From IMG/VR virus record IMGVR_UViG_3300005512_002353: DNA of 64,000 nucleotides; one strand, 5' to 3'. The notes below the pieces were generated by a model, which saw nothing but the letters and a program-made list of their open reading frames with translations, was not told the DNA's origin and made no database searches. Origin of the DNA: a virus (taxonomy: Duplodnaviria > Caudoviricetes). The position numbers and the translations under genes are program-made. How positions within the stretch are numbered: the first letter of the stretch is position 1; each line of letters opens with the position of its first letter. Below, piece after piece: positions 1-64,000 of the stretch.

Positions 1-490
1 AATCTTTTGAGTCTTTATTTTTCAACAGTTTTTCCAGCATCTCGTTCCTATCTAGGACGTATCCCTCGCCTGTCTCTATAGGCTCATCCTTGCTCTTGCG
101 TTGATCCTGTGCGGCCTTCTTTAACTGTAGATCAATCATCTTAAGTTTCTTGTTAATCTTTGCCGTCTTGGCTGATATGGCATGTCCTAACATGTTGTTG
201 GCAACACCAAAAATTTCACTAGCAAAGCGTGAATCTACGTTAAAGCCAAGATCCATGAGGTCCTGATAACTGTTTTTAGCAAGTTCTGCTAGATCATCCA
301 TCTCTTGATCACTGGCTTCTAGGCCTTTGACCGCCGGCAGTGCTGATTCTATCTTATCTATGTTAGCAAAAGTGTCTGCTGGCACAGGTGTCTGTGCTTG
401 TTCAACAGGCTCTTTTAATTCGTTGTCTTCCTCTTTCTCTACAGGTTCTATAGGATCAAGGTCAAATAGCTCTTCTAGTTTCTTTGTCAT
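1..490 (-). CDS. Partial gene (runs off window start), probable terminase small subunit (gp16-like)
   Basis: Read manually: ATG at 490 overlaps the upstream stop (TAATG). Translates MTKKLEELFDLDPIEP...SDQEMDDLAELAKNSYQDLMDLGFNVDSRFASEIFGVANNMLGHAISAK...LDRNEMLEKLL, open to the window edge. Function is inferred from helical character and position. Confidence 0.5.
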   Translation of the reverse strand, partial: MTKKLEELFDLDPIEPVEKEEDNELKEPVEQAQTPVPADTFANIDKIESALPAVKGLEASDQEMDDLAELAKNSYQDLMDLGFNVDSRFASEIFGVANNMLGHAISAKTAKINKKLKMIDLQLKKAAQDQRKSKDEPIETGEGYVLDRNEMLEKLLKNKDSKD

Positions 491-927
491 TATCTCGCAC
501 CACTTCTAAAAATATCTTCTTCGGTTACCACACGGAATGTTATGCCGTTGGCCTTACACCACTTAGCGGCCTGTTCCCATTTAGCGTGATTGAGAGCAAC
601 TGTCTCTCGGAGGCGACGGTTTTTGTTCTTGCTCTCCACTATGCTTTGGTCCTTAGGTTTGATTTCCACCAGCTCTGTAACTAATTTACCACTTTTGTTC
701 TGGTATTGGACTAAAAAGTCAGGTATGTAGTTACGGTTCTTGCCAGTGAATGGATCTTTGTATGGAATTTTTACGGACTCACTTGCCCACTTGACCACGC
801 TTGGATGTGTGTCACAGAACTTCATGAAAGCATGTTCCCAACCTGAACGATACGTGGGTGCCTTAACACCAACATACTTGTCAGGATTCATTATTGTGAA
901 CTTGCCTTTAGCCCACTTGCCTGCCAT
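490..927 (-). CDS. Head completion nuclease, T4 gp4-like (TnsA-N / PD-(D/E)xK fold)
   Basis: NPDKYVG...YRSGWE...WASE...YIPDF...VEIKP...KWEQA motif series typical of gp4 homologues. Confidence 0.85.
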   Translation of the reverse strand: MAGKWAKGKFTIMNPDKYVGVKAPTYRSGWEHAFMKFCDTHPSVVKWASESVKIPYKDPFTGKNRNYIPDFLVQYQNKSGKLVTELVEIKPKDQSIVESKNKNRRLRETVALNHAKWEQAAKWCKANGITFRVVTEEDIFRSGAR

Positions 928-1289
928 TATGGCAATACGTTACGGGCCGCGTAGTAATTTGGTTGCTGAACAACGCTTACGCCAACTAGAGTTGCTTTTG
1001 ATCTTAATCCATTTAGATAATATGCCACTGTTTGATCTATCTGGATAGGATTGTCTACTTCTCTAAACTTGGCCAGTAACTCCTCTACTGTAATTTTGTA
1101 ACCATTAACAATTTGGAAGAATACTGATGTAAAGTCGTCTGCAATAGATGAATCTGAATAATATTTTCTAAAGAAACTGTTGACAATGTCATAGTCAGCC
1201 TGACTAATAACTAATTCTTTTTCGTAGAATTGGTCAAATATTAATACAGTCTTGTCCGTATTGTTTTTTGTTACGTTAACTGAACTCAT
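927..1289 (-). CDS. Hypothetical late protein
   Basis: 120-aa ORF coupled to the gp4-like gene; TAAATA box 5 nt before the ATG. Confidence 0.7.
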   Translation of the reverse strand: MSSVNVTKNNTDKTVLIFDQFYEKELVISQADYDIVNSFFRKYYSDSSIADDFTSVFFQIVNGYKITVEELLAKFREVDNPIQIDQTVAYYLNGLRSKATLVGVSVVQQPNYYAARNVLP

Positions 1290-1304
1290 AATACTATTTA
1301 ACCT

Positions 1305-2483
1305 CTACTCCGAGGTGCCAACATTTTGTCCGTTACTAGAAACTAGACTGTTTGTAGTTGGCGTTGTGTTTGTTGTTGTAGGTGTTGCTGTGTTTGTTGT
1401 TGTAGGTGTGGTTGGTGTAGAAAAGTTAAACACAGTGTTAGTCACTGCTGGAAGACCTTCTCTGATAACACCTGTTAATACCTCTTCCTTAACACTTTCA
1501 CTATTGATATCACCGTTTTCGATAACATCATACACACGTCCTGCTTTCTTGGCCGCACCTAATACATCACCTGATGCTAGATCTTCAAATATACCAACAC
1601 CTGCATCCAGTAAGCCGCCTTGACCAAACACTGTTGATCTAGAACCTGCACGACTTAATGCACTTGGTTCCTTGTCATAGTATGCAGAATTAGCAAAGCC
1701 AGGAATTGGTGCACCTGTTTCTCCGTTAAGAGCACCTGCTCCATATTTTACGGTCTCATACCTGATAGTCATCTGATGATTCATTGGATCGCTACCATTG
1801 GAATAATCAAATTGATCATGTCTAAATTCTGTAATCACTGGATTGATCAATGTATAGTTAACAAACTGATGTTGATTAAATCCATAGATTGTAATATCTT
1901 TAAAGAAACTTGGTTTACTGCCTTGAGCATAACTTGGTGTTTGAGCACCATCTTCGCCTATATAACCCCAATCATTACCTGCTCTATTGGCACTGTAAGT
2001 ATCTCTACGGTTATAATCAGACTTTGTGCCTGGAGCAAAATTTACCAACGCATTGTTTGCTGTCTGTGAACCATAAGGTTGGCTTGGATCTTTATAGTAG
2101 TAACTGTAATATTTAAACCAAAGGTTACGAACTAGATCAGCACCATCATCGTGGAACTCAACTGATACTGGTTCGTAATTGATTTTAGATTGGACTAGAC
2201 GTTTGCGATTATATTGATTTAAAGTATCAACGTCTATAGTATAGTTTGGCAGTTGTATATTCTTGACCAACAGGCTTACCCTAGCCTGGTCGTCTACACT
2301 AAAAGCACTCCTTAAACCTGGCAACTCCGTAACATTCAAGTTAAAATACACATGAAATAAAAACTTGTGTCGCGGATGCAGGTCCATACCAGCTGACCTA
2401 AAGGTCTTACTAGCATGTCTGTAGTCTTTTAGATAGTCACTTCCCAGGAATCCTTTAAGGACCTGGTCAAAGAAGCCTGCCAT
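1305..2483 (-). CDS. Tail-tube-like protein (gp19 paralogue / tube initiator) with Thr/Pro-rich C-terminus
   Basis: LVKNIQLPNYTI...NQYNRKR...YEPVSVEFHDD...LINPVITEFRHDQFDYS...MTIRYE resembles the gp19 family; lies directly after the tube gene. Confidence 0.7.
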   Translation of the reverse strand: MAGFFDQVLKGFLGSDYLKDYRHASKTFRSAGMDLHPRHKFLFHVYFNLNVTELPGLRSAFSVDDQARVSLLVKNIQLPNYTIDVDTLNQYNRKRLVQSKINYEPVSVEFHDDGADLVRNLWFKYYSYYYKDPSQPYGSQTANNALVNFAPGTKSDYNRRDTYSANRAGNDWGYIGEDGAQTPSYAQGSKPSFFKDITIYGFNQHQFVNYTLINPVITEFRHDQFDYSNGSDPMNHQMTIRYETVKYGAGALNGETGAPIPGFANSAYYDKEPSALSRAGSRSTVFGQGGLLDAGVGIFEDLASGDVLGAAKKAGRVYDVIENGDINSESVKEEVLTGVIREGLPAVTNTVFNFSTPTTPTTTNTATPTTTNTTPTTNSLVSSNGQNVGTSE

Positions 2484-2488
2484 CTATA

Positions 2489-3106
2489 TTAGCCTGTAAT
2501 TACTGAGCCTAAAGTTCTACCTACTGAAGTGCCTAGACCTGAACCAATTGGTGTTTGAACAGCATTATCAAATCTAATTGTTAATGATACTGTTGCCGGT
2601 GCACTATCAGCGTATGTTAAATCGTTATAGTTAACTGTTGTTAGGTAGCAACCATAAAGTTCCCATGTTTCTAACACTGTTGGTTCGTTAGCACCATTAC
2701 CACCGTCTAACACTTCGCAACGTGTTACAAATTTATAGTCGATACCTGATGAAGCTGATGATTGCTCCATGAAGTCTAATTGTTTCTGTAATTGCTCACC
2801 AACTAGTTTAGCAACCGCACCCGATGCGTCGTCACGTAATTCAACAGTAACGTCGTCCCAAGTATGTTTACCTGCTAATCTTACACGTGAGTTGTATAAG
2901 TCAATAGTCATATCGTCAAATGATACGCTAGGTCTAGTAAATGTCATTACTTGTTTTGTTAACTCAGTTCTTGGTGTAGAAACACCAAGATTCTCAAATA
3001 CCGTTCTAAATCGGTATTTTAATTTGGGCATTAACAAGCCTTGGCTAGTTGCTGATTGGTCAGAAGCCAAAGGTATTGTCATTTTGCTTAATGATGAAAC
3101 AGCCAT
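2489..3106 (-). CDS. Tail tube protein (gp19-like)
   Basis: KYRFR...RPSVSF...LAGKHTWDDVTVELRDD...WELYGCY...SLTIRFDNA; follows the sheath gene. Confidence 0.9.
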   Translation of the reverse strand: MAVSSLSKMTIPLASDQSATSQGLLMPKLKYRFRTVFENLGVSTPRTELTKQVMTFTRPSVSFDDMTIDLYNSRVRLAGKHTWDDVTVELRDDASGAVAKLVGEQLQKQLDFMEQSSASSGIDYKFVTRCEVLDGGNGANEPTVLETWELYGCYLTTVNYNDLTYADSAPATVSLTIRFDNAVQTPIGSGLGTSVGRTLGSVITG

Positions 3107-3136
3107 GTGTATTTCTCCTTGTTCTTATATGTATCG

Positions 3137-3143
3137 TATTTAT
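3137..3143 (-). promoter_or_regulatory. T4-type late promoter (ATAAATA) for the tail tube gene
   Basis: TATTTAT on + strand upstream of an AGGAG SD and the ATG at 3106. Confidence 0.75.
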
Positions 3144-3157
3144 CGATCTAGAGTCAC

Positions 3158-3184
3158 AAAAAATGACACCGAAGTGCCATTTTA
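3158..3184 (-). terminator. Rho-independent terminator with cUUCGg tetraloop after the sheath gene
   Basis: Minus strand AAAATGGCAC-TTCG-GTGTCATTTTT. Confidence 0.85.
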
Positions 3185-3201
3185 TGCGTAGTTAATTCCT
3201 A

Positions 3202-6200
3202 CTATAAATTACCTGCCTCAATATCGCCTGTGTTTTTAATTCTTAATGGAATGTAGATGTATTCCACAGATTTTGTAGGCTCAATTGCGATATCAACGTA
3301 TAATTCGTTTCTATCAATACGCTCTGGTGTGTTGTTTGTGTCATCACATACAACTAGGTAATCGTAAATACCACGTTTAGCAGTAACATCGTTTAATAAC
3401 TGTTCACATGATTGTTTAACTTCGTTACGTGTAGTAGTGTCATTTGGTTCAAAGATATAAGCTCTGCCTAATGCTTCTAATCTGTCACGTAAGTAAGCAA
3501 CCAGTCTTGCCACGTTTACTCTATCAAGTGCTGATGGTAATGAAGCAAGTGTCTTGTTACCGTAGTTTACGATACCTGTTCCAGGTATGAATGTAATTGG
3601 GTTAACTTGGTTTTCATATAATGTGTCACGTAGTGATTCTCTAACATTAATTTGTTGGAATTCACCAGTTGACTCATTAATGTAACCTAGTGCTGACGCA
3701 TTGTCAACTGTTCCACGTAGACCACCTGCTGGTGCTAACCATGGATAACCAATTTCGTCTGCTCTCACAAATGTTCTTAATATCATGTGACTTGGTGGAA
3801 CAACCACTGTGTTACCTGCTAAGTCATTTGTTCTACCACTTGGGTAGAATGTGGCCGCATATGGATCGGCAGTAGTTAAACCGTCTTCACCATCTGTGCC
3901 TGCGCCTTGTGCATCTGATGTCCAATCAAGTATAGCTGAACCCGTGTCTGCCAATCTAAATGGTGTGTCACCAACAACAAAACCTGTGTTGTTTCTGTCA
4001 TTGTTTAATGCTACCATGTTAGATAATAGTTCTGGATAACCAGGTGCCGCTAACAAGTTAAACTGTTTCTGTTCCTCACGGATTGATGTGTTAGCATCAA
4101 TGCCTGCCTGCATCTGACCAACGATGATCTTACGCTGTGCTTTTCTGCCCATGTAAGGTGAACCGTTTGCCTTATTACCTGATGCTGTCACCCATGCATC
4201 TTTCTGCGTTGGTAATGTGTCATCTGGGAAGTCAGTTGCGTTAAAGTAGTCAACTTGGAACTGTTTAACATTGTAACCTGAACGTCTTGTGTTGAACAGG
4301 ATCATACCATCTGGATATAATGAGGCGTCTGGTGCGTCAATATCTAGATAGTTACTTGTTAATAGTGATTTTGTAGTTGCTATGTCGTCTGTTATTGGAT
4401 CTGTTGTTCCATTAGCCGCCCAACGTGCATCTGCAAATAATACACCGTCTTCTGTTGTTTGATCTGTGTTGTCAAGTAATACCCATTTATCAACACCACT
4501 TACTGCTTGCCATCTGTATAGTTTAGGATAGTTTTCTAAATCACTTGAGTCTAACCATAAGTCACCATATACAAGTGCTGTTGAGTCACTTTGTAGTGTT
4601 GGTGCAGTTGCTGAAACAATAACACCGTTTGGTGAAGTTGATGATAAGTCATAACCACGTGTATCGTTTGATACGTTTTGGTAACCTTTCCATGTAGCAC
4701 CATCGTTGATCATGATGTCAACATCACTTGCTGATGAATAATACCAATATGTGCCTTCTGCTGGATCTTGACTTGGTTCAGTTGCTGAAGCAGTGTATGC
4801 CAATGCAACATAGTTAGAAAGGATAAGATCTGAATCATTACCAGCTCTTACGTTATCTAATGCTGTTGTAATACCTGCGTCTGCTACAGGAGTTCCTGAA
4901 GTGTCTTTTAATACAATAACACCACCTTGTGTGTGTCTAATTTGAACAGCGCCGTCTGTTGTAACACTTGCTAAAGTATTAGCAACGTTAGCACCATTGA
5001 AGTCACTTACAAAGTCAGTTGCTGTTGTGCCACTCGTTGTAACAGTAACCGCTGAAGTTAATGTAGTTGAGTTCTTAGCACTTGCTTGAATTGTAAATGT
5101 TTCACTTGCTGTAAATGTTGGTGCAGTATCCTCAGATGTTACTGTTGTAACGCCTGTTGTGTATCGTTTGTATAATTTGTATGTTGCGTTGTCTGCTTCT
5201 GTAGCATCATATTGAACATATAATGTGTTCGCCGCAACGTTTGATCCACCGCCACTTGGGTCAATGTTTTTAAGTGCAGTCTGATCATTTTCATACAACG
5301 GAGCACTCACTGTTGACCATGTGTCTGTAGATGCGTTGTAAATTTTAGCAACAATTTCAGCACCTTGGTTAACTGCTGTTGTCTTGATCCATACAGAACC
5401 TGTAGGACGTGGAGCAGTGTCTGTTGACTTCCAACGTGGATTGTCATAGTGTTGAGATTGTTGTAATCTTGGATAGTAATATGTTGCCGCTGTTAGGCCT
5501 ACATCAGTTAATAGTGTTCCTGAACCATTTGCTAATGTCAACACACCTTCTAATGATGAACCGTCTGCTGAAACATCACCGTCTGCATAGATTTCTAATT
5601 TGTTGCTTACCACGGCCGCTGTAACACCTGCAATTGAAGCTGAGTTAATTGAACTTGCTAATGCTGTTACAGTAGTTCCACTTAGTGTAACTGTTGTGCC
5701 ATTTAACACAATGCTATGACCTGATGTCAAAGTAGGACTTGCTACTGTGCCTTGGATAGTTGGATGGCTATTGTGCCAATCATCTGAACCAACTAACACC
5801 CAAGCATTGTCTCGGTTTTTGTAGTAGACTGGATTATTGGCATTAGTTGCTACTACTGCATAGTCACCGATCGCACCAATTGATGTTTTTGGTATACCTG
5901 CTGTCAGGTCGTCTGTTGATGTAATAACTGTAGGAGTTTTGTGAGTAAATGCACCTGTTGATGAATTCCACTCATGAATACCCCATTCTGTATTTGCTGT
6001 GTCTAACCAGAATGAATTGTTATCTAAAGAGCCTGTTGGTCTTGTTAGGCTTGCTGAAAGTTCAGCAAGATCTAAATCAACACGCTGGATGTATGCTCTG
6101 TTAGAAACACCTAAAACTGAGTAGGCCGCTAATAAGCCATATTCGTTTAATTCGTATCCATTAATTGGTGTGCCAGCACTTGTGTTATAGAAAGTTGGAT

Positions 6201-6414
6201 TACCATATAATGTAATCAAATCTCTCTGGCTTGTAACCAAATTAATTTTGTTAGCATTGGCCGCTGTTGTGCCTGATGCTGTCGCTGTTGATGTTCCACT
6301 TGTTTTATCTTGTGCTGTTGCAATCAAGATATATGGAACAGAATTCGTTGCGGCAGGTAGGTATTGACTTTGGTCAACTACACTAACCTCTACGCCTGGG
6401 GAAACTAATGCCAT
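3202..6414 (-). CDS. Tail sheath protein (gp18-like), 1070 aa
   Basis: N-term MALVSPGVEVSVVD; C-term PWLAPAG..RG, NPI, GNKT, LDRVNVARL, FEPND, NTPERIDRNEL. Confidence 0.95.
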   Translation of the reverse strand: MALVSPGVEVSVVDQSQYLPAATNSVPYILIATAQDKTSGTSTATASGTTAANANKINLVTSQRDLITLYGNPTFYNTSAGTPINGYELNEYGLLAAYSVLGVSNRAYIQRVDLDLAELSASLTRPTGSLDNNSFWLDTANTEWGIHEWNSSTGAFTHKTPTVITSTDDLTAGIPKTSIGAIGDYAVVATNANNPVYYKNRDNAWVLVGSDDWHNSHPTIQGTVASPTLTSGHSIVLNGTTVTLSGTTVTALASSINSASIAGVTAAVVSNKLEIYADGDVSADGSSLEGVLTLANGSGTLLTDVGLTAATYYYPRLQQSQHYDNPRWKSTDTAPRPTGSVWIKTTAVNQGAEIVAKIYNASTDTWSTVSAPLYENDQTALKNIDPSGGGSNVAANTLYVQYDATEADNATYKLYKRYTTGVTTVTSEDTAPTFTASETFTIQASAKNSTTLTSAVTVTTSGTTATDFVSDFNGANVANTLASVTTDGAVQIRHTQGGVIVLKDTSGTPVADAGITTALDNVRAGNDSDLILSNYVALAYTASATEPSQDPAEGTYWYYSSASDVDIMINDGATWKGYQNVSNDTRGYDLSSTSPNGVIVSATAPTLQSDSTALVYGDLWLDSSDLENYPKLYRWQAVSGVDKWVLLDNTDQTTEDGVLFADARWAANGTTDPITDDIATTKSLLTSNYLDIDAPDASLYPDGMILFNTRRSGYNVKQFQVDYFNATDFPDDTLPTQKDAWVTASGNKANGSPYMGRKAQRKIIVGQMQAGIDANTSIREEQKQFNLLAAPGYPELLSNMVALNNDRNNTGFVVGDTPFRLADTGSAILDWTSDAQGAGTDGEDGLTTADPYAATFYPSGRTNDLAGNTVVVPPSHMILRTFVRADEIGYPWLAPAGGLRGTVDNASALGYINESTGEFQQINVRESLRDTLYENQVNPITFIPGTGIVNYGNKTLASLPSALDRVNVARLVAYLRDRLEALGRAYIFEPNDTTTRNEVKQSCEQLLNDVTAKRGIYDYLVVCDDTNNTPERIDRNELYVDIAIEPTKSVEYIYIPLRIKNTGDIEAGNL

Positions 6415-6442
6415 AATTTTAATCCTCTTTAACTGTTACGAA

Positions 6443-6449
6443 TATTTAT
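6443..6449 (-). promoter_or_regulatory. Late promoter for the tail sheath gene
   Basis: ATAAATA on minus strand upstream of a GAGG SD and the ATG at 6414. Confidence 0.75.
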
Positions 6450-6501
6450 TAAAATCTTCCTAAATTAGGCGTTTTACAAAGCCTTTGTAAAGGTCTGTGC
6501 A

Positions 6502-6509
6502 TATAAATA
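6502..6509 (+). promoter_or_regulatory. Late promoter TATAAATA (full T4 consensus)
   Basis: Exact TATAAATA, 5 nt before the ATG at 6515. Confidence 0.8.
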
Positions 6510-6514
6510 ACCGT

Positions 6515-6856
6515 ATGACCAGGCCTATTTGTGAAGCATGTAGACAGCACCACTGTGCTATTAACTATAAACGAAACGATAAAACATATTATCGCAGTCG
6601 ATGTTTGGCCTGTATCAATAGAAATCGTAAAGTAAGATTACCTGAACCTAGATGGAGATTGTCAGGTTACGTTAAAAAGAAAACCTGTGATCTATGTAAT
6701 TTCCGAGCAAAACACGGAAGTCAGATACATGTCTATCACATGGATGGAAATCTTAACAATAACGATTTGAGGAATCTGAGAAGTATTTGTTTAAATTGTT
6801 CTGCTGTTGTGCAAAGAGAAACAGCCTGGAAGCCAGGAGACTTATCACCTGATTAG
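6515..6856 (+). CDS. Zn-binding HNH-like endonuclease
   Basis: CxxC pairs plus HVYHMDGNLNNN..NL..ICLNC HNH-type motif; start moved from GTG 6497 to ATG 6515 because the promoter overlaps the longer start. Confidence 0.7.
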   Translation: MTRPICEACRQHHCAINYKRNDKTYYRSRCLACINRNRKVRLPEPRWRLSGYVKKKTCDLCNFRAKHGSQIHVYHMDGNLNNNDLRNLRSICLNCSAVVQRETAWKPGDLSPD

Positions 6857-7441
6857 ATCTTCTACTTGTTTATAAAGATCGTCCAACGATCCATTGTTGT
6901 CTAAAGTGGCATCAAAATCTGTGCCAATCCAATCATATTCTGATCTGTGAACTTTTAGTGTTTCTAACTTTTTAGTATCGCCATCAACGGCATGTTGATA
7001 CCAAGCAGGTCTTTCTCCTCTGGTAACTTCTACACAAACAGCACCTAGATCTTTTAACATCTTAACTTCATTTTTAAATCTAACATCACTAATAATAATA
7101 TCATCATCTGTTTTACGTAATTTGTTTTCTAAACTTGCTAACCACATGTCATCGTGAAAGTGTCCTCTGATGACATCCGTGCCAACATGTTGTAAGATCC
7201 ATCTGGGTGTTAGGTGTGGCATGTCTAATCTTTTAGCCCACCATTCATCTACTTGTTCACGCCATTCACGGCTTGATTTTGAACGACCTTCTAGCATGTC
7301 TCGGTCCCATCCAAATATTTCACACATGGCATTTTTTAAATTGCCTGCAAAACTTTCTCTTCTAAACTCGTGTAAGTTAACAAGATAGTCTGCTACTGTG
7401 TCCTTGCCTGATCCTATAAGTCCGCTGATTGCTATGATCAT
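6845..7441 (-). CDS. Deoxynucleoside monophosphate kinase (T4 gp1-like)
   Basis: MIIAISGLIGSGKDT P-loop, SFA..LK, TPR.ILQ.VGT, ISDVRF.NE, H.SE; ATG 7441 overlaps the upstream TGA (ATGA). Confidence 0.9.
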   Translation of the reverse strand: MIIAISGLIGSGKDTVADYLVNLHEFRRESFAGNLKNAMCEIFGWDRDMLEGRSKSSREWREQVDEWWAKRLDMPHLTPRWILQHVGTDVIRGHFHDDMWLASLENKLRKTDDDIIISDVRFKNEVKMLKDLGAVCVEVTRGERPAWYQHAVDGDTKKLETLKVHRSEYDWIGTDFDATLDNNGSLDDLYKQVEDLIR

Positions 7442-7962
7442 TTTAGTTTGTTTACTCCAAGATGTTTGATGCATGATTGTAGCATTTCTATCTGACGTTT
7501 GCAATCATCTAGGGCATGATGGCTAGCCGATTTGACCTCTGGCATGTCCGGCCAGAGTGCGTATACTGTTCTAGCATCACGGACATTCCAAAACTTCCAT
7601 GGTAAACTAACACCAAGTTCTTTATAAGCGTGTTCCAATATGTTCATATCAAATGTAGGCCCGTTTGCCCATATCCTGTTGCTTTGCCATATCAGTTTGC
7701 CTAGTTCATCCAAGCACTCGTGTAGATCTCTGCGACCTACTTCCTCAAAGACTTCTCGCTGTGCTTCAGGCACTTGATGAGCCCACCATTCAATGGTGTT
7801 GTCATCTGTCTTACGATTTGGTTGGCTTTCGGGTGTCACCCTGGCATAGAAATGGCGTTCTGGCCAACCCGTGGATAGTGGGTCGAAGACCTGAGCCGCT
7901 ATAGTCATAATCATAGCGTCTGGGCCTGTAGCTAGTGTTTCGATGTCAATCATTAAATCCAT
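7438..7962 (-). CDS. DEDDh 3'-5' exonuclease (DexA / Rv2179c-like)
   Basis: MIDIETL, WANGPTFD, RDART, HHALDD motifs. Confidence 0.85.
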   Translation of the reverse strand: MDLMIDIETLATGPDAMIMTIAAQVFDPLSTGWPERHFYARVTPESQPNRKTDDNTIEWWAHQVPEAQREVFEEVGRRDLHECLDELGKLIWQSNRIWANGPTFDMNILEHAYKELGVSLPWKFWNVRDARTVYALWPDMPEVKSASHHALDDCKRQIEMLQSCIKHLGVNKLK

Positions 7963-7968
7963 ACTCGT

Positions 7969-7997
7969 ATTATACTACCAATTGGATTTTATGTCAA
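7969..7997 (-). promoter_or_regulatory. Consensus sigma70 (early) promoter
   Basis: TTGACA-17 nt-TATAAT, ATG 6 nt after the -10 box. Confidence 0.9.
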
Positions 7998-7998
7998 C

Positions 7999-8403
7999 CT
8001 ATTTGCGTTTAGGTCCTTTTGGAGATATCTTCTTTAGGAAAGGTGTTTTTGGTTTAGCACGTTTTGACGTTGCTACTTTCTTAGGTTTGAGAACTTTCTT
8101 GAGTGCGTCTCTGCGTTTGAATTTGTTTAGGGCCTGCATTATACGGCTTGCCACGTTTACTTTTTTAGTTTTCTTTGCTCTGCGTGCCTGCACTGCCTTG
8201 GTTCTGGCACGGGTCTTTTTCATTTGGGCTCGTTTAGCGACGTCAACTGATGCACCGCACTGTGCTGGACTTGATACCAGTCTACCTGCACGATTACCAG
8301 TTTCGCAACGCCATTTCATTTTAACCTTGGCCTTGCCAGAAGCACCGCCCTTGCCTACACGGGCAAAGACCATACCTTCTGATATGATGTCACTGATCTT
8401 CAT
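7999..8403 (-). CDS. Very basic Lys/Arg-rich protein, probable internal head / DNA-binding protein
   Basis: Dense K/R throughout; N-terminus MKISDIISE resembles a prohead-protease (I/L-x-E) leader. Confidence 0.7.
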   Translation of the reverse strand: MKISDIISEGMVFARVGKGGASGKAKVKMKWRCETGNRAGRLVSSPAQCGASVDVAKRAQMKKTRARTKAVQARRAKKTKKVNVASRIMQALNKFKRRDALKKVLKPKKVATSKRAKPKTPFLKKISPKGPKRK

Positions 8404-9158
8404 TAACCAATGACCCAGCTTAGTGGCTCTGAATGATCCACGAACAGTTCTAGATCTCTGATCAATCTATCCATTTCTGCCTGTGCTTCTGCTTTTAATG
8501 CAGAACCGTTCAACGGTGTTCCGCCCTGTGGACCAGCGATCGTGGCAAACTTCTCTCTGGCCTCACCAATTATCATTTTTGATGTAGCGTAAGTGTAGTC
8601 TCTTAACCATTGTGATATTGGCGGATCTTGTAGTAATACTACTTCTGGTTTATAGTTGTAGTGCCATAATAAGACCTGTTCTCCTGAACCTTTTGGATCA
8701 CGAACGAGTGTTAGTTTCTTACTAACTGGTTCATACGTATAGTTTAAGTATCCGCCAAACATACGCATAGCCTGTTCTACATACTGTGTATATAGATCAA
8801 AGGTCGCCAAACCGCCGGCATATGAATAGTTTAACAAGTAAACATTTAGGGTTGCTGATGAAAACGGATCAAAACTTGATGAATACGGGCCTGTAGAGTC
8901 ACCCATTGTTCTACGGAAGATCTGTCTAACCGATTGAACTTCCTGCGGAAGTATATATTGATTAGTGTTTTCTGTTAATGTCAATAACGAATACGATTCT
9001 TCATAGGCATTTTGAGCTCTGGTTCTATAGGTATTCAGAGCCTTTGAATAAGCGGTTTCGTAGTGTTGTGGGTCAAGTTCAGTATCAACTATGCCTTCGC
9101 CTAATCGGTTAGCAACATAATCAAATACGTCCTGTTTTAATGTAGTTAAATCTGCCAT
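8403..9158 (-). CDS. Neck / head-tail adaptor protein (gp13-like)
   Basis: RLGEGIVDTEL...Y.LP..V..V...WLRDYT.A.SK..IGEAREKF..IAGPQGG..LNG. Confidence 0.85.
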   Translation of the reverse strand: MADLTTLKQDVFDYVANRLGEGIVDTELDPQHYETAYSKALNTYRTRAQNAYEESYSLLTLTENTNQYILPQEVQSVRQIFRRTMGDSTGPYSSSFDPFSSATLNVYLLNYSYAGGLATFDLYTQYVEQAMRMFGGYLNYTYEPVSKKLTLVRDPKGSGEQVLLWHYNYKPEVVLLQDPPISQWLRDYTYATSKMIIGEAREKFATIAGPQGGTPLNGSALKAEAQAEMDRLIRDLELFVDHSEPLSWVIG

Positions 9159-9176
9159 GGTATTCTCCGTTAGCAG

Positions 9177-9183
9177 TATTTAT
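9177..9183 (-). promoter_or_regulatory. Late promoter for the neck gene
   Basis: ATAAATA followed by GGAG SD and ATG 9158. Confidence 0.75.
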
Positions 9184-9186
9184 CTA

Positions 9187-10320
9187 TTAGGTTGCTTTGA
9201 TAATAATAAGATTTTCGTTGAAGCGACCATTGACTGCTGTGCCGGTAGTTTTGAGGTCGTCAAACAGTTTACGACTATCCGGTTTGCCTGACATTCTTAA
9301 TTGCTTAATAGTTTCTTCTGGCTTACGCAGAGTCTTTTGACTTGACTTGTTAGTGTCAAACCCTAAGATACTTGTGCCCTTGACTGCGAACACTTTAGCA
9401 TAGTCGTCGGCAACGTAGTATTGTAGTTTACGATTCTTAACATTGTAGACCCAAAGCTCACTTGCTTTAAGAATCTTAACTGGCTCTACTGTTTCTAATT
9501 TAAACTCTGGATAGTTTCTTAGGTGTTTTAATTTCCTGACGATCTTCTCTGGAGGAACCGGTTTTTTCTTTCTTGTGCCTACTTTAGCCTTCTTACTCTG
9601 ATGATATGCGTCTAATTCTGCTATAATCGCCGCACAGTAGTTGATCATGTTCTTTTGCTGGGTCTTGGTATAACAACCATAGCCCTCGCTTAAATCAGCG
9701 TCTACGTCAGCTACAGCATCCTTGAGCTCTGCTTGTTGCCTTTCCCAATGTGTCTTGATCAGACCAACGTGCTGTGCCAGTATATTGTAATTGGCTAGAA
9801 TGTTCTGTATTCCTTCTGGCTTCTCGCTGGCCTTGATGTCACCTTCAAGGTATTTGTCCCATACAGCATCGATCTCGCCCGCGGCCTCGTGTGCCTTGGC
9901 TATCATTATTTCCTGTATGTTTGGTCTATTGGGTTTATCCTTGGCCGCTTCTTCATCATCACTGGCGGACTTCTGATGATTAGCTATTGCTTCTTTACAG
10001 GCATTGACCATGTGTTCTTTTTCATGCTCTGTAAGTTCTAGACCAATCAACGACATTCTAGCATACCATCCACTGGATATTGGAGTCCAGGAATCTTTGA
10101 TCTTACTAAAGTCTTTGACTAAGTCCTTGTGCTTGTTCAGTTCCAGCCATTCTATTAACCACTTCTTAGAAGTTTTCTTGTCCTGTGTGTAGTTATACCA
10201 ATTACATCTAGAAGCCAGTGCCATGCGTCTGTCGTCAGCTGATGGCTGTCCGTCAAACATCTTTTCGTCACCGTATGCTTTCCTGTCCTCTATAGATATC
10301 TTTGCTGGCTTTATGCTCAA
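9187..10320 (-). CDS. Hypothetical early protein (~377 aa), basic C-terminus
   Basis: Long ORF; probable TTG start at 10320 overlapping the upstream TGA; no recognisable catalytic motif. Confidence 0.7.
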   Translation of the reverse strand: MSIKPAKISIEDRKAYGDEKMFDGQPSADDRRMALASRCNWYNYTQDKKTSKKWLIEWLELNKHKDLVKDFSKIKDSWTPISSGWYARMSLIGLELTEHEKEHMVNACKEAIANHQKSASDDEEAAKDKPNRPNIQEIMIAKAHEAAGEIDAVWDKYLEGDIKASEKPEGIQNILANYNILAQHVGLIKTHWERQQAELKDAVADVDADLSEGYGCYTKTQQKNMINYCAAIIAELDAYHQSKKAKVGTRKKKPVPPEKIVRKLKHLRNYPEFKLETVEPVKILKASELWVYNVKNRKLQYYVADDYAKVFAVKGTSILGFDTNKSSQKTLRKPEETIKQLRMSGKPDSRKLFDDLKTTGTAVNGRFNENLIIIKAT

Positions 10321-10580
10321 AGTAGTGTTCCCATCGTAATCATTTTTTGATAATCTCTCAACATCTCGTTGCACTTATCTCTCGTCTCTAAGAAAGTCTG
10401 TGTAGGTTTATGTTTTCTCCTGCATTCAATTTCCGCTTTACTTAACTCAGAAATCATGGCAGAGATATTTTTGTTTATCTTCTCCAAGTCTTTTTTGACG
10501 TGAAAAGGTAGATTTTTTACTGTTTTTCGTAGTTCCGACTCTATTCCTTGCCAGTCTTCTGAAGTTTCAATTTGTAGCAT
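10317..10580 (-). CDS. Hypothetical early protein (87 aa, coiled-coil)
   Basis: ORF directly downstream of a sigma70 promoter. Confidence 0.7.
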   Translation of the reverse strand: MLQIETSEDWQGIESELRKTVKNLPFHVKKDLEKINKNISAMISELSKAEIECRRKHKPTQTFLETRDKCNEMLRDYQKMITMGTLL

Positions 10581-10587
10581 ATATCCT

Positions 10588-10616
10588 ATTATATAACTTT
10601 CCTATTTTTAGGTCAA
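10588..10616 (-). promoter_or_regulatory. sigma70 (early) promoter
   Basis: TTGACC-17 nt-TATAAT, ATG 7 nt downstream. Confidence 0.85.
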
Positions 10617-10628
10617 CCAAAAGGTGCG

Positions 10629-10635
10629 ATAAATA
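10629..10635 (+). promoter_or_regulatory. Late promoter for the gp14/gp15 operon
   Basis: ATAAATA ending 21 nt before ATG 10657. Confidence 0.7.
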
Positions 10636-10656
10636 GTTAGATAACGAGAACATAAG

Positions 10657-11820
10657 ATGCCAAGATTAAGTTTATATAGACAGAACAAGACCAACGACTA
10701 CAAGTTCATAGACAACAGAGTGCGTGAGATGTATACCGCCGGTGGTGTGGACATATTTGTTCACAAGTATCTAGGAACAAAAACAGTAGGCGATAGCTCT
10801 GTGAGAGACACAGGCGATGTAACTCGTCCAACATATGACGAGTCAGATCCATTACAGATTGAAGATTTATTGTTCCTTGAGAACAGGAACAGAGAATACG
10901 ACGATGACGTCTATGTCATGCGTGGTGTTTACAATGTCCAAGATATTGATTTTGATCTTAGCCAGTTTGGCCTTTTCCTGAACGGCGACACACTGTTTAT
11001 CACATTCCACTACAACGACATGATTGATTTCCTGGGTCGCAAGTTGATGGCTGGTGATGTGTTAGAACTGCCAAACTTAAAAGACTATCATCCATTGAGT
11101 GATGCGGCTCCAAAGGCCTTACCTAAATACTATGTGATCCAAGATGCGGCTTATGCCTCAGAAGGATTTTCGCCAACTTGGTATCCACACCTATGGCGTG
11201 TCAAGGCAACACCAATGGCGGCTACACAAGAGTTTGATGATATTCTCAACAAACCAATGGATCCAGATAATCCAGATGCAGGAACACTGGAAGATTTCTT
11301 ATCAACCAAGAACAAGAATCAAGAGATCAATGATGCTATTGTCCAACAGGCAGAGATCGAAGTCCCACGCAGTGGTTATGACAATACGGCATTTTATGTC
11401 ACAGCAACAGTAAATGACGAACCAGTCAATCCAAACGATGTATTGGTCGGTGATTCAACTACCAAAGATGGCACAACACCTAAGGTAGACGGCTACCTAG
11501 TTGGTTACATGACTGGCAATAACGTGCCACCAAATGGCTTACCAGTTACACCAGGTGTAAGTTTTCCAGCTAATCCAGGAACGGGAGACTACGCATTGAG
11601 ATTAGACTACTTCCCTAACAGACTGTTCCGTTATGATGGAACACGTTGGGTCAAGGTAGAGGATGGCGTGAGAACAGAACTAACACCAGGCGATACAGAT
11701 AACAAGACATTGAAAGAATCATTCCAGAGCAACCGAGCAACGGTGCAGACAACAGACAGAGGTAATATACCAAGTAGCCAATCATTGAGCGACTTGCTAA
11801 GACCCACAAAGGATAATTAA
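10657..11820 (+). CDS. Neck / head-closure protein (gp14-like)
   Basis: DLSQFGLFL..DTLFITFH...GRKLMAGDVLELP pattern; precedes the gp15-like gene. Confidence 0.7.
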   Translation: MPRLSLYRQNKTNDYKFIDNRVREMYTAGGVDIFVHKYLGTKTVGDSSVRDTGDVTRPTYDESDPLQIEDLLFLENRNREYDDDVYVMRGVYNVQDIDFDLSQFGLFLNGDTLFITFHYNDMIDFLGRKLMAGDVLELPNLKDYHPLSDAAPKALPKYYVIQDAAYASEGFSPTWYPHLWRVKATPMAATQEFDDILNKPMDPDNPDAGTLEDFLSTKNKNQEINDAIVQQAEIEVPRSGYDNTAFYVTATVNDEPVNPNDVLVGDSTTKDGTTPKVDGYLVGYMTGNNVPPNGLPVTPGVSFPANPGTGDYALRLDYFPNRLFRYDGTRWVKVEDGVRTELTPGDTDNKTLKESFQSNRATVQTTDRGNIPSSQSLSDLLRPTKDN

Positions 11821-13226
11821 TGGCAACCACAGTCCCATTTTTCTATGATGATCAGATAAGAAGATTCCTCATACAGTTTACGAGGATGTTCTCTAACTAC
11901 CAAGTTGAGTATGGCAAAGACGCATCAGGTGCGGCTACTCTAGTGCGTGTTCCTATCAGATACGGAGATGCATCAAGACAGGCGGCTACCATCATAGCAG
12001 ACAACTCAAGAAACAAGATGCCCAATGCACCAATGATGAGCTTTCATATCACAGCATTAGACTATGCCCGTGATCGTGTGCAGGAACCTTACTTCGTTGA
12101 CAAGAAGTCTCTAAAACAGAGAACCTGGGACGAAGCAACGCAGACTTACGAACAGACTCAGGGTAACGCATTTACGGTAGAACGTTTGATGCCTGTTCCT
12201 TACAACATGACCATACAGTTAGACGTTTGGGCATCAAACACCCAAATGAAACTACAGATCTTAGAACAGATACTTCCTTTGTTTAACCCATCAATGGAGA
12301 TACAGGCCACAGACAACTATATCGATTGGACCTCATTGAGTGTTGTGGAACTAACAGGTGTTAACTGGTCATCAAGGACCATTCCTGTTGGCACTGACGA
12401 TAACATTGACGTTGCTTCATTAACATTTAGTGTGCCTATGTGGTTAACAATGCCTGCCAAAGTTAAAAAACTTGGTGTTGTTCATAAAATTATTGCTTCC
12501 ATATACGACACAGACGGTAATGCCGCAGATGCTATCGTAGATGATGACATCTTAATGGGAACTAGACAAAAAATTACACCATTTGGCTATCAAATATTGT
12601 TAATTGGAAATCAGATACAGTTACTTGAACATGAACAAGTTGATCCAGCAGACGGAACATTGACTAAGAGTGATTTAATAGATACATCAAACCCATTGGT
12701 ATGGTCAGGATACATTGATACATTTGGTGAACTCAGAGATGGGATCAGTCAAATTAGATTATCAAGTCCTCATGTTGACACAGAGATAGTTGGCACTGTT
12801 GCTAAACATCCAACAGATGATAGAATATTATTGTTTAGTGTTGACGCAGACACAATACCAGGCAACACATTAGCACCAGTTAACGCTGTTATTGATCCTT
12901 TAGCAAGTGGTCCAGGTGCTGGTCTAGCAACTGCTGTTAGAGGTCAGCGTTATTTGTTAACAGATGCTATTGGTGATAGTAGTAATAGTAACCCAAGTGA
13001 TGCCTGGGGTAACTTAGTTGCTGAAGAAAATGATATTGTTGAATATGATGGTGGCGTCTGGAATGTGGTATGGAATGCATCAGATCAAACAGCAGACAAT
13101 TCAACAGACATCACAGACTACGTTACTAACTTAACTACAAGTGTGCAATACAAGTGGACTGGCACAATGTGGGTTAAAAGTTATCAAGGCATTTATCAAG
13201 GAGGCGAATGGAGTCTAGTCCTTTAA
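11820..13226 (+). CDS. Tail terminator / sheath stabiliser (gp15-like) with C-terminal extension
   Basis: FFYDDQIRRFLIQFTRMFS...VPIRYG...MPVPYN...QILEQILPLFNP. Confidence 0.85.
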   Translation: MATTVPFFYDDQIRRFLIQFTRMFSNYQVEYGKDASGAATLVRVPIRYGDASRQAATIIADNSRNKMPNAPMMSFHITALDYARDRVQEPYFVDKKSLKQRTWDEATQTYEQTQGNAFTVERLMPVPYNMTIQLDVWASNTQMKLQILEQILPLFNPSMEIQATDNYIDWTSLSVVELTGVNWSSRTIPVGTDDNIDVASLTFSVPMWLTMPAKVKKLGVVHKIIASIYDTDGNAADAIVDDDILMGTRQKITPFGYQILLIGNQIQLLEHEQVDPADGTLTKSDLIDTSNPLVWSGYIDTFGELRDGISQIRLSSPHVDTEIVGTVAKHPTDDRILLFSVDADTIPGNTLAPVNAVIDPLASGPGAGLATAVRGQRYLLTDAIGDSSNSNPSDAWGNLVAEENDIVEYDGGVWNVVWNASDQTADNSTDITDYVTNLTTSVQYKWTGTMWVKSYQGIYQGGEWSLVL

Positions 13227-13639
13227 ACGCAGTAGGTATATGGTTCTATTCCGTATCCACTAGTAGATATCTATATCTCTTACGCAACGATCCCAAACAC
13301 CCTGGATCCTGGGGACTACCCGGGGGCAAGGTTGAAAAGAAGGAAAGTCTACTGGATGCTATGAAACGTGAATGCTCTGAAGAGATAGGATCTTTTCCTG
13401 ATACTATCAGAATTGTTCCAATAGAACAGTTTACATCAGCAGATAATCATTTCGTGTATCACACGTTCTTTGCTGTGGTAGCAGACGAATTTACACCTAA
13501 GTTAAATGATGAACATCAAGGATATGCCTGGGTAGATTCAGACACAATACCTAAACCACTACATCCAGGTCTTTGGTCCACCATCAATATTGAAGAAGTA
13601 AAAAGTAAAGTTAAAGTAGTAGAAGAATCAGTTAACTAG
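13208..13639 (+). CDS. NUDIX hydrolase
   Basis: WGLPGGKVEKKESLLDAMKRECSEEIG = Nudix box. Confidence 0.9.
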   Translation: MESSPLNAVGIWFYSVSTSRYLYLLRNDPKHPGSWGLPGGKVEKKESLLDAMKRECSEEIGSFPDTIRIVPIEQFTSADNHFVYHTFFAVVADEFTPKLNDEHQGYAWVDSDTIPKPLHPGLWSTINIEEVKSKVKVVEESVN

Positions 13640-14322
13640 ATGTCAGCGTAACTAATCCACTCACCGTAGGTCATTTCTGAAAAGTTACGGCAATCTTTCC
13701 ATGCATCAGGTGTGTCTGTTCTTACCCTTCCGCCGTTTAGATTGTTTAGTGTGGATACCCTTGTGAAACGTGTTCCACGATATGTCTGCATTATTGTTAA
13801 TATCTCATTAGCAAGACCTTGGTTCTTACCTTCTTCAAAATCATACCCTAATAGGAATATTTCTTTGTGTTGATCAAATGCTGGCAACCAAACTGCTAAA
13901 GCCTGTTCACTCAACAGTGTGCTGTAGGGTATTAAGTATAGTTCTCCTGGAAACTTGAGACACTTGCCTGCTGATGAATATACCACGGTGTTGACCACAT
14001 ATTTGGATTCAACCAATCGTTGAAGTGTTTCTACGTTTTTTGATATGTAAAAGTTACATGACATCTCATCACATATCCTACCCGAACCATATGACTGTAA
14101 TCTCAATTTGCCTAATAGTCCGCCACGGTGTCCTTCAACTTTTCTTATGTCAAATTTACTGCGTGAATCACCGTCTGCTATCGCCACAGCACGGCCTGAT
14201 ATGTGTTGATTTTCAATTGGATTTTGGACCCACTCACGGTCCTGGACTTTCTTGCCGGCGACTATTCGACTGTTGGCTACAACAAACTCGCCCTCGTAGT
14301 CTGAGCGATAACGCTCATCCAT
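13636..14322 (-). CDS. Hypothetical protein, MptE / sialyltransferase-like fold paralogue
   Basis: AVAIADGDSR...YGSG...IFLLGYDF aligns by eye with 22306..22884 (AFVLGNGKSR...YGCN...IYFLGFD). Confidence 0.5.
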   Translation of the reverse strand: MDERYRSDYEGEFVVANSRIVAGKKVQDREWVQNPIENQHISGRAVAIADGDSRSKFDIRKVEGHRGGLLGKLRLQSYGSGRICDEMSCNFYISKNVETLQRLVESKYVVNTVVYSSAGKCLKFPGELYLIPYSTLLSEQALAVWLPAFDQHKEIFLLGYDFEEGKNQGLANEILTIMQTYRGTRFTRVSTLNNLNGGRVRTDTPDAWKDCRNFSEMTYGEWISYADI

Positions 14323-14323
14323 G

Positions 14324-14998
14324 TTACACCTTGCCTACGGCTACTTCGATTACACCTACTCCACTGTCAGTCTTTGCTTCGAGGGCTTTACCAACAACAG
14401 AACCTGGAACAAAATTTTGTGGATCCCATGCTTCAGCATGTCCCTCACTGGCTGATGTTACCAATAGATCACCACGTTCAATTGGACCCACTACCTTGCA
14501 CGGAACACGACCTGTGAGTGCTATGTCCTGGCCTTCTGACCTTTGATTCATCTTGTAAGCAGGGTCTGTGGAAACTATTCCGATGACCTTGTGATCAGCA
14601 TATGAAGAACAAGCAGTTACTTCTTTGGCTCCACCTATGACAACAACCGTTCCTGCCTCATACATGTCATCCGTGGCATATCGTTCTGCCAAGTCAGCAT
14701 ACTGTGCTGAGGTTGATTTAGCAAATACCGTATTGAATCCTACTGTTGCGTTACCAATATTACCAACTCCGTCTGCTGAACCGTTCAATGCTCCGCTGGC
14801 TATAGTTGGTGTTGTTAAGGTCTTGTTTGTTAGTGTTTGTGTAGATGCTTCACCCACCATTGGTTCTCCGCCCGCTGTGGTTCCATCATGTGCGACCAAT
14901 ACGTTTTTATCTGTGTCGTAAGATATCTCACCAGCAGAACCTGTGAAAGCATTGTTCTGTGCTGTGGTTCCTCTTCTAAATTGTAGCGTGGTAGGCAT
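14324..14998 (-). CDS. Fibre protein with Mtd-type N-terminus and C-terminal autoproteolytic chaperone-like domain
   Basis: LQFRRGT...GE...DTD...HDGTTAGG; C-term YADLAERY...GTVV...ALTGRVPCKV.G...GDLL...GKALE. Confidence 0.75.
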   Translation of the reverse strand: MPTTLQFRRGTTAQNNAFTGSAGEISYDTDKNVLVAHDGTTAGGEPMVGEASTQTLTNKTLTTPTIASGALNGSADGVGNIGNATVGFNTVFAKSTSAQYADLAERYATDDMYEAGTVVVIGGAKEVTACSSYADHKVIGIVSTDPAYKMNQRSEGQDIALTGRVPCKVVGPIERGDLLVTSASEGHAEAWDPQNFVPGSVVGKALEAKTDSGVGVIEVAVGKV

Positions 14999-15038
14999 TT
15001 CCTAAATCCTCTGTATTCTTTTCGTTATTTATCTTGTG

Positions 15039-16415
15039 TTAAGCACCCACATAGGCTTCCGACTCGCCTAGGTCAATGGTCGTCGTTGTGCCAATTGGCT
15101 CCATCTGATCGTAGACCGTGCCCAATGACACTCCAAACGCATCTTGGGCACCTGACTCAAAGGGTGTCTCTACCGTGTCATCACTTGGTCCCGTTGCTAG
15201 ATCCTCGTTACCGCCTGCCGCCGGGTGTGTGGTTATGGTTGATGATTGGAAGCCTGATGCTCCGCCTCCACCACTTGCTGTTGCGAACGATAATGTTCCG
15301 GCACCGTCTGTCTGTAGGACCTGACCTGACGTTCCATCCTGTGATGGCCATTTGTATGTCACATTTGCTGTTATCGCTGTCGGAGCTCTAAAGGCCACAT
15401 AGTGACTGCCATCATTGTCAGGAAACGTTATAGTTCCTATATTACCTACAGCAAGATTACCGCCTGTGATATTACCTGATGCAACCACTGTTGAAGTATT
15501 GCCTAAACTTGCTGGTGTTGTTCCGTCTGCGGCGAACACACCCATGGTGCCTCCATCATCCTTGATGGTGATATTGCCTAGATTAATGGTTCCTGCCGCT
15601 AGGAAGATCTCATTCCACCTGTTTGTGGCATTACCTAAATTATAAGTTACGTTGACACTTGGTATTAAATTGCCCAGCACTAGACCGGTCGACAGTGATC
15701 CTGCCGTTGTGATGTTACCACCAGTGATGTTACCTGTGGCCGCAACCTGTCCTGCTGTGGTCAAGTTACCACCTGCAACGTTGCCTGTTGCTGTGACCGT
15801 GGTTCCTGCTGTGATTGAACCTGTAGCATCAATTAGGCCACCTGTTAAGATGTTGCCGCCTGTGATGTTGCCCGTGAATGTCGGAGCATCTGCTACTGCT
15901 ATCGTAAATGTGTCAGTGCCAGCATCACTTGACAGTGATATATTAGTTCCTTCTGATACTGTCAGTGTGTCGCCCACAGTGTCTGCCACCAAGCTGGTGC
16001 CGTCAACGGTCACTGTGCCAAAGCCATATGCTGATGCCTGTTCCCAATCCTGGTTAGTGGTGCCAATGGTTATCGTTCCATCAGTAGTCAGTTTCCAAAC
16101 TGAATCTGCGTATGTGGTTCCTTCCGTGACTGAAACTTGTGTGCCTGCCGTTATGTCATTGGCATCATCGGCGTCCTTGGTCCTGTTCCATGTGCCGTTT
16201 GAGCCCGTGCCAACCGTGGCCACATTATAGATACCGTTCTGTGCCTTGTTAGTCTGTCCTATGACTAGGACACGATCGCCCTGCGAGAGGCTGACTCCGT
16301 CTACCGTGGCTGGTGCTCCACCTGACAAGGTAACGTTTGATGTTGATATTGCCCTACAGGCAAACTTAAATGACGTTTCCTGTAGCTGGTGGGCTCTGGG
16401 CCTGGTTAATCCCAT
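15039..16415 (-). CDS. Tail/baseplate fibre protein
   Basis: DGVSLSQGDRVLV..QT...NGIY...W.R..D domain, TGNITGGN repeats, GTSGQVLQTDGAGTLSF. Confidence 0.75.
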   Translation of the reverse strand: MGLTRPRAHQLQETSFKFACRAISTSNVTLSGGAPATVDGVSLSQGDRVLVIGQTNKAQNGIYNVATVGTGSNGTWNRTKDADDANDITAGTQVSVTEGTTYADSVWKLTTDGTITIGTTNQDWEQASAYGFGTVTVDGTSLVADTVGDTLTVSEGTNISLSSDAGTDTFTIAVADAPTFTGNITGGNILTGGLIDATGSITAGTTVTATGNVAGGNLTTAGQVAATGNITGGNITTAGSLSTGLVLGNLIPSVNVTYNLGNATNRWNEIFLAAGTINLGNITIKDDGGTMGVFAADGTTPASLGNTSTVVASGNITGGNLAVGNIGTITFPDNDGSHYVAFRAPTAITANVTYKWPSQDGTSGQVLQTDGAGTLSFATASGGGGASGFQSSTITTHPAAGGNEDLATGPSDDTVETPFESGAQDAFGVSLGTVYDQMEPIGTTTTIDLGESEAYVGA

Positions 16416-16425
16416 CTAGTATTCC

Positions 16426-16896
16426 TTAATGTAGATCTACCCAGGAACTGTTCGCGTATGCCTGGATCTTGTTCGTTGTTGTGTTATATATCAACCACCC
16501 ATTAGCGGCTGTCAGTGCATCTCTCTCTGCTGTTGTTAAGTTAGGCAAGCGGATCGGATCTTCCAGTGTGATTGCTTCCTGGCCGCCTGCTCCTAGATTC
16601 TGTATACCAACTTCTGATTCGAACTGTATAACCGAACTTGCGTCACCTCGAACAGCACCAGCTATGACTAAATCGCTGTTGATAGTGACCAGTCCGGTTC
16701 CGTTTGGATCCAGGGTGATATTACCATTCTCGTCAGTGCTGATGATTGTGTTTGATTGAATTCGTATGTTAGTGCCAACTGGACCTGCTAGGTATATCTC
16801 GTCAAAGTTATCATTGGCCTTATCAAACGAGGTGCGTAATGGATCACCTGTTCCGTCGTTGGCCGCTGTTCCGATGTTGATTGTCTGTTTTGCCAT
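16426..16896 (-). CDS. Virion protein with T4 gp9/gp10-type N-terminal domain
   Basis: MAKQTINIGTAANDGTGDPLRTSFDKANDNFDEIY. Confidence 0.8.
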   Translation of the reverse strand: MAKQTINIGTAANDGTGDPLRTSFDKANDNFDEIYLAGPVGTNIRIQSNTIISTDENGNITLDPNGTGLVTINSDLVIAGAVRGDASSVIQFESEVGIQNLGAGGQEAITLEDPIRLPNLTTAERDALTAANGWLIYNTTTNKIQAYANSSWVDLH

Positions 16897-16937
16897 ATCT
16901 TTCTATTCTCCACAACTATTTATCACAATTAACAGAC

Positions 16938-16968
16938 AAGAAAAAAGGCACATAAAGTGCCTTTCTTC
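16938..16968 (-). terminator. Rho-independent terminator
   Basis: AAAGGCAC-loop-GTGCCTTT with a U-tract on the minus strand, after the 874-aa fibre gene. Confidence 0.75.
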
Positions 16969-16986
16969 CTACTAGCCTTTTAACGA

Positions 16987-19611
16987 TTAGTGTTTGCCGA
17001 TCACTACTTCGATCACGCCTTCTTCACCGCTAAAGTCTTCTAAAGCCTTACCAATGACTGCACCAACTTTAGGATCTGCTTCAGCTCTCGCCTTACCATT
17101 TCCTGCTGATACCATCATGTCACCTTTAGCAACTGGACCTTGAACCTTACACGGAACACGACCTGTCAATGCTACCATTGCTGTGTGTTCTGCTTCAAGA
17201 CCGTCGTTCATTCTGTAAGCTGGGCTTGTTGATACAACACCTGCCACTTTCGTGCAGTGATCTGTATCACACTGTGACACTTCCTTCTCACCACCAAAGT
17301 GAACAACTGTTCCTGGTTCATAGTCAGCATCTGCTTCGTATTTCTCAGCCAAGTCAGCGTATTGTGCTGAAGTCGCTTTAGCGAACACTGTGTTAAAGCC
17401 TGTAGTTGCGTTACCAATATTACCAACGCCATCTGCCTGCTCGTTGATGATACCTGTTGAGTCAACACTTAATATGCCTGTGCCACCAATCGTGAACGTA
17501 ACGTCACCGCCGTTAGCCGCTGTCACATTTGTTGTGCCGTTATTGATGTTGTCAGCTGACACAGCACCTAATGAACCTGATGTGATGTCTGCTGGTGTAG
17601 TGCCGTCTGATGCAAAGATCGCTAATTCACCTGATGACTCTTTCAACTGGATCGCACCCAAGTGGATCGTTCCAGCATCTACGTAGATGTCTGTCCAACG
17701 CACTGTTGCGTTACCGATTGAGTATGTTGAGTCTGCCGCTGGCATCAAGTTACCTTTAACGTCGATCTCTGTCTCGTTATTCGCTTCAACAGTTGCACCA
17801 CCTGATGTAGATGAGATGTTAGTAACTGTTGTAGTCGTTGTGATCTTACGAACTTCGATCTTGTCGCCTGATAATGGAGCTTCTGTGAACGTCAATGTCG
17901 TTCCTGACACACCATAAGCAGTTGTTGGTAATTGGACCACACCGTTGATAGAAACGATACATGATGCTGTCGTTTGTGAATCGCTCAGTGTGAATGCCAC
18001 TGTTGAGTTGTCACCGTCAAATGTTTCTGAAGCGATAACCGTGAACGCTGGAACACCGACCGTTTCCCAACCATCACCACTTGTGTATTGCTCAAGTGAG
18101 TCCGCTGTTGTGTTGAAACGCAACATACCTACCACGCCAGTGCCTGGACGCTGTGCCGTGTTACCAATTGAAATCATAACTGAGTCTGTAGTAGCGACTT
18201 TAAATGATACGTCAGTTGTCGGAGTGCCTGTGGCGATGTTAACTGTGTCAGTGCCTGCGTCAACGAACAACATGTTAGCATTGTTGTCTGACTCAACACG
18301 AAAGTTTATGTCTGCACCTGCTTCGTTGACTGTAACCTCACCACCCGATGTTGCTGTGATATCATTGCCATCTAACGATAAGTTATCAACTGCAATCGAT
18401 GTTGCGCCTGCAATATCACCACCACTGATTGTTGCTGTGCCGTCTGTGATTGTGCCTGCTGTTACCAAGTTACCACCAGTGATGTTACCTGTAACTGAAG
18501 CAAGACCACCTGTTAGTAAGTTACCACCAGTGATGTTACCTGTTGCTACAACTGTCGCTGATACTGCTAAACTAGCCGCATCAAGTGCCGCTTTAGTTCC
18601 ACTAATAACTTCGCCTGTGTTACTTGCTTCTGAGTAGAATGAGATAGTTGATGCTGAGTTATCCCAACCCATGAACGCAAATTTCTCAGAACCGTCATAG
18701 TAATACATTGTCATACCACGGTCTTTGTTATCATCTGTTGTAAGTGGAGCATCGTCCGCACCACGACCTAACTGGAAGATTGGATCAACTAATGTTGACA
18801 CTGTTGAGTTAACAGTTGTCGTTGTTCCGTTAACTGTCAAGTCACCTGTAACTGTCAAGTCGTTGCCAATCGTTACGTCATCTGGTAAGCCGATAGTTAA
18901 TGTGTCAGTTGCTGAAACTGCTACTTCAATTTCGTTGGCAGTGCCAGCGAATGTCAAAGTGTCGCCATCAGCGATCGATTGGTTGGTAGTGCCATCAGTG
19001 ATAGTAAACACTGAGCTCAATGCATCATCAACGTATTGTTTTGTTGCCGCATCACCGTTTGCTACTGGTGCGCCAATGTTACCAACAACGTTTTGGTTCA
19101 TTTCAATTGTGCCTGACGCTAATACTGTCAATGAACCTGTTTGAGTTAATGCTGATGTTAACAAATTACCACCAGTGATGTTACCTGTTGCTGTGATAGC
19201 ATCGTCTGCTGTTAGACCACCTAGACGTAAGTCTGCGTAGTCTGTTACTGTCATTGCTGTGGCTGTTCCCGCTGATGAAGTTTCTACCAATGCAAACTCT
19301 GTTTCTGATCCATCGTAGCCCATGAATACTGAAGTGTTGTCACCTCTTTCCAGGTATAGACCTACGTCGTTCGCAAATGCTCCAGTTGCATCACTGTTCA
19401 AGACCATAATAGCATCTTCAACGGTTGTGTTTGTGGTTGAAACTGTAGTTGTAGCACCGTTAACTGTGAGGTTACCTGTGATCGTCAGGTTGGACCCATA
19501 AGTTAAGTCGTTTTCCAACTTACCAGCGGTAACAGAATTGTTAACTAGCTTACTTGACCCAACAATGGTTGCGTCAGTGATCTGATTGTTCTTAATTCTT
19601 GTGACTGCCAT
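16987..19611 (-). CDS. Long fibre protein (874 aa) with C-terminal chaperone-like domain
   Basis: GNLTVNG.TTTV, TGNITGGNL repeats, DAATKQYVD, C-term YADLAEKY...ALTGRVP. Confidence 0.8.
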   Translation of the reverse strand: MAVTRIKNNQITDATIVGSSKLVNNSVTAGKLENDLTYGSNLTITGNLTVNGATTTVSTTNTTVEDAIMVLNSDATGAFANDVGLYLERGDNTSVFMGYDGSETEFALVETSSAGTATAMTVTDYADLRLGGLTADDAITATGNITGGNLLTSALTQTGSLTVLASGTIEMNQNVVGNIGAPVANGDAATKQYVDDALSSVFTITDGTTNQSIADGDTLTFAGTANEIEVAVSATDTLTIGLPDDVTIGNDLTVTGDLTVNGTTTTVNSTVSTLVDPIFQLGRGADDAPLTTDDNKDRGMTMYYYDGSEKFAFMGWDNSASTISFYSEASNTGEVISGTKAALDAASLAVSATVVATGNITGGNLLTGGLASVTGNITGGNLVTAGTITDGTATISGGDIAGATSIAVDNLSLDGNDITATSGGEVTVNEAGADINFRVESDNNANMLFVDAGTDTVNIATGTPTTDVSFKVATTDSVMISIGNTAQRPGTGVVGMLRFNTTADSLEQYTSGDGWETVGVPAFTVIASETFDGDNSTVAFTLSDSQTTASCIVSINGVVQLPTTAYGVSGTTLTFTEAPLSGDKIEVRKITTTTTVTNISSTSGGATVEANNETEIDVKGNLMPAADSTYSIGNATVRWTDIYVDAGTIHLGAIQLKESSGELAIFASDGTTPADITSGSLGAVSADNINNGTTNVTAANGGDVTFTIGGTGILSVDSTGIINEQADGVGNIGNATTGFNTVFAKATSAQYADLAEKYEADADYEPGTVVHFGGEKEVSQCDTDHCTKVAGVVSTSPAYRMNDGLEAEHTAMVALTGRVPCKVQGPVAKGDMMVSAGNGKARAEADPKVGAVIGKALEDFSGEEGVIEVVIGKH

Positions 19612-19779
19612 AATTTTTTTTCCTTAAAATCTGTTTGGAGTCGCTAAACTCCGATATCTAACGTTAGATAACGGATGTGTTCCCCCCGCTATTACCAATA
19701 TTTATTTGAATATTAGAATTTTAACCTGTTACGGCCCTGTATAAACTGCTGATATTATTGAATAAACTGCGTGGTTAAT

Positions 19780-20769
19780 TTACCCTATTTTCCAGTTTGC
19801 TCCGTCGGAGTATACTGGCACGTTGTTAGCACCTCCTCCTGTTACCGTTGATGCAAATGTCGTTGCCGACGCATCAGTCACGAATGCTCTTGCTCCTGCT
19901 CCCACAGATGATGCTGATGGTAAGTTTGTTACCAACACTGGCGTGGTCTTGACATATGAACCTACTGAACTGCCCAGTGTCTTTGTCAAAAACCTAACGG
20001 TGACCTTATCACCTGATGCAGGTGCTTGTGTGAATGTTAGTGTGGTTGAGCTCACGGAGTAGGCAGTCGTTGGTAACTGTAACACACCATTGATGTCAAC
20101 TATGACTCCTTCCGTTGTTGATGCTGATGATAATGTGAATGCCACTGTTGAATCGTCACCATCAAAGTTCTCTACCAGTGTGGTGTAGTCTCCTGTTGCG
20201 TCCCATTGAGATCCATCATATACTTCCAATGCACCAGTTTCAGAATTGTATCTTGTCTCACCAGTTGATGGTGATCCTGCCCTCTGTGATGTGTTACCAA
20301 CAGGGATAACAAAACCTGTTGTTCCTGCGATTATAAATGTTCCAGACTCAGCATCTATGGTGATGTCATCACTAGCTGTTACTGATGTGATCGTGGTATC
20401 ATTGATTTCAAGATTGCCGACAGTTGAGGACTGTGCATCAACATAGGCTTTAGTGGCCGCGTCTTGTGCTGACAAAGGATCTGCTACGTTAGTAATATTT
20501 GTTGAGGATACGTCAATGTTACCGGTGCCATTCGGATTTAACACGATATGTGCATTAGCATTTACTGAAATTACTTGATTGTTTGAAAATTGTAGATTAC
20601 CGACTGTGGCATTACCCGCCACTGTGAGGATGTCTGTTGTTGATACCGTGCCGATACCAACTTTGGAGTTGCCGTAGTCAACTACCAGTGTGTTCGTGTC
20701 AAATGTTAAGTTGGTGTCTCTGGCAAGATCATCTCGCAAGAGTCTACCAGAAATTCGCCCTTGGGCCAT
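19780..20769 (-). CDS. Fibre / virion structural protein
   Basis: DAATKAYVD, P.GNT.QR...G..RYN...LEVYDG, FDGDDSTVAFTLS modules. Confidence 0.75.
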   Translation of the reverse strand: MAQGRISGRLLRDDLARDTNLTFDTNTLVVDYGNSKVGIGTVSTTDILTVAGNATVGNLQFSNNQVISVNANAHIVLNPNGTGNIDVSSTNITNVADPLSAQDAATKAYVDAQSSTVGNLEINDTTITSVTASDDITIDAESGTFIIAGTTGFVIPVGNTSQRAGSPSTGETRYNSETGALEVYDGSQWDATGDYTTLVENFDGDDSTVAFTLSSASTTEGVIVDINGVLQLPTTAYSVSSTTLTFTQAPASGDKVTVRFLTKTLGSSVGSYVKTTPVLVTNLPSASSVGAGARAFVTDASATTFASTVTGGGANNVPVYSDGANWKIG

Positions 20770-20875
20770 GGTATCTCCTCATCCTCCGTGTTTCACGGAT
20801 AACCTTGTTCTATCGCAGGTTTACCTCGGTTTGTCCCCAACACCTTGTTGGTTATGCGTTTATTTATCTTAAAAA

Positions 20876-21286
20876 TTAATCGGGAGTTTCGCCAATGCCT
20901 TGGATGACTGTGATGGTCTCTCCAGTTGGCGGTGCCTCATCAAATATAACGTCATCTGATGATAGTGTGTAGTGCGTGGTTGATTCCTGATGGACTCCAC
21001 CAATGAACACTAGTAGTTGTCCTGCTCCTGTCGGAGTGGTTGACAGTGTGAATGTTGTTGTTGAGCTGTCGCCAGTGAAGGTATCTATGGTCAGTGTCTT
21101 CTCACCGTCGAGTGCCACCTGTTTAAATGTTGAGCCATTGTAGTATTCTAATTTTCCTAGATCAGTGTTAAATCGAAATGACCCAAATGTTGGTGCGTCT
21201 GGTCGCTTGGCTGTGTTACCTGATGGTATGTCAACTGACTTTACCACACTGCTTACTGCAGGTTCTTTTAAAAATCTACCAGCCAT
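20876..21286 (-). CDS. Virion structural protein
   Basis: PSGNTAKRP...FRFNTD..KLEYYNG plus a FTGDSSTTTFTLS module shared with neighbours. Confidence 0.7.
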   Translation of the reverse strand: MAGRFLKEPAVSSVVKSVDIPSGNTAKRPDAPTFGSFRFNTDLGKLEYYNGSTFKQVALDGEKTLTIDTFTGDSSTTTFTLSTTPTGAGQLLVFIGGVHQESTTHYTLSSDDVIFDEAPPTGETITVIQGIGETPD

Positions 21287-21295
21287 TGCTTATCC

Positions 21296-21610
21296 TTAGA
21301 TAGAAGTGTATGATACAACGCAGTTGATAGCTGACGCTGTGTTTGCTGTAGCACTGATGAAATCACTGTTCTCTAACAATAACTTCTCGCCGCCCGCATA
21401 CAATTGATATGTGTCATTGGCCGCAATCTCTAAACTGTCTGCTACCAAGTTGACGTTGCCAACTGAATCACCGCTCGGCACTATGTTGATATCAACTGCC
21501 ACTGCTGATGATGTGTAGTTAGTAAACGTTGCATACGTAACTGCTGTGTTGCCACTTGATGTGTAGACCGTTGTCGCTGAGTCATTTACCTGTGTTGTTG
21601 AAATTGACAT
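21296..21610 (-). CDS. Small virion structural protein
   Basis: 104-aa beta-rich ORF within the late operon, with SD. Confidence 0.65.
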   Translation of the reverse strand: MSISTTQVNDSATTVYTSSGNTAVTYATFTNYTSSAVAVDINIVPSGDSVGNVNLVADSLEIAANDTYQLYAGGEKLLLENSDFISATANTASAINCVVSYTSI

Positions 21611-21620
21611 TTGTTACTTC

Positions 21621-22292
21621 CTAAAATATAATGCCGAATACCACGGCTTTTGATTTACTTACTAATTCATCTGCTGATGTCGTTCCTGACACAGCATATA
21701 AACCCGTTCCGCCGGACCCTGCCGCTTTGGCATAAACAGTTGTGTAACCTGACTGTCCTGTTGGATCACTTGCTTCGTTTTGTAACCTCACTGCTGATCC
21801 ATCTACGTGTAATATGCCTGATCCATCTGCGGCGATAACAATGTTACCGTTACTTGCTGACACGATGCTCTGTCCATTGACATCTAAGTCTCCGCCTAGT
21901 TGTGGTGTTGTATCTTCTACAATGTTTTCAATACCGCCATTACCTGACACTGATGTAGCAATAGCAACAACAGTTCCGTCGCCGTTGTCAATTGACCATT
22001 TGTCTGTTGACTCTACGTATACTAATCTAGCATTTGTTGACGAACCTCTATCAACCTCAAGGCCTGATAAGTTACCAGTAACTCCCGCTCCTGACTCACC
22101 GTCATTGAGGAGTATCAATCTGTCCTGGATGTTGGTGTCAGTTGAGTTGACCGTGGTCTGCGTGCCTGTGACATTTAAGTTACCTGTGATGGTAACCGTA
22201 TGTGTGGTAATACCTACGTTGCCGTCTATTGCACCCGAGGCATCGTATGTGTATATGTTGTAATCACCTGATGTTCTTTTTACTGTTGCCAT
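21621..22292 (-). CDS. Virion fibre-like protein
   Basis: GNLNVTGTQTTV, GLEVDRG, EDTTPQLGGDLDVNG; late promoter at 22314-22320. Confidence 0.7.
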   Translation of the reverse strand: MATVKRTSGDYNIYTYDASGAIDGNVGITTHTVTITGNLNVTGTQTTVNSTDTNIQDRLILLNDGESGAGVTGNLSGLEVDRGSSTNARLVYVESTDKWSIDNGDGTVVAIATSVSGNGGIENIVEDTTPQLGGDLDVNGQSIVSASNGNIVIAADGSGILHVDGSAVRLQNEASDPTGQSGYTTVYAKAAGSGGTGLYAVSGTTSADELVSKSKAVVFGIIF

Positions 22293-22305
22293 GGTCCTAT
22301 CCTAT

Positions 22306-22884
22306 TTACAACTTATTTATCTTCTGTTTGAACTGCTCCATTGTGATTTCTTCAATGTTTTTCCATTTATTTTCCCACTTCACTGATGTAGATGTTGGGC
22401 TAGTTACTCTAAAGAATATTGCTTTGCGAAAGTCGTTGGCAACTTGCTGTATATGATATACCCAATTACCTGCATAGGTTGCCTTGTCGGTGTTAGGTTT
22501 GTAGAACTCTGTGCCTCCATATACATTGTTAAGTAGGCCGTCTGGTGATCCTAGATCAAATCCTAAAAAGTAAATGTGCGTATGTCCGTCTAAGGCCGCA
22601 CGACTTATAGCAACCGGTCCTGAACTCATGCCATAGTATGGTCTCTCTATCTTGTGTGACTTTGAATCTGGTAGAGGTCTACGTGTCCAATGTTTCACAC
22701 GTTCAGGTATGCCTAGTTCTTGTATCTTATCTGATATGGGCTTGTCTGTTGATATGAGGACATTAGGCATGAATTCTCTATAGATTGCATTACACCCATA
22801 GATTGTTCCTTTACCTATTAGATCCTGTTGCGGGTTTATCTCTAACCTACTTTTGCCGTTACCTAATACAAATGCTACTGTCAT
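22306..22884 (-). CDS. Putative glycosyltransferase-like protein (GT29/CstII-like or MptE-like fold)
   Basis: AFVLGNGKSR, YGCNAIYRE, SSGPVA, IYFLGFD motifs. Confidence 0.6.
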   Translation of the reverse strand: MTVAFVLGNGKSRLEINPQQDLIGKGTIYGCNAIYREFMPNVLISTDKPISDKIQELGIPERVKHWTRRPLPDSKSHKIERPYYGMSSGPVAISRAALDGHTHIYFLGFDLGSPDGLLNNVYGGTEFYKPNTDKATYAGNWVYHIQQVANDFRKAIFFRVTSPTSTSVKWENKWKNIEEITMEQFKQKINKL

Positions 22885-22920
22885 AAAAAATCCTCTCTCA
22901 GCTATTTACTAAGAGAGGAT
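22885..22920 (-). promoter_or_regulatory. Hairpin/terminator with late promoter in the loop and SD in the 3' arm
   Basis: ATCCTCTCTTAG-TAAATAG-CTGAGAGAGGAT-TTTTT-ATG (12-bp stem). Confidence 0.8.
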
Positions 22921-22941
22921 CCCTGTCGATAAGAATCTTGA

Positions 22942-23301
22942 TTAGATTGCTGTCAAGGTCAATAAAGATTCAGATGAATCGTCTGCCACTGCCCAGGTGT
23001 AAACAACATCATTATAATCAACCGCTCTGTGAGCTGTGATCTTTTTGATTGCTTTTGCTTCGCCTGCTTCATTCAATCCAACGATGGACATCTCGCCTGC
23101 CGCATGTCCGTTGATCTTGTCAACTAATATACATTCGCCCTGTAGTGAGCCTGCATCGTTTGAAACTGTGAATGTTTTAGAACCTTTTTGATTAACAATG
23201 TAACCCTCAAAATCTGTTCCGCCGATGTCTGCTCGGATTGGAATAGTTGCTGGAGCTGTGCCTGTTGGTCCTAAAAAGTATTTGTCGATTGGTCTACCCA
23301 T
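22942..23301 (-). CDS. Virion protein downstream of the capsid gene (possible head decoration protein)
   Basis: Own TATAAATA promoter (23398-23405) and AGGAG SD; GYIVNQKGSKTFTV motif. Confidence 0.65.
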   Translation of the reverse strand: MGRPIDKYFLGPTGTAPATIPIRADIGGTDFEGYIVNQKGSKTFTVSNDAGSLQGECILVDKINGHAAGEMSIVGLNEAGEAKAIKKITAHRAVDYNDVVYTWAVADDSSESLLTLTAI

Positions 23302-23417
23302 TTTATATTTCTCCTATAAAGAAGTCCAATGCGGGTTCTATCCGCTACGCTGATATGGTTAAACAGCATAAGAAAGCACCCCATGTGCTAACACTAGTAT
23401 TTATAAAAACTTGAGTC

Positions 23418-23447
23418 AAAAAAAGAGGACTTAAAAAGTCCTCTTTT
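23418..23447 (-). terminator. Terminator after the major capsid gene
   Basis: AAAAGAGGACTT-AAA-AAGTCCTCTTTT perfect inverted repeat with U-tract. Confidence 0.85.
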
Positions 23448-23474
23448 AATGTTAACAGCGTATGCTGTATCAAC

Positions 23475-24650
23475 TTATGAGAATGATAAGTTAGATACTG
23501 CAATTTCGCCAACGTAGTCACCAGCATTACCAAATGATGATGCTGTGTTTGTTAATTCTACGTAGCCATAACGTGTTAAGAATGATACTACTGGTTCAAA
23601 TGTTGATGGATCTAAAACAACACCTGAGCTCATTAATGGAACGTATGGGCAATAGAACGCCGCCGCATCTGATTCGCTTGAGCCTTTGTAACCAACTAAT
23701 ACTGCTGTTGTGTCTGAAGCGTATGAGTCAACAAAAATTCTCATAGCACCGTTTAATGTGCCAACGAATTTAGTGTTTGTTGGTGCTTCAAATGTGCCTT
23801 CAGTTGATCTTGCGAACGCTGAAGTTGTAGCAGATTGTAATACTGTTAATGCCGCTGGAGATACAACAGCCCAGTTACCTGCGCCACGACGTGTTCTTTG
23901 AGCGATCAAGTTAGCAGTTCTGTTAATTAAAACAGCAAGTGCCGCATGCTCGTCACCAACGAATGTCGCTGTGCCTGATACTGTAGATTGGTTGTATGTA
24001 AACTCTGTAGCCGCTAATGAACGTAAAGATGCTAAGATCTCTTGATCGATTTCAGCAGTAATTTCTTGTGCTAAAGCCGCCATGATCTCTGCTTCTACGT
24101 CGATGCCGTGCATAGCTTGTGCATCCTGAGCCGCTTCAAATGTCCAACGTGCTTGTAATTTACGTGTTTTTGCTTCAACAGCCTGTTTCAAGATTTGAAC
24201 TGAGATCTTACGACCGCCTGTTCCTTCTTTAGCCGCTGTTACATCGGCGTTACCGGCAGTGCCGTCACCTGAATAAGCAGTAGCAATCTTGAATGGTGAT
24301 AATGCTTCGTCGCCTGCTGTTACATCGTTAGCAGTGCCTGTAGCATTGTTTGTTTCTGCATAACGCACTCTTAATGTGTGGATTTGACCAACTGGGCCAG
24401 TCATTGGTTGAACACCAACGATTTCGTTAGCGATAACTGTTGGCATCACACGTCTGATAACAGGTAGGATAACACGGTTAAGTGTTGCTACGTTACCAGC
24501 TGTTGTTGTGCCAGCCGCTGATGTCTCCATCAAGTGCTTCTTGGTGTTTTCTAAAACAACACCCATTGCGTTTCTTTTATTACCTTGGAGGCCTTCTAAT
24601 AATGCTTCTTTAGTTTCACCCCAACGGCTTTCAAGTAGTTCTTGTGACAT
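23475..24650 (-). CDS. Major capsid protein (gp23-like)
   Basis: RRVMP..IA.EIVGVQPMTGPVGQI, AKTRKLQARWTFEAAQD, EITAEIDQEI, FYCPYVPL, TRYG. Confidence 0.97.
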   Translation of the reverse strand: MSQELLESRWGETKEALLEGLQGNKRNAMGVVLENTKKHLMETSAAGTTTAGNVATLNRVILPVIRRVMPTVIANEIVGVQPMTGPVGQIHTLRVRYAETNNATGTANDVTAGDEALSPFKIATAYSGDGTAGNADVTAAKEGTGGRKISVQILKQAVEAKTRKLQARWTFEAAQDAQAMHGIDVEAEIMAALAQEITAEIDQEILASLRSLAATEFTYNQSTVSGTATFVGDEHAALAVLINRTANLIAQRTRRGAGNWAVVSPAALTVLQSATTSAFARSTEGTFEAPTNTKFVGTLNGAMRIFVDSYASDTTAVLVGYKGSSESDAAAFYCPYVPLMSSGVVLDPSTFEPVVSFLTRYGYVELTNTASSFGNAGDYVGEIAVSNLSFS

Positions 24651-24672
24651 ATCTTTCTCCTAATGTCTTTAC

Positions 24673-25764
24673 TTATAGTCCGGCCAATTTGCGTAAGTCG
24701 ATGACCTGTGTGTCTTCGTCTTTCGCTTCAACTGGCGCAGGTTTATCCCCAGTAACTTCCTTAACAGATTCTGTAAGTGTCGATTTCTTAGACTTCACTA
24801 CATTCTCGTTAAGCACCGCTGGGAGATACTTGTTAAAAGCATTCTCTAATTTCTTAGTTTGAACGCCTTCTAATAAATTACGCATCACTTCTGCTTTCTC
24901 GTCATTCAACGTTTCAAGCAACTCGTCTAACTTAGCGTTACGCTCGTTAGTTTCGTTGATAATGCGGATATCTTTTTCTTTGGCTTCGACCAACGCTTTG
25001 GTTTCGTCGAGTGCCTTGGTTGATTCCTCTAATTGCTGGTTTTTCTCTTCGATCTGTGCCATTAACTTGCGGATCTCAGCATTCTCATTTAAATGAGTGC
25101 CTGCGAATTCGCTAGCAAATGTTTCGAAGATCTTTCTACCAAAACTGTTCTCACGAGCAATTTTGATATCTTCCTGTAATTGAGAAAGTTCAGCTTTCAA
25201 GTGCTTGGCAACAGCAGTTGACATCTTCTCGCTTGATTCTGTAACGAACTTAGTTTTAAGTTCCTCAAGTTTCTCACGAGCCTCTGCAACAAGTTTAACT
25301 TTAGTCTCTACAACGTCCTGTTTATCTTGAGCAAATTCTTTGATTTCTTCTGCTAATTGAGCAACAACAAAGTTTTCCAATTTTTCCATTGTAGCACCAT
25401 GTTGTTTACGGTCTTCACGAAGATCTTTGATCTCTTCAGCCAACTTAGTAACCATGAAGTTATTAAATTTTTCTGCTGATTCTTTCATTTTGTTAACTTG
25501 GTTAACACGATCTTCTGCTAATTTGGCTTTTTCTTCTTTCATTTCAGCCATCTCAGTTTCAAGACTTTCTGTTACCATGCGATCGATTGCTTCAACCATT
25601 GTTGTTTTGTCGTGTTCATACTTCTGTGCGAATTCCTCGCGGATTTCTGCACGAACTTGATCGCGAACTTCATTTAACTTAGATTCCCACGCTTCGTTGA
25701 TTTCGTTGCGTGTATCTTCATTAACTAAGTCGCTATCGAGCAATGGTTTAATAACATCTAGCAT
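24673..25764 (-). CDS. Prohead scaffolding protein (gp22-like)
   Basis: Coiled-coil E/K-rich ORF between the protease and capsid genes. Confidence 0.85.
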   Translation of the reverse strand: MLDVIKPLLDSDLVNEDTRNEINEAWESKLNEVRDQVRAEIREEFAQKYEHDKTTMVEAIDRMVTESLETEMAEMKEEKAKLAEDRVNQVNKMKESAEKFNNFMVTKLAEEIKDLREDRKQHGATMEKLENFVVAQLAEEIKEFAQDKQDVVETKVKLVAEAREKLEELKTKFVTESSEKMSTAVAKHLKAELSQLQEDIKIARENSFGRKIFETFASEFAGTHLNENAEIRKLMAQIEEKNQQLEESTKALDETKALVEAKEKDIRIINETNERNAKLDELLETLNDEKAEVMRNLLEGVQTKKLENAFNKYLPAVLNENVVKSKKSTLTESVKEVTGDKPAPVEAKDEDTQVIDLRKLAGL

Positions 25765-25773
25765 GCCATTCTC

Positions 25774-26400
25774 CTATAATTTGAGATCCTTGATGAGTCG
25801 CATAACTTCACTCTTCAAGTATCTCTGCACTTTGGCGTCACCGTTAGCCTCTTTGGCCATGTCCAACACCTTATGACCGTGGTTCATATTCATGAGCCCT
25901 TCATAGATTGCTGTTGGATAAGCGTTTGGAGCACTAGGCTGTGACACTACATCGACAGTGATAATTTCAAAATCACTGACTTGTCCGTCGCTTTCAGAAA
26001 CGTTACCGCTTCCTCGGCTTGAAACTCCTAATTTAACACCAGAGGTCAACATAGTTTCCACTAGTTTACCCATTGGTGTTGGTAAAATCTTTAACTTACC
26101 GTAGCCGTTTGGGCCATCCATCCACATTTCTGTGATCATATGGCTCACTCGGTCTAGGTTAATTTTTAAGTCATCTGGGTGATCTACTTCACCTAAAACT
26201 GAGTAACCACCAGTGATCTGTTCATTGAGTGTTTTAACTGCTGTCTCAATCTCTTTCACCGGATATACTCGCTCGTTGGCGTTCTTTACACCACCCTGGA
26301 TGCAAATACCTTTCATGTAAAGGTCCTTGCCTGACTCTGAACCCTCAACGACGATGTTCGCCGCATTGTAGTTCAAGTGTTCCTTAAGGTGCATAGCCAT
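25774..26400 (-). CDS. Prohead protease (gp21-like)
   Basis: N.NERVYP, GEVDHP, RVSH, TPMG, GVSSRGSG, DVVSQPSAPNA. Confidence 0.95.
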   Translation of the reverse strand: MAMHLKEHLNYNAANIVVEGSESGKDLYMKGICIQGGVKNANERVYPVKEIETAVKTLNEQITGGYSVLGEVDHPDDLKINLDRVSHMITEMWMDGPNGYGKLKILPTPMGKLVETMLTSGVKLGVSSRGSGNVSESDGQVSDFEIITVDVVSQPSAPNAYPTAIYEGLMNMNHGHKVLDMAKEANGDAKVQRYLKSEVMRLIKDLKL

Positions 26401-26415
26401 CTCAGTAGATTCCTA

Positions 26416-27219
26416 TTAGTTTACAGATTTCTTATTGTCTGCTTTATCCTGTTTCTCAGGAGCAGGTGCTGGAGCCATATTTGGCTCTGTTGTGCCATGT
26501 GGTAATTCCTTAGCTGTTGGAGCTGGTCTACCTTTTTCTGCTTCTGTTTTTGCAGGATGTGCGTCTGCTAATTTTTCTTTAGCACCGCCATTTGCTGGAA
26601 CTGGTGAAGATTTGTTAGTAGCATGGTCTTTGTTGTCTGCTTTAACAGGCTTTAAAGATACTGCTTCGTCAACTTGCTCTTCTGTTTCTTCAGCGATCTC
26701 TTCTTCAGATTCCATTGGCATTTCAACTTCCTCTTCTTCCTCGCCTTCTTCTTCAGCTTCGTCACCCATGTCCATATCCATTTCTGGCTCTTCTTCAGGT
26801 GCTTCTTCTTTGTCTTCGTCGTTCATTAATTCTTCGAATTCAGCCATTAACTCGTCTAGTTTGTCTTCTAAGTCAACTACACGGTCTTCTAAGTCTTCTT
26901 CGTCTTCGCCTTCTAAAGCAATACCTTCTTCGTCTGCTTCGATTTCGTCAACTAAGTTGTCAGCGGCATCGCCACCAAGTTCTTCGTCTGTGATTTCGTC
27001 AACGATTGACTCTTCAACAGCGTCTTCAGCAACTTCTTCAGTTGACTCTTCTACTGTCTCTTCGTCTGATTCTGTTGCTTCTTCAACAGTTTCTTCTTCA
27101 GCCATTAAGTTCTCGTAGATGTCACGAGATTTTTCCACAACTACTTCGTGGAACAACTCTTTGGCTTTATCTTCTTCATCATTAATGATGTATTCGATAA
27201 GTTGTTCAAATTTATTCAT
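26416..27219 (-). CDS. Highly acidic prohead core protein (gp67/68-like role)
   Basis: Very E/D-rich, many x-x-E sites; late promoter at 27254-27259. Confidence 0.7.
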   Translation of the reverse strand: MNKFEQLIEYIINDEEDKAKELFHEVVVEKSRDIYENLMAEEETVEEATESDEETVEESTEEVAEDAVEESIVDEITDEELGGDAADNLVDEIEADEEGIALEGEDEEDLEDRVVDLEDKLDELMAEFEELMNDEDKEEAPEEEPEMDMDMGDEAEEEGEEEEEVEMPMESEEEIAEETEEQVDEAVSLKPVKADNKDHATNKSSPVPANGGAKEKLADAHPAKTEAEKGRPAPTAKELPHGTTEPNMAPAPAPEKQDKADNKKSVN

Positions 27220-27319
27220 TGTTATAATTCTCCATGTATGGGGCTAGTGATAGTATTTACAACTATTTTTGAATATATAGGTGTTTTTTAGCCTATTTTA
27301 GGCCAAAAAGGTGTGATTT

Positions 27320-27541
27320 TTAGAAACTTGGTGCTTCTGGTGCTGGTGCATACTGTTTCTGTATGCGAGTCAGCTTTTGTTCATGCTCAAATGCACGGAC
27401 ATCATTCATCTGACGCATCTTGCTGATCTGCTTGAGAGTCAGTTTGGTCTTGCGTAGATCTCCAAGTTTGATCTGGCCGTTGTCGTTCTCAACGTCCTGG
27501 TATCCTGGAGCGGGTCTGTCATACATTTCGTTTAAGGTCAT
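27320..27541 (-). CDS. Small head-associated protein
   Basis: 73-aa ORF after the portal gene; TAAATA 5 nt before the ATG. Confidence 0.65.
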   Translation of the reverse strand: MTLNEMYDRPAPGYQDVENDNGQIKLGDLRKTKLTLKQISKMRQMNDVRAFEHEQKLTRIQKQYAPAPEAPSF

Positions 27542-27549
27542 AGTAATAT

Positions 27550-29274
27550 TTATGTTCCTGGAGGTGTTTCAGCACCCGGAGGTGTTTCCTCACCTGCTGG
27601 TTCAGTGATGTCTGGTGCTTCTAGGTCAGCATCTAGATCGTCAGCAGTCTCAAGATCGCCCTCAATACCGCCCGGTGATATGCCCACTGAACGCATGTCT
27701 GAACCCTGTGGTGTCAATGGTTCTGACTCTGCACGTTCTTCTGACCATAGGTTCTCATTTTCTAGTAACTCTTCTTCACTTAGTCCTAGGAATCTCTGCA
27801 TCAAGAAACGTTTACTCATGTATGGCAGTGCTTCTAACTGTCCAAACACGTTAACACGTTGGCTGTCTAGTTCTGCCTGTCTGTAACTTGCAAAGTTCTG
27901 TGGTGAATTAAACTTGATAGTAAAGATTGAACTATCAATGTTAAAGCCTCTCCAACGCAAGAACATCTTGAATTCATCGTCTAACTTCTGACTGATCTGG
28001 TTCTGCAGACGCATACAGTATTGATTAAATCTATACTCTTGGATAAGTGCTGTGCCCACACGCCCGTCATTTAACGGTGCTGGGCTGTCGTCTGGTCCGG
28101 TTGGCAAGTATGAACTTGGAACACGCAGACCTCTTGATAATTTGTTGTTAAAGTAACGCAGGTCATCAATCTCACCCAGGTTCTGTCCACCTGGTAATAC
28201 GTCAACGCTCGAACCTCTACCATCTGCTGTCGTTGGAAAGAAGTAGTCCTCGTTGATTGATAGTGGATTATATGTGGCATCCATCAAGCTACCGCCACCG
28301 CCGTTTGCTGTAGGTATTCTACGTTGATGCACTTCGTTCTTGATGCGTTCCACAAAGGCCATGGCCATGTGGCTTGGCATGTTACCCACGTCAATCTTGA
28401 ACACCCTACGCTCAGGTGCACGTTGCACCCTGTAGATCAATAGTGCGTCTTCTAACAGTTCTTTCTGTTTGAATACTTTATAAACGTTTTCCAACACTGA
28501 CATACCAAATGGCCACGAGCTATCCAATCCTTCTGATAGACTTAGATGCACCACGTGCTTGGCGTCAATGACCAATTCATTTATCGCTGTCTGGAATCTT
28601 GATCCCGCACCATATGAAGCATTGGGTGCCGTGTAGTTGTTAGGTGCTGTGTATCCGCCCTGTGTAGGAGGATTCATTGCCACATCCTGTGTGGTCTTTG
28701 CGGCTACTGTTAGGTTCTCAAAGTTTGGATTGATGTCACGGACCACATACTGCTCCGGACGCTTACCTTCTGATTCGTTGACAATAACTCTCGAAACTTT
28801 TGACATGTCAACCCAGTATAATTCAAATGTCTCTGGATCACGGATGAACACTTGATCACCATACTTGATGGTGTTGCGGAACATCTTGAATGAACGCTGA
28901 TCAAACTTGTTGAGCTTGACCCACTGCTGTAGTTGTTTCTTGACTATCTCGATCTCACGATCAGTTGGATTATCTGCGAACTCAATGTCAAATGCCGTGC
29001 CGTTCTGATCATTGGTCTGTGTCGAGAACTCTGCAATGATGTCAAGACATGCGTTGATCTCCGAGTCCATGTCCATGGCCTCATATTGGTTGTAACGCTC
29101 TACCCTGTTTGGATGTCCCGAGTATACCTCAGGCAGTCTTGATTGATAGTTACGGAATGCGAAGTCATTTTGGTTTGTTCCTCCACCCGCATAGTTCTGA
29201 TCCATGTTGATGCCACTGATTGGGCTCAATGAACCGTCCGTTCTCGCTGAAAAATTCTTTCTGTATGTTGCCAT
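27550..29274 (-). CDS. Portal vertex protein (gp20-like)
   Basis: LEDALLIYRVQRAPERRVFKIDVGNMP, EDYFFP...GRGS.V..LPGGQNLGEIDDL.YF. Confidence 0.97.
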   Translation of the reverse strand: MATYRKNFSARTDGSLSPISGINMDQNYAGGGTNQNDFAFRNYQSRLPEVYSGHPNRVERYNQYEAMDMDSEINACLDIIAEFSTQTNDQNGTAFDIEFADNPTDREIEIVKKQLQQWVKLNKFDQRSFKMFRNTIKYGDQVFIRDPETFELYWVDMSKVSRVIVNESEGKRPEQYVVRDINPNFENLTVAAKTTQDVAMNPPTQGGYTAPNNYTAPNASYGAGSRFQTAINELVIDAKHVVHLSLSEGLDSSWPFGMSVLENVYKVFKQKELLEDALLIYRVQRAPERRVFKIDVGNMPSHMAMAFVERIKNEVHQRRIPTANGGGGSLMDATYNPLSINEDYFFPTTADGRGSSVDVLPGGQNLGEIDDLRYFNNKLSRGLRVPSSYLPTGPDDSPAPLNDGRVGTALIQEYRFNQYCMRLQNQISQKLDDEFKMFLRWRGFNIDSSIFTIKFNSPQNFASYRQAELDSQRVNVFGQLEALPYMSKRFLMQRFLGLSEEELLENENLWSEERAESEPLTPQGSDMRSVGISPGGIEGDLETADDLDADLEAPDITEPAGEETPPGAETPPGT

Positions 29275-29358
29275 CCGTTTTTCCTAGTGTCTAGGTGTAT
29301 TTATCGACTCTATTAGATTAACGGATAAAAAGGAATGTGTCAAATTAGATTTAACCAA

Positions 29359-31296
29359 TTACGAATAGGTTGCACGGACTTGTTGTTGTCCGATCCTGTT
29401 GCCTTTGGTTAAGATCTCAATCATCTGATCCAATCTATTGACCTGTGTTTTAAGTAGATCTGTTTGCGAATTATCACTTCTAGTAGTTGTTGACATTGGT
29501 TCTGGTGCAGTCATTGTTTCAGTCACTGATGCTACACTTGCTGACATAGGTGTGTATGAGGATTTTGGTCCTGTCATGTTTTGTAGTATGCGTTCAGACG
29601 TTGATGTTGAGATCACTGATGCTGGTCCTGCTATGATCTCTGGTCCACGCTCACCTACCAAACTGATCTCTTTGGCTCCCACAGTTCCACCCAGATAATT
29701 GCTCTTTAGTTTCTCATTGATGATAGCATTTGCAATAGCATCTTGGGCAGGATTGCCAGTGTTAGCAAAAGCTCTATTTTCTTTATTTACGGCTTTAGTT
29801 GCAAGGTTGTCAACTACCAATTCTGTTGCTTTCACTTTAGCAAATTCAGCATACTCGCCCATTAATTTTTGCGTTGCACCTTCAGTTCTACCTGAAACAT
29901 CGCCTGCGGCCGCCTCAAATATCTTAGCAATTTGCTCAACGACTGCGGCCGTTGGTCCCATTCCCTCCAATACCAAGGAATCCAATGCCCTAGCATAATT
30001 TTCCAGGGCTATTTGTGCTTTGATCGCAGACTGGGTCATTTTATCGGTGGCTATGATCTGTTTGCCTTGTTCGTCAACGATCTTCTGGCCTATTTCCGTT
30101 GTCTGTTTGATGTTATTAAAGAAGTCCAATATTCCAGCGAACCCATCCGTCATTTCGCTACCGCCATCCTGGATCATACCTGCTATTGGCATTATCTCTT
30201 TAACAAATGGCTCAATGGCTGTTCTCAATTGATCAGCGGCTCTCGCTGATGTCACGGCGGCTGAATCTTGTGACTGTAGAACCTGGTCAAGTATCATCTG
30301 AATCTGATCACCGGCCGCAACCATTAATTGTCTACCTGCAGGTGTTATTGCCGCTCCACCGGTGGCGAAGATATCTTTGATGCCCTCAGCAAATCTTGGA
30401 CTTTGGGCTCCTACCGTCTGAACAAACTCCATTACACGTCTGGCGGCTTCCTCACCATACATCTGTGATATTTCTTCATATTTGGCACGGAATCTAGTCT
30501 CTGACAGTATTGCCTGTTGCTCATCTGCCAATGCCTTGCGATTGGTGCCCGTCAGTTTGCTTAATTGATCTAATTCACTGACATACTGTGCCGCGGCCCT
30601 GGACAGTTGATTTTGATCCATCCTTTGGGCTATGCCTAGTCTCGCCTGTCTGCCCACGAAGTCACCCGCAAACTCGCCAATCTCATCCACGGTCAATCCT
30701 AGAGATCTTAGCGTGTTAGAGAATTCTCCCTGATTCAACGGTGCGAGTATTCCAGTCATTGCCTGGGCACCATCAAATACAGATCCTTCTAATTTTGCCA
30801 ATGCTGACGCATTGTTCGTGATCAGCCTACCAAATCCTGTCAGGCTCATGTTTGCAACATTTGCCTGAGTTGCCAGAGTAGTAAGACCACCTGCGGCTAC
30901 ACCACCTGATCTGCTAACGTCTTGGAATGTGCCAACTGCCTGTCCCAATCGAACAACTAGGAACTTGGCTATGTCAGTTGCGGCGTCGCCTAACTTTGCT
31001 AGTCCGTCACCTGCATACGGTATGGCCGCTTGCACCAGTCCGCTGAGTGCTGATCCTAATCCTTCAACTACAGGTATCAGTGCCTCAAAACTTGCCTCAC
31101 CTGATGATAATGCCTGTGTGAAACCTTTGGCACCTTTGAGCACGTCCTTGCTACCTTGTGTAGTAGCCTGTTTGAATCGTTGCATGGCATTGCCGGCCTG
31201 TGCCAGTTGCTTTGCTGTCTCATCAGAAACCTTGCCTAGGGTTTGGACCTCCCTAGTGGCCGTCTGCAATATCCGTTCTAATTCTTGTTCATCCAT
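29359..31296 (-). CDS. Tape-measure-like protein (gp29-like)
   Basis: Ala/Gly/Gln-rich helical sequence; C-terminal GG.V.....LVGERGPEII motif common in tape measures. Confidence 0.7.
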   Translation of the reverse strand: MDEQELERILQTATREVQTLGKVSDETAKQLAQAGNAMQRFKQATTQGSKDVLKGAKGFTQALSSGEASFEALIPVVEGLGSALSGLVQAAIPYAGDGLAKLGDAATDIAKFLVVRLGQAVGTFQDVSRSGGVAAGGLTTLATQANVANMSLTGFGRLITNNASALAKLEGSVFDGAQAMTGILAPLNQGEFSNTLRSLGLTVDEIGEFAGDFVGRQARLGIAQRMDQNQLSRAAAQYVSELDQLSKLTGTNRKALADEQQAILSETRFRAKYEEISQMYGEEAARRVMEFVQTVGAQSPRFAEGIKDIFATGGAAITPAGRQLMVAAGDQIQMILDQVLQSQDSAAVTSARAADQLRTAIEPFVKEIMPIAGMIQDGGSEMTDGFAGILDFFNNIKQTTEIGQKIVDEQGKQIIATDKMTQSAIKAQIALENYARALDSLVLEGMGPTAAVVEQIAKIFEAAAGDVSGRTEGATQKLMGEYAEFAKVKATELVVDNLATKAVNKENRAFANTGNPAQDAIANAIINEKLKSNYLGGTVGAKEISLVGERGPEIIAGPASVISTSTSERILQNMTGPKSSYTPMSASVASVTETMTAPEPMSTTTRSDNSQTDLLKTQVNRLDQMIEILTKGNRIGQQQVRATYS

Positions 31297-31322
31297 TAAT
31301 TAACTACCCAGTAATATACGCA

Positions 31323-31352
31323 TATAAATATTCGTGTTATATAACTATTTAT
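31323..31352. promoter_or_regulatory. Pair of opposing late promoters
   Basis: TATAAATA (+, 31323-31330) and ATAAATA (-, 31346-31352) between the divergent tape-measure and gp26-like genes. Confidence 0.7.
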
Positions 31353-31363
31353 GGTATTTAAAT

Positions 31364-32197
31364 ATGGGCGAAAATAACCCCTTACAGAAGTATTTTAGAC
31401 AGCCTGCTATCTATGTTAGACTGCCTAGCGAAGGTAAGTTTTATCCACCAGGCGCACTAGACATGCCTGCTAATGGAGAACTTCCTGTATACCCAATGTC
31501 AGCATTGGATGAAATTATCACAAGAACACCAGACGCACTATTCAACGGTTCAGCCGTGATACAACTATTTCAAAGTTGTATTCCTAACATTAAAGATGCC
31601 TGGGCTGTTCCACAGATTGACGTAGACATGTTGTTGACTGCTATTCGTATTGCTAGTTATGGACACGAAATGGAAATGTCCACTACTTGTCCAAAATGCA
31701 ACGAAGCACAGGACTATGCACTAGACCTTCGTGAAGTTATTGACAAATACCATTCACCAGATTACAAAACATCAATTAAAGTCAGCGACATGGAAATATA
31801 TTTCCGCCCATTGACTTACTATCAGGTCAACGAAACGTCCAAGGCACAGTTCCAACAGCAGAAGATGATACAAGCATCTACTACCAATGAGGAAATGTCT
31901 GATGAGGATCGCATAGCGGCTATGAGTCAAGCACTGACAGAGATAACCAAAATGACTATGGAAAATCTCAGTGACAGTATTGCTGTTATTAAAACTGCTG
32001 ATGCAATGGTGGATAATCCAGAACATATCAAAGAGTTTATTGCAAACGCTGACAGCCAAATATTTGCTCGTATTAGAGAACACTTATCTACAATAAGAGA
32101 AGGCACAGAAATGAAGCCTCTTAAAATTAAGTGTAAGGAATGTGAACACGAATACGAACAACCATTTACATTGGATATGTCAAATTTTTTCGTATAA
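31364..32197 (+). CDS. Baseplate hub / tail assembly chaperone (gp26-like)
   Basis: LPSEG.FY, PM...DE, D..LL.AIRIASYG, CPKC and CKEC Zn pairs, ends SNFFV; ATG 31364 preferred over GTG 31334. Confidence 0.85.
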   Translation: MGENNPLQKYFRQPAIYVRLPSEGKFYPPGALDMPANGELPVYPMSALDEIITRTPDALFNGSAVIQLFQSCIPNIKDAWAVPQIDVDMLLTAIRIASYGHEMEMSTTCPKCNEAQDYALDLREVIDKYHSPDYKTSIKVSDMEIYFRPLTYYQVNETSKAQFQQQKMIQASTTNEEMSDEDRIAAMSQALTEITKMTMENLSDSIAVIKTADAMVDNPEHIKEFIANADSQIFARIREHLSTIREGTEMKPLKIKCKECEHEYEQPFTLDMSNFFV

Positions 32198-32244
32198 GGC
32201 TCCTGACCGCTAGTCCTGACGAAATTGAGAAGATTGTCGACTCA

Positions 32245-32421
32245 ATGGAAAAAGCAGTTAAGGATATCAAGCAAGAAAGTCTGAAACTTGCATGGTATAT
32301 GAGAGGGGGCCTAAGTTATTCGGAATCAATGAACTTGAGTATGGAAGAAAGAAACATCATAAACGACATAATCAAAGAAAATCTAGAAACCACCAAAAAG
32401 AGCCGTTTGCCCTTCTTTTAG
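32245..32421 (+). CDS. gp51-like small ORF missed by the ORF track; probably the C-terminal part of a frameshift product
   Basis: MEKAVKDIKQESLKLAWYMRGGLSYSESMNLSMEERNIINDIIKENLETTKKSRLPFF; its frame is open back through the end of the gp26-like gene. Confidence 0.75.
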   Translation: MEKAVKDIKQESLKLAWYMRGGLSYSESMNLSMEERNIINDIIKENLETTKKSRLPFF

Positions 32422-32422
32422 A

Positions 32423-32451
32423 TTGACCAAATCGCCATTTAATGCTATAAT
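32423..32451 (+). promoter_or_regulatory. sigma70 promoter with extended -10
   Basis: TTGACC-17 nt-TATAAT with TGn before the -10 box. Confidence 0.75.
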
Positions 32452-32601
32452 AATGTATTAGAGCCTATAATTATGCACGGAACACAAATATAAAAACTGT
32501 GTTGTTTATACCCGTGTGAGACTCTAAATACTATTTCACGCACCAAAGTTTCGTGGTGAAGATGAGAAATCAGGGCGTGGCTTTTTAGGAGGTAATACTA
32601 C

Positions 32602-32835
32602 ATGAAAGTATTAGAAAACGTAAAGAAGTGGGCTAACGAAATCGCTCATTTAGCAGTGACTTTGATGGCAATGTTTATCGCTTTAGAAATTTTATTTGGC
32701 GGTAACACAGTTCCATTTCTTCCAGGCACAGACGTTATTGGTTCTGTAACTGGCATCGTTAAATCACTAGGCAATGAAGGCTTAGCTGGTTTGATCGCAG
32801 TATGGGTTTTATATACAATCTGGGACAAGAAGTAA
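32602..32835 (+). CDS. Small membrane protein (two hydrophobic segments)
   Basis: AGGAGG SD; hydrophobic IAHLAVTLMAMFIALEILFG and GLAGLIAVWVLYTIW. Confidence 0.75.
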   Translation: MKVLENVKKWANEIAHLAVTLMAMFIALEILFGGNTVPFLPGTDVIGSVTGIVKSLGNEGLAGLIAVWVLYTIWDKK

Positions 32836-32858
32836 TTCTAGTCTAGGCAAAACCTACT

Positions 32859-32895
32859 AAAAGGCTCACGTTGAGATACTTGGGCCTTTTCTTTT
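32859..32895 (+). terminator. Rho-independent terminator
   Basis: AAAAGGCTCA...TGGGCCTTTT-CTTTT. Confidence 0.7.
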
Positions 32896-32911
32896 GGCCA
32901 TAAGTAATGTT

Positions 32912-33592
32912 ATGTTACTCAGTATACCAAAACAGTTCATCTATCTAAAGACAATGAAGACGGCAGGCACTTCAACAGAGGCCCTGTTAGAACAATATTG
33001 CCTACCACCAGGAACGGAATGTGGCACACATGATCGTGTGCAGACCGTGTCAGATTATGGTATCGCAGGTAGCAGATACAAAGGTTATAAAAAAACAGAT
33101 GTGTTCTATAATCACATGCCTGCAAAGGAACTCAAACAAAAATTAAAACCCGAAGTATGGGACCAATATTTCAAATTTACTTCTGTGCGTAATCCTTGGG
33201 ATCGCATGGTCAGTTTATTTTGGAATTACTATCATCCCAGGGCAGAAGAACTATTGAGCAAACCATTTAGTTATATTCAACATTGGTTCTACAAGTTTGC
33301 CCGAGGTAAGCACAGCATAACAAATTACATGATCGACGACCATAGCATTTATTCAATTGATGAGAAGTTGATTGTTGATGATGTTGTTCGCTATGAATCC
33401 TTACATGATGATCTAGCAAGGATCTGCAAACATTTGGATATTGATTATCGCAAAGAGGAATTACCTCGTTGGAAAACTGATTGGCGCAAACTACCTACCA
33501 ATTATCAGGATTACTACATAGATCAAAAGGTAATTGACAATGTTGCTCTAGGGCATAAGTTTGAGATTGATCATTATGGATACACATTTTAA
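32912..33592 (+). CDS. Sulfotransferase (Sulfotransfer_2 type)
   Basis: KTAGTS (5'-PAPS loop), VRNPWDRMVS (3'-phosphate motif), RYE; ATG 32912 preferred. Confidence 0.85.
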   Translation: MLLSIPKQFIYLKTMKTAGTSTEALLEQYCLPPGTECGTHDRVQTVSDYGIAGSRYKGYKKTDVFYNHMPAKELKQKLKPEVWDQYFKFTSVRNPWDRMVSLFWNYYHPRAEELLSKPFSYIQHWFYKFARGKHSITNYMIDDHSIYSIDEKLIVDDVVRYESLHDDLARICKHLDIDYRKEELPRWKTDWRKLPTNYQDYYIDQKVIDNVALGHKFEIDHYGYTF

Positions 33593-34010
33593 GATGTCTT
33601 ACGACATCTGTATTTCGCTATCGCTCATACCTTTTATTCTTAATACAGTTAATTGATTTCTCTTACATACCCTTCGCGTATCATCTAGATTTAAGTCATA
33701 ATTCACCTATCCGCAGGCAAATCATGACTTGCACATCATCTGAGTGTCGCGTCATACTAATCAAAAGAGATTCCCTAAGGACGGAAGTGGTCAGCCGGTG
33801 CTCCCTACTCTAGATTCATCTGGCGGTTGCTGTATAGTCCGTGATTAGCCAAACTACATCAACACGTGGGTTGCTTTTTCTCAGAGCCCACATCATTTAG
33901 TTTTTAAACTTAATTGCCTTTTCGTCGTCCCGTTCCTGAGTCTTCTCTCAGGAGTTCCACACGCCGTCAGCGTGATCACCTCGTAGGACACAGAGTTACA
34001 TCTGCATCAG
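33592..34010 (-). ncRNA. Candidate large structured non-coding RNA (family not recognised)
   Basis: No credible ORF; at least 6 hairpins, G-U pairs favouring the minus strand, terminal 7-bp stem with GTAA (GNRA) loop. Confidence 0.6.
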
Positions 34011-34792
34011 CGACTGTATGTTTTTTTAAATGCCTTATAAATCTTGTTTGCGAATGTTTTATTGCTATCTATACCTGGGTGTATGTTGTCTGTGCCTAAG
34101 TCTATTCGTTGAGAGTAAAAACTGTCGTATAAGTTAAGCCAATGTTCTTGTCTTATCCCTCCGCATGTTTCATAATGATCGTGCATCATGTTATATAATT
34201 CATATATTTCGTCATCGTCTCTGTTTTCCACATTTAACAATGATTGTGTATATGGTGTTAAATCATTTGGTTTAAATTCTGTTAATCTTTTAAAATAATC
34301 TTGATCCATAGGTAATGCAGAATTAATAAATTTTATGTTAGTGCCATAATGTAGTAGTGTGTTCACATAGGTGCAGATATCCTTAAGGAAATAATGCGGA
34401 TGATTTGATAACAATATCCCCTCCGCTATTGATTTTAATTTTTTCTTTGACCAATGAAAGTCATTTAATTCTATATCTTTCCAATGTTCATTTGTTCCGT
34501 AGTCCGGAGTTACACGCCATGTTACGTCATATGTTTCTAAACCTAACCAACTCCAATATCTGTGTAATCCAGTAAAACCTACAAATACGTAATCGTATGT
34601 GTCTTTATTCAACTCTGATAATGTATCAGTAAAGATCCTTTCGTTACTTTTTCCACCTTGACTGATGTTTTTAATTGTTACATTGTCTCCAAATACATTA
34701 TGCGAAAAAATGTTACACCAGTTATCAGATGATTCAATCCCTCCTACTCCTGAACCATACATTAAAGAGCAACCACTAAATAAAATTTTCAT
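34007..34792 (-). CDS. SGNH/GDSL hydrolase-like protein
   Basis: ILFSGCS...G (block I), N.S.GG.SN (block II), D..HP (block V); visibly AT-richer than its neighbours. Confidence 0.7.
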   Translation of the reverse strand: MKILFSGCSLMYGSGVGGIESSDNWCNIFSHNVFGDNVTIKNISQGGKSNERIFTDTLSELNKDTYDYVFVGFTGLHRYWSWLGLETYDVTWRVTPDYGTNEHWKDIELNDFHWSKKKLKSIAEGILLSNHPHYFLKDICTYVNTLLHYGTNIKFINSALPMDQDYFKRLTEFKPNDLTPYTQSLLNVENRDDDEIYELYNMMHDHYETCGGIRQEHWLNLYDSFYSQRIDLGTDNIHPGIDSNKTFANKIYKAFKKTYSR

Positions 34793-35229
34793 TTTAAATC
34801 TTCTAGTAATACGTCTTTAACAGAGCCTATGCCCAGTCTGATGTTGATTATGCCGTTGTAGTTGTTGTCACGCAACAGCACGTGTTCCTTCATCTGGTAG
34901 TAGCATTCCATGTAGTTCGTTGCGCCTCTGGATTTACACAAATGGATTATTTGCCTTGAGAATTTGTCTTTGCCTAGTTTTTCTATATCTGCCTGTAGTC
35001 GGTCACTGGAGCCCCAGTATTCCTTCCAATCAGATTCTGCCAATGATCTTCTTTTATTTTTCTTGCCTTTGAGTGGTGGACGTGTGACCTTGCGCCAAAA
35101 GAACTTCTTGCCGATGTAGTCATGTCCGTTTGTAGTGTTTGTGATTCTATAGACGAAACCGTAATTGTCACCAATGTCTTCTGAGTCGAAGACTTTTTCT
35201 TGAAGCATCCAAGGGTTTTCGTATGACAA
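34789..35229 (-). CDS. GIY-YIG endonuclease (Seg / endonuclease II-like), catalytic domain only
   Basis: GFVYRITN...YIGKK...YWGSS...F.R.II...E...YNG. Confidence 0.9.
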   Translation of the reverse strand: MSYENPWMLQEKVFDSEDIGDNYGFVYRITNTTNGHDYIGKKFFWRKVTRPPLKGKKNKRRSLAESDWKEYWGSSDRLQADIEKLGKDKFSRQIIHLCKSRGATNYMECYYQMKEHVLLRDNNYNGIINIRLGIGSVKDVLLEDLK

Positions 35230-35294
35230 TGCGGTTCCTTTCTAATGAATTTGTAGCAATTAAATTTATGCCAATTGCCGAGGCATGGGAAAAT

Positions 35295-37064
35295 TTAGAC
35301 AGTCTCTACGTCGTTACCGTAGGTAGTAAAGCCATTTTCCTTGGTAACGGTCATTATGTTATTCACACGCCCTGCTAGTTCGTCTTTGTGTGATACAAGC
35401 CATATTGACTTGTTGTGTTCTCTTGACATCTTTTTAAGTATGGCCAATGCTGACTCAACGCCACTAGCATCCATACCAGAGTCAATCAACTCATCAATGA
35501 ACAGCAAGTTGATAGGATCATATAAACTTTCATACACATCACGGAATGACCATGACAGTGAAAGTATCAATCTATTACGCTCACCTCTAGATAGGTTGTC
35601 AAAATCTAACTCACGGCCAAGTTCAGTTATCTCAACTGACAGATCGCTAAGGAAGGTGACTGTGTGTGGCAGTCCGATCTTGTCTAGATAATAACTTAAC
35701 CGTGAATTAAGATAACTCAAGTTTTGGTCAATGATACGTTTACGGATAAATGAATCCTTGTTGGTCAACAGTTTTTGTAAGAACTCCTGGTGTTCTCTTA
35801 GTTTAACTAGATTATTAATCTCATCGTAGTTGAGTTCTTGTTCAGCAGTTTCTTCCATTTCCTGTATTTGTTCTTGGTATGGATCCACTTCTTCCTGTTT
35901 TGATTTTAACTGTGCTTCCAGTGCTGTGATTGAACTTTTATGTTCAAATGCGTCCTGCTCATTAAGGTAAAACACTTCAGGTGCAAAGCCAACATCACCA
36001 AGCTCTGATAATGCGTCTGTGAGTTGCTGTAAGGTCGCTGTGTGCGTTTCTACATCTTCTTTGACTCTGACTAGCGTTGCTTGTTTTTCTTCTAACTGTG
36101 CTTCGTGTTTGTCGTCATGTATTTCTTGTCCGCAACTGTGACACTTGTGTTCTTTTAACAACTTGATGTCTTGTTCTAACTTAACAACGTTGCCTTGTTC
36201 ACGTGTAAGATCTCGCTCTGTTCTTGTGATAGCATCTGTGATGTCATCATGATCTTTCTTACGTTGTTTAAACTTAGCAAGTTCCTTATGATTGGCAAGT
36301 TCCTTGTCAACATCAATCTCTTCAAGTTTTGCCAGCCCTGCTTCTAGATAGTCGATGTCATCTTCTTTTTTCTGTGCCCAAAGTTTTTGCCTACGCTTCA
36401 TAGACTCTACTTGTTCTTTTAATTTTTCGTTGGCATCTTTTTGAGCTTCTATTCTTATCTCTTCTTCTTTGATTCGATCTCTGGTTTCTTTTAAACGTTC
36501 TTTTAGTGCGTCTGCTTTTTCACTTAGTAAAGTAATACCAAGTAACTGTTCGATAATATCTTTTTGATCGTTGGCTCTAAGGTTAAGGAATGGTTCTGTG
36601 TAGGTATTTAAGGCAACCAAGTGTTTGAACATCTCATGGCTCATGCCCAGCATGTGTTCTATCGCCTTTTGTGTCTCTCGGCTATCACCCTGTGCCATGT
36701 CTGTGATCTCTTGTTCGTCATCACCTACAAAGAAACGCATGACATTTTTCTTACGTCCGCGTTCTATTTTATATATTTGCCCGTCGTGCTCAAAGTCCAA
36801 TGAAACTAACATGCCTTTTGAATTAGTCTTGTTGATCAAGTTATCACGCTTGATATTGGTCAGTGCTTGACCAAACAGTGCGTATGAAAGGGCATTGATT
36901 ATGGTAGTCTTACCAGTGCCATTACGTGCACCTGAGTCGTCTCCACCTAGATCAATGTTAACTCCCAAAACCAAAGTTAGGTCGTTGCGATCAAAGTTAA
37001 CTGCCTGCGTGGCATTACCCACACTCATAAAATTCTTAACTGTAAGTGTCTTTAGTTTAAACAA
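35295..37064 (-). CDS. Recombination nuclease ATPase subunit (gp46 / SbcC-Rad50-like)
   Basis: KNFMSVGN, NGTGKTT Walker A, CHSCGQ Zn hook, LSRGE signature, LLFIDE Walker B, VSH. Confidence 0.95.
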   Translation of the reverse strand: MFKLKTLTVKNFMSVGNATQAVNFDRNDLTLVLGVNIDLGGDDSGARNGTGKTTIINALSYALFGQALTNIKRDNLINKTNSKGMLVSLDFEHDGQIYKIERGRKKNVMRFFVGDDEQEITDMAQGDSRETQKAIEHMLGMSHEMFKHLVALNTYTEPFLNLRANDQKDIIEQLLGITLLSEKADALKERLKETRDRIKEEEIRIEAQKDANEKLKEQVESMKRRQKLWAQKKEDDIDYLEAGLAKLEEIDVDKELANHKELAKFKQRKKDHDDITDAITRTERDLTREQGNVVKLEQDIKLLKEHKCHSCGQEIHDDKHEAQLEEKQATLVRVKEDVETHTATLQQLTDALSELGDVGFAPEVFYLNEQDAFEHKSSITALEAQLKSKQEEVDPYQEQIQEMEETAEQELNYDEINNLVKLREHQEFLQKLLTNKDSFIRKRIIDQNLSYLNSRLSYYLDKIGLPHTVTFLSDLSVEITELGRELDFDNLSRGERNRLILSLSWSFRDVYESLYDPINLLFIDELIDSGMDASGVESALAILKKMSREHNKSIWLVSHKDELAGRVNNIMTVTKENGFTTYGNDVETV

Positions 37065-38081
37065 TTATAGATCTCTGTAAATTTCTAACAACATTTTGGG
37101 ATCATAGTGATCCGACTCTATTGATGTTAACTGATTTGTCACGATGGTGTCAACTGATTCGAACTTCAACTCGCCTGGTTCTGCTACCGATTCCATGATG
37201 TCCTTCTTGACTGGAATTAATGTTAGTTCTCTCAATTTATACTTGCCTACGAACTCCTCACGAATGAAACTTGCTTCTTCATAACTAATATCAATATTCA
37301 AGTTTACACGGATGTGCATCTTTTCTTTCAGTAACTCTTCTGGATTGTTTAACATCTCATCTAAGTTGTAGACTCTGTATCGGGGTTGTTGTGGCCATGA
37401 ATGATACACGGGATCCTTACCCCATTCAACGATGGTCATGCCTCTGTCATCATCACCTGCGTCGGCATAGTTGTGGGGAAAGCAATTACCAGTATAGATA
37501 ATATTATTGTGACTTTGTCGTTTATGGAAGTGTCCTGTATACACATGTTCTAGACCACGGAAGTCTTCACGCTGTATCTCACCTGTGTCTGGCATCTGCA
37601 CCATGGCATTCATAAAGAAGTGAGGTAACTCTAGATGTCCAAAAGCATACTTGCCTTCCATCTTTTTAACTTTCTTTGCTTCGTCACCTACCAGCCAAGG
37701 TATGAATTGGACATCGCCTTCTGAATAGAAATCATTCATGATGTGGACGTTCTTGATGTGTTTGGCCCAGGCCGCTGACTGTATGTCACGCTTGTCTCTA
37801 TAATATAAGTCGTGATTGCCTGGAATGAAGAACACACGATCAAAGGCATCTCCCAGTAATTCTAATGCCGTTAGGCTATAATTGAGTGTGACGATATTGA
37901 TCGCGGCACGATTGTTGTGCCAATCGCCCATCATGATACAGGTGTCACAACCTTCCTGTTTGGCCTTTTCAATGAACCATTTAACGAAACCAAGACAGTC
38001 CTCGTTGTGTGTTGTGCTGTTTGACTTCAGTCCAAAATGGATATCTGTAAGGACAGCCGCCTTTTTAAATAGATTCGCCAT
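37065..38081 (-). CDS. Recombination nuclease subunit (gp47 / SbcD-Mre11-like)
   Basis: TDIHFG, GDWH, PGNHD, GHLE, GHFH metallophosphoesterase motifs. Confidence 0.95.
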   Translation of the reverse strand: MANLFKKAAVLTDIHFGLKSNSTTHNEDCLGFVKWFIEKAKQEGCDTCIMMGDWHNNRAAINIVTLNYSLTALELLGDAFDRVFFIPGNHDLYYRDKRDIQSAAWAKHIKNVHIMNDFYSEGDVQFIPWLVGDEAKKVKKMEGKYAFGHLELPHFFMNAMVQMPDTGEIQREDFRGLEHVYTGHFHKRQSHNNIIYTGNCFPHNYADAGDDDRGMTIVEWGKDPVYHSWPQQPRYRVYNLDEMLNNPEELLKEKMHIRVNLNIDISYEEASFIREEFVGKYKLRELTLIPVKKDIMESVAEPGELKFESVDTIVTNQLTSIESDHYDPKMLLEIYRDL

Positions 38082-38096
38082 AACCTTCCTTAGTAG

Positions 38097-39014
38097 TTAT
38101 TTTGACTTTTGTTTTTCTTTCAGCTTTTCTCTTTGTTTCTCGTAAAACTTATCTTCTAGTTTAGCATCAGTGCCAGCGTTTTGTCTAGTCCAACTTGGAT
38201 TCAATCCGTTCATTTCTAAGATATCATCTCGGATTGATTGGTTTTTCTTTTCAATGTTAAGCACACGAGTAAATGAATTGGTAATGGCCGCAGTGTAGTA
38301 GGCAAATGGATTGTCCGATTTTGACTCATCAAACTGTAGTCCAATTTGTGATAGTTGTAGTAATGCTTGTCCACGCATTTCTTCATTATATGTGTATCCA
38401 CGCCAGTTTGAACGGGTAGCATAACGCTCACACAGTTTAATAAACATGTGTGCCAGTTTGTTGGTCATGGTGCCGTGATCTTTTGAGAACTTGCCTGTTT
38501 CAAAATCGCCCTTCCAATGGCTCTGTCCTACTTTATACGGATTTCCGTCATCGTCGACTCTGTAGTGCTGGAATGGAGGAAAGTTGACCTTGGCATGCAC
38601 TTCATCATCAATGCCGTAGTCTTCTTGTTCTCTAGCTTCATCTAGATCATCAAACATTTCCTCAATCTTAGCACGTTTCTTTAATTGTGCTTTGGTGGGC
38701 TTTTTAGGCACTAGAGGAATATGATCCCATGTCATTACACGGAATACCAGATCAGTGTCTGCTATCGTTTTAGGATCTAACAGCTCACCCCATTCTCTTT
38801 TATAGTTGTCTATTTTTTTTTGACGTGCTTCTTTAATACGTGTCTTGTTGATCTTTTTAATGTCGGCTACAATGATATCAAAGTCACTGTCTGTTTCGAT
38901 ATTTAAATAGGAACAGTAGGTCTTTTTTGATTTATGAATTTCTTTGAGGATATCTCTGTTGTTGAGATAGTTAACTCTACGTCCGGTTCTGGTAATTACT
39001 TTATCTTCTGACAC
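38097..39014 (-). CDS. Late-transcription sigma factor (gp55-like)
   Basis: NYLNN, NWRGYTYNEEM, FDESKSDNPFAYYT....NSF.R.LNIEKK. Confidence 0.9.
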   Translation of the reverse strand: MSEDKVITRTGRRVNYLNNRDILKEIHKSKKTYCSYLNIETDSDFDIIVADIKKINKTRIKEARQKKIDNYKREWGELLDPKTIADTDLVFRVMTWDHIPLVPKKPTKAQLKKRAKIEEMFDDLDEAREQEDYGIDDEVHAKVNFPPFQHYRVDDDGNPYKVGQSHWKGDFETGKFSKDHGTMTNKLAHMFIKLCERYATRSNWRGYTYNEEMRGQALLQLSQIGLQFDESKSDNPFAYYTAAITNSFTRVLNIEKKNQSIRDDILEMNGLNPSWTRQNAGTDAKLEDKFYEKQREKLKEKQKSK

Positions 39015-39041
39015 TTGATATTCTCCATGTTTGATATAGTA

Positions 39042-39069
39042 ATTATACAGCCGATCCAGTTGGTGTCAA
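39042..39069 (-). promoter_or_regulatory. sigma70 promoter driving the gp55-gp47-gp46 operon
   Basis: TTGACA-16 nt-TATAAT, GGAG SD, GTG start. Confidence 0.8.
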
Positions 39070-39113
39070 CCTTTTTTGGTTACTAACTATTATATTGGGT
39101 TATTATTATCCTA

Positions 39114-39120
39114 ATAAATA
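39114..39120 (+). promoter_or_regulatory. Late promoter for the baseplate operon
   Basis: ATAAATA, GGAG SD, ATG 39139. Confidence 0.75.
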
Positions 39121-39138
39121 GTAGAAACGGAGAAATAC

Positions 39139-39984
39139 ATGGCTTTATTTAACGACATACTCAACGCCGTAACAGGAGTTCAGAACCAGGCTAACAACAA
39201 TGAAGTTAACCAGGAAAGCTCTAATAACGATTGGCGATTTAGAATACGCTTAGCCGAAGGCTCAGAGGTATTATACAAAGATCCTGGAGCGGACATACTC
39301 AAACCATTAGCTGACACAGATGGTGTGATATTCCCATATACACCACAGGTCATGGTCAACTATCAAGCAAACTATAGTGAGACTACTCCAACACATTCAA
39401 ACTATAAACAGTATTTCTACCAATCAAGTCAGATATCAGACATACAGATCACAGGAACATTTACAGCACAGTCCACACGAGAAGCAAACTACTTATTAGC
39501 CGCAACGCATTTCTTCCGTTCAGCAACCAAGATGTTTTATGGACAGGATACTAACAGAGGAACACCTCCACCATTGGTGTTCATGGAAGGCTTTGGACAG
39601 GATCAATTTAACGGTCAACCATGTGTGATACAACAGTTCAACTATGTGCTACCACCAGACGTAGACTATATCAGAACCAGTCAAAACTTTAAGGCAGACG
39701 CAGGTATTGATACCAGCGAACAGCGTATAGCACGTAATGGATATAGATCACCTTTGATTAGATTATTTGAATTGTTTTCTGGACAGGGCATTAACAAAGG
39801 TGCAGAAACAGGATATTATGGATCGAGAACGGGTTACCTAGACAGCAAAGATTCAAGTCATGTTCCTACTAAAATAGAATTTATGTTAACTCTACATCCA
39901 ATGGTATCACGTAGCAGACAGAGTAAAGAATTCAGTTTAAAAGATTATGCAAATGGCTCTGGCCTTAGAAGAGGGTTCTGGTAA
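39139..39984 (+). CDS. Baseplate / tube-initiator protein (gp48/gp54-like)
   Basis: GVIFPYTP...HF.RS.TKMF.G...PPPLV..G.G; first gene of the baseplate operon. Confidence 0.6.
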   Translation: MALFNDILNAVTGVQNQANNNEVNQESSNNDWRFRIRLAEGSEVLYKDPGADILKPLADTDGVIFPYTPQVMVNYQANYSETTPTHSNYKQYFYQSSQISDIQITGTFTAQSTREANYLLAATHFFRSATKMFYGQDTNRGTPPPLVFMEGFGQDQFNGQPCVIQQFNYVLPPDVDYIRTSQNFKADAGIDTSEQRIARNGYRSPLIRLFELFSGQGINKGAETGYYGSRTGYLDSKDSSHVPTKIEFMLTLHPMVSRSRQSKEFSLKDYANGSGLRRGFW

Positions 39985-40283
39985 TGGCAACATATTCAGC
40001 AAAGTCACCTTATTATGTGACTAAGAAAAAAGATGGGTATTTGGATTTTATGGAAAATCGTAAAATACCTAAATACAGTGACGACAAACAATTCACAGTA
40101 ACACAGACATACCAATACCGTCCTGACCTACTGGCACAGGATTTATATGATGACTCAGAGCTATGGTGGGTGTTTGCTCAGCGTAATCCGAATTCAATAG
40201 TTGATCCTATCTATGATTTTAAGGTAGGCACTCGAATATATTTGCCTAAATTATCAACACTCAAACAAGTATTAGGATTCTAA
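39984..40283 (+). CDS. Baseplate wedge protein gp53-like (LysM-like)
   Basis: YRPDLLAQDLYDDSELWWVFA.RN...DPI..F..G..IYLP. Confidence 0.85.
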   Translation: MATYSAKSPYYVTKKKDGYLDFMENRKIPKYSDDKQFTVTQTYQYRPDLLAQDLYDDSELWWVFAQRNPNSIVDPIYDFKVGTRIYLPKLSTLKQVLGF

Positions 40284-40284
40284 C

Positions 40285-43029
40285 ATGGCTTTATCTGAAG
40301 CACAGTTAAAGCAGATTGAAAATGAATCTCTGGCCTTAAAAGCCAGGTCTGATCGTATTACAGCACAGATCAACGACTATGTTTCCACAGTTAACTCAGA
40401 TCTAGATCCAAGTTCACAGTATGTCACTGATGGTAAGGCCCTAGAGGCAGAAGCAGTTGACACCCTGGGGGCGTTAAATGACTTTTACAATTCATCCACA
40501 GTATTAGATGGACGCAGTGATCTAACAAGTCAGACGAGAGTTAACGAAAGTCTTGACACCATCAGAGGCTCAAGAACACAGACTTCATCAGCATTAGAAG
40601 ATGTTCGATCAACACTGGCAACAGTGGGCACTGCAGAACCAGATCCAGAAGTTAGCACTAATTCAGCAGGAGAAATCATTGGCGAAGATGCTGTTAATAG
40701 AACAGAATTTGCTAATACACAGAATCCACCCACCGAACCAGAACAAGGCGGCCTAGCAGTTGAAACACAGTCTAACGCAGAAGAAGATCAATTTAGATCT
40801 ACAGCATTAGACGATGGTGCAACACGAAACGCACAGTCAGAAGATTCGGACGGCGCTGATCAAACCGCAGGCACCACAATACTGTCAACTGGACCAATTC
40901 GAGTTTCTAAGGGATATCTGGCAGAAACTAAGCCTCAAGAAAATGTGTTGAGTCAGTTTGCATCATCAACATATTCAGTGACGATCTACATGCTACGCCC
41001 TGAAGAATATAACACACTGTTAGGACATTCAGCAGATGCCAACACCACCGACATTAACACTGCGGAACTTGCCCAGGACACAAAGAAAGTAGAAGGATTT
41101 AATGCTATATTGGCCAGTGGCGGCTTGCCCAATGGTGGGTTAGATAACTTAACTGGTGATCCATACACCACAGGTGGTGCTATCAGAAATAGATATTTTG
41201 ATCTAGATTACTTCATTGATGATATCCAAATTGACACACTCTTGCCACAACAGGTCCGTGGTGCGTCAAACGCAACTAGTTTAAGTTTTAAAATCACAGA
41301 GCCATATGGTTTTACATTTTTAAATAGATTAAAATTAGCCAGTGAGGATTTAAATGGTAGCCTAGGTGGCAAGGATTGGATCAAACAGCACTATCTCATG
41401 GTCATAAGATTTTATGGTTACAAAGATGATGGAACCCTGTCCACAGATCAGAAAAACGTGCTAAGTGACGAGCCTATAGAATCTAGATTCATTCCATTTA
41501 AGTTTACTAATATTACCACAAGAGCCGCAACGGGTGCTGTGGAATATGATTGTCAAGCGGTGCCAATCAATCATTTCGAAGCAATGAGTCAAAAACGTGC
41601 ATCAATTAAATATCAGGTTGAAATAAACGGACAGACTCTTGAAAACTTATTTAATGGTAAACTAAGTCAAACGGCTGAAGGCAGAGTTGTCAGCACTGGG
41701 CTTGTAGAATCAATCAATAATTATTATAAAAAATTAGTTGAGGACGGAGTAATTGATATAGCAGACCAATACGAAGTTCAATTTGATTCTGAAATAGGCA
41801 AACAAAAAATAATTCCACCGGGTTCAACCAAGAAAAACAGAACGCCAATGGCTGACCCTGGTTCATTTAATCCTGCATTACAATCGGTGCAGAAAAATAG
41901 TCTTACGATGTCAGTTAATGCTGGCACACAGTTTCAACATTTTATTGATCAGGCAGTGAGAACCAGCGAATGGATCACAAAACAACAGACAAAGTATATA
42001 GATCCAAACACTAGAAAGCCTGTGGTCAGGACGTCAAATAATTTATTACAGTGGTATAGGATCACTAGTTCCTCTAAAACCTTGGGCTACGACAACAAGA
42101 GAAAAGATTACGCATACAAGATCACATATTATGTGGCAAGAAGTGGTGTAGGAGATGTTAAATCAGCATTCTTTCCTAAAAAGCCATTCAATGGTTGCCA
42201 AAAAAGATACAAATATTGGTTCACTGGAGAAAATACGGAAATATTAAATTACGAAGTAGACTTCAATGCTCTTTACTATGTGTCATCAAGTCCAGATGTT
42301 GCTCCTGATGTCACAGACGTAGGCACAGTGGGAGAGACCACAAGCCCTGGACCAGCAGACCAAAGCATACAAGGCGGTGCTGATCTGTCTGGGGATCCGG
42401 CGGCTCGTGCGGCATCAGTGTTATATTCACCTACTGACTACGCAACATTAAATTTAAAAATACTGGGTGATCCTTTTTATATACAACAGGGCGATATATT
42501 CTATAGAAGTCTCCGAGGCCCATTGGATAATAATCCAGGATTCCTGCCAGATGGTTCGGCAGATTTTGATTCAGGTGAAGTCCTATTAGAAGTTGATTAC
42601 AACACCATAGAAGACTATAATGAAGTAACAGGTGAGGCTAAACCTAGACCGATTGAATTAAAGTCACCGGAAGAAACAGCAAGAACTGTAACAGACAGTG
42701 GTATACAGTATAAAGGATTAATATATCAAGTAACACAGGTATCCAATAATTTTTCAAAAGGTATATTCACACAAGACATACAGGGTGTCCTAAGACAATA
42801 CCTTAGTGGAGATCCAAAAGGAAAACAAACCACAGAAGAAGTAAAACCATCTACCAGTAATGTTTATGGCAGTGTGGATATGGCAAGCCAGCAAGTGGTA
42901 ATACCACCAATACTAGTCCAACAACAAAAAACTTCTACCACGACCTCTTCCAATATACAGTCAACCCAAACTGCATTTGGCAGTAATCAGGCACCAACTT
43001 TTGTGGCACCGGATGAGGATGCAGGTTAA
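40285..43029 (+). CDS. Baseplate hub protein (gp27-like) with long N-terminal extension
   Basis: Lies between the gp53-like and gp5-like genes; I.EPYG, L.ILGDP, G.Y.V..V...F..G.FTQ motifs. Confidence 0.6.
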   Translation: MALSEAQLKQIENESLALKARSDRITAQINDYVSTVNSDLDPSSQYVTDGKALEAEAVDTLGALNDFYNSSTVLDGRSDLTSQTRVNESLDTIRGSRTQTSSALEDVRSTLATVGTAEPDPEVSTNSAGEIIGEDAVNRTEFANTQNPPTEPEQGGLAVETQSNAEEDQFRSTALDDGATRNAQSEDSDGADQTAGTTILSTGPIRVSKGYLAETKPQENVLSQFASSTYSVTIYMLRPEEYNTLLGHSADANTTDINTAELAQDTKKVEGFNAILASGGLPNGGLDNLTGDPYTTGGAIRNRYFDLDYFIDDIQIDTLLPQQVRGASNATSLSFKITEPYGFTFLNRLKLASEDLNGSLGGKDWIKQHYLMVIRFYGYKDDGTLSTDQKNVLSDEPIESRFIPFKFTNITTRAATGAVEYDCQAVPINHFEAMSQKRASIKYQVEINGQTLENLFNGKLSQTAEGRVVSTGLVESINNYYKKLVEDGVIDIADQYEVQFDSEIGKQKIIPPGSTKKNRTPMADPGSFNPALQSVQKNSLTMSVNAGTQFQHFIDQAVRTSEWITKQQTKYIDPNTRKPVVRTSNNLLQWYRITSSSKTLGYDNKRKDYAYKITYYVARSGVGDVKSAFFPKKPFNGCQKRYKYWFTGENTEILNYEVDFNALYYVSSSPDVAPDVTDVGTVGETTSPGPADQSIQGGADLSGDPAARAASVLYSPTDYATLNLKILGDPFYIQQGDIFYRSLRGPLDNNPGFLPDGSADFDSGEVLLEVDYNTIEDYNEVTGEAKPRPIELKSPEETARTVTDSGIQYKGLIYQVTQVSNNFSKGIFTQDIQGVLRQYLSGDPKGKQTTEEVKPSTSNVYGSVDMASQQVVIPPILVQQQKTSTTTSSNIQSTQTAFGSNQAPTFVAPDEDAG

Positions 43030-43037
43030 ATAGCGAT

Positions 43038-45185
43038 ATGGCAGAAAACGTTAATAGAAATTTAGGTAGAGGCACAGGCTTTCAATTAGACAAGGGCGGT
43101 GCAGTAACCGAATCGGGTCCTTTTATAGGCGTTGTCAAAAACAATATTGACCCTACACGTTCGGGACGCATACAGGTTTTTATTGAAACTTATTCAGGAT
43201 TAAAAGAAGAAGATCAGGACAACTGGAGAACCTTAAACTATCTTAGCCCGTTTATGGGTGTGACCAATCAGAACAATCAAAACTTTGGCACTGATGAAAC
43301 AGGTGATTTCTTTAATAGACAAAGTTACGGTATGTGGTGGTCAGCACCTGATGTTGGCACCAAAGTATTATGTTTCTTTGCCAATGGTGATCCTAACCAA
43401 GGTTACTATATAGGTTCAATTATGGAGCCAGGCATTGGCCACATGCTACCCGCAATTGGCGCTACCAATAACTATGTTAAAACAGGCAATTGGGGCGACT
43501 CATATAGCAAACTACCAGTAACTGAAATTAATGTAAAATCCCTAGACATCAGCGAAGACCCTCAATTTTATAACAGAGCTAAACCTGTTCATGACGTATT
43601 GGCAGGACAACTAGCAGTCCAAGGCTTATTGAGAGACCCTGTCAGGGGTCCTATCAGCACTAGCAGTCAACGTGAAACACCTTCGAAAGTGTTTGGATTC
43701 TCAACACCAGGTCCTGCTATCACTGTTGATGCTAATAAAGTTAACACATTGGCCAGACTGGGCGGACACAGTTTAGTAATGGATGATGGTGATACCGACG
43801 GCAACGATCAATTAGTTCGTATTAGGACATCAGCAGGTCATCAGATCACACTCAGTGACAGTGGCGAGTCAATTTATATTACACATGCCAATGGACACAG
43901 TTGGGTTGAATTAGGTAAGGAAGGAACGCTGGATGTATTTTCTACTAATTCAGTTAACGTGAGAACCAAGGGTGATATTAACCTACACGCCGACAACGAC
44001 ATCAACATGTATGCAGGCAGAAACTTTAATGCGTTCAGTAAGGCTAATATGCGGTTAGAATCTACAATAACAAGTATTCGCAGTGAAGCAGAATTAAAAT
44101 TATATTCAAAATTAAAATTAGTAGCACGTTCAGATAATATTTTGGCCTTAGATGCAGAAGAAATAGGATCATTTGATGGGGGCGACAGTCTAGTATTTTC
44201 AGCAGACTGTATTTCACTTAATTCGGGTGCAGGTGTTCCTGTGTCTGCGGCCACTGCTATAAGAAAAAATAAAGTAGCAGAAACAGATTTCAAATCAGAA
44301 TGGACGGCAGAAGGTGGAAAACTAGAAACTATTGCCACAAGAGTTCCAACGCATGAACCATGGCCATATCACAACAGAGGAATACAAAATTCTGTAGACT
44401 ACACAGGCTCGTTAAACACAGAATTTCCTCAATATACCACAGAGGCTCTACAGACTGCGGCACAATTCTCACCTGATGGTATTGCCATTGATGATTGGAC
44501 CAGTGTGGAAAGAGCAACAGTTGAAATTGGCACACTGAATACTGATCAATTAACAGGCATCAAAGCACAGATTGCTAAAAATACTGCACAAGATTATCTA
44601 GACTTTAGCCTAGCAAAAGGTGCAGGTAAGTTTGGTCTATCAGCAGAGCAACTAGAACGTGCAGGATATCTAACACCAGGCACAGTAGCAAACTATCTCG
44701 GCGACCCTGCAGACACTGAACGACTATTAAACAACACTAACTTCTGGACAGAAAAAGATGGCATCAGTGACTTGCCAGCATTCTTAAATTCAACGTCAGC
44801 CCAAGAGTCAGCAGTGCAGTTGACCATGCAGGACAGTTTCTCAAAATTAAGATCCAATGGTGTGTTAAAAGGCACAGAAGCACCAGGAGACCTAGGCGGT
44901 ATACTCACAGGTTCAGTGGAGTATGGAGTGGACAATGCAGTTAAATGGGCCAAAGGTAGAGATCTAAATTCAGAAACTAAAAATGGAATATCACAGGCTG
45001 TGAGAGATGGACAGTTTGCTGTGGCATTTACAGATGAAAAAATATCTACCACAGTATCAGCATTTAGCTCACCTGGTGGATATTCAAACACGATCAATGA
45101 TCAAGGTGTAAAAGATTCTGTTAATGCAACCATTGACAATCCATTGATTACTGGATCGTCTGGGCCAACAATGACATCTTTCTAG
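43038..45185 (+). CDS. Baseplate central spike (gp5/VgrG-like) with C-terminal extension
   Basis: GVVKNNIDP..SGRIQV, P.VGT.VLC.F.NGD OB-fold; GH.L.MDD...RIRT..GH.I beta-helix; PTHEPW. Confidence 0.85.
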   Translation: MAENVNRNLGRGTGFQLDKGGAVTESGPFIGVVKNNIDPTRSGRIQVFIETYSGLKEEDQDNWRTLNYLSPFMGVTNQNNQNFGTDETGDFFNRQSYGMWWSAPDVGTKVLCFFANGDPNQGYYIGSIMEPGIGHMLPAIGATNNYVKTGNWGDSYSKLPVTEINVKSLDISEDPQFYNRAKPVHDVLAGQLAVQGLLRDPVRGPISTSSQRETPSKVFGFSTPGPAITVDANKVNTLARLGGHSLVMDDGDTDGNDQLVRIRTSAGHQITLSDSGESIYITHANGHSWVELGKEGTLDVFSTNSVNVRTKGDINLHADNDINMYAGRNFNAFSKANMRLESTITSIRSEAELKLYSKLKLVARSDNILALDAEEIGSFDGGDSLVFSADCISLNSGAGVPVSAATAIRKNKVAETDFKSEWTAEGGKLETIATRVPTHEPWPYHNRGIQNSVDYTGSLNTEFPQYTTEALQTAAQFSPDGIAIDDWTSVERATVEIGTLNTDQLTGIKAQIAKNTAQDYLDFSLAKGAGKFGLSAEQLERAGYLTPGTVANYLGDPADTERLLNNTNFWTEKDGISDLPAFLNSTSAQESAVQLTMQDSFSKLRSNGVLKGTEAPGDLGGILTGSVEYGVDNAVKWAKGRDLNSETKNGISQAVRDGQFAVAFTDEKISTTVSAFSSPGGYSNTINDQGVKDSVNATIDNPLITGSSGPTMTSF

Positions 45186-45200
45186 GTAATAAATACTACT

Positions 45201-45575
45201 ATGGCAACCTACTACGGATTTAACACAATAGATCAAAATAAGAAATTTCGTTTAGAAGACTATGAATTAGTCAAACGAGATGTGCTTAACAGTCTATTAA
45301 TTAAACAGGGTGAAAAACCTGGTAGACCTGACTACGGCACCAATGTTTGGAATATTATCTTTGAACCCATGACTGATGAAATCATGCGTGAAATTGAAAG
45401 AGAAATTAAAAGAACAGTGGGCCAAGATCCTAGAATTAAAATAGAAAGATTATCAGTATTTCCAAAAGAAAATGGCGTCTTAATTGAGATTGACGTCACA
45501 GTATTATCAACCACAGAAGTGCAACGTTTAACGTTGTTCTTTGATCAAAATCTAAACACAGTTTCAGCACAGTAA
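45201..45575 (+). CDS. Baseplate wedge subunit gp25-like
   Basis: D.ELVKRD.LN......GE....PDYG...W..IFEP...DPR. Confidence 0.9.
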   Translation: MATYYGFNTIDQNKKFRLEDYELVKRDVLNSLLIKQGEKPGRPDYGTNVWNIIFEPMTDEIMREIEREIKRTVGQDPRIKIERLSVFPKENGVLIEIDVTVLSTTEVQRLTLFFDQNLNTVSAQ

Positions 45576-45626
45576 TAATATACGCAGTTATCTAAAGTGA
45601 TAAATATTGGATAACAGAGAGATATT

Positions 45627-48600
45627 ATGGCTAAGACTACTAGACAAACATCAATATTTGGAGCGGAAGACTGGAAGAGATTATATCAGACTTTCCGTGA
45701 GGCAGACCTTCAGAGCTATGACTACGAAACACTTCGTAAGTCTATGGTTGACTATCTCAGATTATATTATCCTGAGACATTCAATGACTTTACTGAATCA
45801 AGTGAATTTGTTGCTCTAATGGACTTAATGGCTTTCATGGGCCAAGGTCTTGCTTTCCGTAATGATTTAAATGCACGTGAAAACTTTATTGACACAGCAG
45901 AGCGTAGAGACAGTGTAGTTAAACTAGCAGAGCTAGTAGGATACAAACCTAAACGTAATCAAAACGCACAGGGCTATATTAAAGTCACAGGTGTAACCAC
46001 AACAGAATCAGTCACTGACTACAATGGTAATAACCTTAGTGGTGTAACAGTGCGTTGGAATGATTCAACCAATGCTGACTGGTATGAACAGTTCAATACT
46101 ATAATGAATGCCGCTATGGTATCTAGTCAGCGTTTTGGTCGTCCTGGTCACGGTCAGAGCCTATTAGGTGTGCAGACAGATGAATACGAATTAAATGTAA
46201 CTCCTGGTTACCTACCGGTTGTGCCATTTGAGTCCACAGTGGACGGTGTTGGCATGAGCTTTGAAGTTACTTCAGCAACATCAGCAGACAAGACATATAT
46301 CTATGAACCAGCACCACAACCAGACGGCGCCATGAATGTTCTCTATCGCAATGACAAACTAGGTTATGGTTCAGCAAACACAGGTTACTTCTTTTACTTT
46401 AAACAAGGTTCATTGATTAATCAACAGTTCACACTAGGTGAGCGTATTTCAAATCGTGCTGTTGATATTGCCATTGATGGCGTCAACAATGATGACGTTT
46501 GGTTATTTGAAGTTGAGAACAATACTTTGACAGAATGGTTAAAGGTAGATTCAATTTATGGTGTAGGTGCTACACCTGTGGCAGACGGACAACAAAGAAC
46601 AGTTTACTCAGTAGAAAGTGCGGCCAATGATACAATAACAATTAACTTTGGTGATGGTATATTTGCTAAAATACCAGTAGGCACATATAGAACTTATGTG
46701 AGAACTTCGAATGGTTTAGAATATGTGATTAATCCAAATGAAATTCAATCAGTGACAGTGAGTCTACCATACACATCACGCAATGGTAGAAATGAGCAGA
46801 TCACATTTACACTTGGACTCCAAGAACCAGTAACAAATGCCAAGGCAAGAGAAACTCTAGATGAAATTAAAACCAGAGCTCCTGCCAGATTCTATACACA
46901 GAATAGAATGGTCAACGGTGAAGACTATAACAACTTCCCTTACACACAGTATACATCAATACTAAGATCAAAGGCAGTTGGCAGATCAAGTATTGGTCTT
47001 AATAGATATCTAGATTTGTTAGATCCAACAGGCAAATACTCATCTACTAACGCATTCTGTGCAGATGGCATGCTGTATAGGGACTATCTAGATCCTAACT
47101 ACACATTTACTTTTGTTGATACCAATGACATTTCAGCAAGTATCGCTAATGATCTAGAACCTAAATTATCAGCTCGAGCTATGCGTCATTTTTATAATGA
47201 TAAATTTGCCAGAATTAATCTAACATCAACAGATATATTATGGCAACAGTCAACCACAACAACTAATCAGTCAACTGGTTATTTTAAAACAGCCGCAGGC
47301 GGTGTAATAGCAGTTGGTGATATTGCTTCAGGCAATACAAAATATATTGTCAATGGTGCATTAATTAAATTTGAAGCACCCGCAGGTTATTTCTTTGATA
47401 GTAATAATAAATTAAAAGCAGGCACGCCAACAGGCGCTAACGAAAAATTAGTAGTGTGGGCAACTGTGACAAGCCTGACAGGAGACGGCACTAACTTTGG
47501 TGAAGGTAATCTAGCAGATGGCTCAGGACCTGTAGCATTAAATGATTTCTTACCAACAGGCGCCGACGTAACAGAAGTTATTCCGGTGTTTGTCACAGAC
47601 ATTCCTGCATCAATTGAAACACTGATGATTGAACAGGTTGAACTATATCGTAACTTTGGCATAGGCTTTGACAATCAAACAGGCAACTGGTATATTATTT
47701 CAGCAGATAATTTAAATGAGAATGCTGAATTTAATCTATCATACGCTAAGAACACAGATAGACTACAGCGAGATGCGTCATGGTTAGCACAGTTTACCAC
47801 AGACGGCACGACTTATACAGTAAAATATCGTAATTTAAATTATTATTTTGCTTCAGTGGCTGAAAATAGATTTATTTCAGATTCAAACGACAACATATAT
47901 GATCCTCAAACGGGACAAGTAGTCAATGATTTTGTTAATGTTATTAAAATGAACTCAGGACCTGACTCAAATTCAGCACTGTCAACAGATATTAAATTAG
48001 ATGTTGTTGGACAGGAAGTTGAAACAGACGGATTCATTGACAATTTTAAAATTCTAGTAAGTTATGCAGACTCAGATGCAGATGGTGTAGCAGATAATCC
48101 AGATATATTTAATGATATCGTGGCACCCAGCACCAATGCCGCAACTAAAAAAATATTCTTACAGAAAATCACTGATTTTGATAATCTAGAAAGATATACT
48201 CCGGTAGCGTCTGGTGTGATCAATACACTGTATGCTGACCTAGATGCCATGGAGTTGGCCAAGTCAGAATATCTAGACGGACAAGTGTTTTATGGAACAA
48301 CATCAGGCTTGTTCTATACATTAACAGTGTCCGGAACAACATATACACTGACACAAACAACAGATTATCTAGCAAAAACAGGACGCCAGGACTTATACTT
48401 CCACTATAGACACAATTCAAGTGACAGTAAACGTATTGATCCTGCTATCACAAACATTATTGATTTATATTTGGTCACTAATGCTTACTACACAGCATAT
48501 CAAAACTGGATCAATGATACAACAGGCAAGGTCACAGAGCCAGCACAGCCAACCATTGATGAATTAACGATTGCATACTCAGGATTGAATGATTATAAGA

Positions 48601-49025
48601 TGTTGAGTGACAACATGATCATGAATTCCGTAACATTTAAACCATTATTTGGTGCAAAGGCCGCAACAGAACTACAGGCTAAAATTAAAGTAATCAAATA
48701 TCAAGGTGTTATCACTTCAACCAGTGAAATTAAATCACGTGTCGTAGAAGCAATGAATGAATATTTTACAATTGATAAATGGGACTTTGGTGATACATTC
48801 TATTTCTCAGAATTATCAGCATACCTACATGAACAACTAGGTGATATCGTATCAAGTGTTGTGCTTGTTCCAAATGATCCAACTAAATCATTTGGTGATT
48901 TATACGAAGTCAGATCAGCACCTGACGAGATTTTTGTAAATGCGGCCACAGTTAATGACATTGACGTAGTTGATGCACTAACTTCAAGCGTATTAAGAAC
49001 AGCAACTAACAGTGGGATTGTTTAA
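45627..49025 (+). CDS. Baseplate wedge subunit gp6-like
   Basis: YDYETLR, ARENFIDTAERR.SV..LA...GYKP, FGDG..IP, ET..EIK..AP....TQNRMV..EDY. Confidence 0.9.
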   Translation: MAKTTRQTSIFGAEDWKRLYQTFREADLQSYDYETLRKSMVDYLRLYYPETFNDFTESSEFVALMDLMAFMGQGLAFRNDLNARENFIDTAERRDSVVKLAELVGYKPKRNQNAQGYIKVTGVTTTESVTDYNGNNLSGVTVRWNDSTNADWYEQFNTIMNAAMVSSQRFGRPGHGQSLLGVQTDEYELNVTPGYLPVVPFESTVDGVGMSFEVTSATSADKTYIYEPAPQPDGAMNVLYRNDKLGYGSANTGYFFYFKQGSLINQQFTLGERISNRAVDIAIDGVNNDDVWLFEVENNTLTEWLKVDSIYGVGATPVADGQQRTVYSVESAANDTITINFGDGIFAKIPVGTYRTYVRTSNGLEYVINPNEIQSVTVSLPYTSRNGRNEQITFTLGLQEPVTNAKARETLDEIKTRAPARFYTQNRMVNGEDYNNFPYTQYTSILRSKAVGRSSIGLNRYLDLLDPTGKYSSTNAFCADGMLYRDYLDPNYTFTFVDTNDISASIANDLEPKLSARAMRHFYNDKFARINLTSTDILWQQSTTTTNQSTGYFKTAAGGVIAVGDIASGNTKYIVNGALIKFEAPAGYFFDSNNKLKAGTPTGANEKLVVWATVTSLTGDGTNFGEGNLADGSGPVALNDFLPTGADVTEVIPVFVTDIPASIETLMIEQVELYRNFGIGFDNQTGNWYIISADNLNENAEFNLSYAKNTDRLQRDASWLAQFTTDGTTYTVKYRNLNYYFASVAENRFISDSNDNIYDPQTGQVVNDFVNVIKMNSGPDSNSALSTDIKLDVVGQEVETDGFIDNFKILVSYADSDADGVADNPDIFNDIVAPSTNAATKKIFLQKITDFDNLERYTPVASGVINTLYADLDAMELAKSEYLDGQVFYGTTSGLFYTLTVSGTTYTLTQTTDYLAKTGRQDLYFHYRHNSSDSKRIDPAITNIIDLYLVTNAYYTAYQNWINDTTGKVTEPAQPTIDELTIAYSGLNDYKMLSDNMIMNSVTFKPLFGAKAATELQAKIKVIKYQGVITSTSEIKSRVVEAMNEYFTIDKWDFGDTFYFSELSAYLHEQLGDIVSSVVLVPNDPTKSFGDLYEVRSAPDEIFVNAATVNDIDVVDALTSSVLRTATNSGIV

Positions 49026-52000
49026 TGGCAACAACTAGAATAAGATCGGTAGATCTACTACCTGAGATATTTAGAACTGAAACCAACAAAAAGTTCTTAG
49101 CATCTACCCTAGATCAAATGATCCAACCATCACGCCTACAGCGTGTTGAAGGATATGTTGGTCGTGGCTACGGTCTGGGTGTTAACCCAGCAGACAATTA
49201 TGTTCTAGAGCCAAACAAAGAAAGAACAGACTATCAGTTAGAACCTGCAATCACATATAAAGTTGCTAATACCGATAAAACACGTGATCTAATCACATAT
49301 CCTGAACTGCTTGATGCTATCCAGGTGCACGGTGGCGATGTATCTAGACACGATAGATTATTTTCAAGTGAATTCTATTCATGGGATCCTTTTGTTGATT
49401 ATGATAAGTTTGTTAACTTTGGACAATACTATTGGTTAAGCAGTGGACCTGATCCTGTTGATGTTCAAGCAACTGAAATAGCAACATCAGACTCATACGC
49501 TGTAACACGTCTAGACGATGGATATAATTTAGAAGGACAGGCAGGCGACAATCCAACTATTACGTTGGTCAGGGGCGGCAACTACACATTTGAAGTAGAA
49601 CAAACAGGTAATCCATTCTGGATACAAGCATCACCAGGCACCGACGGAACACTGACACAAACACCAAATATATCAGCAAGAACTATTTTAGGTGTTACCA
49701 ACAACGGTGAGGATAATGGCACAGTAACTTTTAACGTTCCTGACTCGACAGCACAGAATTTTTACTATAATTTAAATGATCTGGGTGATGTAGATCTAGC
49801 AACTGATCTTAAGTTTGATCAAATTAATAATCGTTATGTTGATGAATTCTTAGCAGACACAGATGGAATTGATCAAATTAGAGACCTAGACGGTAGAACC
49901 CTGATCTTTTTAAGTCGCAACACTGAAACAGATCCAGAATTATCAGGATGGCGCATAACAGATCAATTTGACAACGCTAACTTTGATACTACTAATTACG
50001 CACAGGAAACAGCGATATCAACATCAGCACAGCGTTATTCAGTGTGGCGTATTGAATATGTTGCAGGCCCTGATGGCAGAAACTATATTAAATTAAATTC
50101 CACATTATCAGTTCCACAAAATTCAAAGGTAGAAATACAATACGGTTCAGTAAATTCGTCAAGAACATTCTGGAAAAATGCTGAAGGGTTCTTTGAGGAA
50201 CAACCATTACTGACAGCCACAATGGATCAACTATGGTATCAGGATGGTAACGATGCTACTAAGTTTGGTGTAATTAAAATTGTTGACCAAGCAGATCAAT
50301 TAACTCTAGATGTTGAAGATGACATTGTAGGCAAGACAGGATACACATCACCCAATGGTGTTGCGTTTACCAACGGATTAAAAGTTAAATTTCGTGGCAC
50401 CACAGAGCCAGCAGATTATCAGGATAAAGAATATTACGTCGAAGGCGTGGGCACTGCAATTAAATTATTAGCAGTAGCAGATTTTAAAACACCAGAAGAG
50501 TTTACTAATTCAGAAACACTACCGTTTGATTCAACAGCCTATGACGCTTCACCGTGGGATGAGTCATTGAACGCTCCCAAAGATGCAGACTACTACACAA
50601 TTAATCGAGCAAGTTTAGATAAAAATGCTTGGACAAGATCAAATCGTTGGTTCCATGTTGACGTAATTAACAAAACTGCTGAATATAATAATTCAGTGGC
50701 CATACTAGATCAGAATCTGAGAGCGAAAAGACCTGTTGTTGAATTTAAAGCAGGCCTGAGATTATACAACTACGGCACACTGGGCAAAGAAGAAATTGAT
50801 ATTATTGATTTAAATCAAACAGATGCATTGTCAAATGTCAACGGCAAGGTAGGATATTCAACAAACGGCTATGCACTGGTTGACGGTTCTAGAGTTATTT
50901 TTGCCAACGATCTGGATCCAGAAGTAAGAAATAAAATATATCAAGTTGAATTAATTGATGAGGACGGTGTCTCATCAACAGATAAGATTATTAATCTAAC
51001 AGTGGCCAGCGATGGTGTTGTGGCAACAGACGATGTTGTTTATCTATCCAGTGGTGCTACTCTTCAAGGCAAGACATATAGATACAATGGCACTAGTTGG
51101 GTAGAAGCACAGCAGAAAACAACAGTTAATCAGGCACCTTTGTTTGATATTTTTGATGTAAATGGACGTAGCCTAGGTGACAATACATATTACCCATCAA
51201 CAAACTTTAAAGGCACTAAACTATTTTCTTATGCAGAAGGTTCGGGTGCAGTTGATCCGATATTAAATCAAAGATTAAAATACTTAAACATTGACAATGT
51301 GGGCGACATTGTGTTTGATAATAATCTAGAAAAAGACACATTTACCTACACTGTTGATTCAACATCTACTACTAAATCAATTAACTTTGGTTTTGTTCAT
51401 AACTATTCATCAAGAACTGCTTATGATCAAGAAATAGGTTGGAAGAAACATAATAATAAATCAATACAGTATCAAGCTCTAACATTTACTTGGGCTGGTG
51501 TTGATCTGGTATGTGATGTCCCCGCCAAAACATCAGTGGAAAATCCAGTGATTGTTTATGTAAACAATGTTTATCAGGAGCCAAGTAGATATTCTTACAC
51601 AGTGAGTTCAACACAGACCACTGTGACATTTGCTACAAACTACATACCTAAGACAGGTGACAACATTGTTATTCAGATACAAAGTGACGTAGCAAGTTCA
51701 GCAGGCTTTTATGAAGTTCCAGATAATCTAGCAAACAATTCACCTAACGGTTCTTTCAATGACATCACACTAGGAACAATTAGAAATCACTATATTGATC
51801 TTGCACAGCATATCACTAAATTATCAGGACAAGTGCTAGGTAAAAATAATATTAGAGACCTAGGCGATGTTGTTCCTTACGGTAATAAAATTGTTCAACA
51901 AGGCTCGCCACTACAACTAGCGGCCACATTTACTCGTGATTCAAACATTAATTTCTTTGAAGCATTAAACTATGCTAGTCGTGAATATGAAAAATATAAA

Positions 52001-55000
52001 TGGAAATTAATTGAAAGTTATAGTAAAAATGATTTCCAAGGAACGATCAGAGATCAATTAGATCAGGCTATCCAATATGTCAATGAGGGCAAAGAAAATT
52101 CAATGCCGTTTTATTGGTCAGACACAATACCATGTGGTGATGTCTATACAGAAACAAAGTATACAGTAACAGCAATTGATGATGCAATATTTGATCTTAC
52201 TCAAACCTATGACTTTACTAAAGCAAACTACCGAGGTCTATTAGTTTACTTAAATGATGTTCAATTGTTAAAAGATACAGACTACACAGTTCCTGCTAAC
52301 GCGGCTCGAATTAATATATCGGCAACACTAAACACAGGTGATGTGCTGGTAATCAGAGAATATGAAACAACAGCAGGGTCATACTTACCAGCAACACCAA
52401 CAACATTGGGCATGTATGGTCGTTGGGATCCGGAGATTGTCACAGACAACACCTACATAGAACCACAGACTGTTGTTATTGGCCATGACGGTTCTAGAAC
52501 TGTTGGCTTTGGTGATACCAGAGATGACTTATTGTTAGAATTTGAAAAACGCATCTACAATAACATTAAAGTGTCAAAAGATGATGAGCTACCATTGAAA
52601 TATGAAGACGTAGCACCAGGTAAGTTTAGAACAACAGATTACACACAAACTGAAATTACTGAGATACTAGGCACTGACTTCCTGTCATGGGTAGCATGGA
52701 ATAGATTAGACTATAAAGCACAGACATATGACGCAAATGATCAAAAAACATGGAACTATTCATCGGCAGAAGATACAGTTGACGGTGAATTACTACTAGG
52801 ACACTGGAGAGGTATTTTTAACGAGTTTTATGATACTGATACTCCGCACACGCATCCATGGGAAATGATTGGGTTTACAGAAAAACCTGAATGGTGGAAT
52901 ACAAAATATGGTCCTGCACCTTATACGTCAGGCAACGAAGTTCTATGGGATGATTTTGAAGCAGGTCGTGTCTGGGATGGTGTTGATACCTACACTGTAG
53001 ACACGAGATACAAACGTCCAGGACTAACATCAGTTATACCTGTTGACGATGAAGGTAACCTAAGAACAGCATTTGACACAATGACTGGCAAGTATGACAG
53101 CCTAAGTCTTAAGAAGTCTTGGGTAGTTGGCGATCACGGTCCTGTAGAAACAGTATGGCGTAGATCTAGTTCTTGGGCATTCAGTGTAATGCGTTTACTA
53201 GCACTGACCAAACCAGCAGAGTTCTTTGCCCTATACGCAGATAGAGACTTATACAAACGTAACACTGCATTAGATCAAATTGTTTGGAACGGACGTTCTA
53301 GAATTAGAGCAGAAGATATTACAATCTACGGTGCCAGCACACCTAAACATTCTTATATCAACTGGTCAGTAGACTATGCTCGTAAACAAGGTATTGATAC
53401 TAACACAGAAATTAAACAAGTATTAGAAAACATGGATGTTCAACTTGTCTATAGAATGGCAAGTTATTCAGACAAAGAATACTTGAAAGTGTTTACTGAA
53501 AAAACATCGCCTAATTCAAACAATACAAGTTTATTATTACCTGATGAAAGTTATGAAATATTCTTACACAATAACGAAGTGTTTGACACAGCAGAATATT
53601 CATCAGTTATTATACAAAAAACAGATGATGGTTGGGCAGTGTATGGTAATTCAAAATTAAATCCATACTTTGAAATATTCACAAGTATTCCAAACGGTAA
53701 TTATAAAACAGTTCAAGTAGGCTCAGAATCAGTAAGGGTGTCCAGCGACTTTGAAACTACTACAAGTAAAGTTCCATACGGTTATGTGTTTACTAATCGT
53801 TCAACTATGTGTGACTTCTTAATAAGTTACGGACGTGCCCTAGAAGCAAAAGGTATGGTGTTTGATGACACAGACAACAATTACCTGCTTGATTGGACAC
53901 AAATGATCCGTGAGTTCCTCTACTGGAGTCAACAAGGCTGGACCACAGGTTCGTTAATCAACATTAATCCTAATGCTAACAAACTTTATTTAGAAAGAAG
54001 TCAAGCAGTGGTTGCTCCAATTATTGGTCAGACAGCAGATGACTTTATATTAAATCAAAATCTGAGAGCAATTTCGAACAGTGATCTGGTGTTTAATAGA
54101 CAAGAAAATCAATTCGAAGTTAAGACCACAAACGAAAATGCCATATCATATGCCAGGATGAAGATGACCAGTTACGAACACGTTCTGGTGTTCGATAACA
54201 AATCTATCTTTAATGATCTAATATATGATCCAATCACAGGCTCAAGACAAAATAGATTAAAATTAGTTGGTTACAACACAGGCGACTGGAACGGTAACAT
54301 CGAAGCACAAGGGTTCATATTCAACTTTGACAATGTTGTTGAGTGGTCAGGTGTTAACAGATACAGCAAAGGCGACATAGTTCTTTATAAAAATGTTTAC
54401 TACACAGCTGGTGAATCAGTTCCGCCTAGCGATAAATTTGATTATTCAAAATGGTTAGAAACAGAATACGATCGAATCAAGAAAGGTCTACTACCTAACC
54501 TTAGCCTTAAAGCAGATCAATTACGTGACTACTACGATCATAACATAGCAAACTTAGAAGCAGATGCTGATCAGTTAGGTTTCCACTTAGTGGGCTTCAC
54601 AGAAAGAGATTACTTGGCCAACATGGGGCTGAGTGATATCAGTCAGGTCAGAGTCTATGAAAACTTTATTGGTAACAAAGGAACAAGACGTGCAGTTGAT
54701 CTATTTAAATCAGCAAGATTGCCTAAAGAACTGGCAACATATAATGTCTCAGAGAACTGGGCGGTCAAGCAAGGCACATATGGTGCGTCAGCAAACAGAA
54801 GTTTCTATGAACTACGCTTAGACGAAACTAAGATGAGTTCTAACCCATCAACAATAGCACTGTCAGCCAGTGAGCAGTTAGATGTTGATCAGACTGTGGT
54901 GTTATCAGACATTTATAAACAGAGTTATAAAATAGCATCTGCAAACGTATTACCAACCACAGACTATGTGTCAAGTGAGAACAATTTACCAACAGCAGGT

Positions 55001-58000
55001 TACGTCAACACAGATGATGTTGACATTCAAACTTGGAATTTAGATAACCTAGGCTTAATTGCTCCATTTCTAGAAACACTGGGAGAAGGCACAACAATAT
55101 GGGTCGCCAAAGATAATACATATGATTGGAATATCTATAGAGCATCAATAGTTGAGCCAAACTTATTAACAGTAACAGATAACCTAGACGGCACATCCAC
55201 CCTGGCATTCCGTGACAGTCATGGTCTAGCAAAAAATGATATCATTGTAGTTAGATTCTTTGATGCCGCAATTAACTTTGCCTATAGAGTCCAGTCAGTT
55301 CCAGCTCTGCACAAAGTGGTGATTAATCAATCATTGCCAACGGACATTACATTCATTGAAAGCTCAGGCATTGTGTTTAAACTTAACTCAGTGAGAGTAG
55401 CACAACCAAGTGATGTTGCTAATCTACCTTTTGTCAATGAATTAGATCCAGGTAATAGAGTTTGGGTCAACGACAACGGTTACGACGGCTGGCAAGTTTT
55501 AGAAAAAACAAATCCATTTACAAAAGAAAACTCATTTGAACCATATGGTGTTACAGAAAATTCGTTAACTGACGAAACACTGGTCAATACTAACTTTGGA
55601 GCAAGTGTGGCACAGAATGCAGAGAACTTGACTGCTTTAGTGGGTGCTGACAATTATGATTCAGGCACAGGTGCTGTGTTTACCTTTGTTGAAACTGCTA
55701 ATAATGAATTTGCACAGAACTCAATATTAACAGGTGGCACTATCACTAACTTAGAAGGCTATGGTAATGATATTGCTATGGCAGATGAAACATGGGCAGT
55801 GGTAGGTGCTAGTGAATCTAACAATGGCGAAGGTTATGTAATGATTCTCAAACAAGAGAACACAAATTTAATTACAGAACATCAATTAATTGTTAATCCA
55901 AGTGACGCCAACGATGAAGCGGCCTTTGGACATGCTGTGGCTATCAGTGATGATGGTCGTTGGATGTATGCTAGTGCCCCTGGCAAAGATTCAGTGTATG
56001 CTTTCCAAAGAGTAGATAGACAACTACAAAGATTTACAACCACCGGTAACGGGTCAACAACACAATATGATCTCAGTGATTTCATCCTGGCAGATGAACC
56101 AGATCAAATAGCAGTTGTTGTCAATAACGTTGAGTTAGCGGCCAACGCATATACATTTACTAGCTCAGTGTCCTCGACAGGTATATTGACATTAGACACC
56201 GCGGCCGAAGATGGCAAGTCAATAGCAGTAACTAGGAAAGAAAGTGTAAACCTTGAAGGTGATGGTTCAACAACTGAATTTGATATTTCAGGATTATACA
56301 CAGCAGATGGTGAGTATTCAATCACTGTGTTTGTGAACGGTGTGCTACAAAGATTAAACATTGACTATGATTTTGCCTATGATTCATCTGACACGTTTGC
56401 ATTTGCCACTGCACCTGCAGATGGTGCTACAATAGTTGTTCGTTCGAGCGATTACTTTGAATATGTTTCAACGATCGTAGGCACCAAGGGTGAAGACTTT
56501 GGCTATAGTATCGCAACCACAACAGATGGTAGACAGGTGTTAGTTGGTGCCAGACAGGCAAACGGTCAAGGTAAAGTATATGTCTATGACAGAGATGTCG
56601 AAAGATTTGTAGTAACAGATGATACAGATAAGACATACCAAACAGATAAATCACCATTGGGCAGAGCTACTGTTTCTATTAATGGCGAATACATATCAGA
56701 CTCATCAAGATACTTTGGTGGTGCATATACTATCTCAGGTAGCACAGTTACACTAGCAACAGCACCAAACATAGGTGACTTTGTAGAAGTTGAAACTAAT
56801 AACTTCTTATTATTAGATACAATAGAAAAAATTGATTCATTTGCTGATGCAGAGTTTGGTTACGATGTAACAATATGTCCAACTAACTGTTCAGTATATG
56901 CGTCAGCACCAAGTGATGGCTTAGTTGGTCCTTATCAGGGCTCAGTGCAACGTTCAGTAAATCAATCGAGACTGTATGGCACTATCACAGGCACTACAAC
57001 GAACCCAACAGTTACACAAGGCGACAAGATTAGAATTAATAATGTTGTTGTAGAATTTACAGGAACGACTTTAGATCAGGTTGTAACAGATATTAACAAT
57101 GCTATAATACCAAACGTTACAGCATCAAAAACCAATAACAAATTAACAATCAGCCTGACAAACATTAATGCAGGTGAGATTGCTAACAAACTGTATGTTT
57201 ATCCTGCAGGTGATTCAGCAGATGCACTAGATGATCTAGGTTTAGAAATATTTAAAAATGTTCAGACCATCACAAGCCCAGAGCCAGTTAATAATGCTTA
57301 CTTTGGTCAGAGTTTATCTGTAAGTTCAGATGCACTTACTTTAGTAGTTGGTTCACCAAGAGGTGTAAGCAAATTACCAACAACATTTGATTCAGGCACA
57401 ACAGAGTTTGACGGCAATGCTACAGAGTTTAAACAGATAAGAGTTCAGAGCGGTTCAGTTTATACATTTGACTATCTAGGGTCTGCTCCAGAAACAATTA
57501 CTAACCCGGGTAAGTTTGCATTTGGTCAACAGATTGCTGATATCAGTGTTGGCGAACTAAGCGAGTTTGGACATGCTGTTGATTACAGATCAGGTTCAGT
57601 TATTGTTACAAGTCCAGGACACGAGGCAAACGACAACTCAAGTGTTGTAGGTAGAATTGCTATTTGGAATAATCTAGATAGAGCATTTGCTTGGAAAGTG
57701 ATCAGAGAAGAAGCATCAGTGGTAGATATAGAAAAAATTAACGCAGGTTTCATCTACGATAGACTAGACAAAGAAATTAAAACCACACTAGATCATTTTG
57801 ATCCATTACAGGGTAAGATACTTGGTGCTGTTAGACAAAACATTGACATCATAACAGCAACAGATCCAGCTCAATATAATCAAGGTGCTGTTAAAAACTC
57901 AGGACAAACCTGGGGTAAAGAGCATGTTGGTAAGATATGGTGGGACATAGAAAACATTAGATTCATTAATTACTATCAAGGTGATCCAGAATACAGAGCT

Positions 58001-61000
58001 AAACGTTGGGGTCAAGTTTTCCCTGGCTCTACAGCAGAGTTGTATGAGTGGACAGAAAGTTCACAACCACCTGCTAACTATGCTGGTGCAGGAACAGTGT
58101 TGTCTCAAACATCTTACAGTGTGAGGACTAATGTAGCACCAAATGGAACAATAGAAACCAAATACTACTTCTGGGTCAAAGACAATCCAGCATTAGCCAA
58201 AGGTAAAACACTAAGTTCTGCTACAATGAAAGCATACATTGAAGATCCTAAGTCAAGTGGTATTGCATATTTTGCTCCACTGTCAGGGTCAACAGTTGCG
58301 TTATACAACACAGCAAGTTATCTAAGTGCCAGAGATAGAATCATGCACATTGAGTTTGATAAGGTTAAAACAGATAACAATGTTCACGTTGAATATGAAT
58401 TAATTAAAACAAATGACCCAACTGAGTTCTTAAGCACACAGTTATACAAAAAGTTTGTTGACAGTTATGCAGGTTCCGACTCGATTGGTAACAAAGTTCC
58501 TGATCCATTCTTAAGTGAAGCAGATGCATATGGTGTAGAATTCCGTCCTAGACAGTCAATGTTTGAAGACAGATTCAAAGCACTTAAAAATTATATCACT
58601 AGAGCAAACGCAGTGTTTGTAGATCATCCTATTACAGAAATGAGAACACTTGAAATACTATCAAGTGAAGAACAATTACCTGCCGCAGGTAATGGTGCGT
58701 GGGATAAAAAATTAAACACATATGATGAATTAACATATCAAGATTTAAGACTAGTGGCAACTGGTTACAAGTATCTTGTTGTTAATGATTCAACAAATGG
58801 CAATTTATGGACTATCTATGAAGTTCAGGCAGACGATTCTTTACTGTTAACCAGAGTTCAGAACTACAAAACATCAAACTACTGGTCATATGTTGATTGG
58901 TATGCTACAGGCTACTCGAACTTAGATAAACCTAAAGAAGAAGTAGCAACATATTCTAGACTAGCAACAGTTGAATCAAAAGTGTCAACAAGTGACATTG
59001 TTAAAGTTACTGCTAATGCTGACGGTAAGTTTGAGTTGTATGAAAGAACAACAACAGGATGGGATCGTATTGGTCTAGAAGATGGCACGATTGCAATAGA
59101 CTCAAGCATTTATGACTATAGTCTAGGTAGAAATGGGTTTGATGTTGAGGTATTTGATGCACAGTATTTTGATGCTGAGCCCGTGTTAGAAACTAGACAG
59201 ATCATTAAATCAATCAATGATGAAATACTGATTGACGATCTAGCAGATCATAGAATTGATTTAATTAATTTAACATTTGAATATATCAAGAGTGAACAAA
59301 CTGCTGTTAACTGGTTAATGAAAACTTCATTAGTTGACATACAGCATACTCTAAGAGATTTAATACCATACGATATTCTACAAACAGATAACCAAGAGTT
59401 CGTTGAGAAATATATTGAAGAAGTTAAACCTTACCATGTTCAGATCAAAGAGTTTACTTTAAAATATAATGGTGACGAACTATTCCAAGGTGATGCAACT
59501 GACTTTGACTTACCTGCACAGTATGACGCAGTTGAAGAAACATTTATCAGCCCAAGACTGTCGAGTGACGGTGCTGTCGGATCATACTTAGGTAACTCGG
59601 CAATATGGTTATCAGGCCCATACACATCATGGTATAACAACTATTCTCTAAGTATTGATTCTGTTACAATTACAGAAGGTGGTTCAGGATACTTAACAGC
59701 ACCTGCTGTGACCGTAACAGGCACAGCAACAACCACAGCAGTTCTTAAAGCAAGACTTAATACAGCCGGCGAAGTGGTTGAGATTGAAGTTGTTAACGCA
59801 GGCGAAGGATACACAGAACCACCAACAATTACAATATCAGGTGGATCAGGTTCTGGTGCAACAGCAGTTGCTATTACTAGCCCAGGCGCAGTGCGTTCAT
59901 ATAAAACCACAATCAAATATGATAGATATGAATATCAATCAGAGATTGTTGACTGGACAGCAGGAACCACATATGATGCAGGTGATCTTGTAAGATATAA
60001 TAATAAAGTTTACAGAGCTAAAAATGAAGATGACTCAACTCTAGTTGTGTCAGGTGCAACATTTGATCCAGATGATTTTGAAGTAGTCACAGCAGACGAA
60101 CTAACAGGTGTCAACAGAACCAGAGGTTTTTATGCACCAGCAATCAATGAACCAGGTATTGATCTAGGTTTATTAATAAATGGCATCGATTACCCAGGTG
60201 TCCAAGTTGAAGGTCCAACATATAGCCAGAACACAGGGTTTGATGTTGGTAACTATGATATTAATCCATGGGATAACTTAGACTTTGGTGATGAAGGACG
60301 TCCAAGTTATTCAGAAACTATACTTGATACAAAATATGCTCCAGGTGACTATACTGACACATATCTAGGAACACTAGCAACAGACATTAATGTTGATGGT
60401 GGTGCTTATATTGATACTTACTCAAGTCATTCACCAGAAGAACTAGTTCCAAGTTCAATCTTTGACACATTAAACATCAAAGTGTTTACACGTCCAGGTT
60501 TTGACTATGATGGTGATGGACATGGTGCTCCATACAAATCAGAAATGTTTGAGTATGCTGGCACTGAAACAACATTTAGTTTTGCTAACTTAATTGAAAA
60601 CCCGTTTGCTGTTAGAGCATTTAATGTAACCACAGGTTTAACATTGAGATTTGAATATGTTGATCCAGCAGTTAACACAGTTGACTACACAGTAGATTGG
60701 AAAAACAAAACAATTACATTCAACGGCAACGGCATTTCAGTTGGTGATGTTTTAAGAATTGAATCATACGGCATTGGCGGCGGCGATCAACTATGGGTTG
60801 ACAACTATAACGTTGCTGACTACTTGATAGATGATTCGAGTGAAGGTTTATACATTGATGTTCCTGTTAAGTTTGAAGAAATATATGAAGCGATGATCAA
60901 ATGTAATGGTTCACGTATTACAAACTATACATTCTCATCCATAGACGACTATACAACAAGGATTACATTTGGCACACAAGATATGGATGGTGACGGTAAC

Positions 61001-62419
61001 CCAGATCCAGACAAAGTAAAATACTTTGGCACACAACCATTGACAGAAGATGACTACTTACACGTTGCTATCTTTGGTTACGATGGTGATGATTCAACAG
61101 TTCCAGGATATATTACACACGACGAATCCTTAGTTCATACTTCAAGTCATCCAACATCACAGATCATCTATGCTGACGGAACATCAACTGACTATGAACT
61201 AGAAAATGATATTCAGGGACATAACGCATTTACAGCAGTAGTAGAAGTAGACGGCAAACGTTTAACACCTGCAGAAGGCATTGAATACACAGCAGACGGT
61301 TCGAGTGAAGGCCCATTCTACTTAAATGTAAGGAACTGGAAAACAACAGAAGATCTGTTCCAAACATTAATTGCTGACAATGAGGTCCATGTGTTTGTTG
61401 GTTATACTAAACTTAAACTATATGAAGACTACACAGTATCAGCAGTAGACGGAAGTTCCGTTAGATATGTTGTATTAAATGAAGCACCAGCGGCTGGAAC
61501 TGCGATTAAGATCTTTGTTGAAACAGCGGCCGACTACAAGATATCATTCAGTGGCGAACCAGAGTCATGGCGCAATAGATTAATATTCAATACCGCTCCT
61601 ATCAATGGGGCAAGGGTATTAGTCACAACAGACAACAATACAAGTGAACTTGATCTATTGAATAAATGCTTCAATGGCCCGACAGCAATTGGACAAACAT
61701 CGTCAATTGGTTATGATCAACTTGGGTTTGATTCAGACACGTTTGATGAAACAACAGGTTCAGTTGTTGATCTTGCACAATATGATCTAGATAGAACAAT
61801 CACACGTCCTGATAGACTGCGTGTAACAGTTAACGGTCTACGCAAATATCTTGGTCGTGACTGGAGAATAAACGCCGACGGTCAAACACTAGAGTTCCTG
61901 TCAACAACAATCAGTGATAATGACATAGTTGTGGTAACTCTACAGACTGAGAAACAGGTTCCAGATACATTAGACTTCTCAATCTTTAAAGACATGAGAG
62001 ATAACAATGCTATCTATAGAATCAACAATGACTATAGAACAACATTGACACAGGCATTGGCCGCAGATGATGACACAATTTATGTGTTAGACGCAAGTAA
62101 ATTGTCAGAACCAGACTTAGCAAACAATGTATTTGGTCAGGTCATAATCGATGGCGAGCGTATAACTTACCGTGAGCGTGATGTGACTAATAACACACTA
62201 AGCGGACTACGCAGAGGTGTTGCAGGAACAGGTGCAGATAGCCATGCAGTTACAGCAACAGTATATGATCATTCTGCAGGAACATATTTAGATTACTCAT
62301 ACAGCAAAACAATGTATGAACTACCTACAGTAGATGATGGATCAACTGTAAGAACCGGTAAGAGTTTACAGGATGCAAACACAGTTCCTGCTAAGTTCTT
62401 AAGGGGTGAAAATTCATAG
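49025..62419 (+). CDS. Giant baseplate wedge / structural protein (gp7-like position), 4464 aa
   Basis: Single uninterrupted ORF after gp6; EVKPYH motif, FG-x-(A/S)-V propeller repeats, CBM5/12-like motifs, C-terminal LSGLRRGVAGT. Confidence 0.85.
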   Translation: MATTRIRSVDLLPEIFRTETNKKFLASTLDQMIQPSRLQRVEGYVGRGYGLGVNPADNYVLEPNKERTDYQLEPAITYKVANTDKTRDLITYPELLDAIQVHGGDVSRHDRLFSSEFYSWDPFVDYDKFVNFGQYYWLSSGPDPVDVQATEIATSDSYAVTRLDDGYNLEGQAGDNPTITLVRGGNYTFEVEQTGNPFWIQASPGTDGTLTQTPNISARTILGVTNNGEDNGTVTFNVPDSTAQNFYYNLNDLGDVDLATDLKFDQINNRYVDEFLADTDGIDQIRDLDGRTLIFLSRNTETDPELSGWRITDQFDNANFDTTNYAQETAISTSAQRYSVWRIEYVAGPDGRNYIKLNSTLSVPQNSKVEIQYGSVNSSRTFWKNAEGFFEEQPLLTATMDQLWYQDGNDATKFGVIKIVDQADQLTLDVEDDIVGKTGYTSPNGVAFTNGLKVKFRGTTEPADYQDKEYYVEGVGTAIKLLAVADFKTPEEFTNSETLPFDSTAYDASPWDESLNAPKDADYYTINRASLDKNAWTRSNRWFHVDVINKTAEYNNSVAILDQNLRAKRPVVEFKAGLRLYNYGTLGKEEIDIIDLNQTDALSNVNGKVGYSTNGYALVDGSRVIFANDLDPEVRNKIYQVELIDEDGVSSTDKIINLTVASDGVVATDDVVYLSSGATLQGKTYRYNGTSWVEAQQKTTVNQAPLFDIFDVNGRSLGDNTYYPSTNFKGTKLFSYAEGSGAVDPILNQRLKYLNIDNVGDIVFDNNLEKDTFTYTVDSTSTTKSINFGFVHNYSSRTAYDQEIGWKKHNNKSIQYQALTFTWAGVDLVCDVPAKTSVENPVIVYVNNVYQEPSRYSYTVSSTQTTVTFATNYIPKTGDNIVIQIQSDVASSAGFYEVPDNLANNSPNGSFNDITLGTIRNHYIDLAQHITKLSGQVLGKNNIRDLGDVVPYGNKIVQQGSPLQLAATFTRDSNINFFEALNYASREYEKYKWKLIESYSKNDFQGTIRDQLDQAIQYVNEGKENSMPFYWSDTIPCGDVYTETKYTVTAIDDAIFDLTQTYDFTKANYRGLLVYLNDVQLLKDTDYTVPANAARINISATLNTGDVLVIREYETTAGSYLPATPTTLGMYGRWDPEIVTDNTYIEPQTVVIGHDGSRTVGFGDTRDDLLLEFEKRIYNNIKVSKDDELPLKYEDVAPGKFRTTDYTQTEITEILGTDFLSWVAWNRLDYKAQTYDANDQKTWNYSSAEDTVDGELLLGHWRGIFNEFYDTDTPHTHPWEMIGFTEKPEWWNTKYGPAPYTSGNEVLWDDFEAGRVWDGVDTYTVDTRYKRPGLTSVIPVDDEGNLRTAFDTMTGKYDSLSLKKSWVVGDHGPVETVWRRSSSWAFSVMRLLALTKPAEFFALYADRDLYKRNTALDQIVWNGRSRIRAEDITIYGASTPKHSYINWSVDYARKQGIDTNTEIKQVLENMDVQLVYRMASYSDKEYLKVFTEKTSPNSNNTSLLLPDESYEIFLHNNEVFDTAEYSSVIIQKTDDGWAVYGNSKLNPYFEIFTSIPNGNYKTVQVGSESVRVSSDFETTTSKVPYGYVFTNRSTMCDFLISYGRALEAKGMVFDDTDNNYLLDWTQMIREFLYWSQQGWTTGSLININPNANKLYLERSQAVVAPIIGQTADDFILNQNLRAISNSDLVFNRQENQFEVKTTNENAISYARMKMTSYEHVLVFDNKSIFNDLIYDPITGSRQNRLKLVGYNTGDWNGNIEAQGFIFNFDNVVEWSGVNRYSKGDIVLYKNVYYTAGESVPPSDKFDYSKWLETEYDRIKKGLLPNLSLKADQLRDYYDHNIANLEADADQLGFHLVGFTERDYLANMGLSDISQVRVYENFIGNKGTRRAVDLFKSARLPKELATYNVSENWAVKQGTYGASANRSFYELRLDETKMSSNPSTIALSASEQLDVDQTVVLSDIYKQSYKIASANVLPTTDYVSSENNLPTAGYVNTDDVDIQTWNLDNLGLIAPFLETLGEGTTIWVAKDNTYDWNIYRASIVEPNLLTVTDNLDGTSTLAFRDSHGLAKNDIIVVRFFDAAINFAYRVQSVPALHKVVINQSLPTDITFIESSGIVFKLNSVRVAQPSDVANLPFVNELDPGNRVWVNDNGYDGWQVLEKTNPFTKENSFEPYGVTENSLTDETLVNTNFGASVAQNAENLTALVGADNYDSGTGAVFTFVETANNEFAQNSILTGGTITNLEGYGNDIAMADETWAVVGASESNNGEGYVMILKQENTNLITEHQLIVNPSDANDEAAFGHAVAISDDGRWMYASAPGKDSVYAFQRVDRQLQRFTTTGNGSTTQYDLSDFILADEPDQIAVVVNNVELAANAYTFTSSVSSTGILTLDTAAEDGKSIAVTRKESVNLEGDGSTTEFDISGLYTADGEYSITVFVNGVLQRLNIDYDFAYDSSDTFAFATAPADGATIVVRSSDYFEYVSTIVGTKGEDFGYSIATTTDGRQVLVGARQANGQGKVYVYDRDVERFVVTDDTDKTYQTDKSPLGRATVSINGEYISDSSRYFGGAYTISGSTVTLATAPNIGDFVEVETNNFLLLDTIEKIDSFADAEFGYDVTICPTNCSVYASAPSDGLVGPYQGSVQRSVNQSRLYGTITGTTTNPTVTQGDKIRINNVVVEFTGTTLDQVVTDINNAIIPNVTASKTNNKLTISLTNINAGEIANKLYVYPAGDSADALDDLGLEIFKNVQTITSPEPVNNAYFGQSLSVSSDALTLVVGSPRGVSKLPTTFDSGTTEFDGNATEFKQIRVQSGSVYTFDYLGSAPETITNPGKFAFGQQIADISVGELSEFGHAVDYRSGSVIVTSPGHEANDNSSVVGRIAIWNNLDRAFAWKVIREEASVVDIEKINAGFIYDRLDKEIKTTLDHFDPLQGKILGAVRQNIDIITATDPAQYNQGAVKNSGQTWGKEHVGKIWWDIENIRFINYYQGDPEYRAKRWGQVFPGSTAELYEWTESSQPPANYAGAGTVLSQTSYSVRTNVAPNGTIETKYYFWVKDNPALAKGKTLSSATMKAYIEDPKSSGIAYFAPLSGSTVALYNTASYLSARDRIMHIEFDKVKTDNNVHVEYELIKTNDPTEFLSTQLYKKFVDSYAGSDSIGNKVPDPFLSEADAYGVEFRPRQSMFEDRFKALKNYITRANAVFVDHPITEMRTLEILSSEEQLPAAGNGAWDKKLNTYDELTYQDLRLVATGYKYLVVNDSTNGNLWTIYEVQADDSLLLTRVQNYKTSNYWSYVDWYATGYSNLDKPKEEVATYSRLATVESKVSTSDIVKVTANADGKFELYERTTTGWDRIGLEDGTIAIDSSIYDYSLGRNGFDVEVFDAQYFDAEPVLETRQIIKSINDEILIDDLADHRIDLINLTFEYIKSEQTAVNWLMKTSLVDIQHTLRDLIPYDILQTDNQEFVEKYIEEVKPYHVQIKEFTLKYNGDELFQGDATDFDLPAQYDAVEETFISPRLSSDGAVGSYLGNSAIWLSGPYTSWYNNYSLSIDSVTITEGGSGYLTAPAVTVTGTATTTAVLKARLNTAGEVVEIEVVNAGEGYTEPPTITISGGSGSGATAVAITSPGAVRSYKTTIKYDRYEYQSEIVDWTAGTTYDAGDLVRYNNKVYRAKNEDDSTLVVSGATFDPDDFEVVTADELTGVNRTRGFYAPAINEPGIDLGLLINGIDYPGVQVEGPTYSQNTGFDVGNYDINPWDNLDFGDEGRPSYSETILDTKYAPGDYTDTYLGTLATDINVDGGAYIDTYSSHSPEELVPSSIFDTLNIKVFTRPGFDYDGDGHGAPYKSEMFEYAGTETTFSFANLIENPFAVRAFNVTTGLTLRFEYVDPAVNTVDYTVDWKNKTITFNGNGISVGDVLRIESYGIGGGDQLWVDNYNVADYLIDDSSEGLYIDVPVKFEEIYEAMIKCNGSRITNYTFSSIDDYTTRITFGTQDMDGDGNPDPDKVKYFGTQPLTEDDYLHVAIFGYDGDDSTVPGYITHDESLVHTSSHPTSQIIYADGTSTDYELENDIQGHNAFTAVVEVDGKRLTPAEGIEYTADGSSEGPFYLNVRNWKTTEDLFQTLIADNEVHVFVGYTKLKLYEDYTVSAVDGSSVRYVVLNEAPAAGTAIKIFVETAADYKISFSGEPESWRNRLIFNTAPINGARVLVTTDNNTSELDLLNKCFNGPTAIGQTSSIGYDQLGFDSDTFDETTGSVVDLAQYDLDRTITRPDRLRVTVNGLRKYLGRDWRINADGQTLEFLSTTISDNDIVVVTLQTEKQVPDTLDFSIFKDMRDNNAIYRINNDYRTTLTQALAADDDTIYVLDASKLSEPDLANNVFGQVIIDGERITYRERDVTNNTLSGLRRGVAGTGADSHAVTATVYDHSAGTYLDYSYSKTMYELPTVDDGSTVRTGKSLQDANTVPAKFLRGENS

Positions 62420-62433
62420 TGGATAAATATAGT

Positions 62434-63084
62434 ATGGAACAAACACAAGAAACTAAAATGACAGACGAAAATAAACGACCAGACGAAAACAGTGGTATCC
62501 TCATCCAAGGACACTTAAAGATATTTGATCCTAACTCTAAAGAAGTTATGGTAGACAAGCGTAATGCTATCCACTATGAAAACTTTTCTAATAGCCTAGC
62601 ACAGTCAATGGCTAACAAGGACAAAGGATACATTTATCAAATGGCATTTGGCAATGGCGGATCAAGTGTAGACACTACCGGTGTTATCACATATCTACCA
62701 CCAAACGTTACAGGACAAAATGCTGACTTGTATAATCAAACTTATCAAAAAGTTGTTGACGATACATCATCAGCAAACACTGATTCAACTAGAAACAAGT
62801 TAACAGTGCTACACACTTCTGGTAAAGTTTACACAGACATTTTAGTAAGTTGCTTACTAGACTATGGCGAGCCTAGCGGACAGCAGGCTTTTGATAATTC
62901 AACAAACCTAGATGGCGATTATGTGTTTGATGAATTAGGATTAAAAACATGGCAAGGATCAACATCAGACCTTGACTTGGTAACACACGTGGTATTCCAC
63001 CCTGTTCAGAAGTCATTGAACAGACAGATTCAGATAGATTATACGGTGAGAATACAAACATTGACCAATTTGAGCACCACTTAA
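62434..63084 (+). CDS. Baseplate structural protein
   Basis: GHLKI, MAFGNGG, FDELGL, THVVFHPVQKSLNR.I.I.YT; late promoter at 62423-62429 favours ATG 62434. Confidence 0.7.
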   Translation: MEQTQETKMTDENKRPDENSGILIQGHLKIFDPNSKEVMVDKRNAIHYENFSNSLAQSMANKDKGYIYQMAFGNGGSSVDTTGVITYLPPNVTGQNADLYNQTYQKVVDDTSSANTDSTRNKLTVLHTSGKVYTDILVSCLLDYGEPSGQQAFDNSTNLDGDYVFDELGLKTWQGSTSDLDLVTHVVFHPVQKSLNRQIQIDYTVRIQTLTNLSTT

Positions 63085-63141
63085 ATGTGCTTAGTTAATA
63101 GGTCTGATAAATAATACAATAAGGATACGGAGTAATAAGAG

Positions 63142-64000
63142 ATGGCTTATACAATTAATTTAACAGATGGAACGATCTTTGCCACAGTCGCAGACGGAAC
63201 CATCAACACTGATAGTTCGCTTACGCTAGTAGGTAAGAACTACGCTGGTTACGGCGAGTTCTTAAACGAAAACGTGGTGAAACTACTTGAAAGCGGTGCT
63301 AATACAACTGCACCTAGCGACCCACTAACAGGCCAATTATGGTTTGATAAAACAGCAGGGGTCTTAAAAGTTTATAACGGAACAACATTTAAAAACTTAG
63401 GTTCTGCTACAAGTTCGACTAGTGCACCAACATCAGTTGTGGCAGGTGACTTATGGTTTGACTCAACTAACGCACAGTTAAAAGTGTATGATGGTAGTTC
63501 TTTCATTACAGTAGGTCCATCATTTACAGCAGGCACAGGCACATCAGGTGCTATTGTTGACACTGTAGAAGATAACGTAGCAGTTGACCACGTTGTTGTT
63601 AAATTGTTTGTTGAGGATGATATTGTAGCAACAGTATCTAAAGACGCAACATTTACACCAGGAGCGGCCATCACTGGTTTTGCAACAATTGGCCCAGGTG
63701 TTCAATTAAGCACATCAGTTTCGAATGCTGTTTTTAAAGGCTCAGCTACAAACGCACAATTATTAGATAACTTAGATTCAACAGACTTCCTAAGTGCTAT
63801 CGCAAACGATACAACATCAGGCACACTAGGCGTATTAAATGATACAGGTCTTTCAGTTGGTGTAGACAGTGACTTCAGAGTAAGCGTATCCGGCACTGAT
63901 ATCTCTATTGCAAACCAAACACAAGACGGTGACATCTCAATCAAGGTCAATGACGGTGGGTCAACAACAACTGTTGTTAACTTTGACGGTGCTACATCAG
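63142..64000 (+). CDS. Partial tail-fibre/baseplate protein (runs off window end)
   Basis: Late promoter 63107-63113 and GGAG SD; MAYTINLTDGT...SLTLVGKNYAGYGEFLNEN...GQLWFD. Confidence 0.75.
   Translation, partial: MAYTINLTDGTIFATVADGTINTDSSLTLVGKNYAGYGEFLNENVVKLLESGANTTAPSDPLTGQLWFDKTAGVLKVYNGTTFKNLGSATSSTSAPTSVVAGDLWFDSTNAQLKVYDGSSFITVGPSFTAGTGTSGAIVDTVEDNVAVDHVVVKLFVEDDIVATVSKDATFTPGAAITGFATIGPGVQLSTSVSNAVFKGSATNAQLLDNLDSTDFLSAIANDTTSGTLGVLNDTGLSVGVDSDFRVSVSGTDISIANQTQDGDISIKVNDGGSTTTVVNFDGATS

What the first reader, a model, noticed from the sequence alone, without database searches (positions are those of the whole stretch)
33592..34010. Candidate ~420-nt structured ncRNA in the largest non-coding gap
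Seen: the genome is otherwise gene-packed, but this gap has no credible ORF. The minus strand folds into many stems. These include a 16-bp stem AAGTCATGATTTGCCT/AGGTGAATTATGACTT with three G-U pairs (33693-33730), which would be A-C mismatches on the + strand, and TGTAGTTTG/CGGACTATA with G-U pairs. Others are ATGTGGG/CCCACGT (33864-33893), a perfect TCCTGAG/CTCAGGA (33934-33953), CACGCT/GGCGTG, a closing GTCCT/GGGAC helix, and a terminal AGATGTC-GTAA-GACATCT GNRA hairpin (33592-33609). Known: large ornate RNAs (GOLLD, ROOL) occur in phages. I cannot match this one by eye to tRNA, tmRNA, RNase P or a group I/II intron. Inference: an undescribed phage ncRNA transcribed at the end of the gp55-gp47-gp46-GIY-YIG operon.
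Basis: partly seen in the sequence, partly recalled or inferred. Interest (0 to 1): 0.88.

Follow-up and report, generated by a model that had tools for sequence, protein, structure and literature searches.

The report
Large pseudoknotted phage RNA, twin heptamers
The gap holds a real, roughly 425-nt folded non-coding RNA, a distant unrecognised branch of the orphan 'Polynucleobacter-1' RNA family, and its core has two short repeats that always change together so as to stay identical, which no known RNA mechanism explains.

Summary
On that alignment 96 pairs in 19 helices are 94.7% paired (35-43% when partners are slid), and 46 pairs change on both sides.

The RNA runs on the minus strand, about 34016 to 33592. 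It has two covariation-supported pseudoknots. It sits at a fixed place in uncultivated T4-like phages, two of them complete ~346-kb genomes: gp55-gp47-gp46 ... short GIY-YIG gene, then the RNA, then a convergent baseplate gene.

It is not wholly undescribed. In a sister branch the first ~140 nt are Rfam RF01718 (Polynucleobacter-1, 2010, function unknown). The window's RNA misses that model, and the shared ~300-nt 3' core is not in Rfam 15.

The main new result concerns two direct repeats, M1 and M2, that flank the 16-bp hairpin. They are identical in 142 of 143 distinct phage sequences, across 11 heptamer variants and at least 20 mirrored changes per variable position. A bacterial branch beside tyrosine integrases obeys the same rule with unrelated heptamers. 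I found no complementary partner, no reverse transcriptase and no covariation with the GIY-YIG protein.

Function is unknown. My best guess is a stand-alone folded RNA in which the twin repeats contact each other like-with-like.

The parts
33592..34016 (-). The whole RNA, about 425 nt. Conservation starts at CAGUCG (34016-34011) and ends at the terminal hairpin.
   Evidence: Conservation boundaries in flank alignments; nhmmer full-length matches; structure counts.
33927..34005 (-). 5' domain: hairpin H1 (34001-34005 with 33990-33994) and a three-way junction closed by GUCC/GGGAC (H2) that holds H3 (33960-33974) and H4 (33934-33953).
   Evidence: Compensatory changes in H1 (2 of 5 pairs), H2 (3 of 6), H3 (5 of 5) and H4 (5 of 7). 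This domain differs between subfamilies; in subfamilies 2 and 4 its place is taken by RF01718.
33866..33891 (-). Hairpin H6 (GUGGG ... CCCAC) with the conserved loop CUCUGAGAAAAAGCAA.
   Evidence: 4 of 5 pairs with changes on both sides.
33829..33865 (-). Hairpin H7/H8. Its loop GCUAAUCA (33842-33849) forms pseudoknot PK1 with UGAUUAGU (33756-33763).
   Evidence: H8: 7 of 9 pairs compensatory. PK1: 8 bp, 4 compensatory, 99.5% paired.
33762..33822 (-). Most conserved core: CCGCC-CAG, helix H9 (AGAG/CUCU) and hairpin H10. CAG (33820-33822) pairs with the H10 loop CUG (33792-33794) as pseudoknot PK2.
   Evidence: PK2 covaries as CAG/CUG, UGU/ACA, CGU/ACG, CAU/AUG, UGA/UCA and CAC/GUG across subfamilies. 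This region is the anchor of the pattern scans.
33734..33745 (-). Repeat M1: ACUC + heptamer AGAUGAU (33735-33741).
   Evidence: Heptamer identical to that of M2 in 142 of 143 distinct sequences.
33693..33730 (-).
   Evidence: 13 counted pairs, 98.3% paired, 3 compensatory and 5 with G-U/A-U or G-U/G-C switches.
33678..33690 (-). Repeat M2: AUCU + heptamer AGAUGAU (33680-33686), 55 nt after M1.
33631..33677 (-). Variable A-rich spacer.
   Evidence: Poorly conserved and variable in length in A1 and A2.
33610..33630 (-). H12 module: covarying stem (GUAU/AUAC), then GA / GC-GNNA-GC / GAA.
   Evidence: The lower stem switches between GUAU/AUAC, CUUC/GAAG, GCAU/AUGC and UUGAU/AUCAA; the inner pair switches C-G to U-A.
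33592..33609 (-). Terminal hairpin AGAUGUC-GUAA-GACAUCU. It abuts the stop codon of the convergent gene.
   Evidence: The stem covaries in distant relatives (AGACUUGC, AGAUGAAC, AGAACUUC, UAACGAGC ...). Some relatives have an intrinsic terminator 15-90 nt further on.
34789..35229 (-). Short GIY-YIG-only nuclease gene (146 aa).
   Evidence: Pfam SegE_GIY-YIG at 2e-40; PHROG 447. It is directly upstream of the RNA in 114 of 148 loci.
34007..34792 (-). 261-aa ORF inserted between the GIY-YIG gene and the RNA. Its last codons overlap the RNA's conserved 5' leader.
   Evidence: No Pfam or PHROG hit. The same arrangement occurs only in L054 and L063; homologues sit elsewhere in other loci.
35295..38081 (-). 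gp46 (35295-37064) and gp47 (37065-38081) recombination nuclease genes, upstream in the same direction.
   Evidence: Pfam AAA_23 and Metallophos. gp46 lies upstream on the same strand in 39 of 43 RNA-anchored loci.
32894..33592 (+). Convergent sulfotransferase-like gene. Its stop codon touches the terminal hairpin.
   Evidence: Pfam Sulfotransfer_2. The downstream gene differs between relatives.

Best explanation
Shown: this is the gene of a ~425-nt non-coding RNA. It reads on the minus strand, behind the short GIY-YIG nuclease gene at the end of the gp55-gp47-gp46 unit. It ends at a hairpin where transcription from the baseplate genes converges. The fold has about 19 helices and two pseudoknots. 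It is a deep, so far unrecognised branch of a family whose other branches begin with the Rfam motif Polynucleobacter-1 (RF01718). The family occurs in T4-like phages (two complete genomes of ~346 kb) and in bacterial chromosomes.

Inferred: it acts as a folded, stand-alone RNA, not as a control element for a neighbouring gene. Its conserved core is built around hairpin H11, which is flanked by two single-stranded direct repeats (M1, M2). These may have almost any sequence but must be identical. Only two sites ever change together, and I found no third partner. The reading I commit to is therefore that M1 and M2 touch each other base by base, like with like (A with A, G with G, U with U), running in parallel, as part of the tertiary fold. 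The link to the GIY-YIG gene is most likely co-transcription and conserved gene order, not an obligatory RNA-protein machine.
For: Real RNA: conservation, covariation and strand. There is one copy in each of the two complete genomes examined, G001 and G002.

Fixed position: gp46 upstream in 39 of 43 loci and a convergent baseplate gene downstream in 70 of 73. A GIY-YIG gene is directly upstream in 114 of 148.

Family link: RF01718 is the 5' domain of subfamily 2 (14 of 14 loci tested) and of subfamily 4 (8 of 8). The window's own profile finds the shared 3' core in subfamily-2 loci such as L030, L033 and L034 (profile positions 209-428, 41-44 bits).

Identity rule: mutual information is 1.0 bit between matching positions of M1 and M2 (AA 34/GG 30; GG 30/AA 34). 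142 of 143 distinct sequences are identical, with 11 variants including all 8 combinations of the three main variable positions. A tree built without the repeats gives at least 28, 20 and about 20 (20 in M1, 19 in M2) mirrored changes. Relatives about 94-95% identical in the flanking core differ in both copies. Subfamily 4 obeys the same rule with unrelated heptamers such as AGCGAAA, AUCAAAA, ACCAAAA and GACAAAA.

Self-contained: no reverse complement of the heptamer lies inside any RNA or at a fixed place nearby. No 10-nt complement exists in the two complete genomes; single 9-nt matches, about as many as chance predicts, are not at homologous places. No GIY-YIG protein column tracks the code. 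The linker after H11 (8-10 nt) is longer than the one before it, as a parallel arrangement needs (inference).
Against: As far as I know (from memory, not checked), a continuous 7-9-position parallel like-with-like helix has no precedent in a natural RNA. Nothing here tests it physically. Pyrimidine-for-purine swaps at positions 2-3 in subfamily 4 are not isosteric.

No transcript data could be obtained, so the 5' and 3' ends, abundance and even expression remain inferred.

The tight spacing to the GIY-YIG stop codon, a RusA-like resolvase taking its place in 7 loci, and a tyrosine integrase beside the bacterial branch could mean a real functional tie to DNA-cutting enzymes.

A 6-7-nt external target cannot be excluded by genome searches.
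Confidence: 0.4

Rival explanations
1. Twin guide or recognition RNA for a DNA-processing enzyme. M1 and M2 each pair with the same short sequence in two DNA strands or duplexes (for example the two like strands of a crossover, or a donor and a target sharing a core). They would direct or license the neighbouring nuclease or recombinase, in the manner of IS110 bridge RNAs or OMEGA RNAs.
For: The RNA lies beside three unrelated DNA-cutting or strand-exchange enzymes. These are GIY-YIG (114 of 148) and a RusA-like resolvase (7) upstream in phages, and a tyrosine integrase downstream on the same strand in 57 of 73 bacterial loci. The code turns over quickly and may be almost any sequence, as expected for a programmable segment. 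The protein does not need to covary with the code, and it does not. Short guide segments and a core shared between two loops have a precedent in bridge RNAs (PMC11208158; the review PMC13604230 lists only the IS110/IS1111 systems as RNA-guided recombinases).
Against: The same GIY-YIG family (PHROG 447) is present without this RNA in Methylophilales phage Melnitz (whole record searched) and, by gene order and blastn only, in cyanophages. Unrelated ORFs can sit between the GIY-YIG gene and the RNA. An integrase next to a structured RNA gene is also the usual signature of an island integrated into that gene, as with tRNA and tmRNA genes (established knowledge), and L312 looks like that. No target was found.
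Confidence: 0.2
2. Matched take-off and landing sites. A polymerase (copy-choice or realignment) or another translocating machine carrying a complementary strand jumps between M1 and M2 across hairpin H11. This would give either a product without H11 or tandem ~55-nt repeats. Analogues are T4 gene 60 bypassing, coronavirus TRS switching, and the template ends of telomerase-like or DRT ncRNAs.
For: Direct repeats of arbitrary but identical sequence flanking a hairpin, with a 47-60 nt period (56-72 nt in the bacterial branch), are what such jumps require. Only two sites need to co-vary. Tandem-repeat DNA synthesis by an antiviral reverse transcriptase on an ncRNA template is reported (bioRxiv 10.64898/2026.06.29.735271, abstract seen). 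That T4 gene 60 has matched codons across a 50-nt gap with a hairpin is recalled from memory.
Against: No reverse transcriptase (PF00078) in five phage records, including two complete ~346-kb genomes. There is no open reading frame through M1, so ribosomal hopping does not apply. M1 carries an extra C relative to M2, and a further U/A position just outside the heptamer also stays identical, which a simple jump does not need. No DNA copy lacking H11 was seen among 161 loci.
Confidence: 0.12
3. A cis-acting 3' untranslated structure. It would protect the GIY-YIG/gp46 operon mRNA from 3' decay, terminate convergent transcription, or serve as a structured primer RNA of a replication origin (ColE1 RNA II-like, with RNA M1 re-pairing to template DNA at M2).
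For: It lies at the 3' end of a transcription unit, at a convergence point, and ends in a conserved hairpin. Relatives have intrinsic terminators shortly after it. An A-rich, AT-rich spacer follows M2. An upstream RNA segment re-pairing with downstream template DNA would also give an identity rule (my recollection of ColE1 RNA II; not checked here).
Against: About 19 covarying helices, two pseudoknots and invariant loops are far more than a stabiliser or terminator needs. The terminal hairpin has no U-tract in the window. The family also occurs in bacterial chromosomes in a different gene context.
Confidence: 0.1
4. Decoy or sponge with two identical binding sites for a host or phage RNA, or for a nucleic-acid-guided defence protein.
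For: Two exposed identical sites about 55 nt apart resemble sponge RNAs. The code turns over quickly.
Against: Every code change would also need a change in the partner. No complementary sequence is conserved in the two complete phage genomes. The bacterial branch shows the same rule, which fits poorly with an anti-host decoy.
Confidence: 0.08

Closest known systems
Polynucleobacter-1 RNA motif (Rfam RF01718; Weinberg et al. 2010, PMC2864571)
   Same: Same family in the wide sense. RF01718 is the first ~140 nt of the sister RNAs (subfamilies 2 and 4), which share the ~300-nt 3' core with the window's RNA. It is found in the same freshwater setting. The 2010 note that the motif lies downstream of a gene related to a cyanophage gene plausibly matches the GIY-YIG neighbour, though I did not verify that GOS11034 or PSSM2_218 belongs to this GIY-YIG family.
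   Different: The window's RNA does not match the model at all; its 5' domain is simpler. The Rfam entry covers only a 141-nt 5' piece, was typed as an sRNA or possible cis-regulator, and has no known function. The 3' core, the two pseudoknots, the twin repeats, the residence in T4-like phages and the GIY-YIG identity of the neighbouring gene were not described there.
Large ornate orphan RNAs of bacteria and phages (GOLLD, ROOL, OLE, raiA)
   Same: Several hundred nucleotides, many covarying helices and pseudoknots, found by comparative genomics, and function unknown. GOLLD, ROOL and OLE have cryo-EM structures showing homo-oligomeric RNA-only assemblies (PMC12286853).
   Different: No sequence or structure match to any of them in Rfam 15. 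I do not know of an identity-covarying direct repeat in those classes.
Nuclease- or recombinase-associated guide RNAs (HEARO/OMEGA RNAs of IscB and TnpB; IS110/IS1111 bridge and seek RNAs)
   Same: A structured RNA encoded next to a small DNA-cutting enzyme gene on the same strand. It holds short, freely variable segments within a conserved scaffold. In bridge RNAs the two loops share one core sequence.
   Different: No target complementarity was found. The GIY-YIG family also exists without the RNA. No transposon ends are present, and the position in the phage genome is fixed. The two variable segments are wholly identical rather than two different guides sharing a 2-nt core.
T4 gene 60 bypass element with the mobA homing endonuclease
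   Same: T4-type phage. A ~50-nt segment with a hairpin lies between matched short sequences, next to a homing-endonuclease-type gene. This resemblance is recalled from memory and was not tested.
   Different: There is no reading frame here. The identity spans 6-8 nt, not one codon. The element is embedded in a large covarying RNA fold.

Membership tests
Rfam RF01718 Polynucleobacter-1 RNA | Covariance-model score at or above the gathering threshold (37 bits) | tested here: not met
   No hit in the window at gathering or at E<=10 over 33400-34200. Sister RNAs score 71-120 bits.
Rfam RF01718 Polynucleobacter-1 RNA | Homology of the rest of the molecule to RNAs that carry the motif | tested here: met
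   A profile of the window's subfamily finds the 3' core (profile positions about 112-428) directly behind RF01718 in subfamily-2 loci. Shared features are PK2, M1-H11-M2, the H12 module and the terminal hairpin. Subfamily 4 is linked by architecture and by RF01718, not by nhmmer.
Group I intron | Match to group I covariance models; P3-P7 pseudoknot core | tested here: not met
   No Rfam intron hit at E<=10. The pseudoknot topology (hairpin loop to a downstream strand) differs by inspection.
Group I intron | Interrupts a gene whose exons flank it | tested here: not met
   gp46 and the GIY-YIG ORF are complete. The downstream gene is convergent and differs between relatives.
tRNA / tmRNA / RNase P RNA | Detection by ARAGORN or Rfam models | tested here: not met
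   ARAGORN finds nothing in the window. No Rfam hits.
GOLLD / ROOL / OLE / HEARO / IMES | Match to the family covariance model | tested here: not met
Guide RNA of an RNA-guided nuclease or recombinase | Encoded next to the effector gene, same strand, across divergent members | tested here: met
   GIY-YIG directly upstream in 114 of 148 loci, down to about 35% protein identity. Integrase downstream in 57 of 73 bacterial loci.
Guide RNA of an RNA-guided nuclease or recombinase | Effector family depends on the RNA (co-occurrence both ways) | tested here: not met
   PHROG 447 homologues in Melnitz (whole record searched with the RNA) and, by gene order only, in cyanophages S-SCSM1 and P-TIM68 lack the RNA. 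No blastn match in 50,697 phage records.
Guide RNA of an RNA-guided nuclease or recombinase | Variable segment complementary to a definable target | tested here: inconclusive
   No enriched or positionally fixed complement within 5-10 kb on either side or in two complete genomes. A 6-7-nt target cannot be excluded.
Intrinsic terminator / simple 3' stabiliser | GC-rich hairpin followed by a U-tract, with no further conserved structure | tested here: not met
   No terminator call at the RNA's end; 19 covarying helices lie upstream of it.
GIY-YIG nuclease (neighbouring gene) | GIY-YIG catalytic domain profile | tested here: met
   Pfam PF19835 at 2.2e-40 over profile positions 1-119 of 123. The GIY and YIG motifs, Glu and Asn are visible in the sequence. 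No solved-structure relative by sequence.

The most novel reading that the evidence does not exclude
The twin heptamers reveal an RNA principle not described before. It is either a parallel, like-with-like helix of 7-9 positions used as a structural element, or a pair of matched sites read against one complementary strand (a twin guide for crossover-processing enzymes, or take-off and landing sites for a jumping polymerase). It occurs in a 450-nt RNA class shared by freshwater bacteria and the T4-like phages found with them (two complete genomes of ~346 kb).
Probability: 0.45. Interest if true: 0.92.

Novelty: new variant of a known kind. Interest (0 to 1): 0.8.

Why it matters
First, a 141-nt orphan Rfam motif turns out to be only the front end of a ~450-nt, doubly pseudoknotted RNA. 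The class has at least four branches and is common in lake metagenomes, in T4-like phages (two of them complete ~346-kb genomes) and in bacterial chromosomes. It therefore joins the short list of large structured RNAs without a known function.

Second, the identity rule between M1 and M2 holds in 142 of 143 distinct phage sequences, with at least 20 mirrored changes per variable position. This kind of covariation is not the Watson-Crick kind that standard tools look for, and no known RNA motif explains it. Whichever explanation holds (like-with-like tertiary pairing, twin guides or matched jump sites), it can be tested directly, because any heptamer should work as long as both copies agree.

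Third, according to the 2010 paper one family member lies in a cultivated bacterium, Polynucleobacter sp. QLW-P1DMWA-1, at NC_009379.1:2130672-2131206. Genetics is therefore possible without first isolating the phages.

Tried and rejected
- **Known families.** Rfam at gathering and at E<=10 on the window gave nothing for the gap; the only window hit is freshwater-2 at 23299-23390. ARAGORN found nothing.
- **GenBank phage isolates.** blastn with three family members gave no match. The closest isolates by gp46 are PA5oct-like Pseudomonas jumbo phages at 50% identity.
- **261-aa ORF as a search handle.** No relatives were found in IMG/VR by pattern search.
- **Group I intron carrying the GIY-YIG ORF.** Rejected. 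The flanks are complete genes that vary between relatives, and the only conserved RNA 5' of the ORF is a small hairpin and a TAAAT(G/A)-like motif.
- **Coding potential.** Only unconserved 30-35-aa ORFs are present. Indels are not in multiples of three, and substitutions compensate in stems.
- **Internal Watson-Crick partner for M1/M2.** None found.
- **External partner.** None within the 5-10 kb held on each side. None as a 10-mer in two complete genomes, and the single 9-mer matches are at chance level and not at homologous places.
- **Protein read-out of the code by GIY-YIG.** Mutual information was at the level of shuffled labels.
- **Phage reverse transcriptase.** Absent.
- **Other readings of M, considered by eye and dropped because variants break the defining bases.** These were hammerhead, C/D-box or kink-turn, CsrA-site, stop-codon, promoter, and triple-helix readings (a triple helix needs mirror repeats, not direct repeats).
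- **Antiparallel M1-M2 self-duplex.** Dropped. It would pair position 1 with position 7, yet these vary independently.
- **Covariance model of the whole RNA.** Not attempted, because the alignment exceeds the 400-column and time limits of the model builder.
- **Polynucleobacter genome locus.** Could not be fetched.
- **Broad mutual-information scan.** It was dominated by subfamily signal and added nothing beyond M1/M2 and the known helices.
Full report
**1. The observation**

The window is part of a T4-like phage. It carries the gp23 capsid, gp20 portal, prohead protease, tail sheath and gp15 genes. GC content is 40.6%. The stretch 33593-34006 is the largest non-coding gap in a greedy ORF map.

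The gap lies between two convergent genes. One is a sulfotransferase-like gene on the plus strand that ends at 33592. The other is a 261-aa ORF on the minus strand whose stop codon is at 34007-34009.

The minus strand folds 3.2 standard deviations better than dinucleotide shuffles; the plus strand gives 2.0.

**2. Conservation and structure**

I used gp46 to fetch 80 related loci from IMG/VR. nhmmer found the gap sequence in 43 of them. It is always on the gp46 strand and lies 0.5-5 kb downstream of gp46. Nucleotide identity is 68-93%, about as conserved as the gp46 protein itself.

An alignment of 23 distinct copies (A1) gives an RNAalifold structure of 78 pairs, 37 with compensatory changes. 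A helix scan and inspection added two pseudoknots:
- PK1 joins the loop of hairpin H8 to a strand about 90 nt downstream. It has 8 bp and switches such as CUAAUCA/UGAUUAG, CUAACUA/UAGUUAG and CUGACUA/UAGUCAG.
- PK2 is a 3-bp contact between CAG and the loop of H10. Across the family it reads CAG/CUG, UGU/ACA, CGU/ACG, CAU/AUG, UGA/UCA or CAC/GUG.

The full model has 96 pairs in 19 helices, and 94.7% of cells are paired. Shuffles give 83.4%, and sliding the 3' partners by 1-3 columns gives 35-43%. Forty-six pairs change on both sides, against 6-14 for slid partners. The covariation score is 0.355, against 0.03-0.09.

Invariant G-U pairs fix the sense strand as the window's minus strand. Conservation begins at CAGYCR, a few bases before YUGAUGCAGA, and ends exactly at the terminal hairpin.

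**3. What it is not**

- It is not a tRNA or tmRNA.
- No Rfam 15 family matches the gap, even at E<=10.
- It is not an intron. gp46 and the GIY-YIG ORF are complete, and the downstream gene differs between relatives.
- It is not coding.
- It has no match in 50,697 GenBank phage records.

**4. Genomic setting**

In nearly all close relatives the RNA starts 4-9 nt after the stop codon of a 142-157-aa ORF. That ORF consists of a GIY-YIG domain only. It matches Pfam SegE_GIY-YIG and PHROG 447, which is wrongly named 'NAD synthetase'. The window's homologue is 34789-35229. Here, as in L054 and L063, a 261-aa ORF of unknown family has been inserted between the two.

A degenerate pattern from the RNA core pulled at least 120 further IMG/VR loci, independently of any protein. 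nhmmer confirmed 111 of 119 of them. Among 148 loci with an upstream same-strand ORF:
- 114 have the GIY-YIG gene;
- 7 have a RusA-like resolvase (PHROG 244);
- 5 have the 261-aa family;
- 22 have something else.

Synteny is strict. gp46 is upstream in 39 of 43 loci, and the PF12322 baseplate gene is convergent downstream in 70 of 73. Two carriers are complete genomes of ~346 kb with one RNA copy each. Six contigs binned into Bacteroidota MAGs also carry GIY-YIG plus the RNA.

The GIY-YIG family does not depend on the RNA. In Methylophilales phage Melnitz and in cyanophages S-SCSM1 and P-TIM68 it follows nrdB. For Melnitz, a search of the whole record found no copy of the RNA. For the cyanophages, the gene order leaves little room, and blastn found no match in any phage record.

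A covarying hairpin and a TAAAT(G/A) motif upstream of the GIY-YIG gene suggest that the pair has its own promoter. This is inference only.

**5. Link to a known family**

More distant phage copies keep the 3' two-thirds of the RNA but have other 5' domains.

In subfamily 2 the 5' domain is Rfam RF01718, the Polynucleobacter-1 RNA. It scores 116.6 bits in L034 and is present in 14 of 14 subfamily-2 loci tested. It is not found in subfamily 3 (L084, L098), in L080 or in the window.

Weinberg et al. 2010 listed this motif with 16 members from fresh water or estuaries and from Polynucleobacter sp. QLW-P1DMWA-1. [quoted passage not shown] They found none in purified phages (PMC2864571 supplement). 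Their Stockholm file shows flanking sequence with the same 3' architecture.

A metagenome scan with a pattern from that flank gave at least 119 loci (subfamily 4). All 8 tested carry RF01718. They lie in bacterial-looking contigs with a tRNA gene, SAM-I/IV riboswitches, and glyoxalase and CHRD genes. They have no GIY-YIG, gp46 or baseplate genes. Their neighbours are:
- a divergent DUF6641 gene upstream in 50 of 72 loci;
- a tyrosine integrase downstream on the same strand in 57 of 73 loci.

In L312 the integrase is followed by island-like genes. This is the usual picture of an island integrated into a structured RNA gene, as is well known for tRNA and tmRNA genes.

**6. The twin repeats**

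Hairpin H11 is flanked by two single-stranded direct repeats:
- M1 is ACUC + AGAUGAU, with the heptamer at window 33735-33741.
- M2 is AUCU + AGAUGAU, with the heptamer at window 33680-33686.

In the 64-sequence alignment A2, matching positions of M1 and M2 share 1.0 bit of mutual information. The counts are AA 34/GG 30 and GG 30/AA 34. A U/A position just upstream gives UU 60/AA 4. The next best column for any of these positions reaches at most 0.36 bit.

Over all loci, 142 of 143 distinct sequences have identical heptamers. There are 11 variants, including all eight combinations of R-GAU-R-A-W. The spacing is 47-60 nt (a 144th regex match, L205r, was the reverse strand of a MAG contig and is spurious).

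On a tree of 128 cores built without the repeats, parsimony needs at least 28, 20 and about 20 (20 in M1, 19 in M2) changes at the three main positions. These are mirrored in both copies. RNAs about 94-95% identical in the flanking core already differ in both copies.

Subfamily 4 obeys the same rule with unrelated sequences, such as AGCGAAA, AUCAAAA, ACCAAAA, GACAAAA, AGAGAAA and GGUGAAA. Heptamers are identical over all seven positions in 71 of 90 sequences. Of the six other cases printed, five differ only at position 7 or position 1, and one was a spurious regex match.

**7. Tests of explanations for the identity rule**

- No reverse complement of the heptamer occurs inside any RNA or at a fixed place in the flanks. 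Own-variant inverted repeats are not enriched.
- The two complete genomes hold no complementary 10-mer. Their single 9-mer matches, about the number chance predicts, are not at homologous places.
- No column of the GIY-YIG protein tracks the code.
- No reverse transcriptase is present in five records, two of them complete.
- An antiparallel M1-M2 duplex would pair position 1 with position 7, yet these vary independently.
- Triple helices require mirror repeats, not direct repeats (established knowledge).

What remains are mechanisms in which only the two sites need to agree. One is direct like-with-like contact in parallel orientation. Another is reading of both sites by one and the same complementary strand, made or carried by some machine. 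A third is two equal guide segments whose target is free to differ between lineages.

**8. Verdict**

The RNA is real (about 95% sure). It belongs to an extended Polynucleobacter-1 family of which Rfam holds only a 5' piece. It occupies a fixed position in a large clade of uncultivated T4-like phages, two of them complete ~346-kb genomes.

Its function is unknown. I commit, at about 35%, to a stand-alone folded RNA whose twin repeats pair like-with-like as part of the tertiary fold. The rivals are:
- a twin-guide role with the neighbouring DNA-processing enzymes (about 20%);
- matched jump sites (about 12%);
- a cis 3' element or origin primer (about 10%);
- a decoy (about 8%).

None of these is shown. 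The rescue experiment with matched heptamer changes, together with structure probing or cryo-EM, would decide between them.

Noticed in passing
window 23299-23390 (-): Rfam freshwater-2 RNA (RF02980; 66.6 bits, full-length match). It lies between the gp23 capsid gene (23475-24650) and the next ORF (22942-23301). This is a second orphan RNA motif in the same phage.
   Followed up: no
window 49025-62419 (+): A single open reading frame of 4464 aa, preceded by ORFs of 1132, 715 and 914 aa. None of the four was annotated with a family here.
   Followed up: no
window 34007-34792 (-): A 261-aa ORF with no Pfam or PHROG family, wedged between the GIY-YIG gene and the RNA. Homologues sit at other places in related phages: L045 and L078 upstream of gp46, L038 right after gp46, and L054 and L063 as here. 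The gene seems to move around. Its last codons overlap the RNA's conserved 5' leader.
   Followed up: partly
window 35230-35294 (-) and the same place in L004, L008, L014, L017, L172: A short intergenic element upstream of the GIY-YIG gene: AAAUUUUC, a covarying hairpin, then (C)AUAAAUGU and a GAAAGGAA ribosome-binding site with a UUG start codon. Possibly a terminator plus a late-type promoter.
   Followed up: partly
L074, L080, L113, L116, L129, L157, L158: In seven loci a RusA-like Holliday-junction resolvase gene (PHROG 244, about 170 aa) takes the place of the GIY-YIG gene directly upstream of the RNA.
   Followed up: partly
L247-L365 (e.g. L312:5850-7803, L319:3644-5260): A bacterial branch of the RNA (RF01718 plus the 3' core). 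A divergent DUF6641 gene lies upstream in 50 of 72 loci, and a tyrosine integrase lies downstream in 57 of 73. In L312 the integrase is followed by an AAA ATPase and unknown genes, like an island integrated into the RNA gene.
   Followed up: partly
L202-L207 (MAG contigs labelled Flavobacteriales, Haliscomenobacter, uncultured Bacteroidetes): Contigs carrying the RNA, four of them also a GIY-YIG hit, sit in Bacteroidota MAGs. Two large contigs (148 and 183 kb) of one Haliscomenobacter MAG each carry a copy. This is either a host hint or phage contigs binned by mistake.
   Followed up: no
GenBank records hit (e.g. KM359505.1 152334-152768, KR052482.1 165973-166389): The short GIY-YIG family (PHROG 447) is annotated 'NAD synthetase' in many cyanophage and Sinorhizobium phage records. 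In cyanophages and Melnitz it follows nrdA-nrdB, the place of denA (endonuclease II) in T4; the T4 gene order is from memory.
   Followed up: partly
window 490-927 (-), 14324-14998 (-), 7438-7962 (-): A TnsA-like endonuclease N-terminal domain ORF, an ORF with the N-terminal domain of the Bordetella phage tropism determinant Mtd, and an Rv2179c-like 3'-5' exoribonuclease. No reverse transcriptase turned up among the window ORFs that were scanned.
   Followed up: no
subfamily 4 RNAs (NC_009379.1 flank): With the commonest bacterial heptamer, AGCGAAA, the same seven bases also occur in the conserved core strand GAYAGCGAAACCGCC and in the H12 module ...AGCGAAA.... This may be chance.
   Followed up: partly
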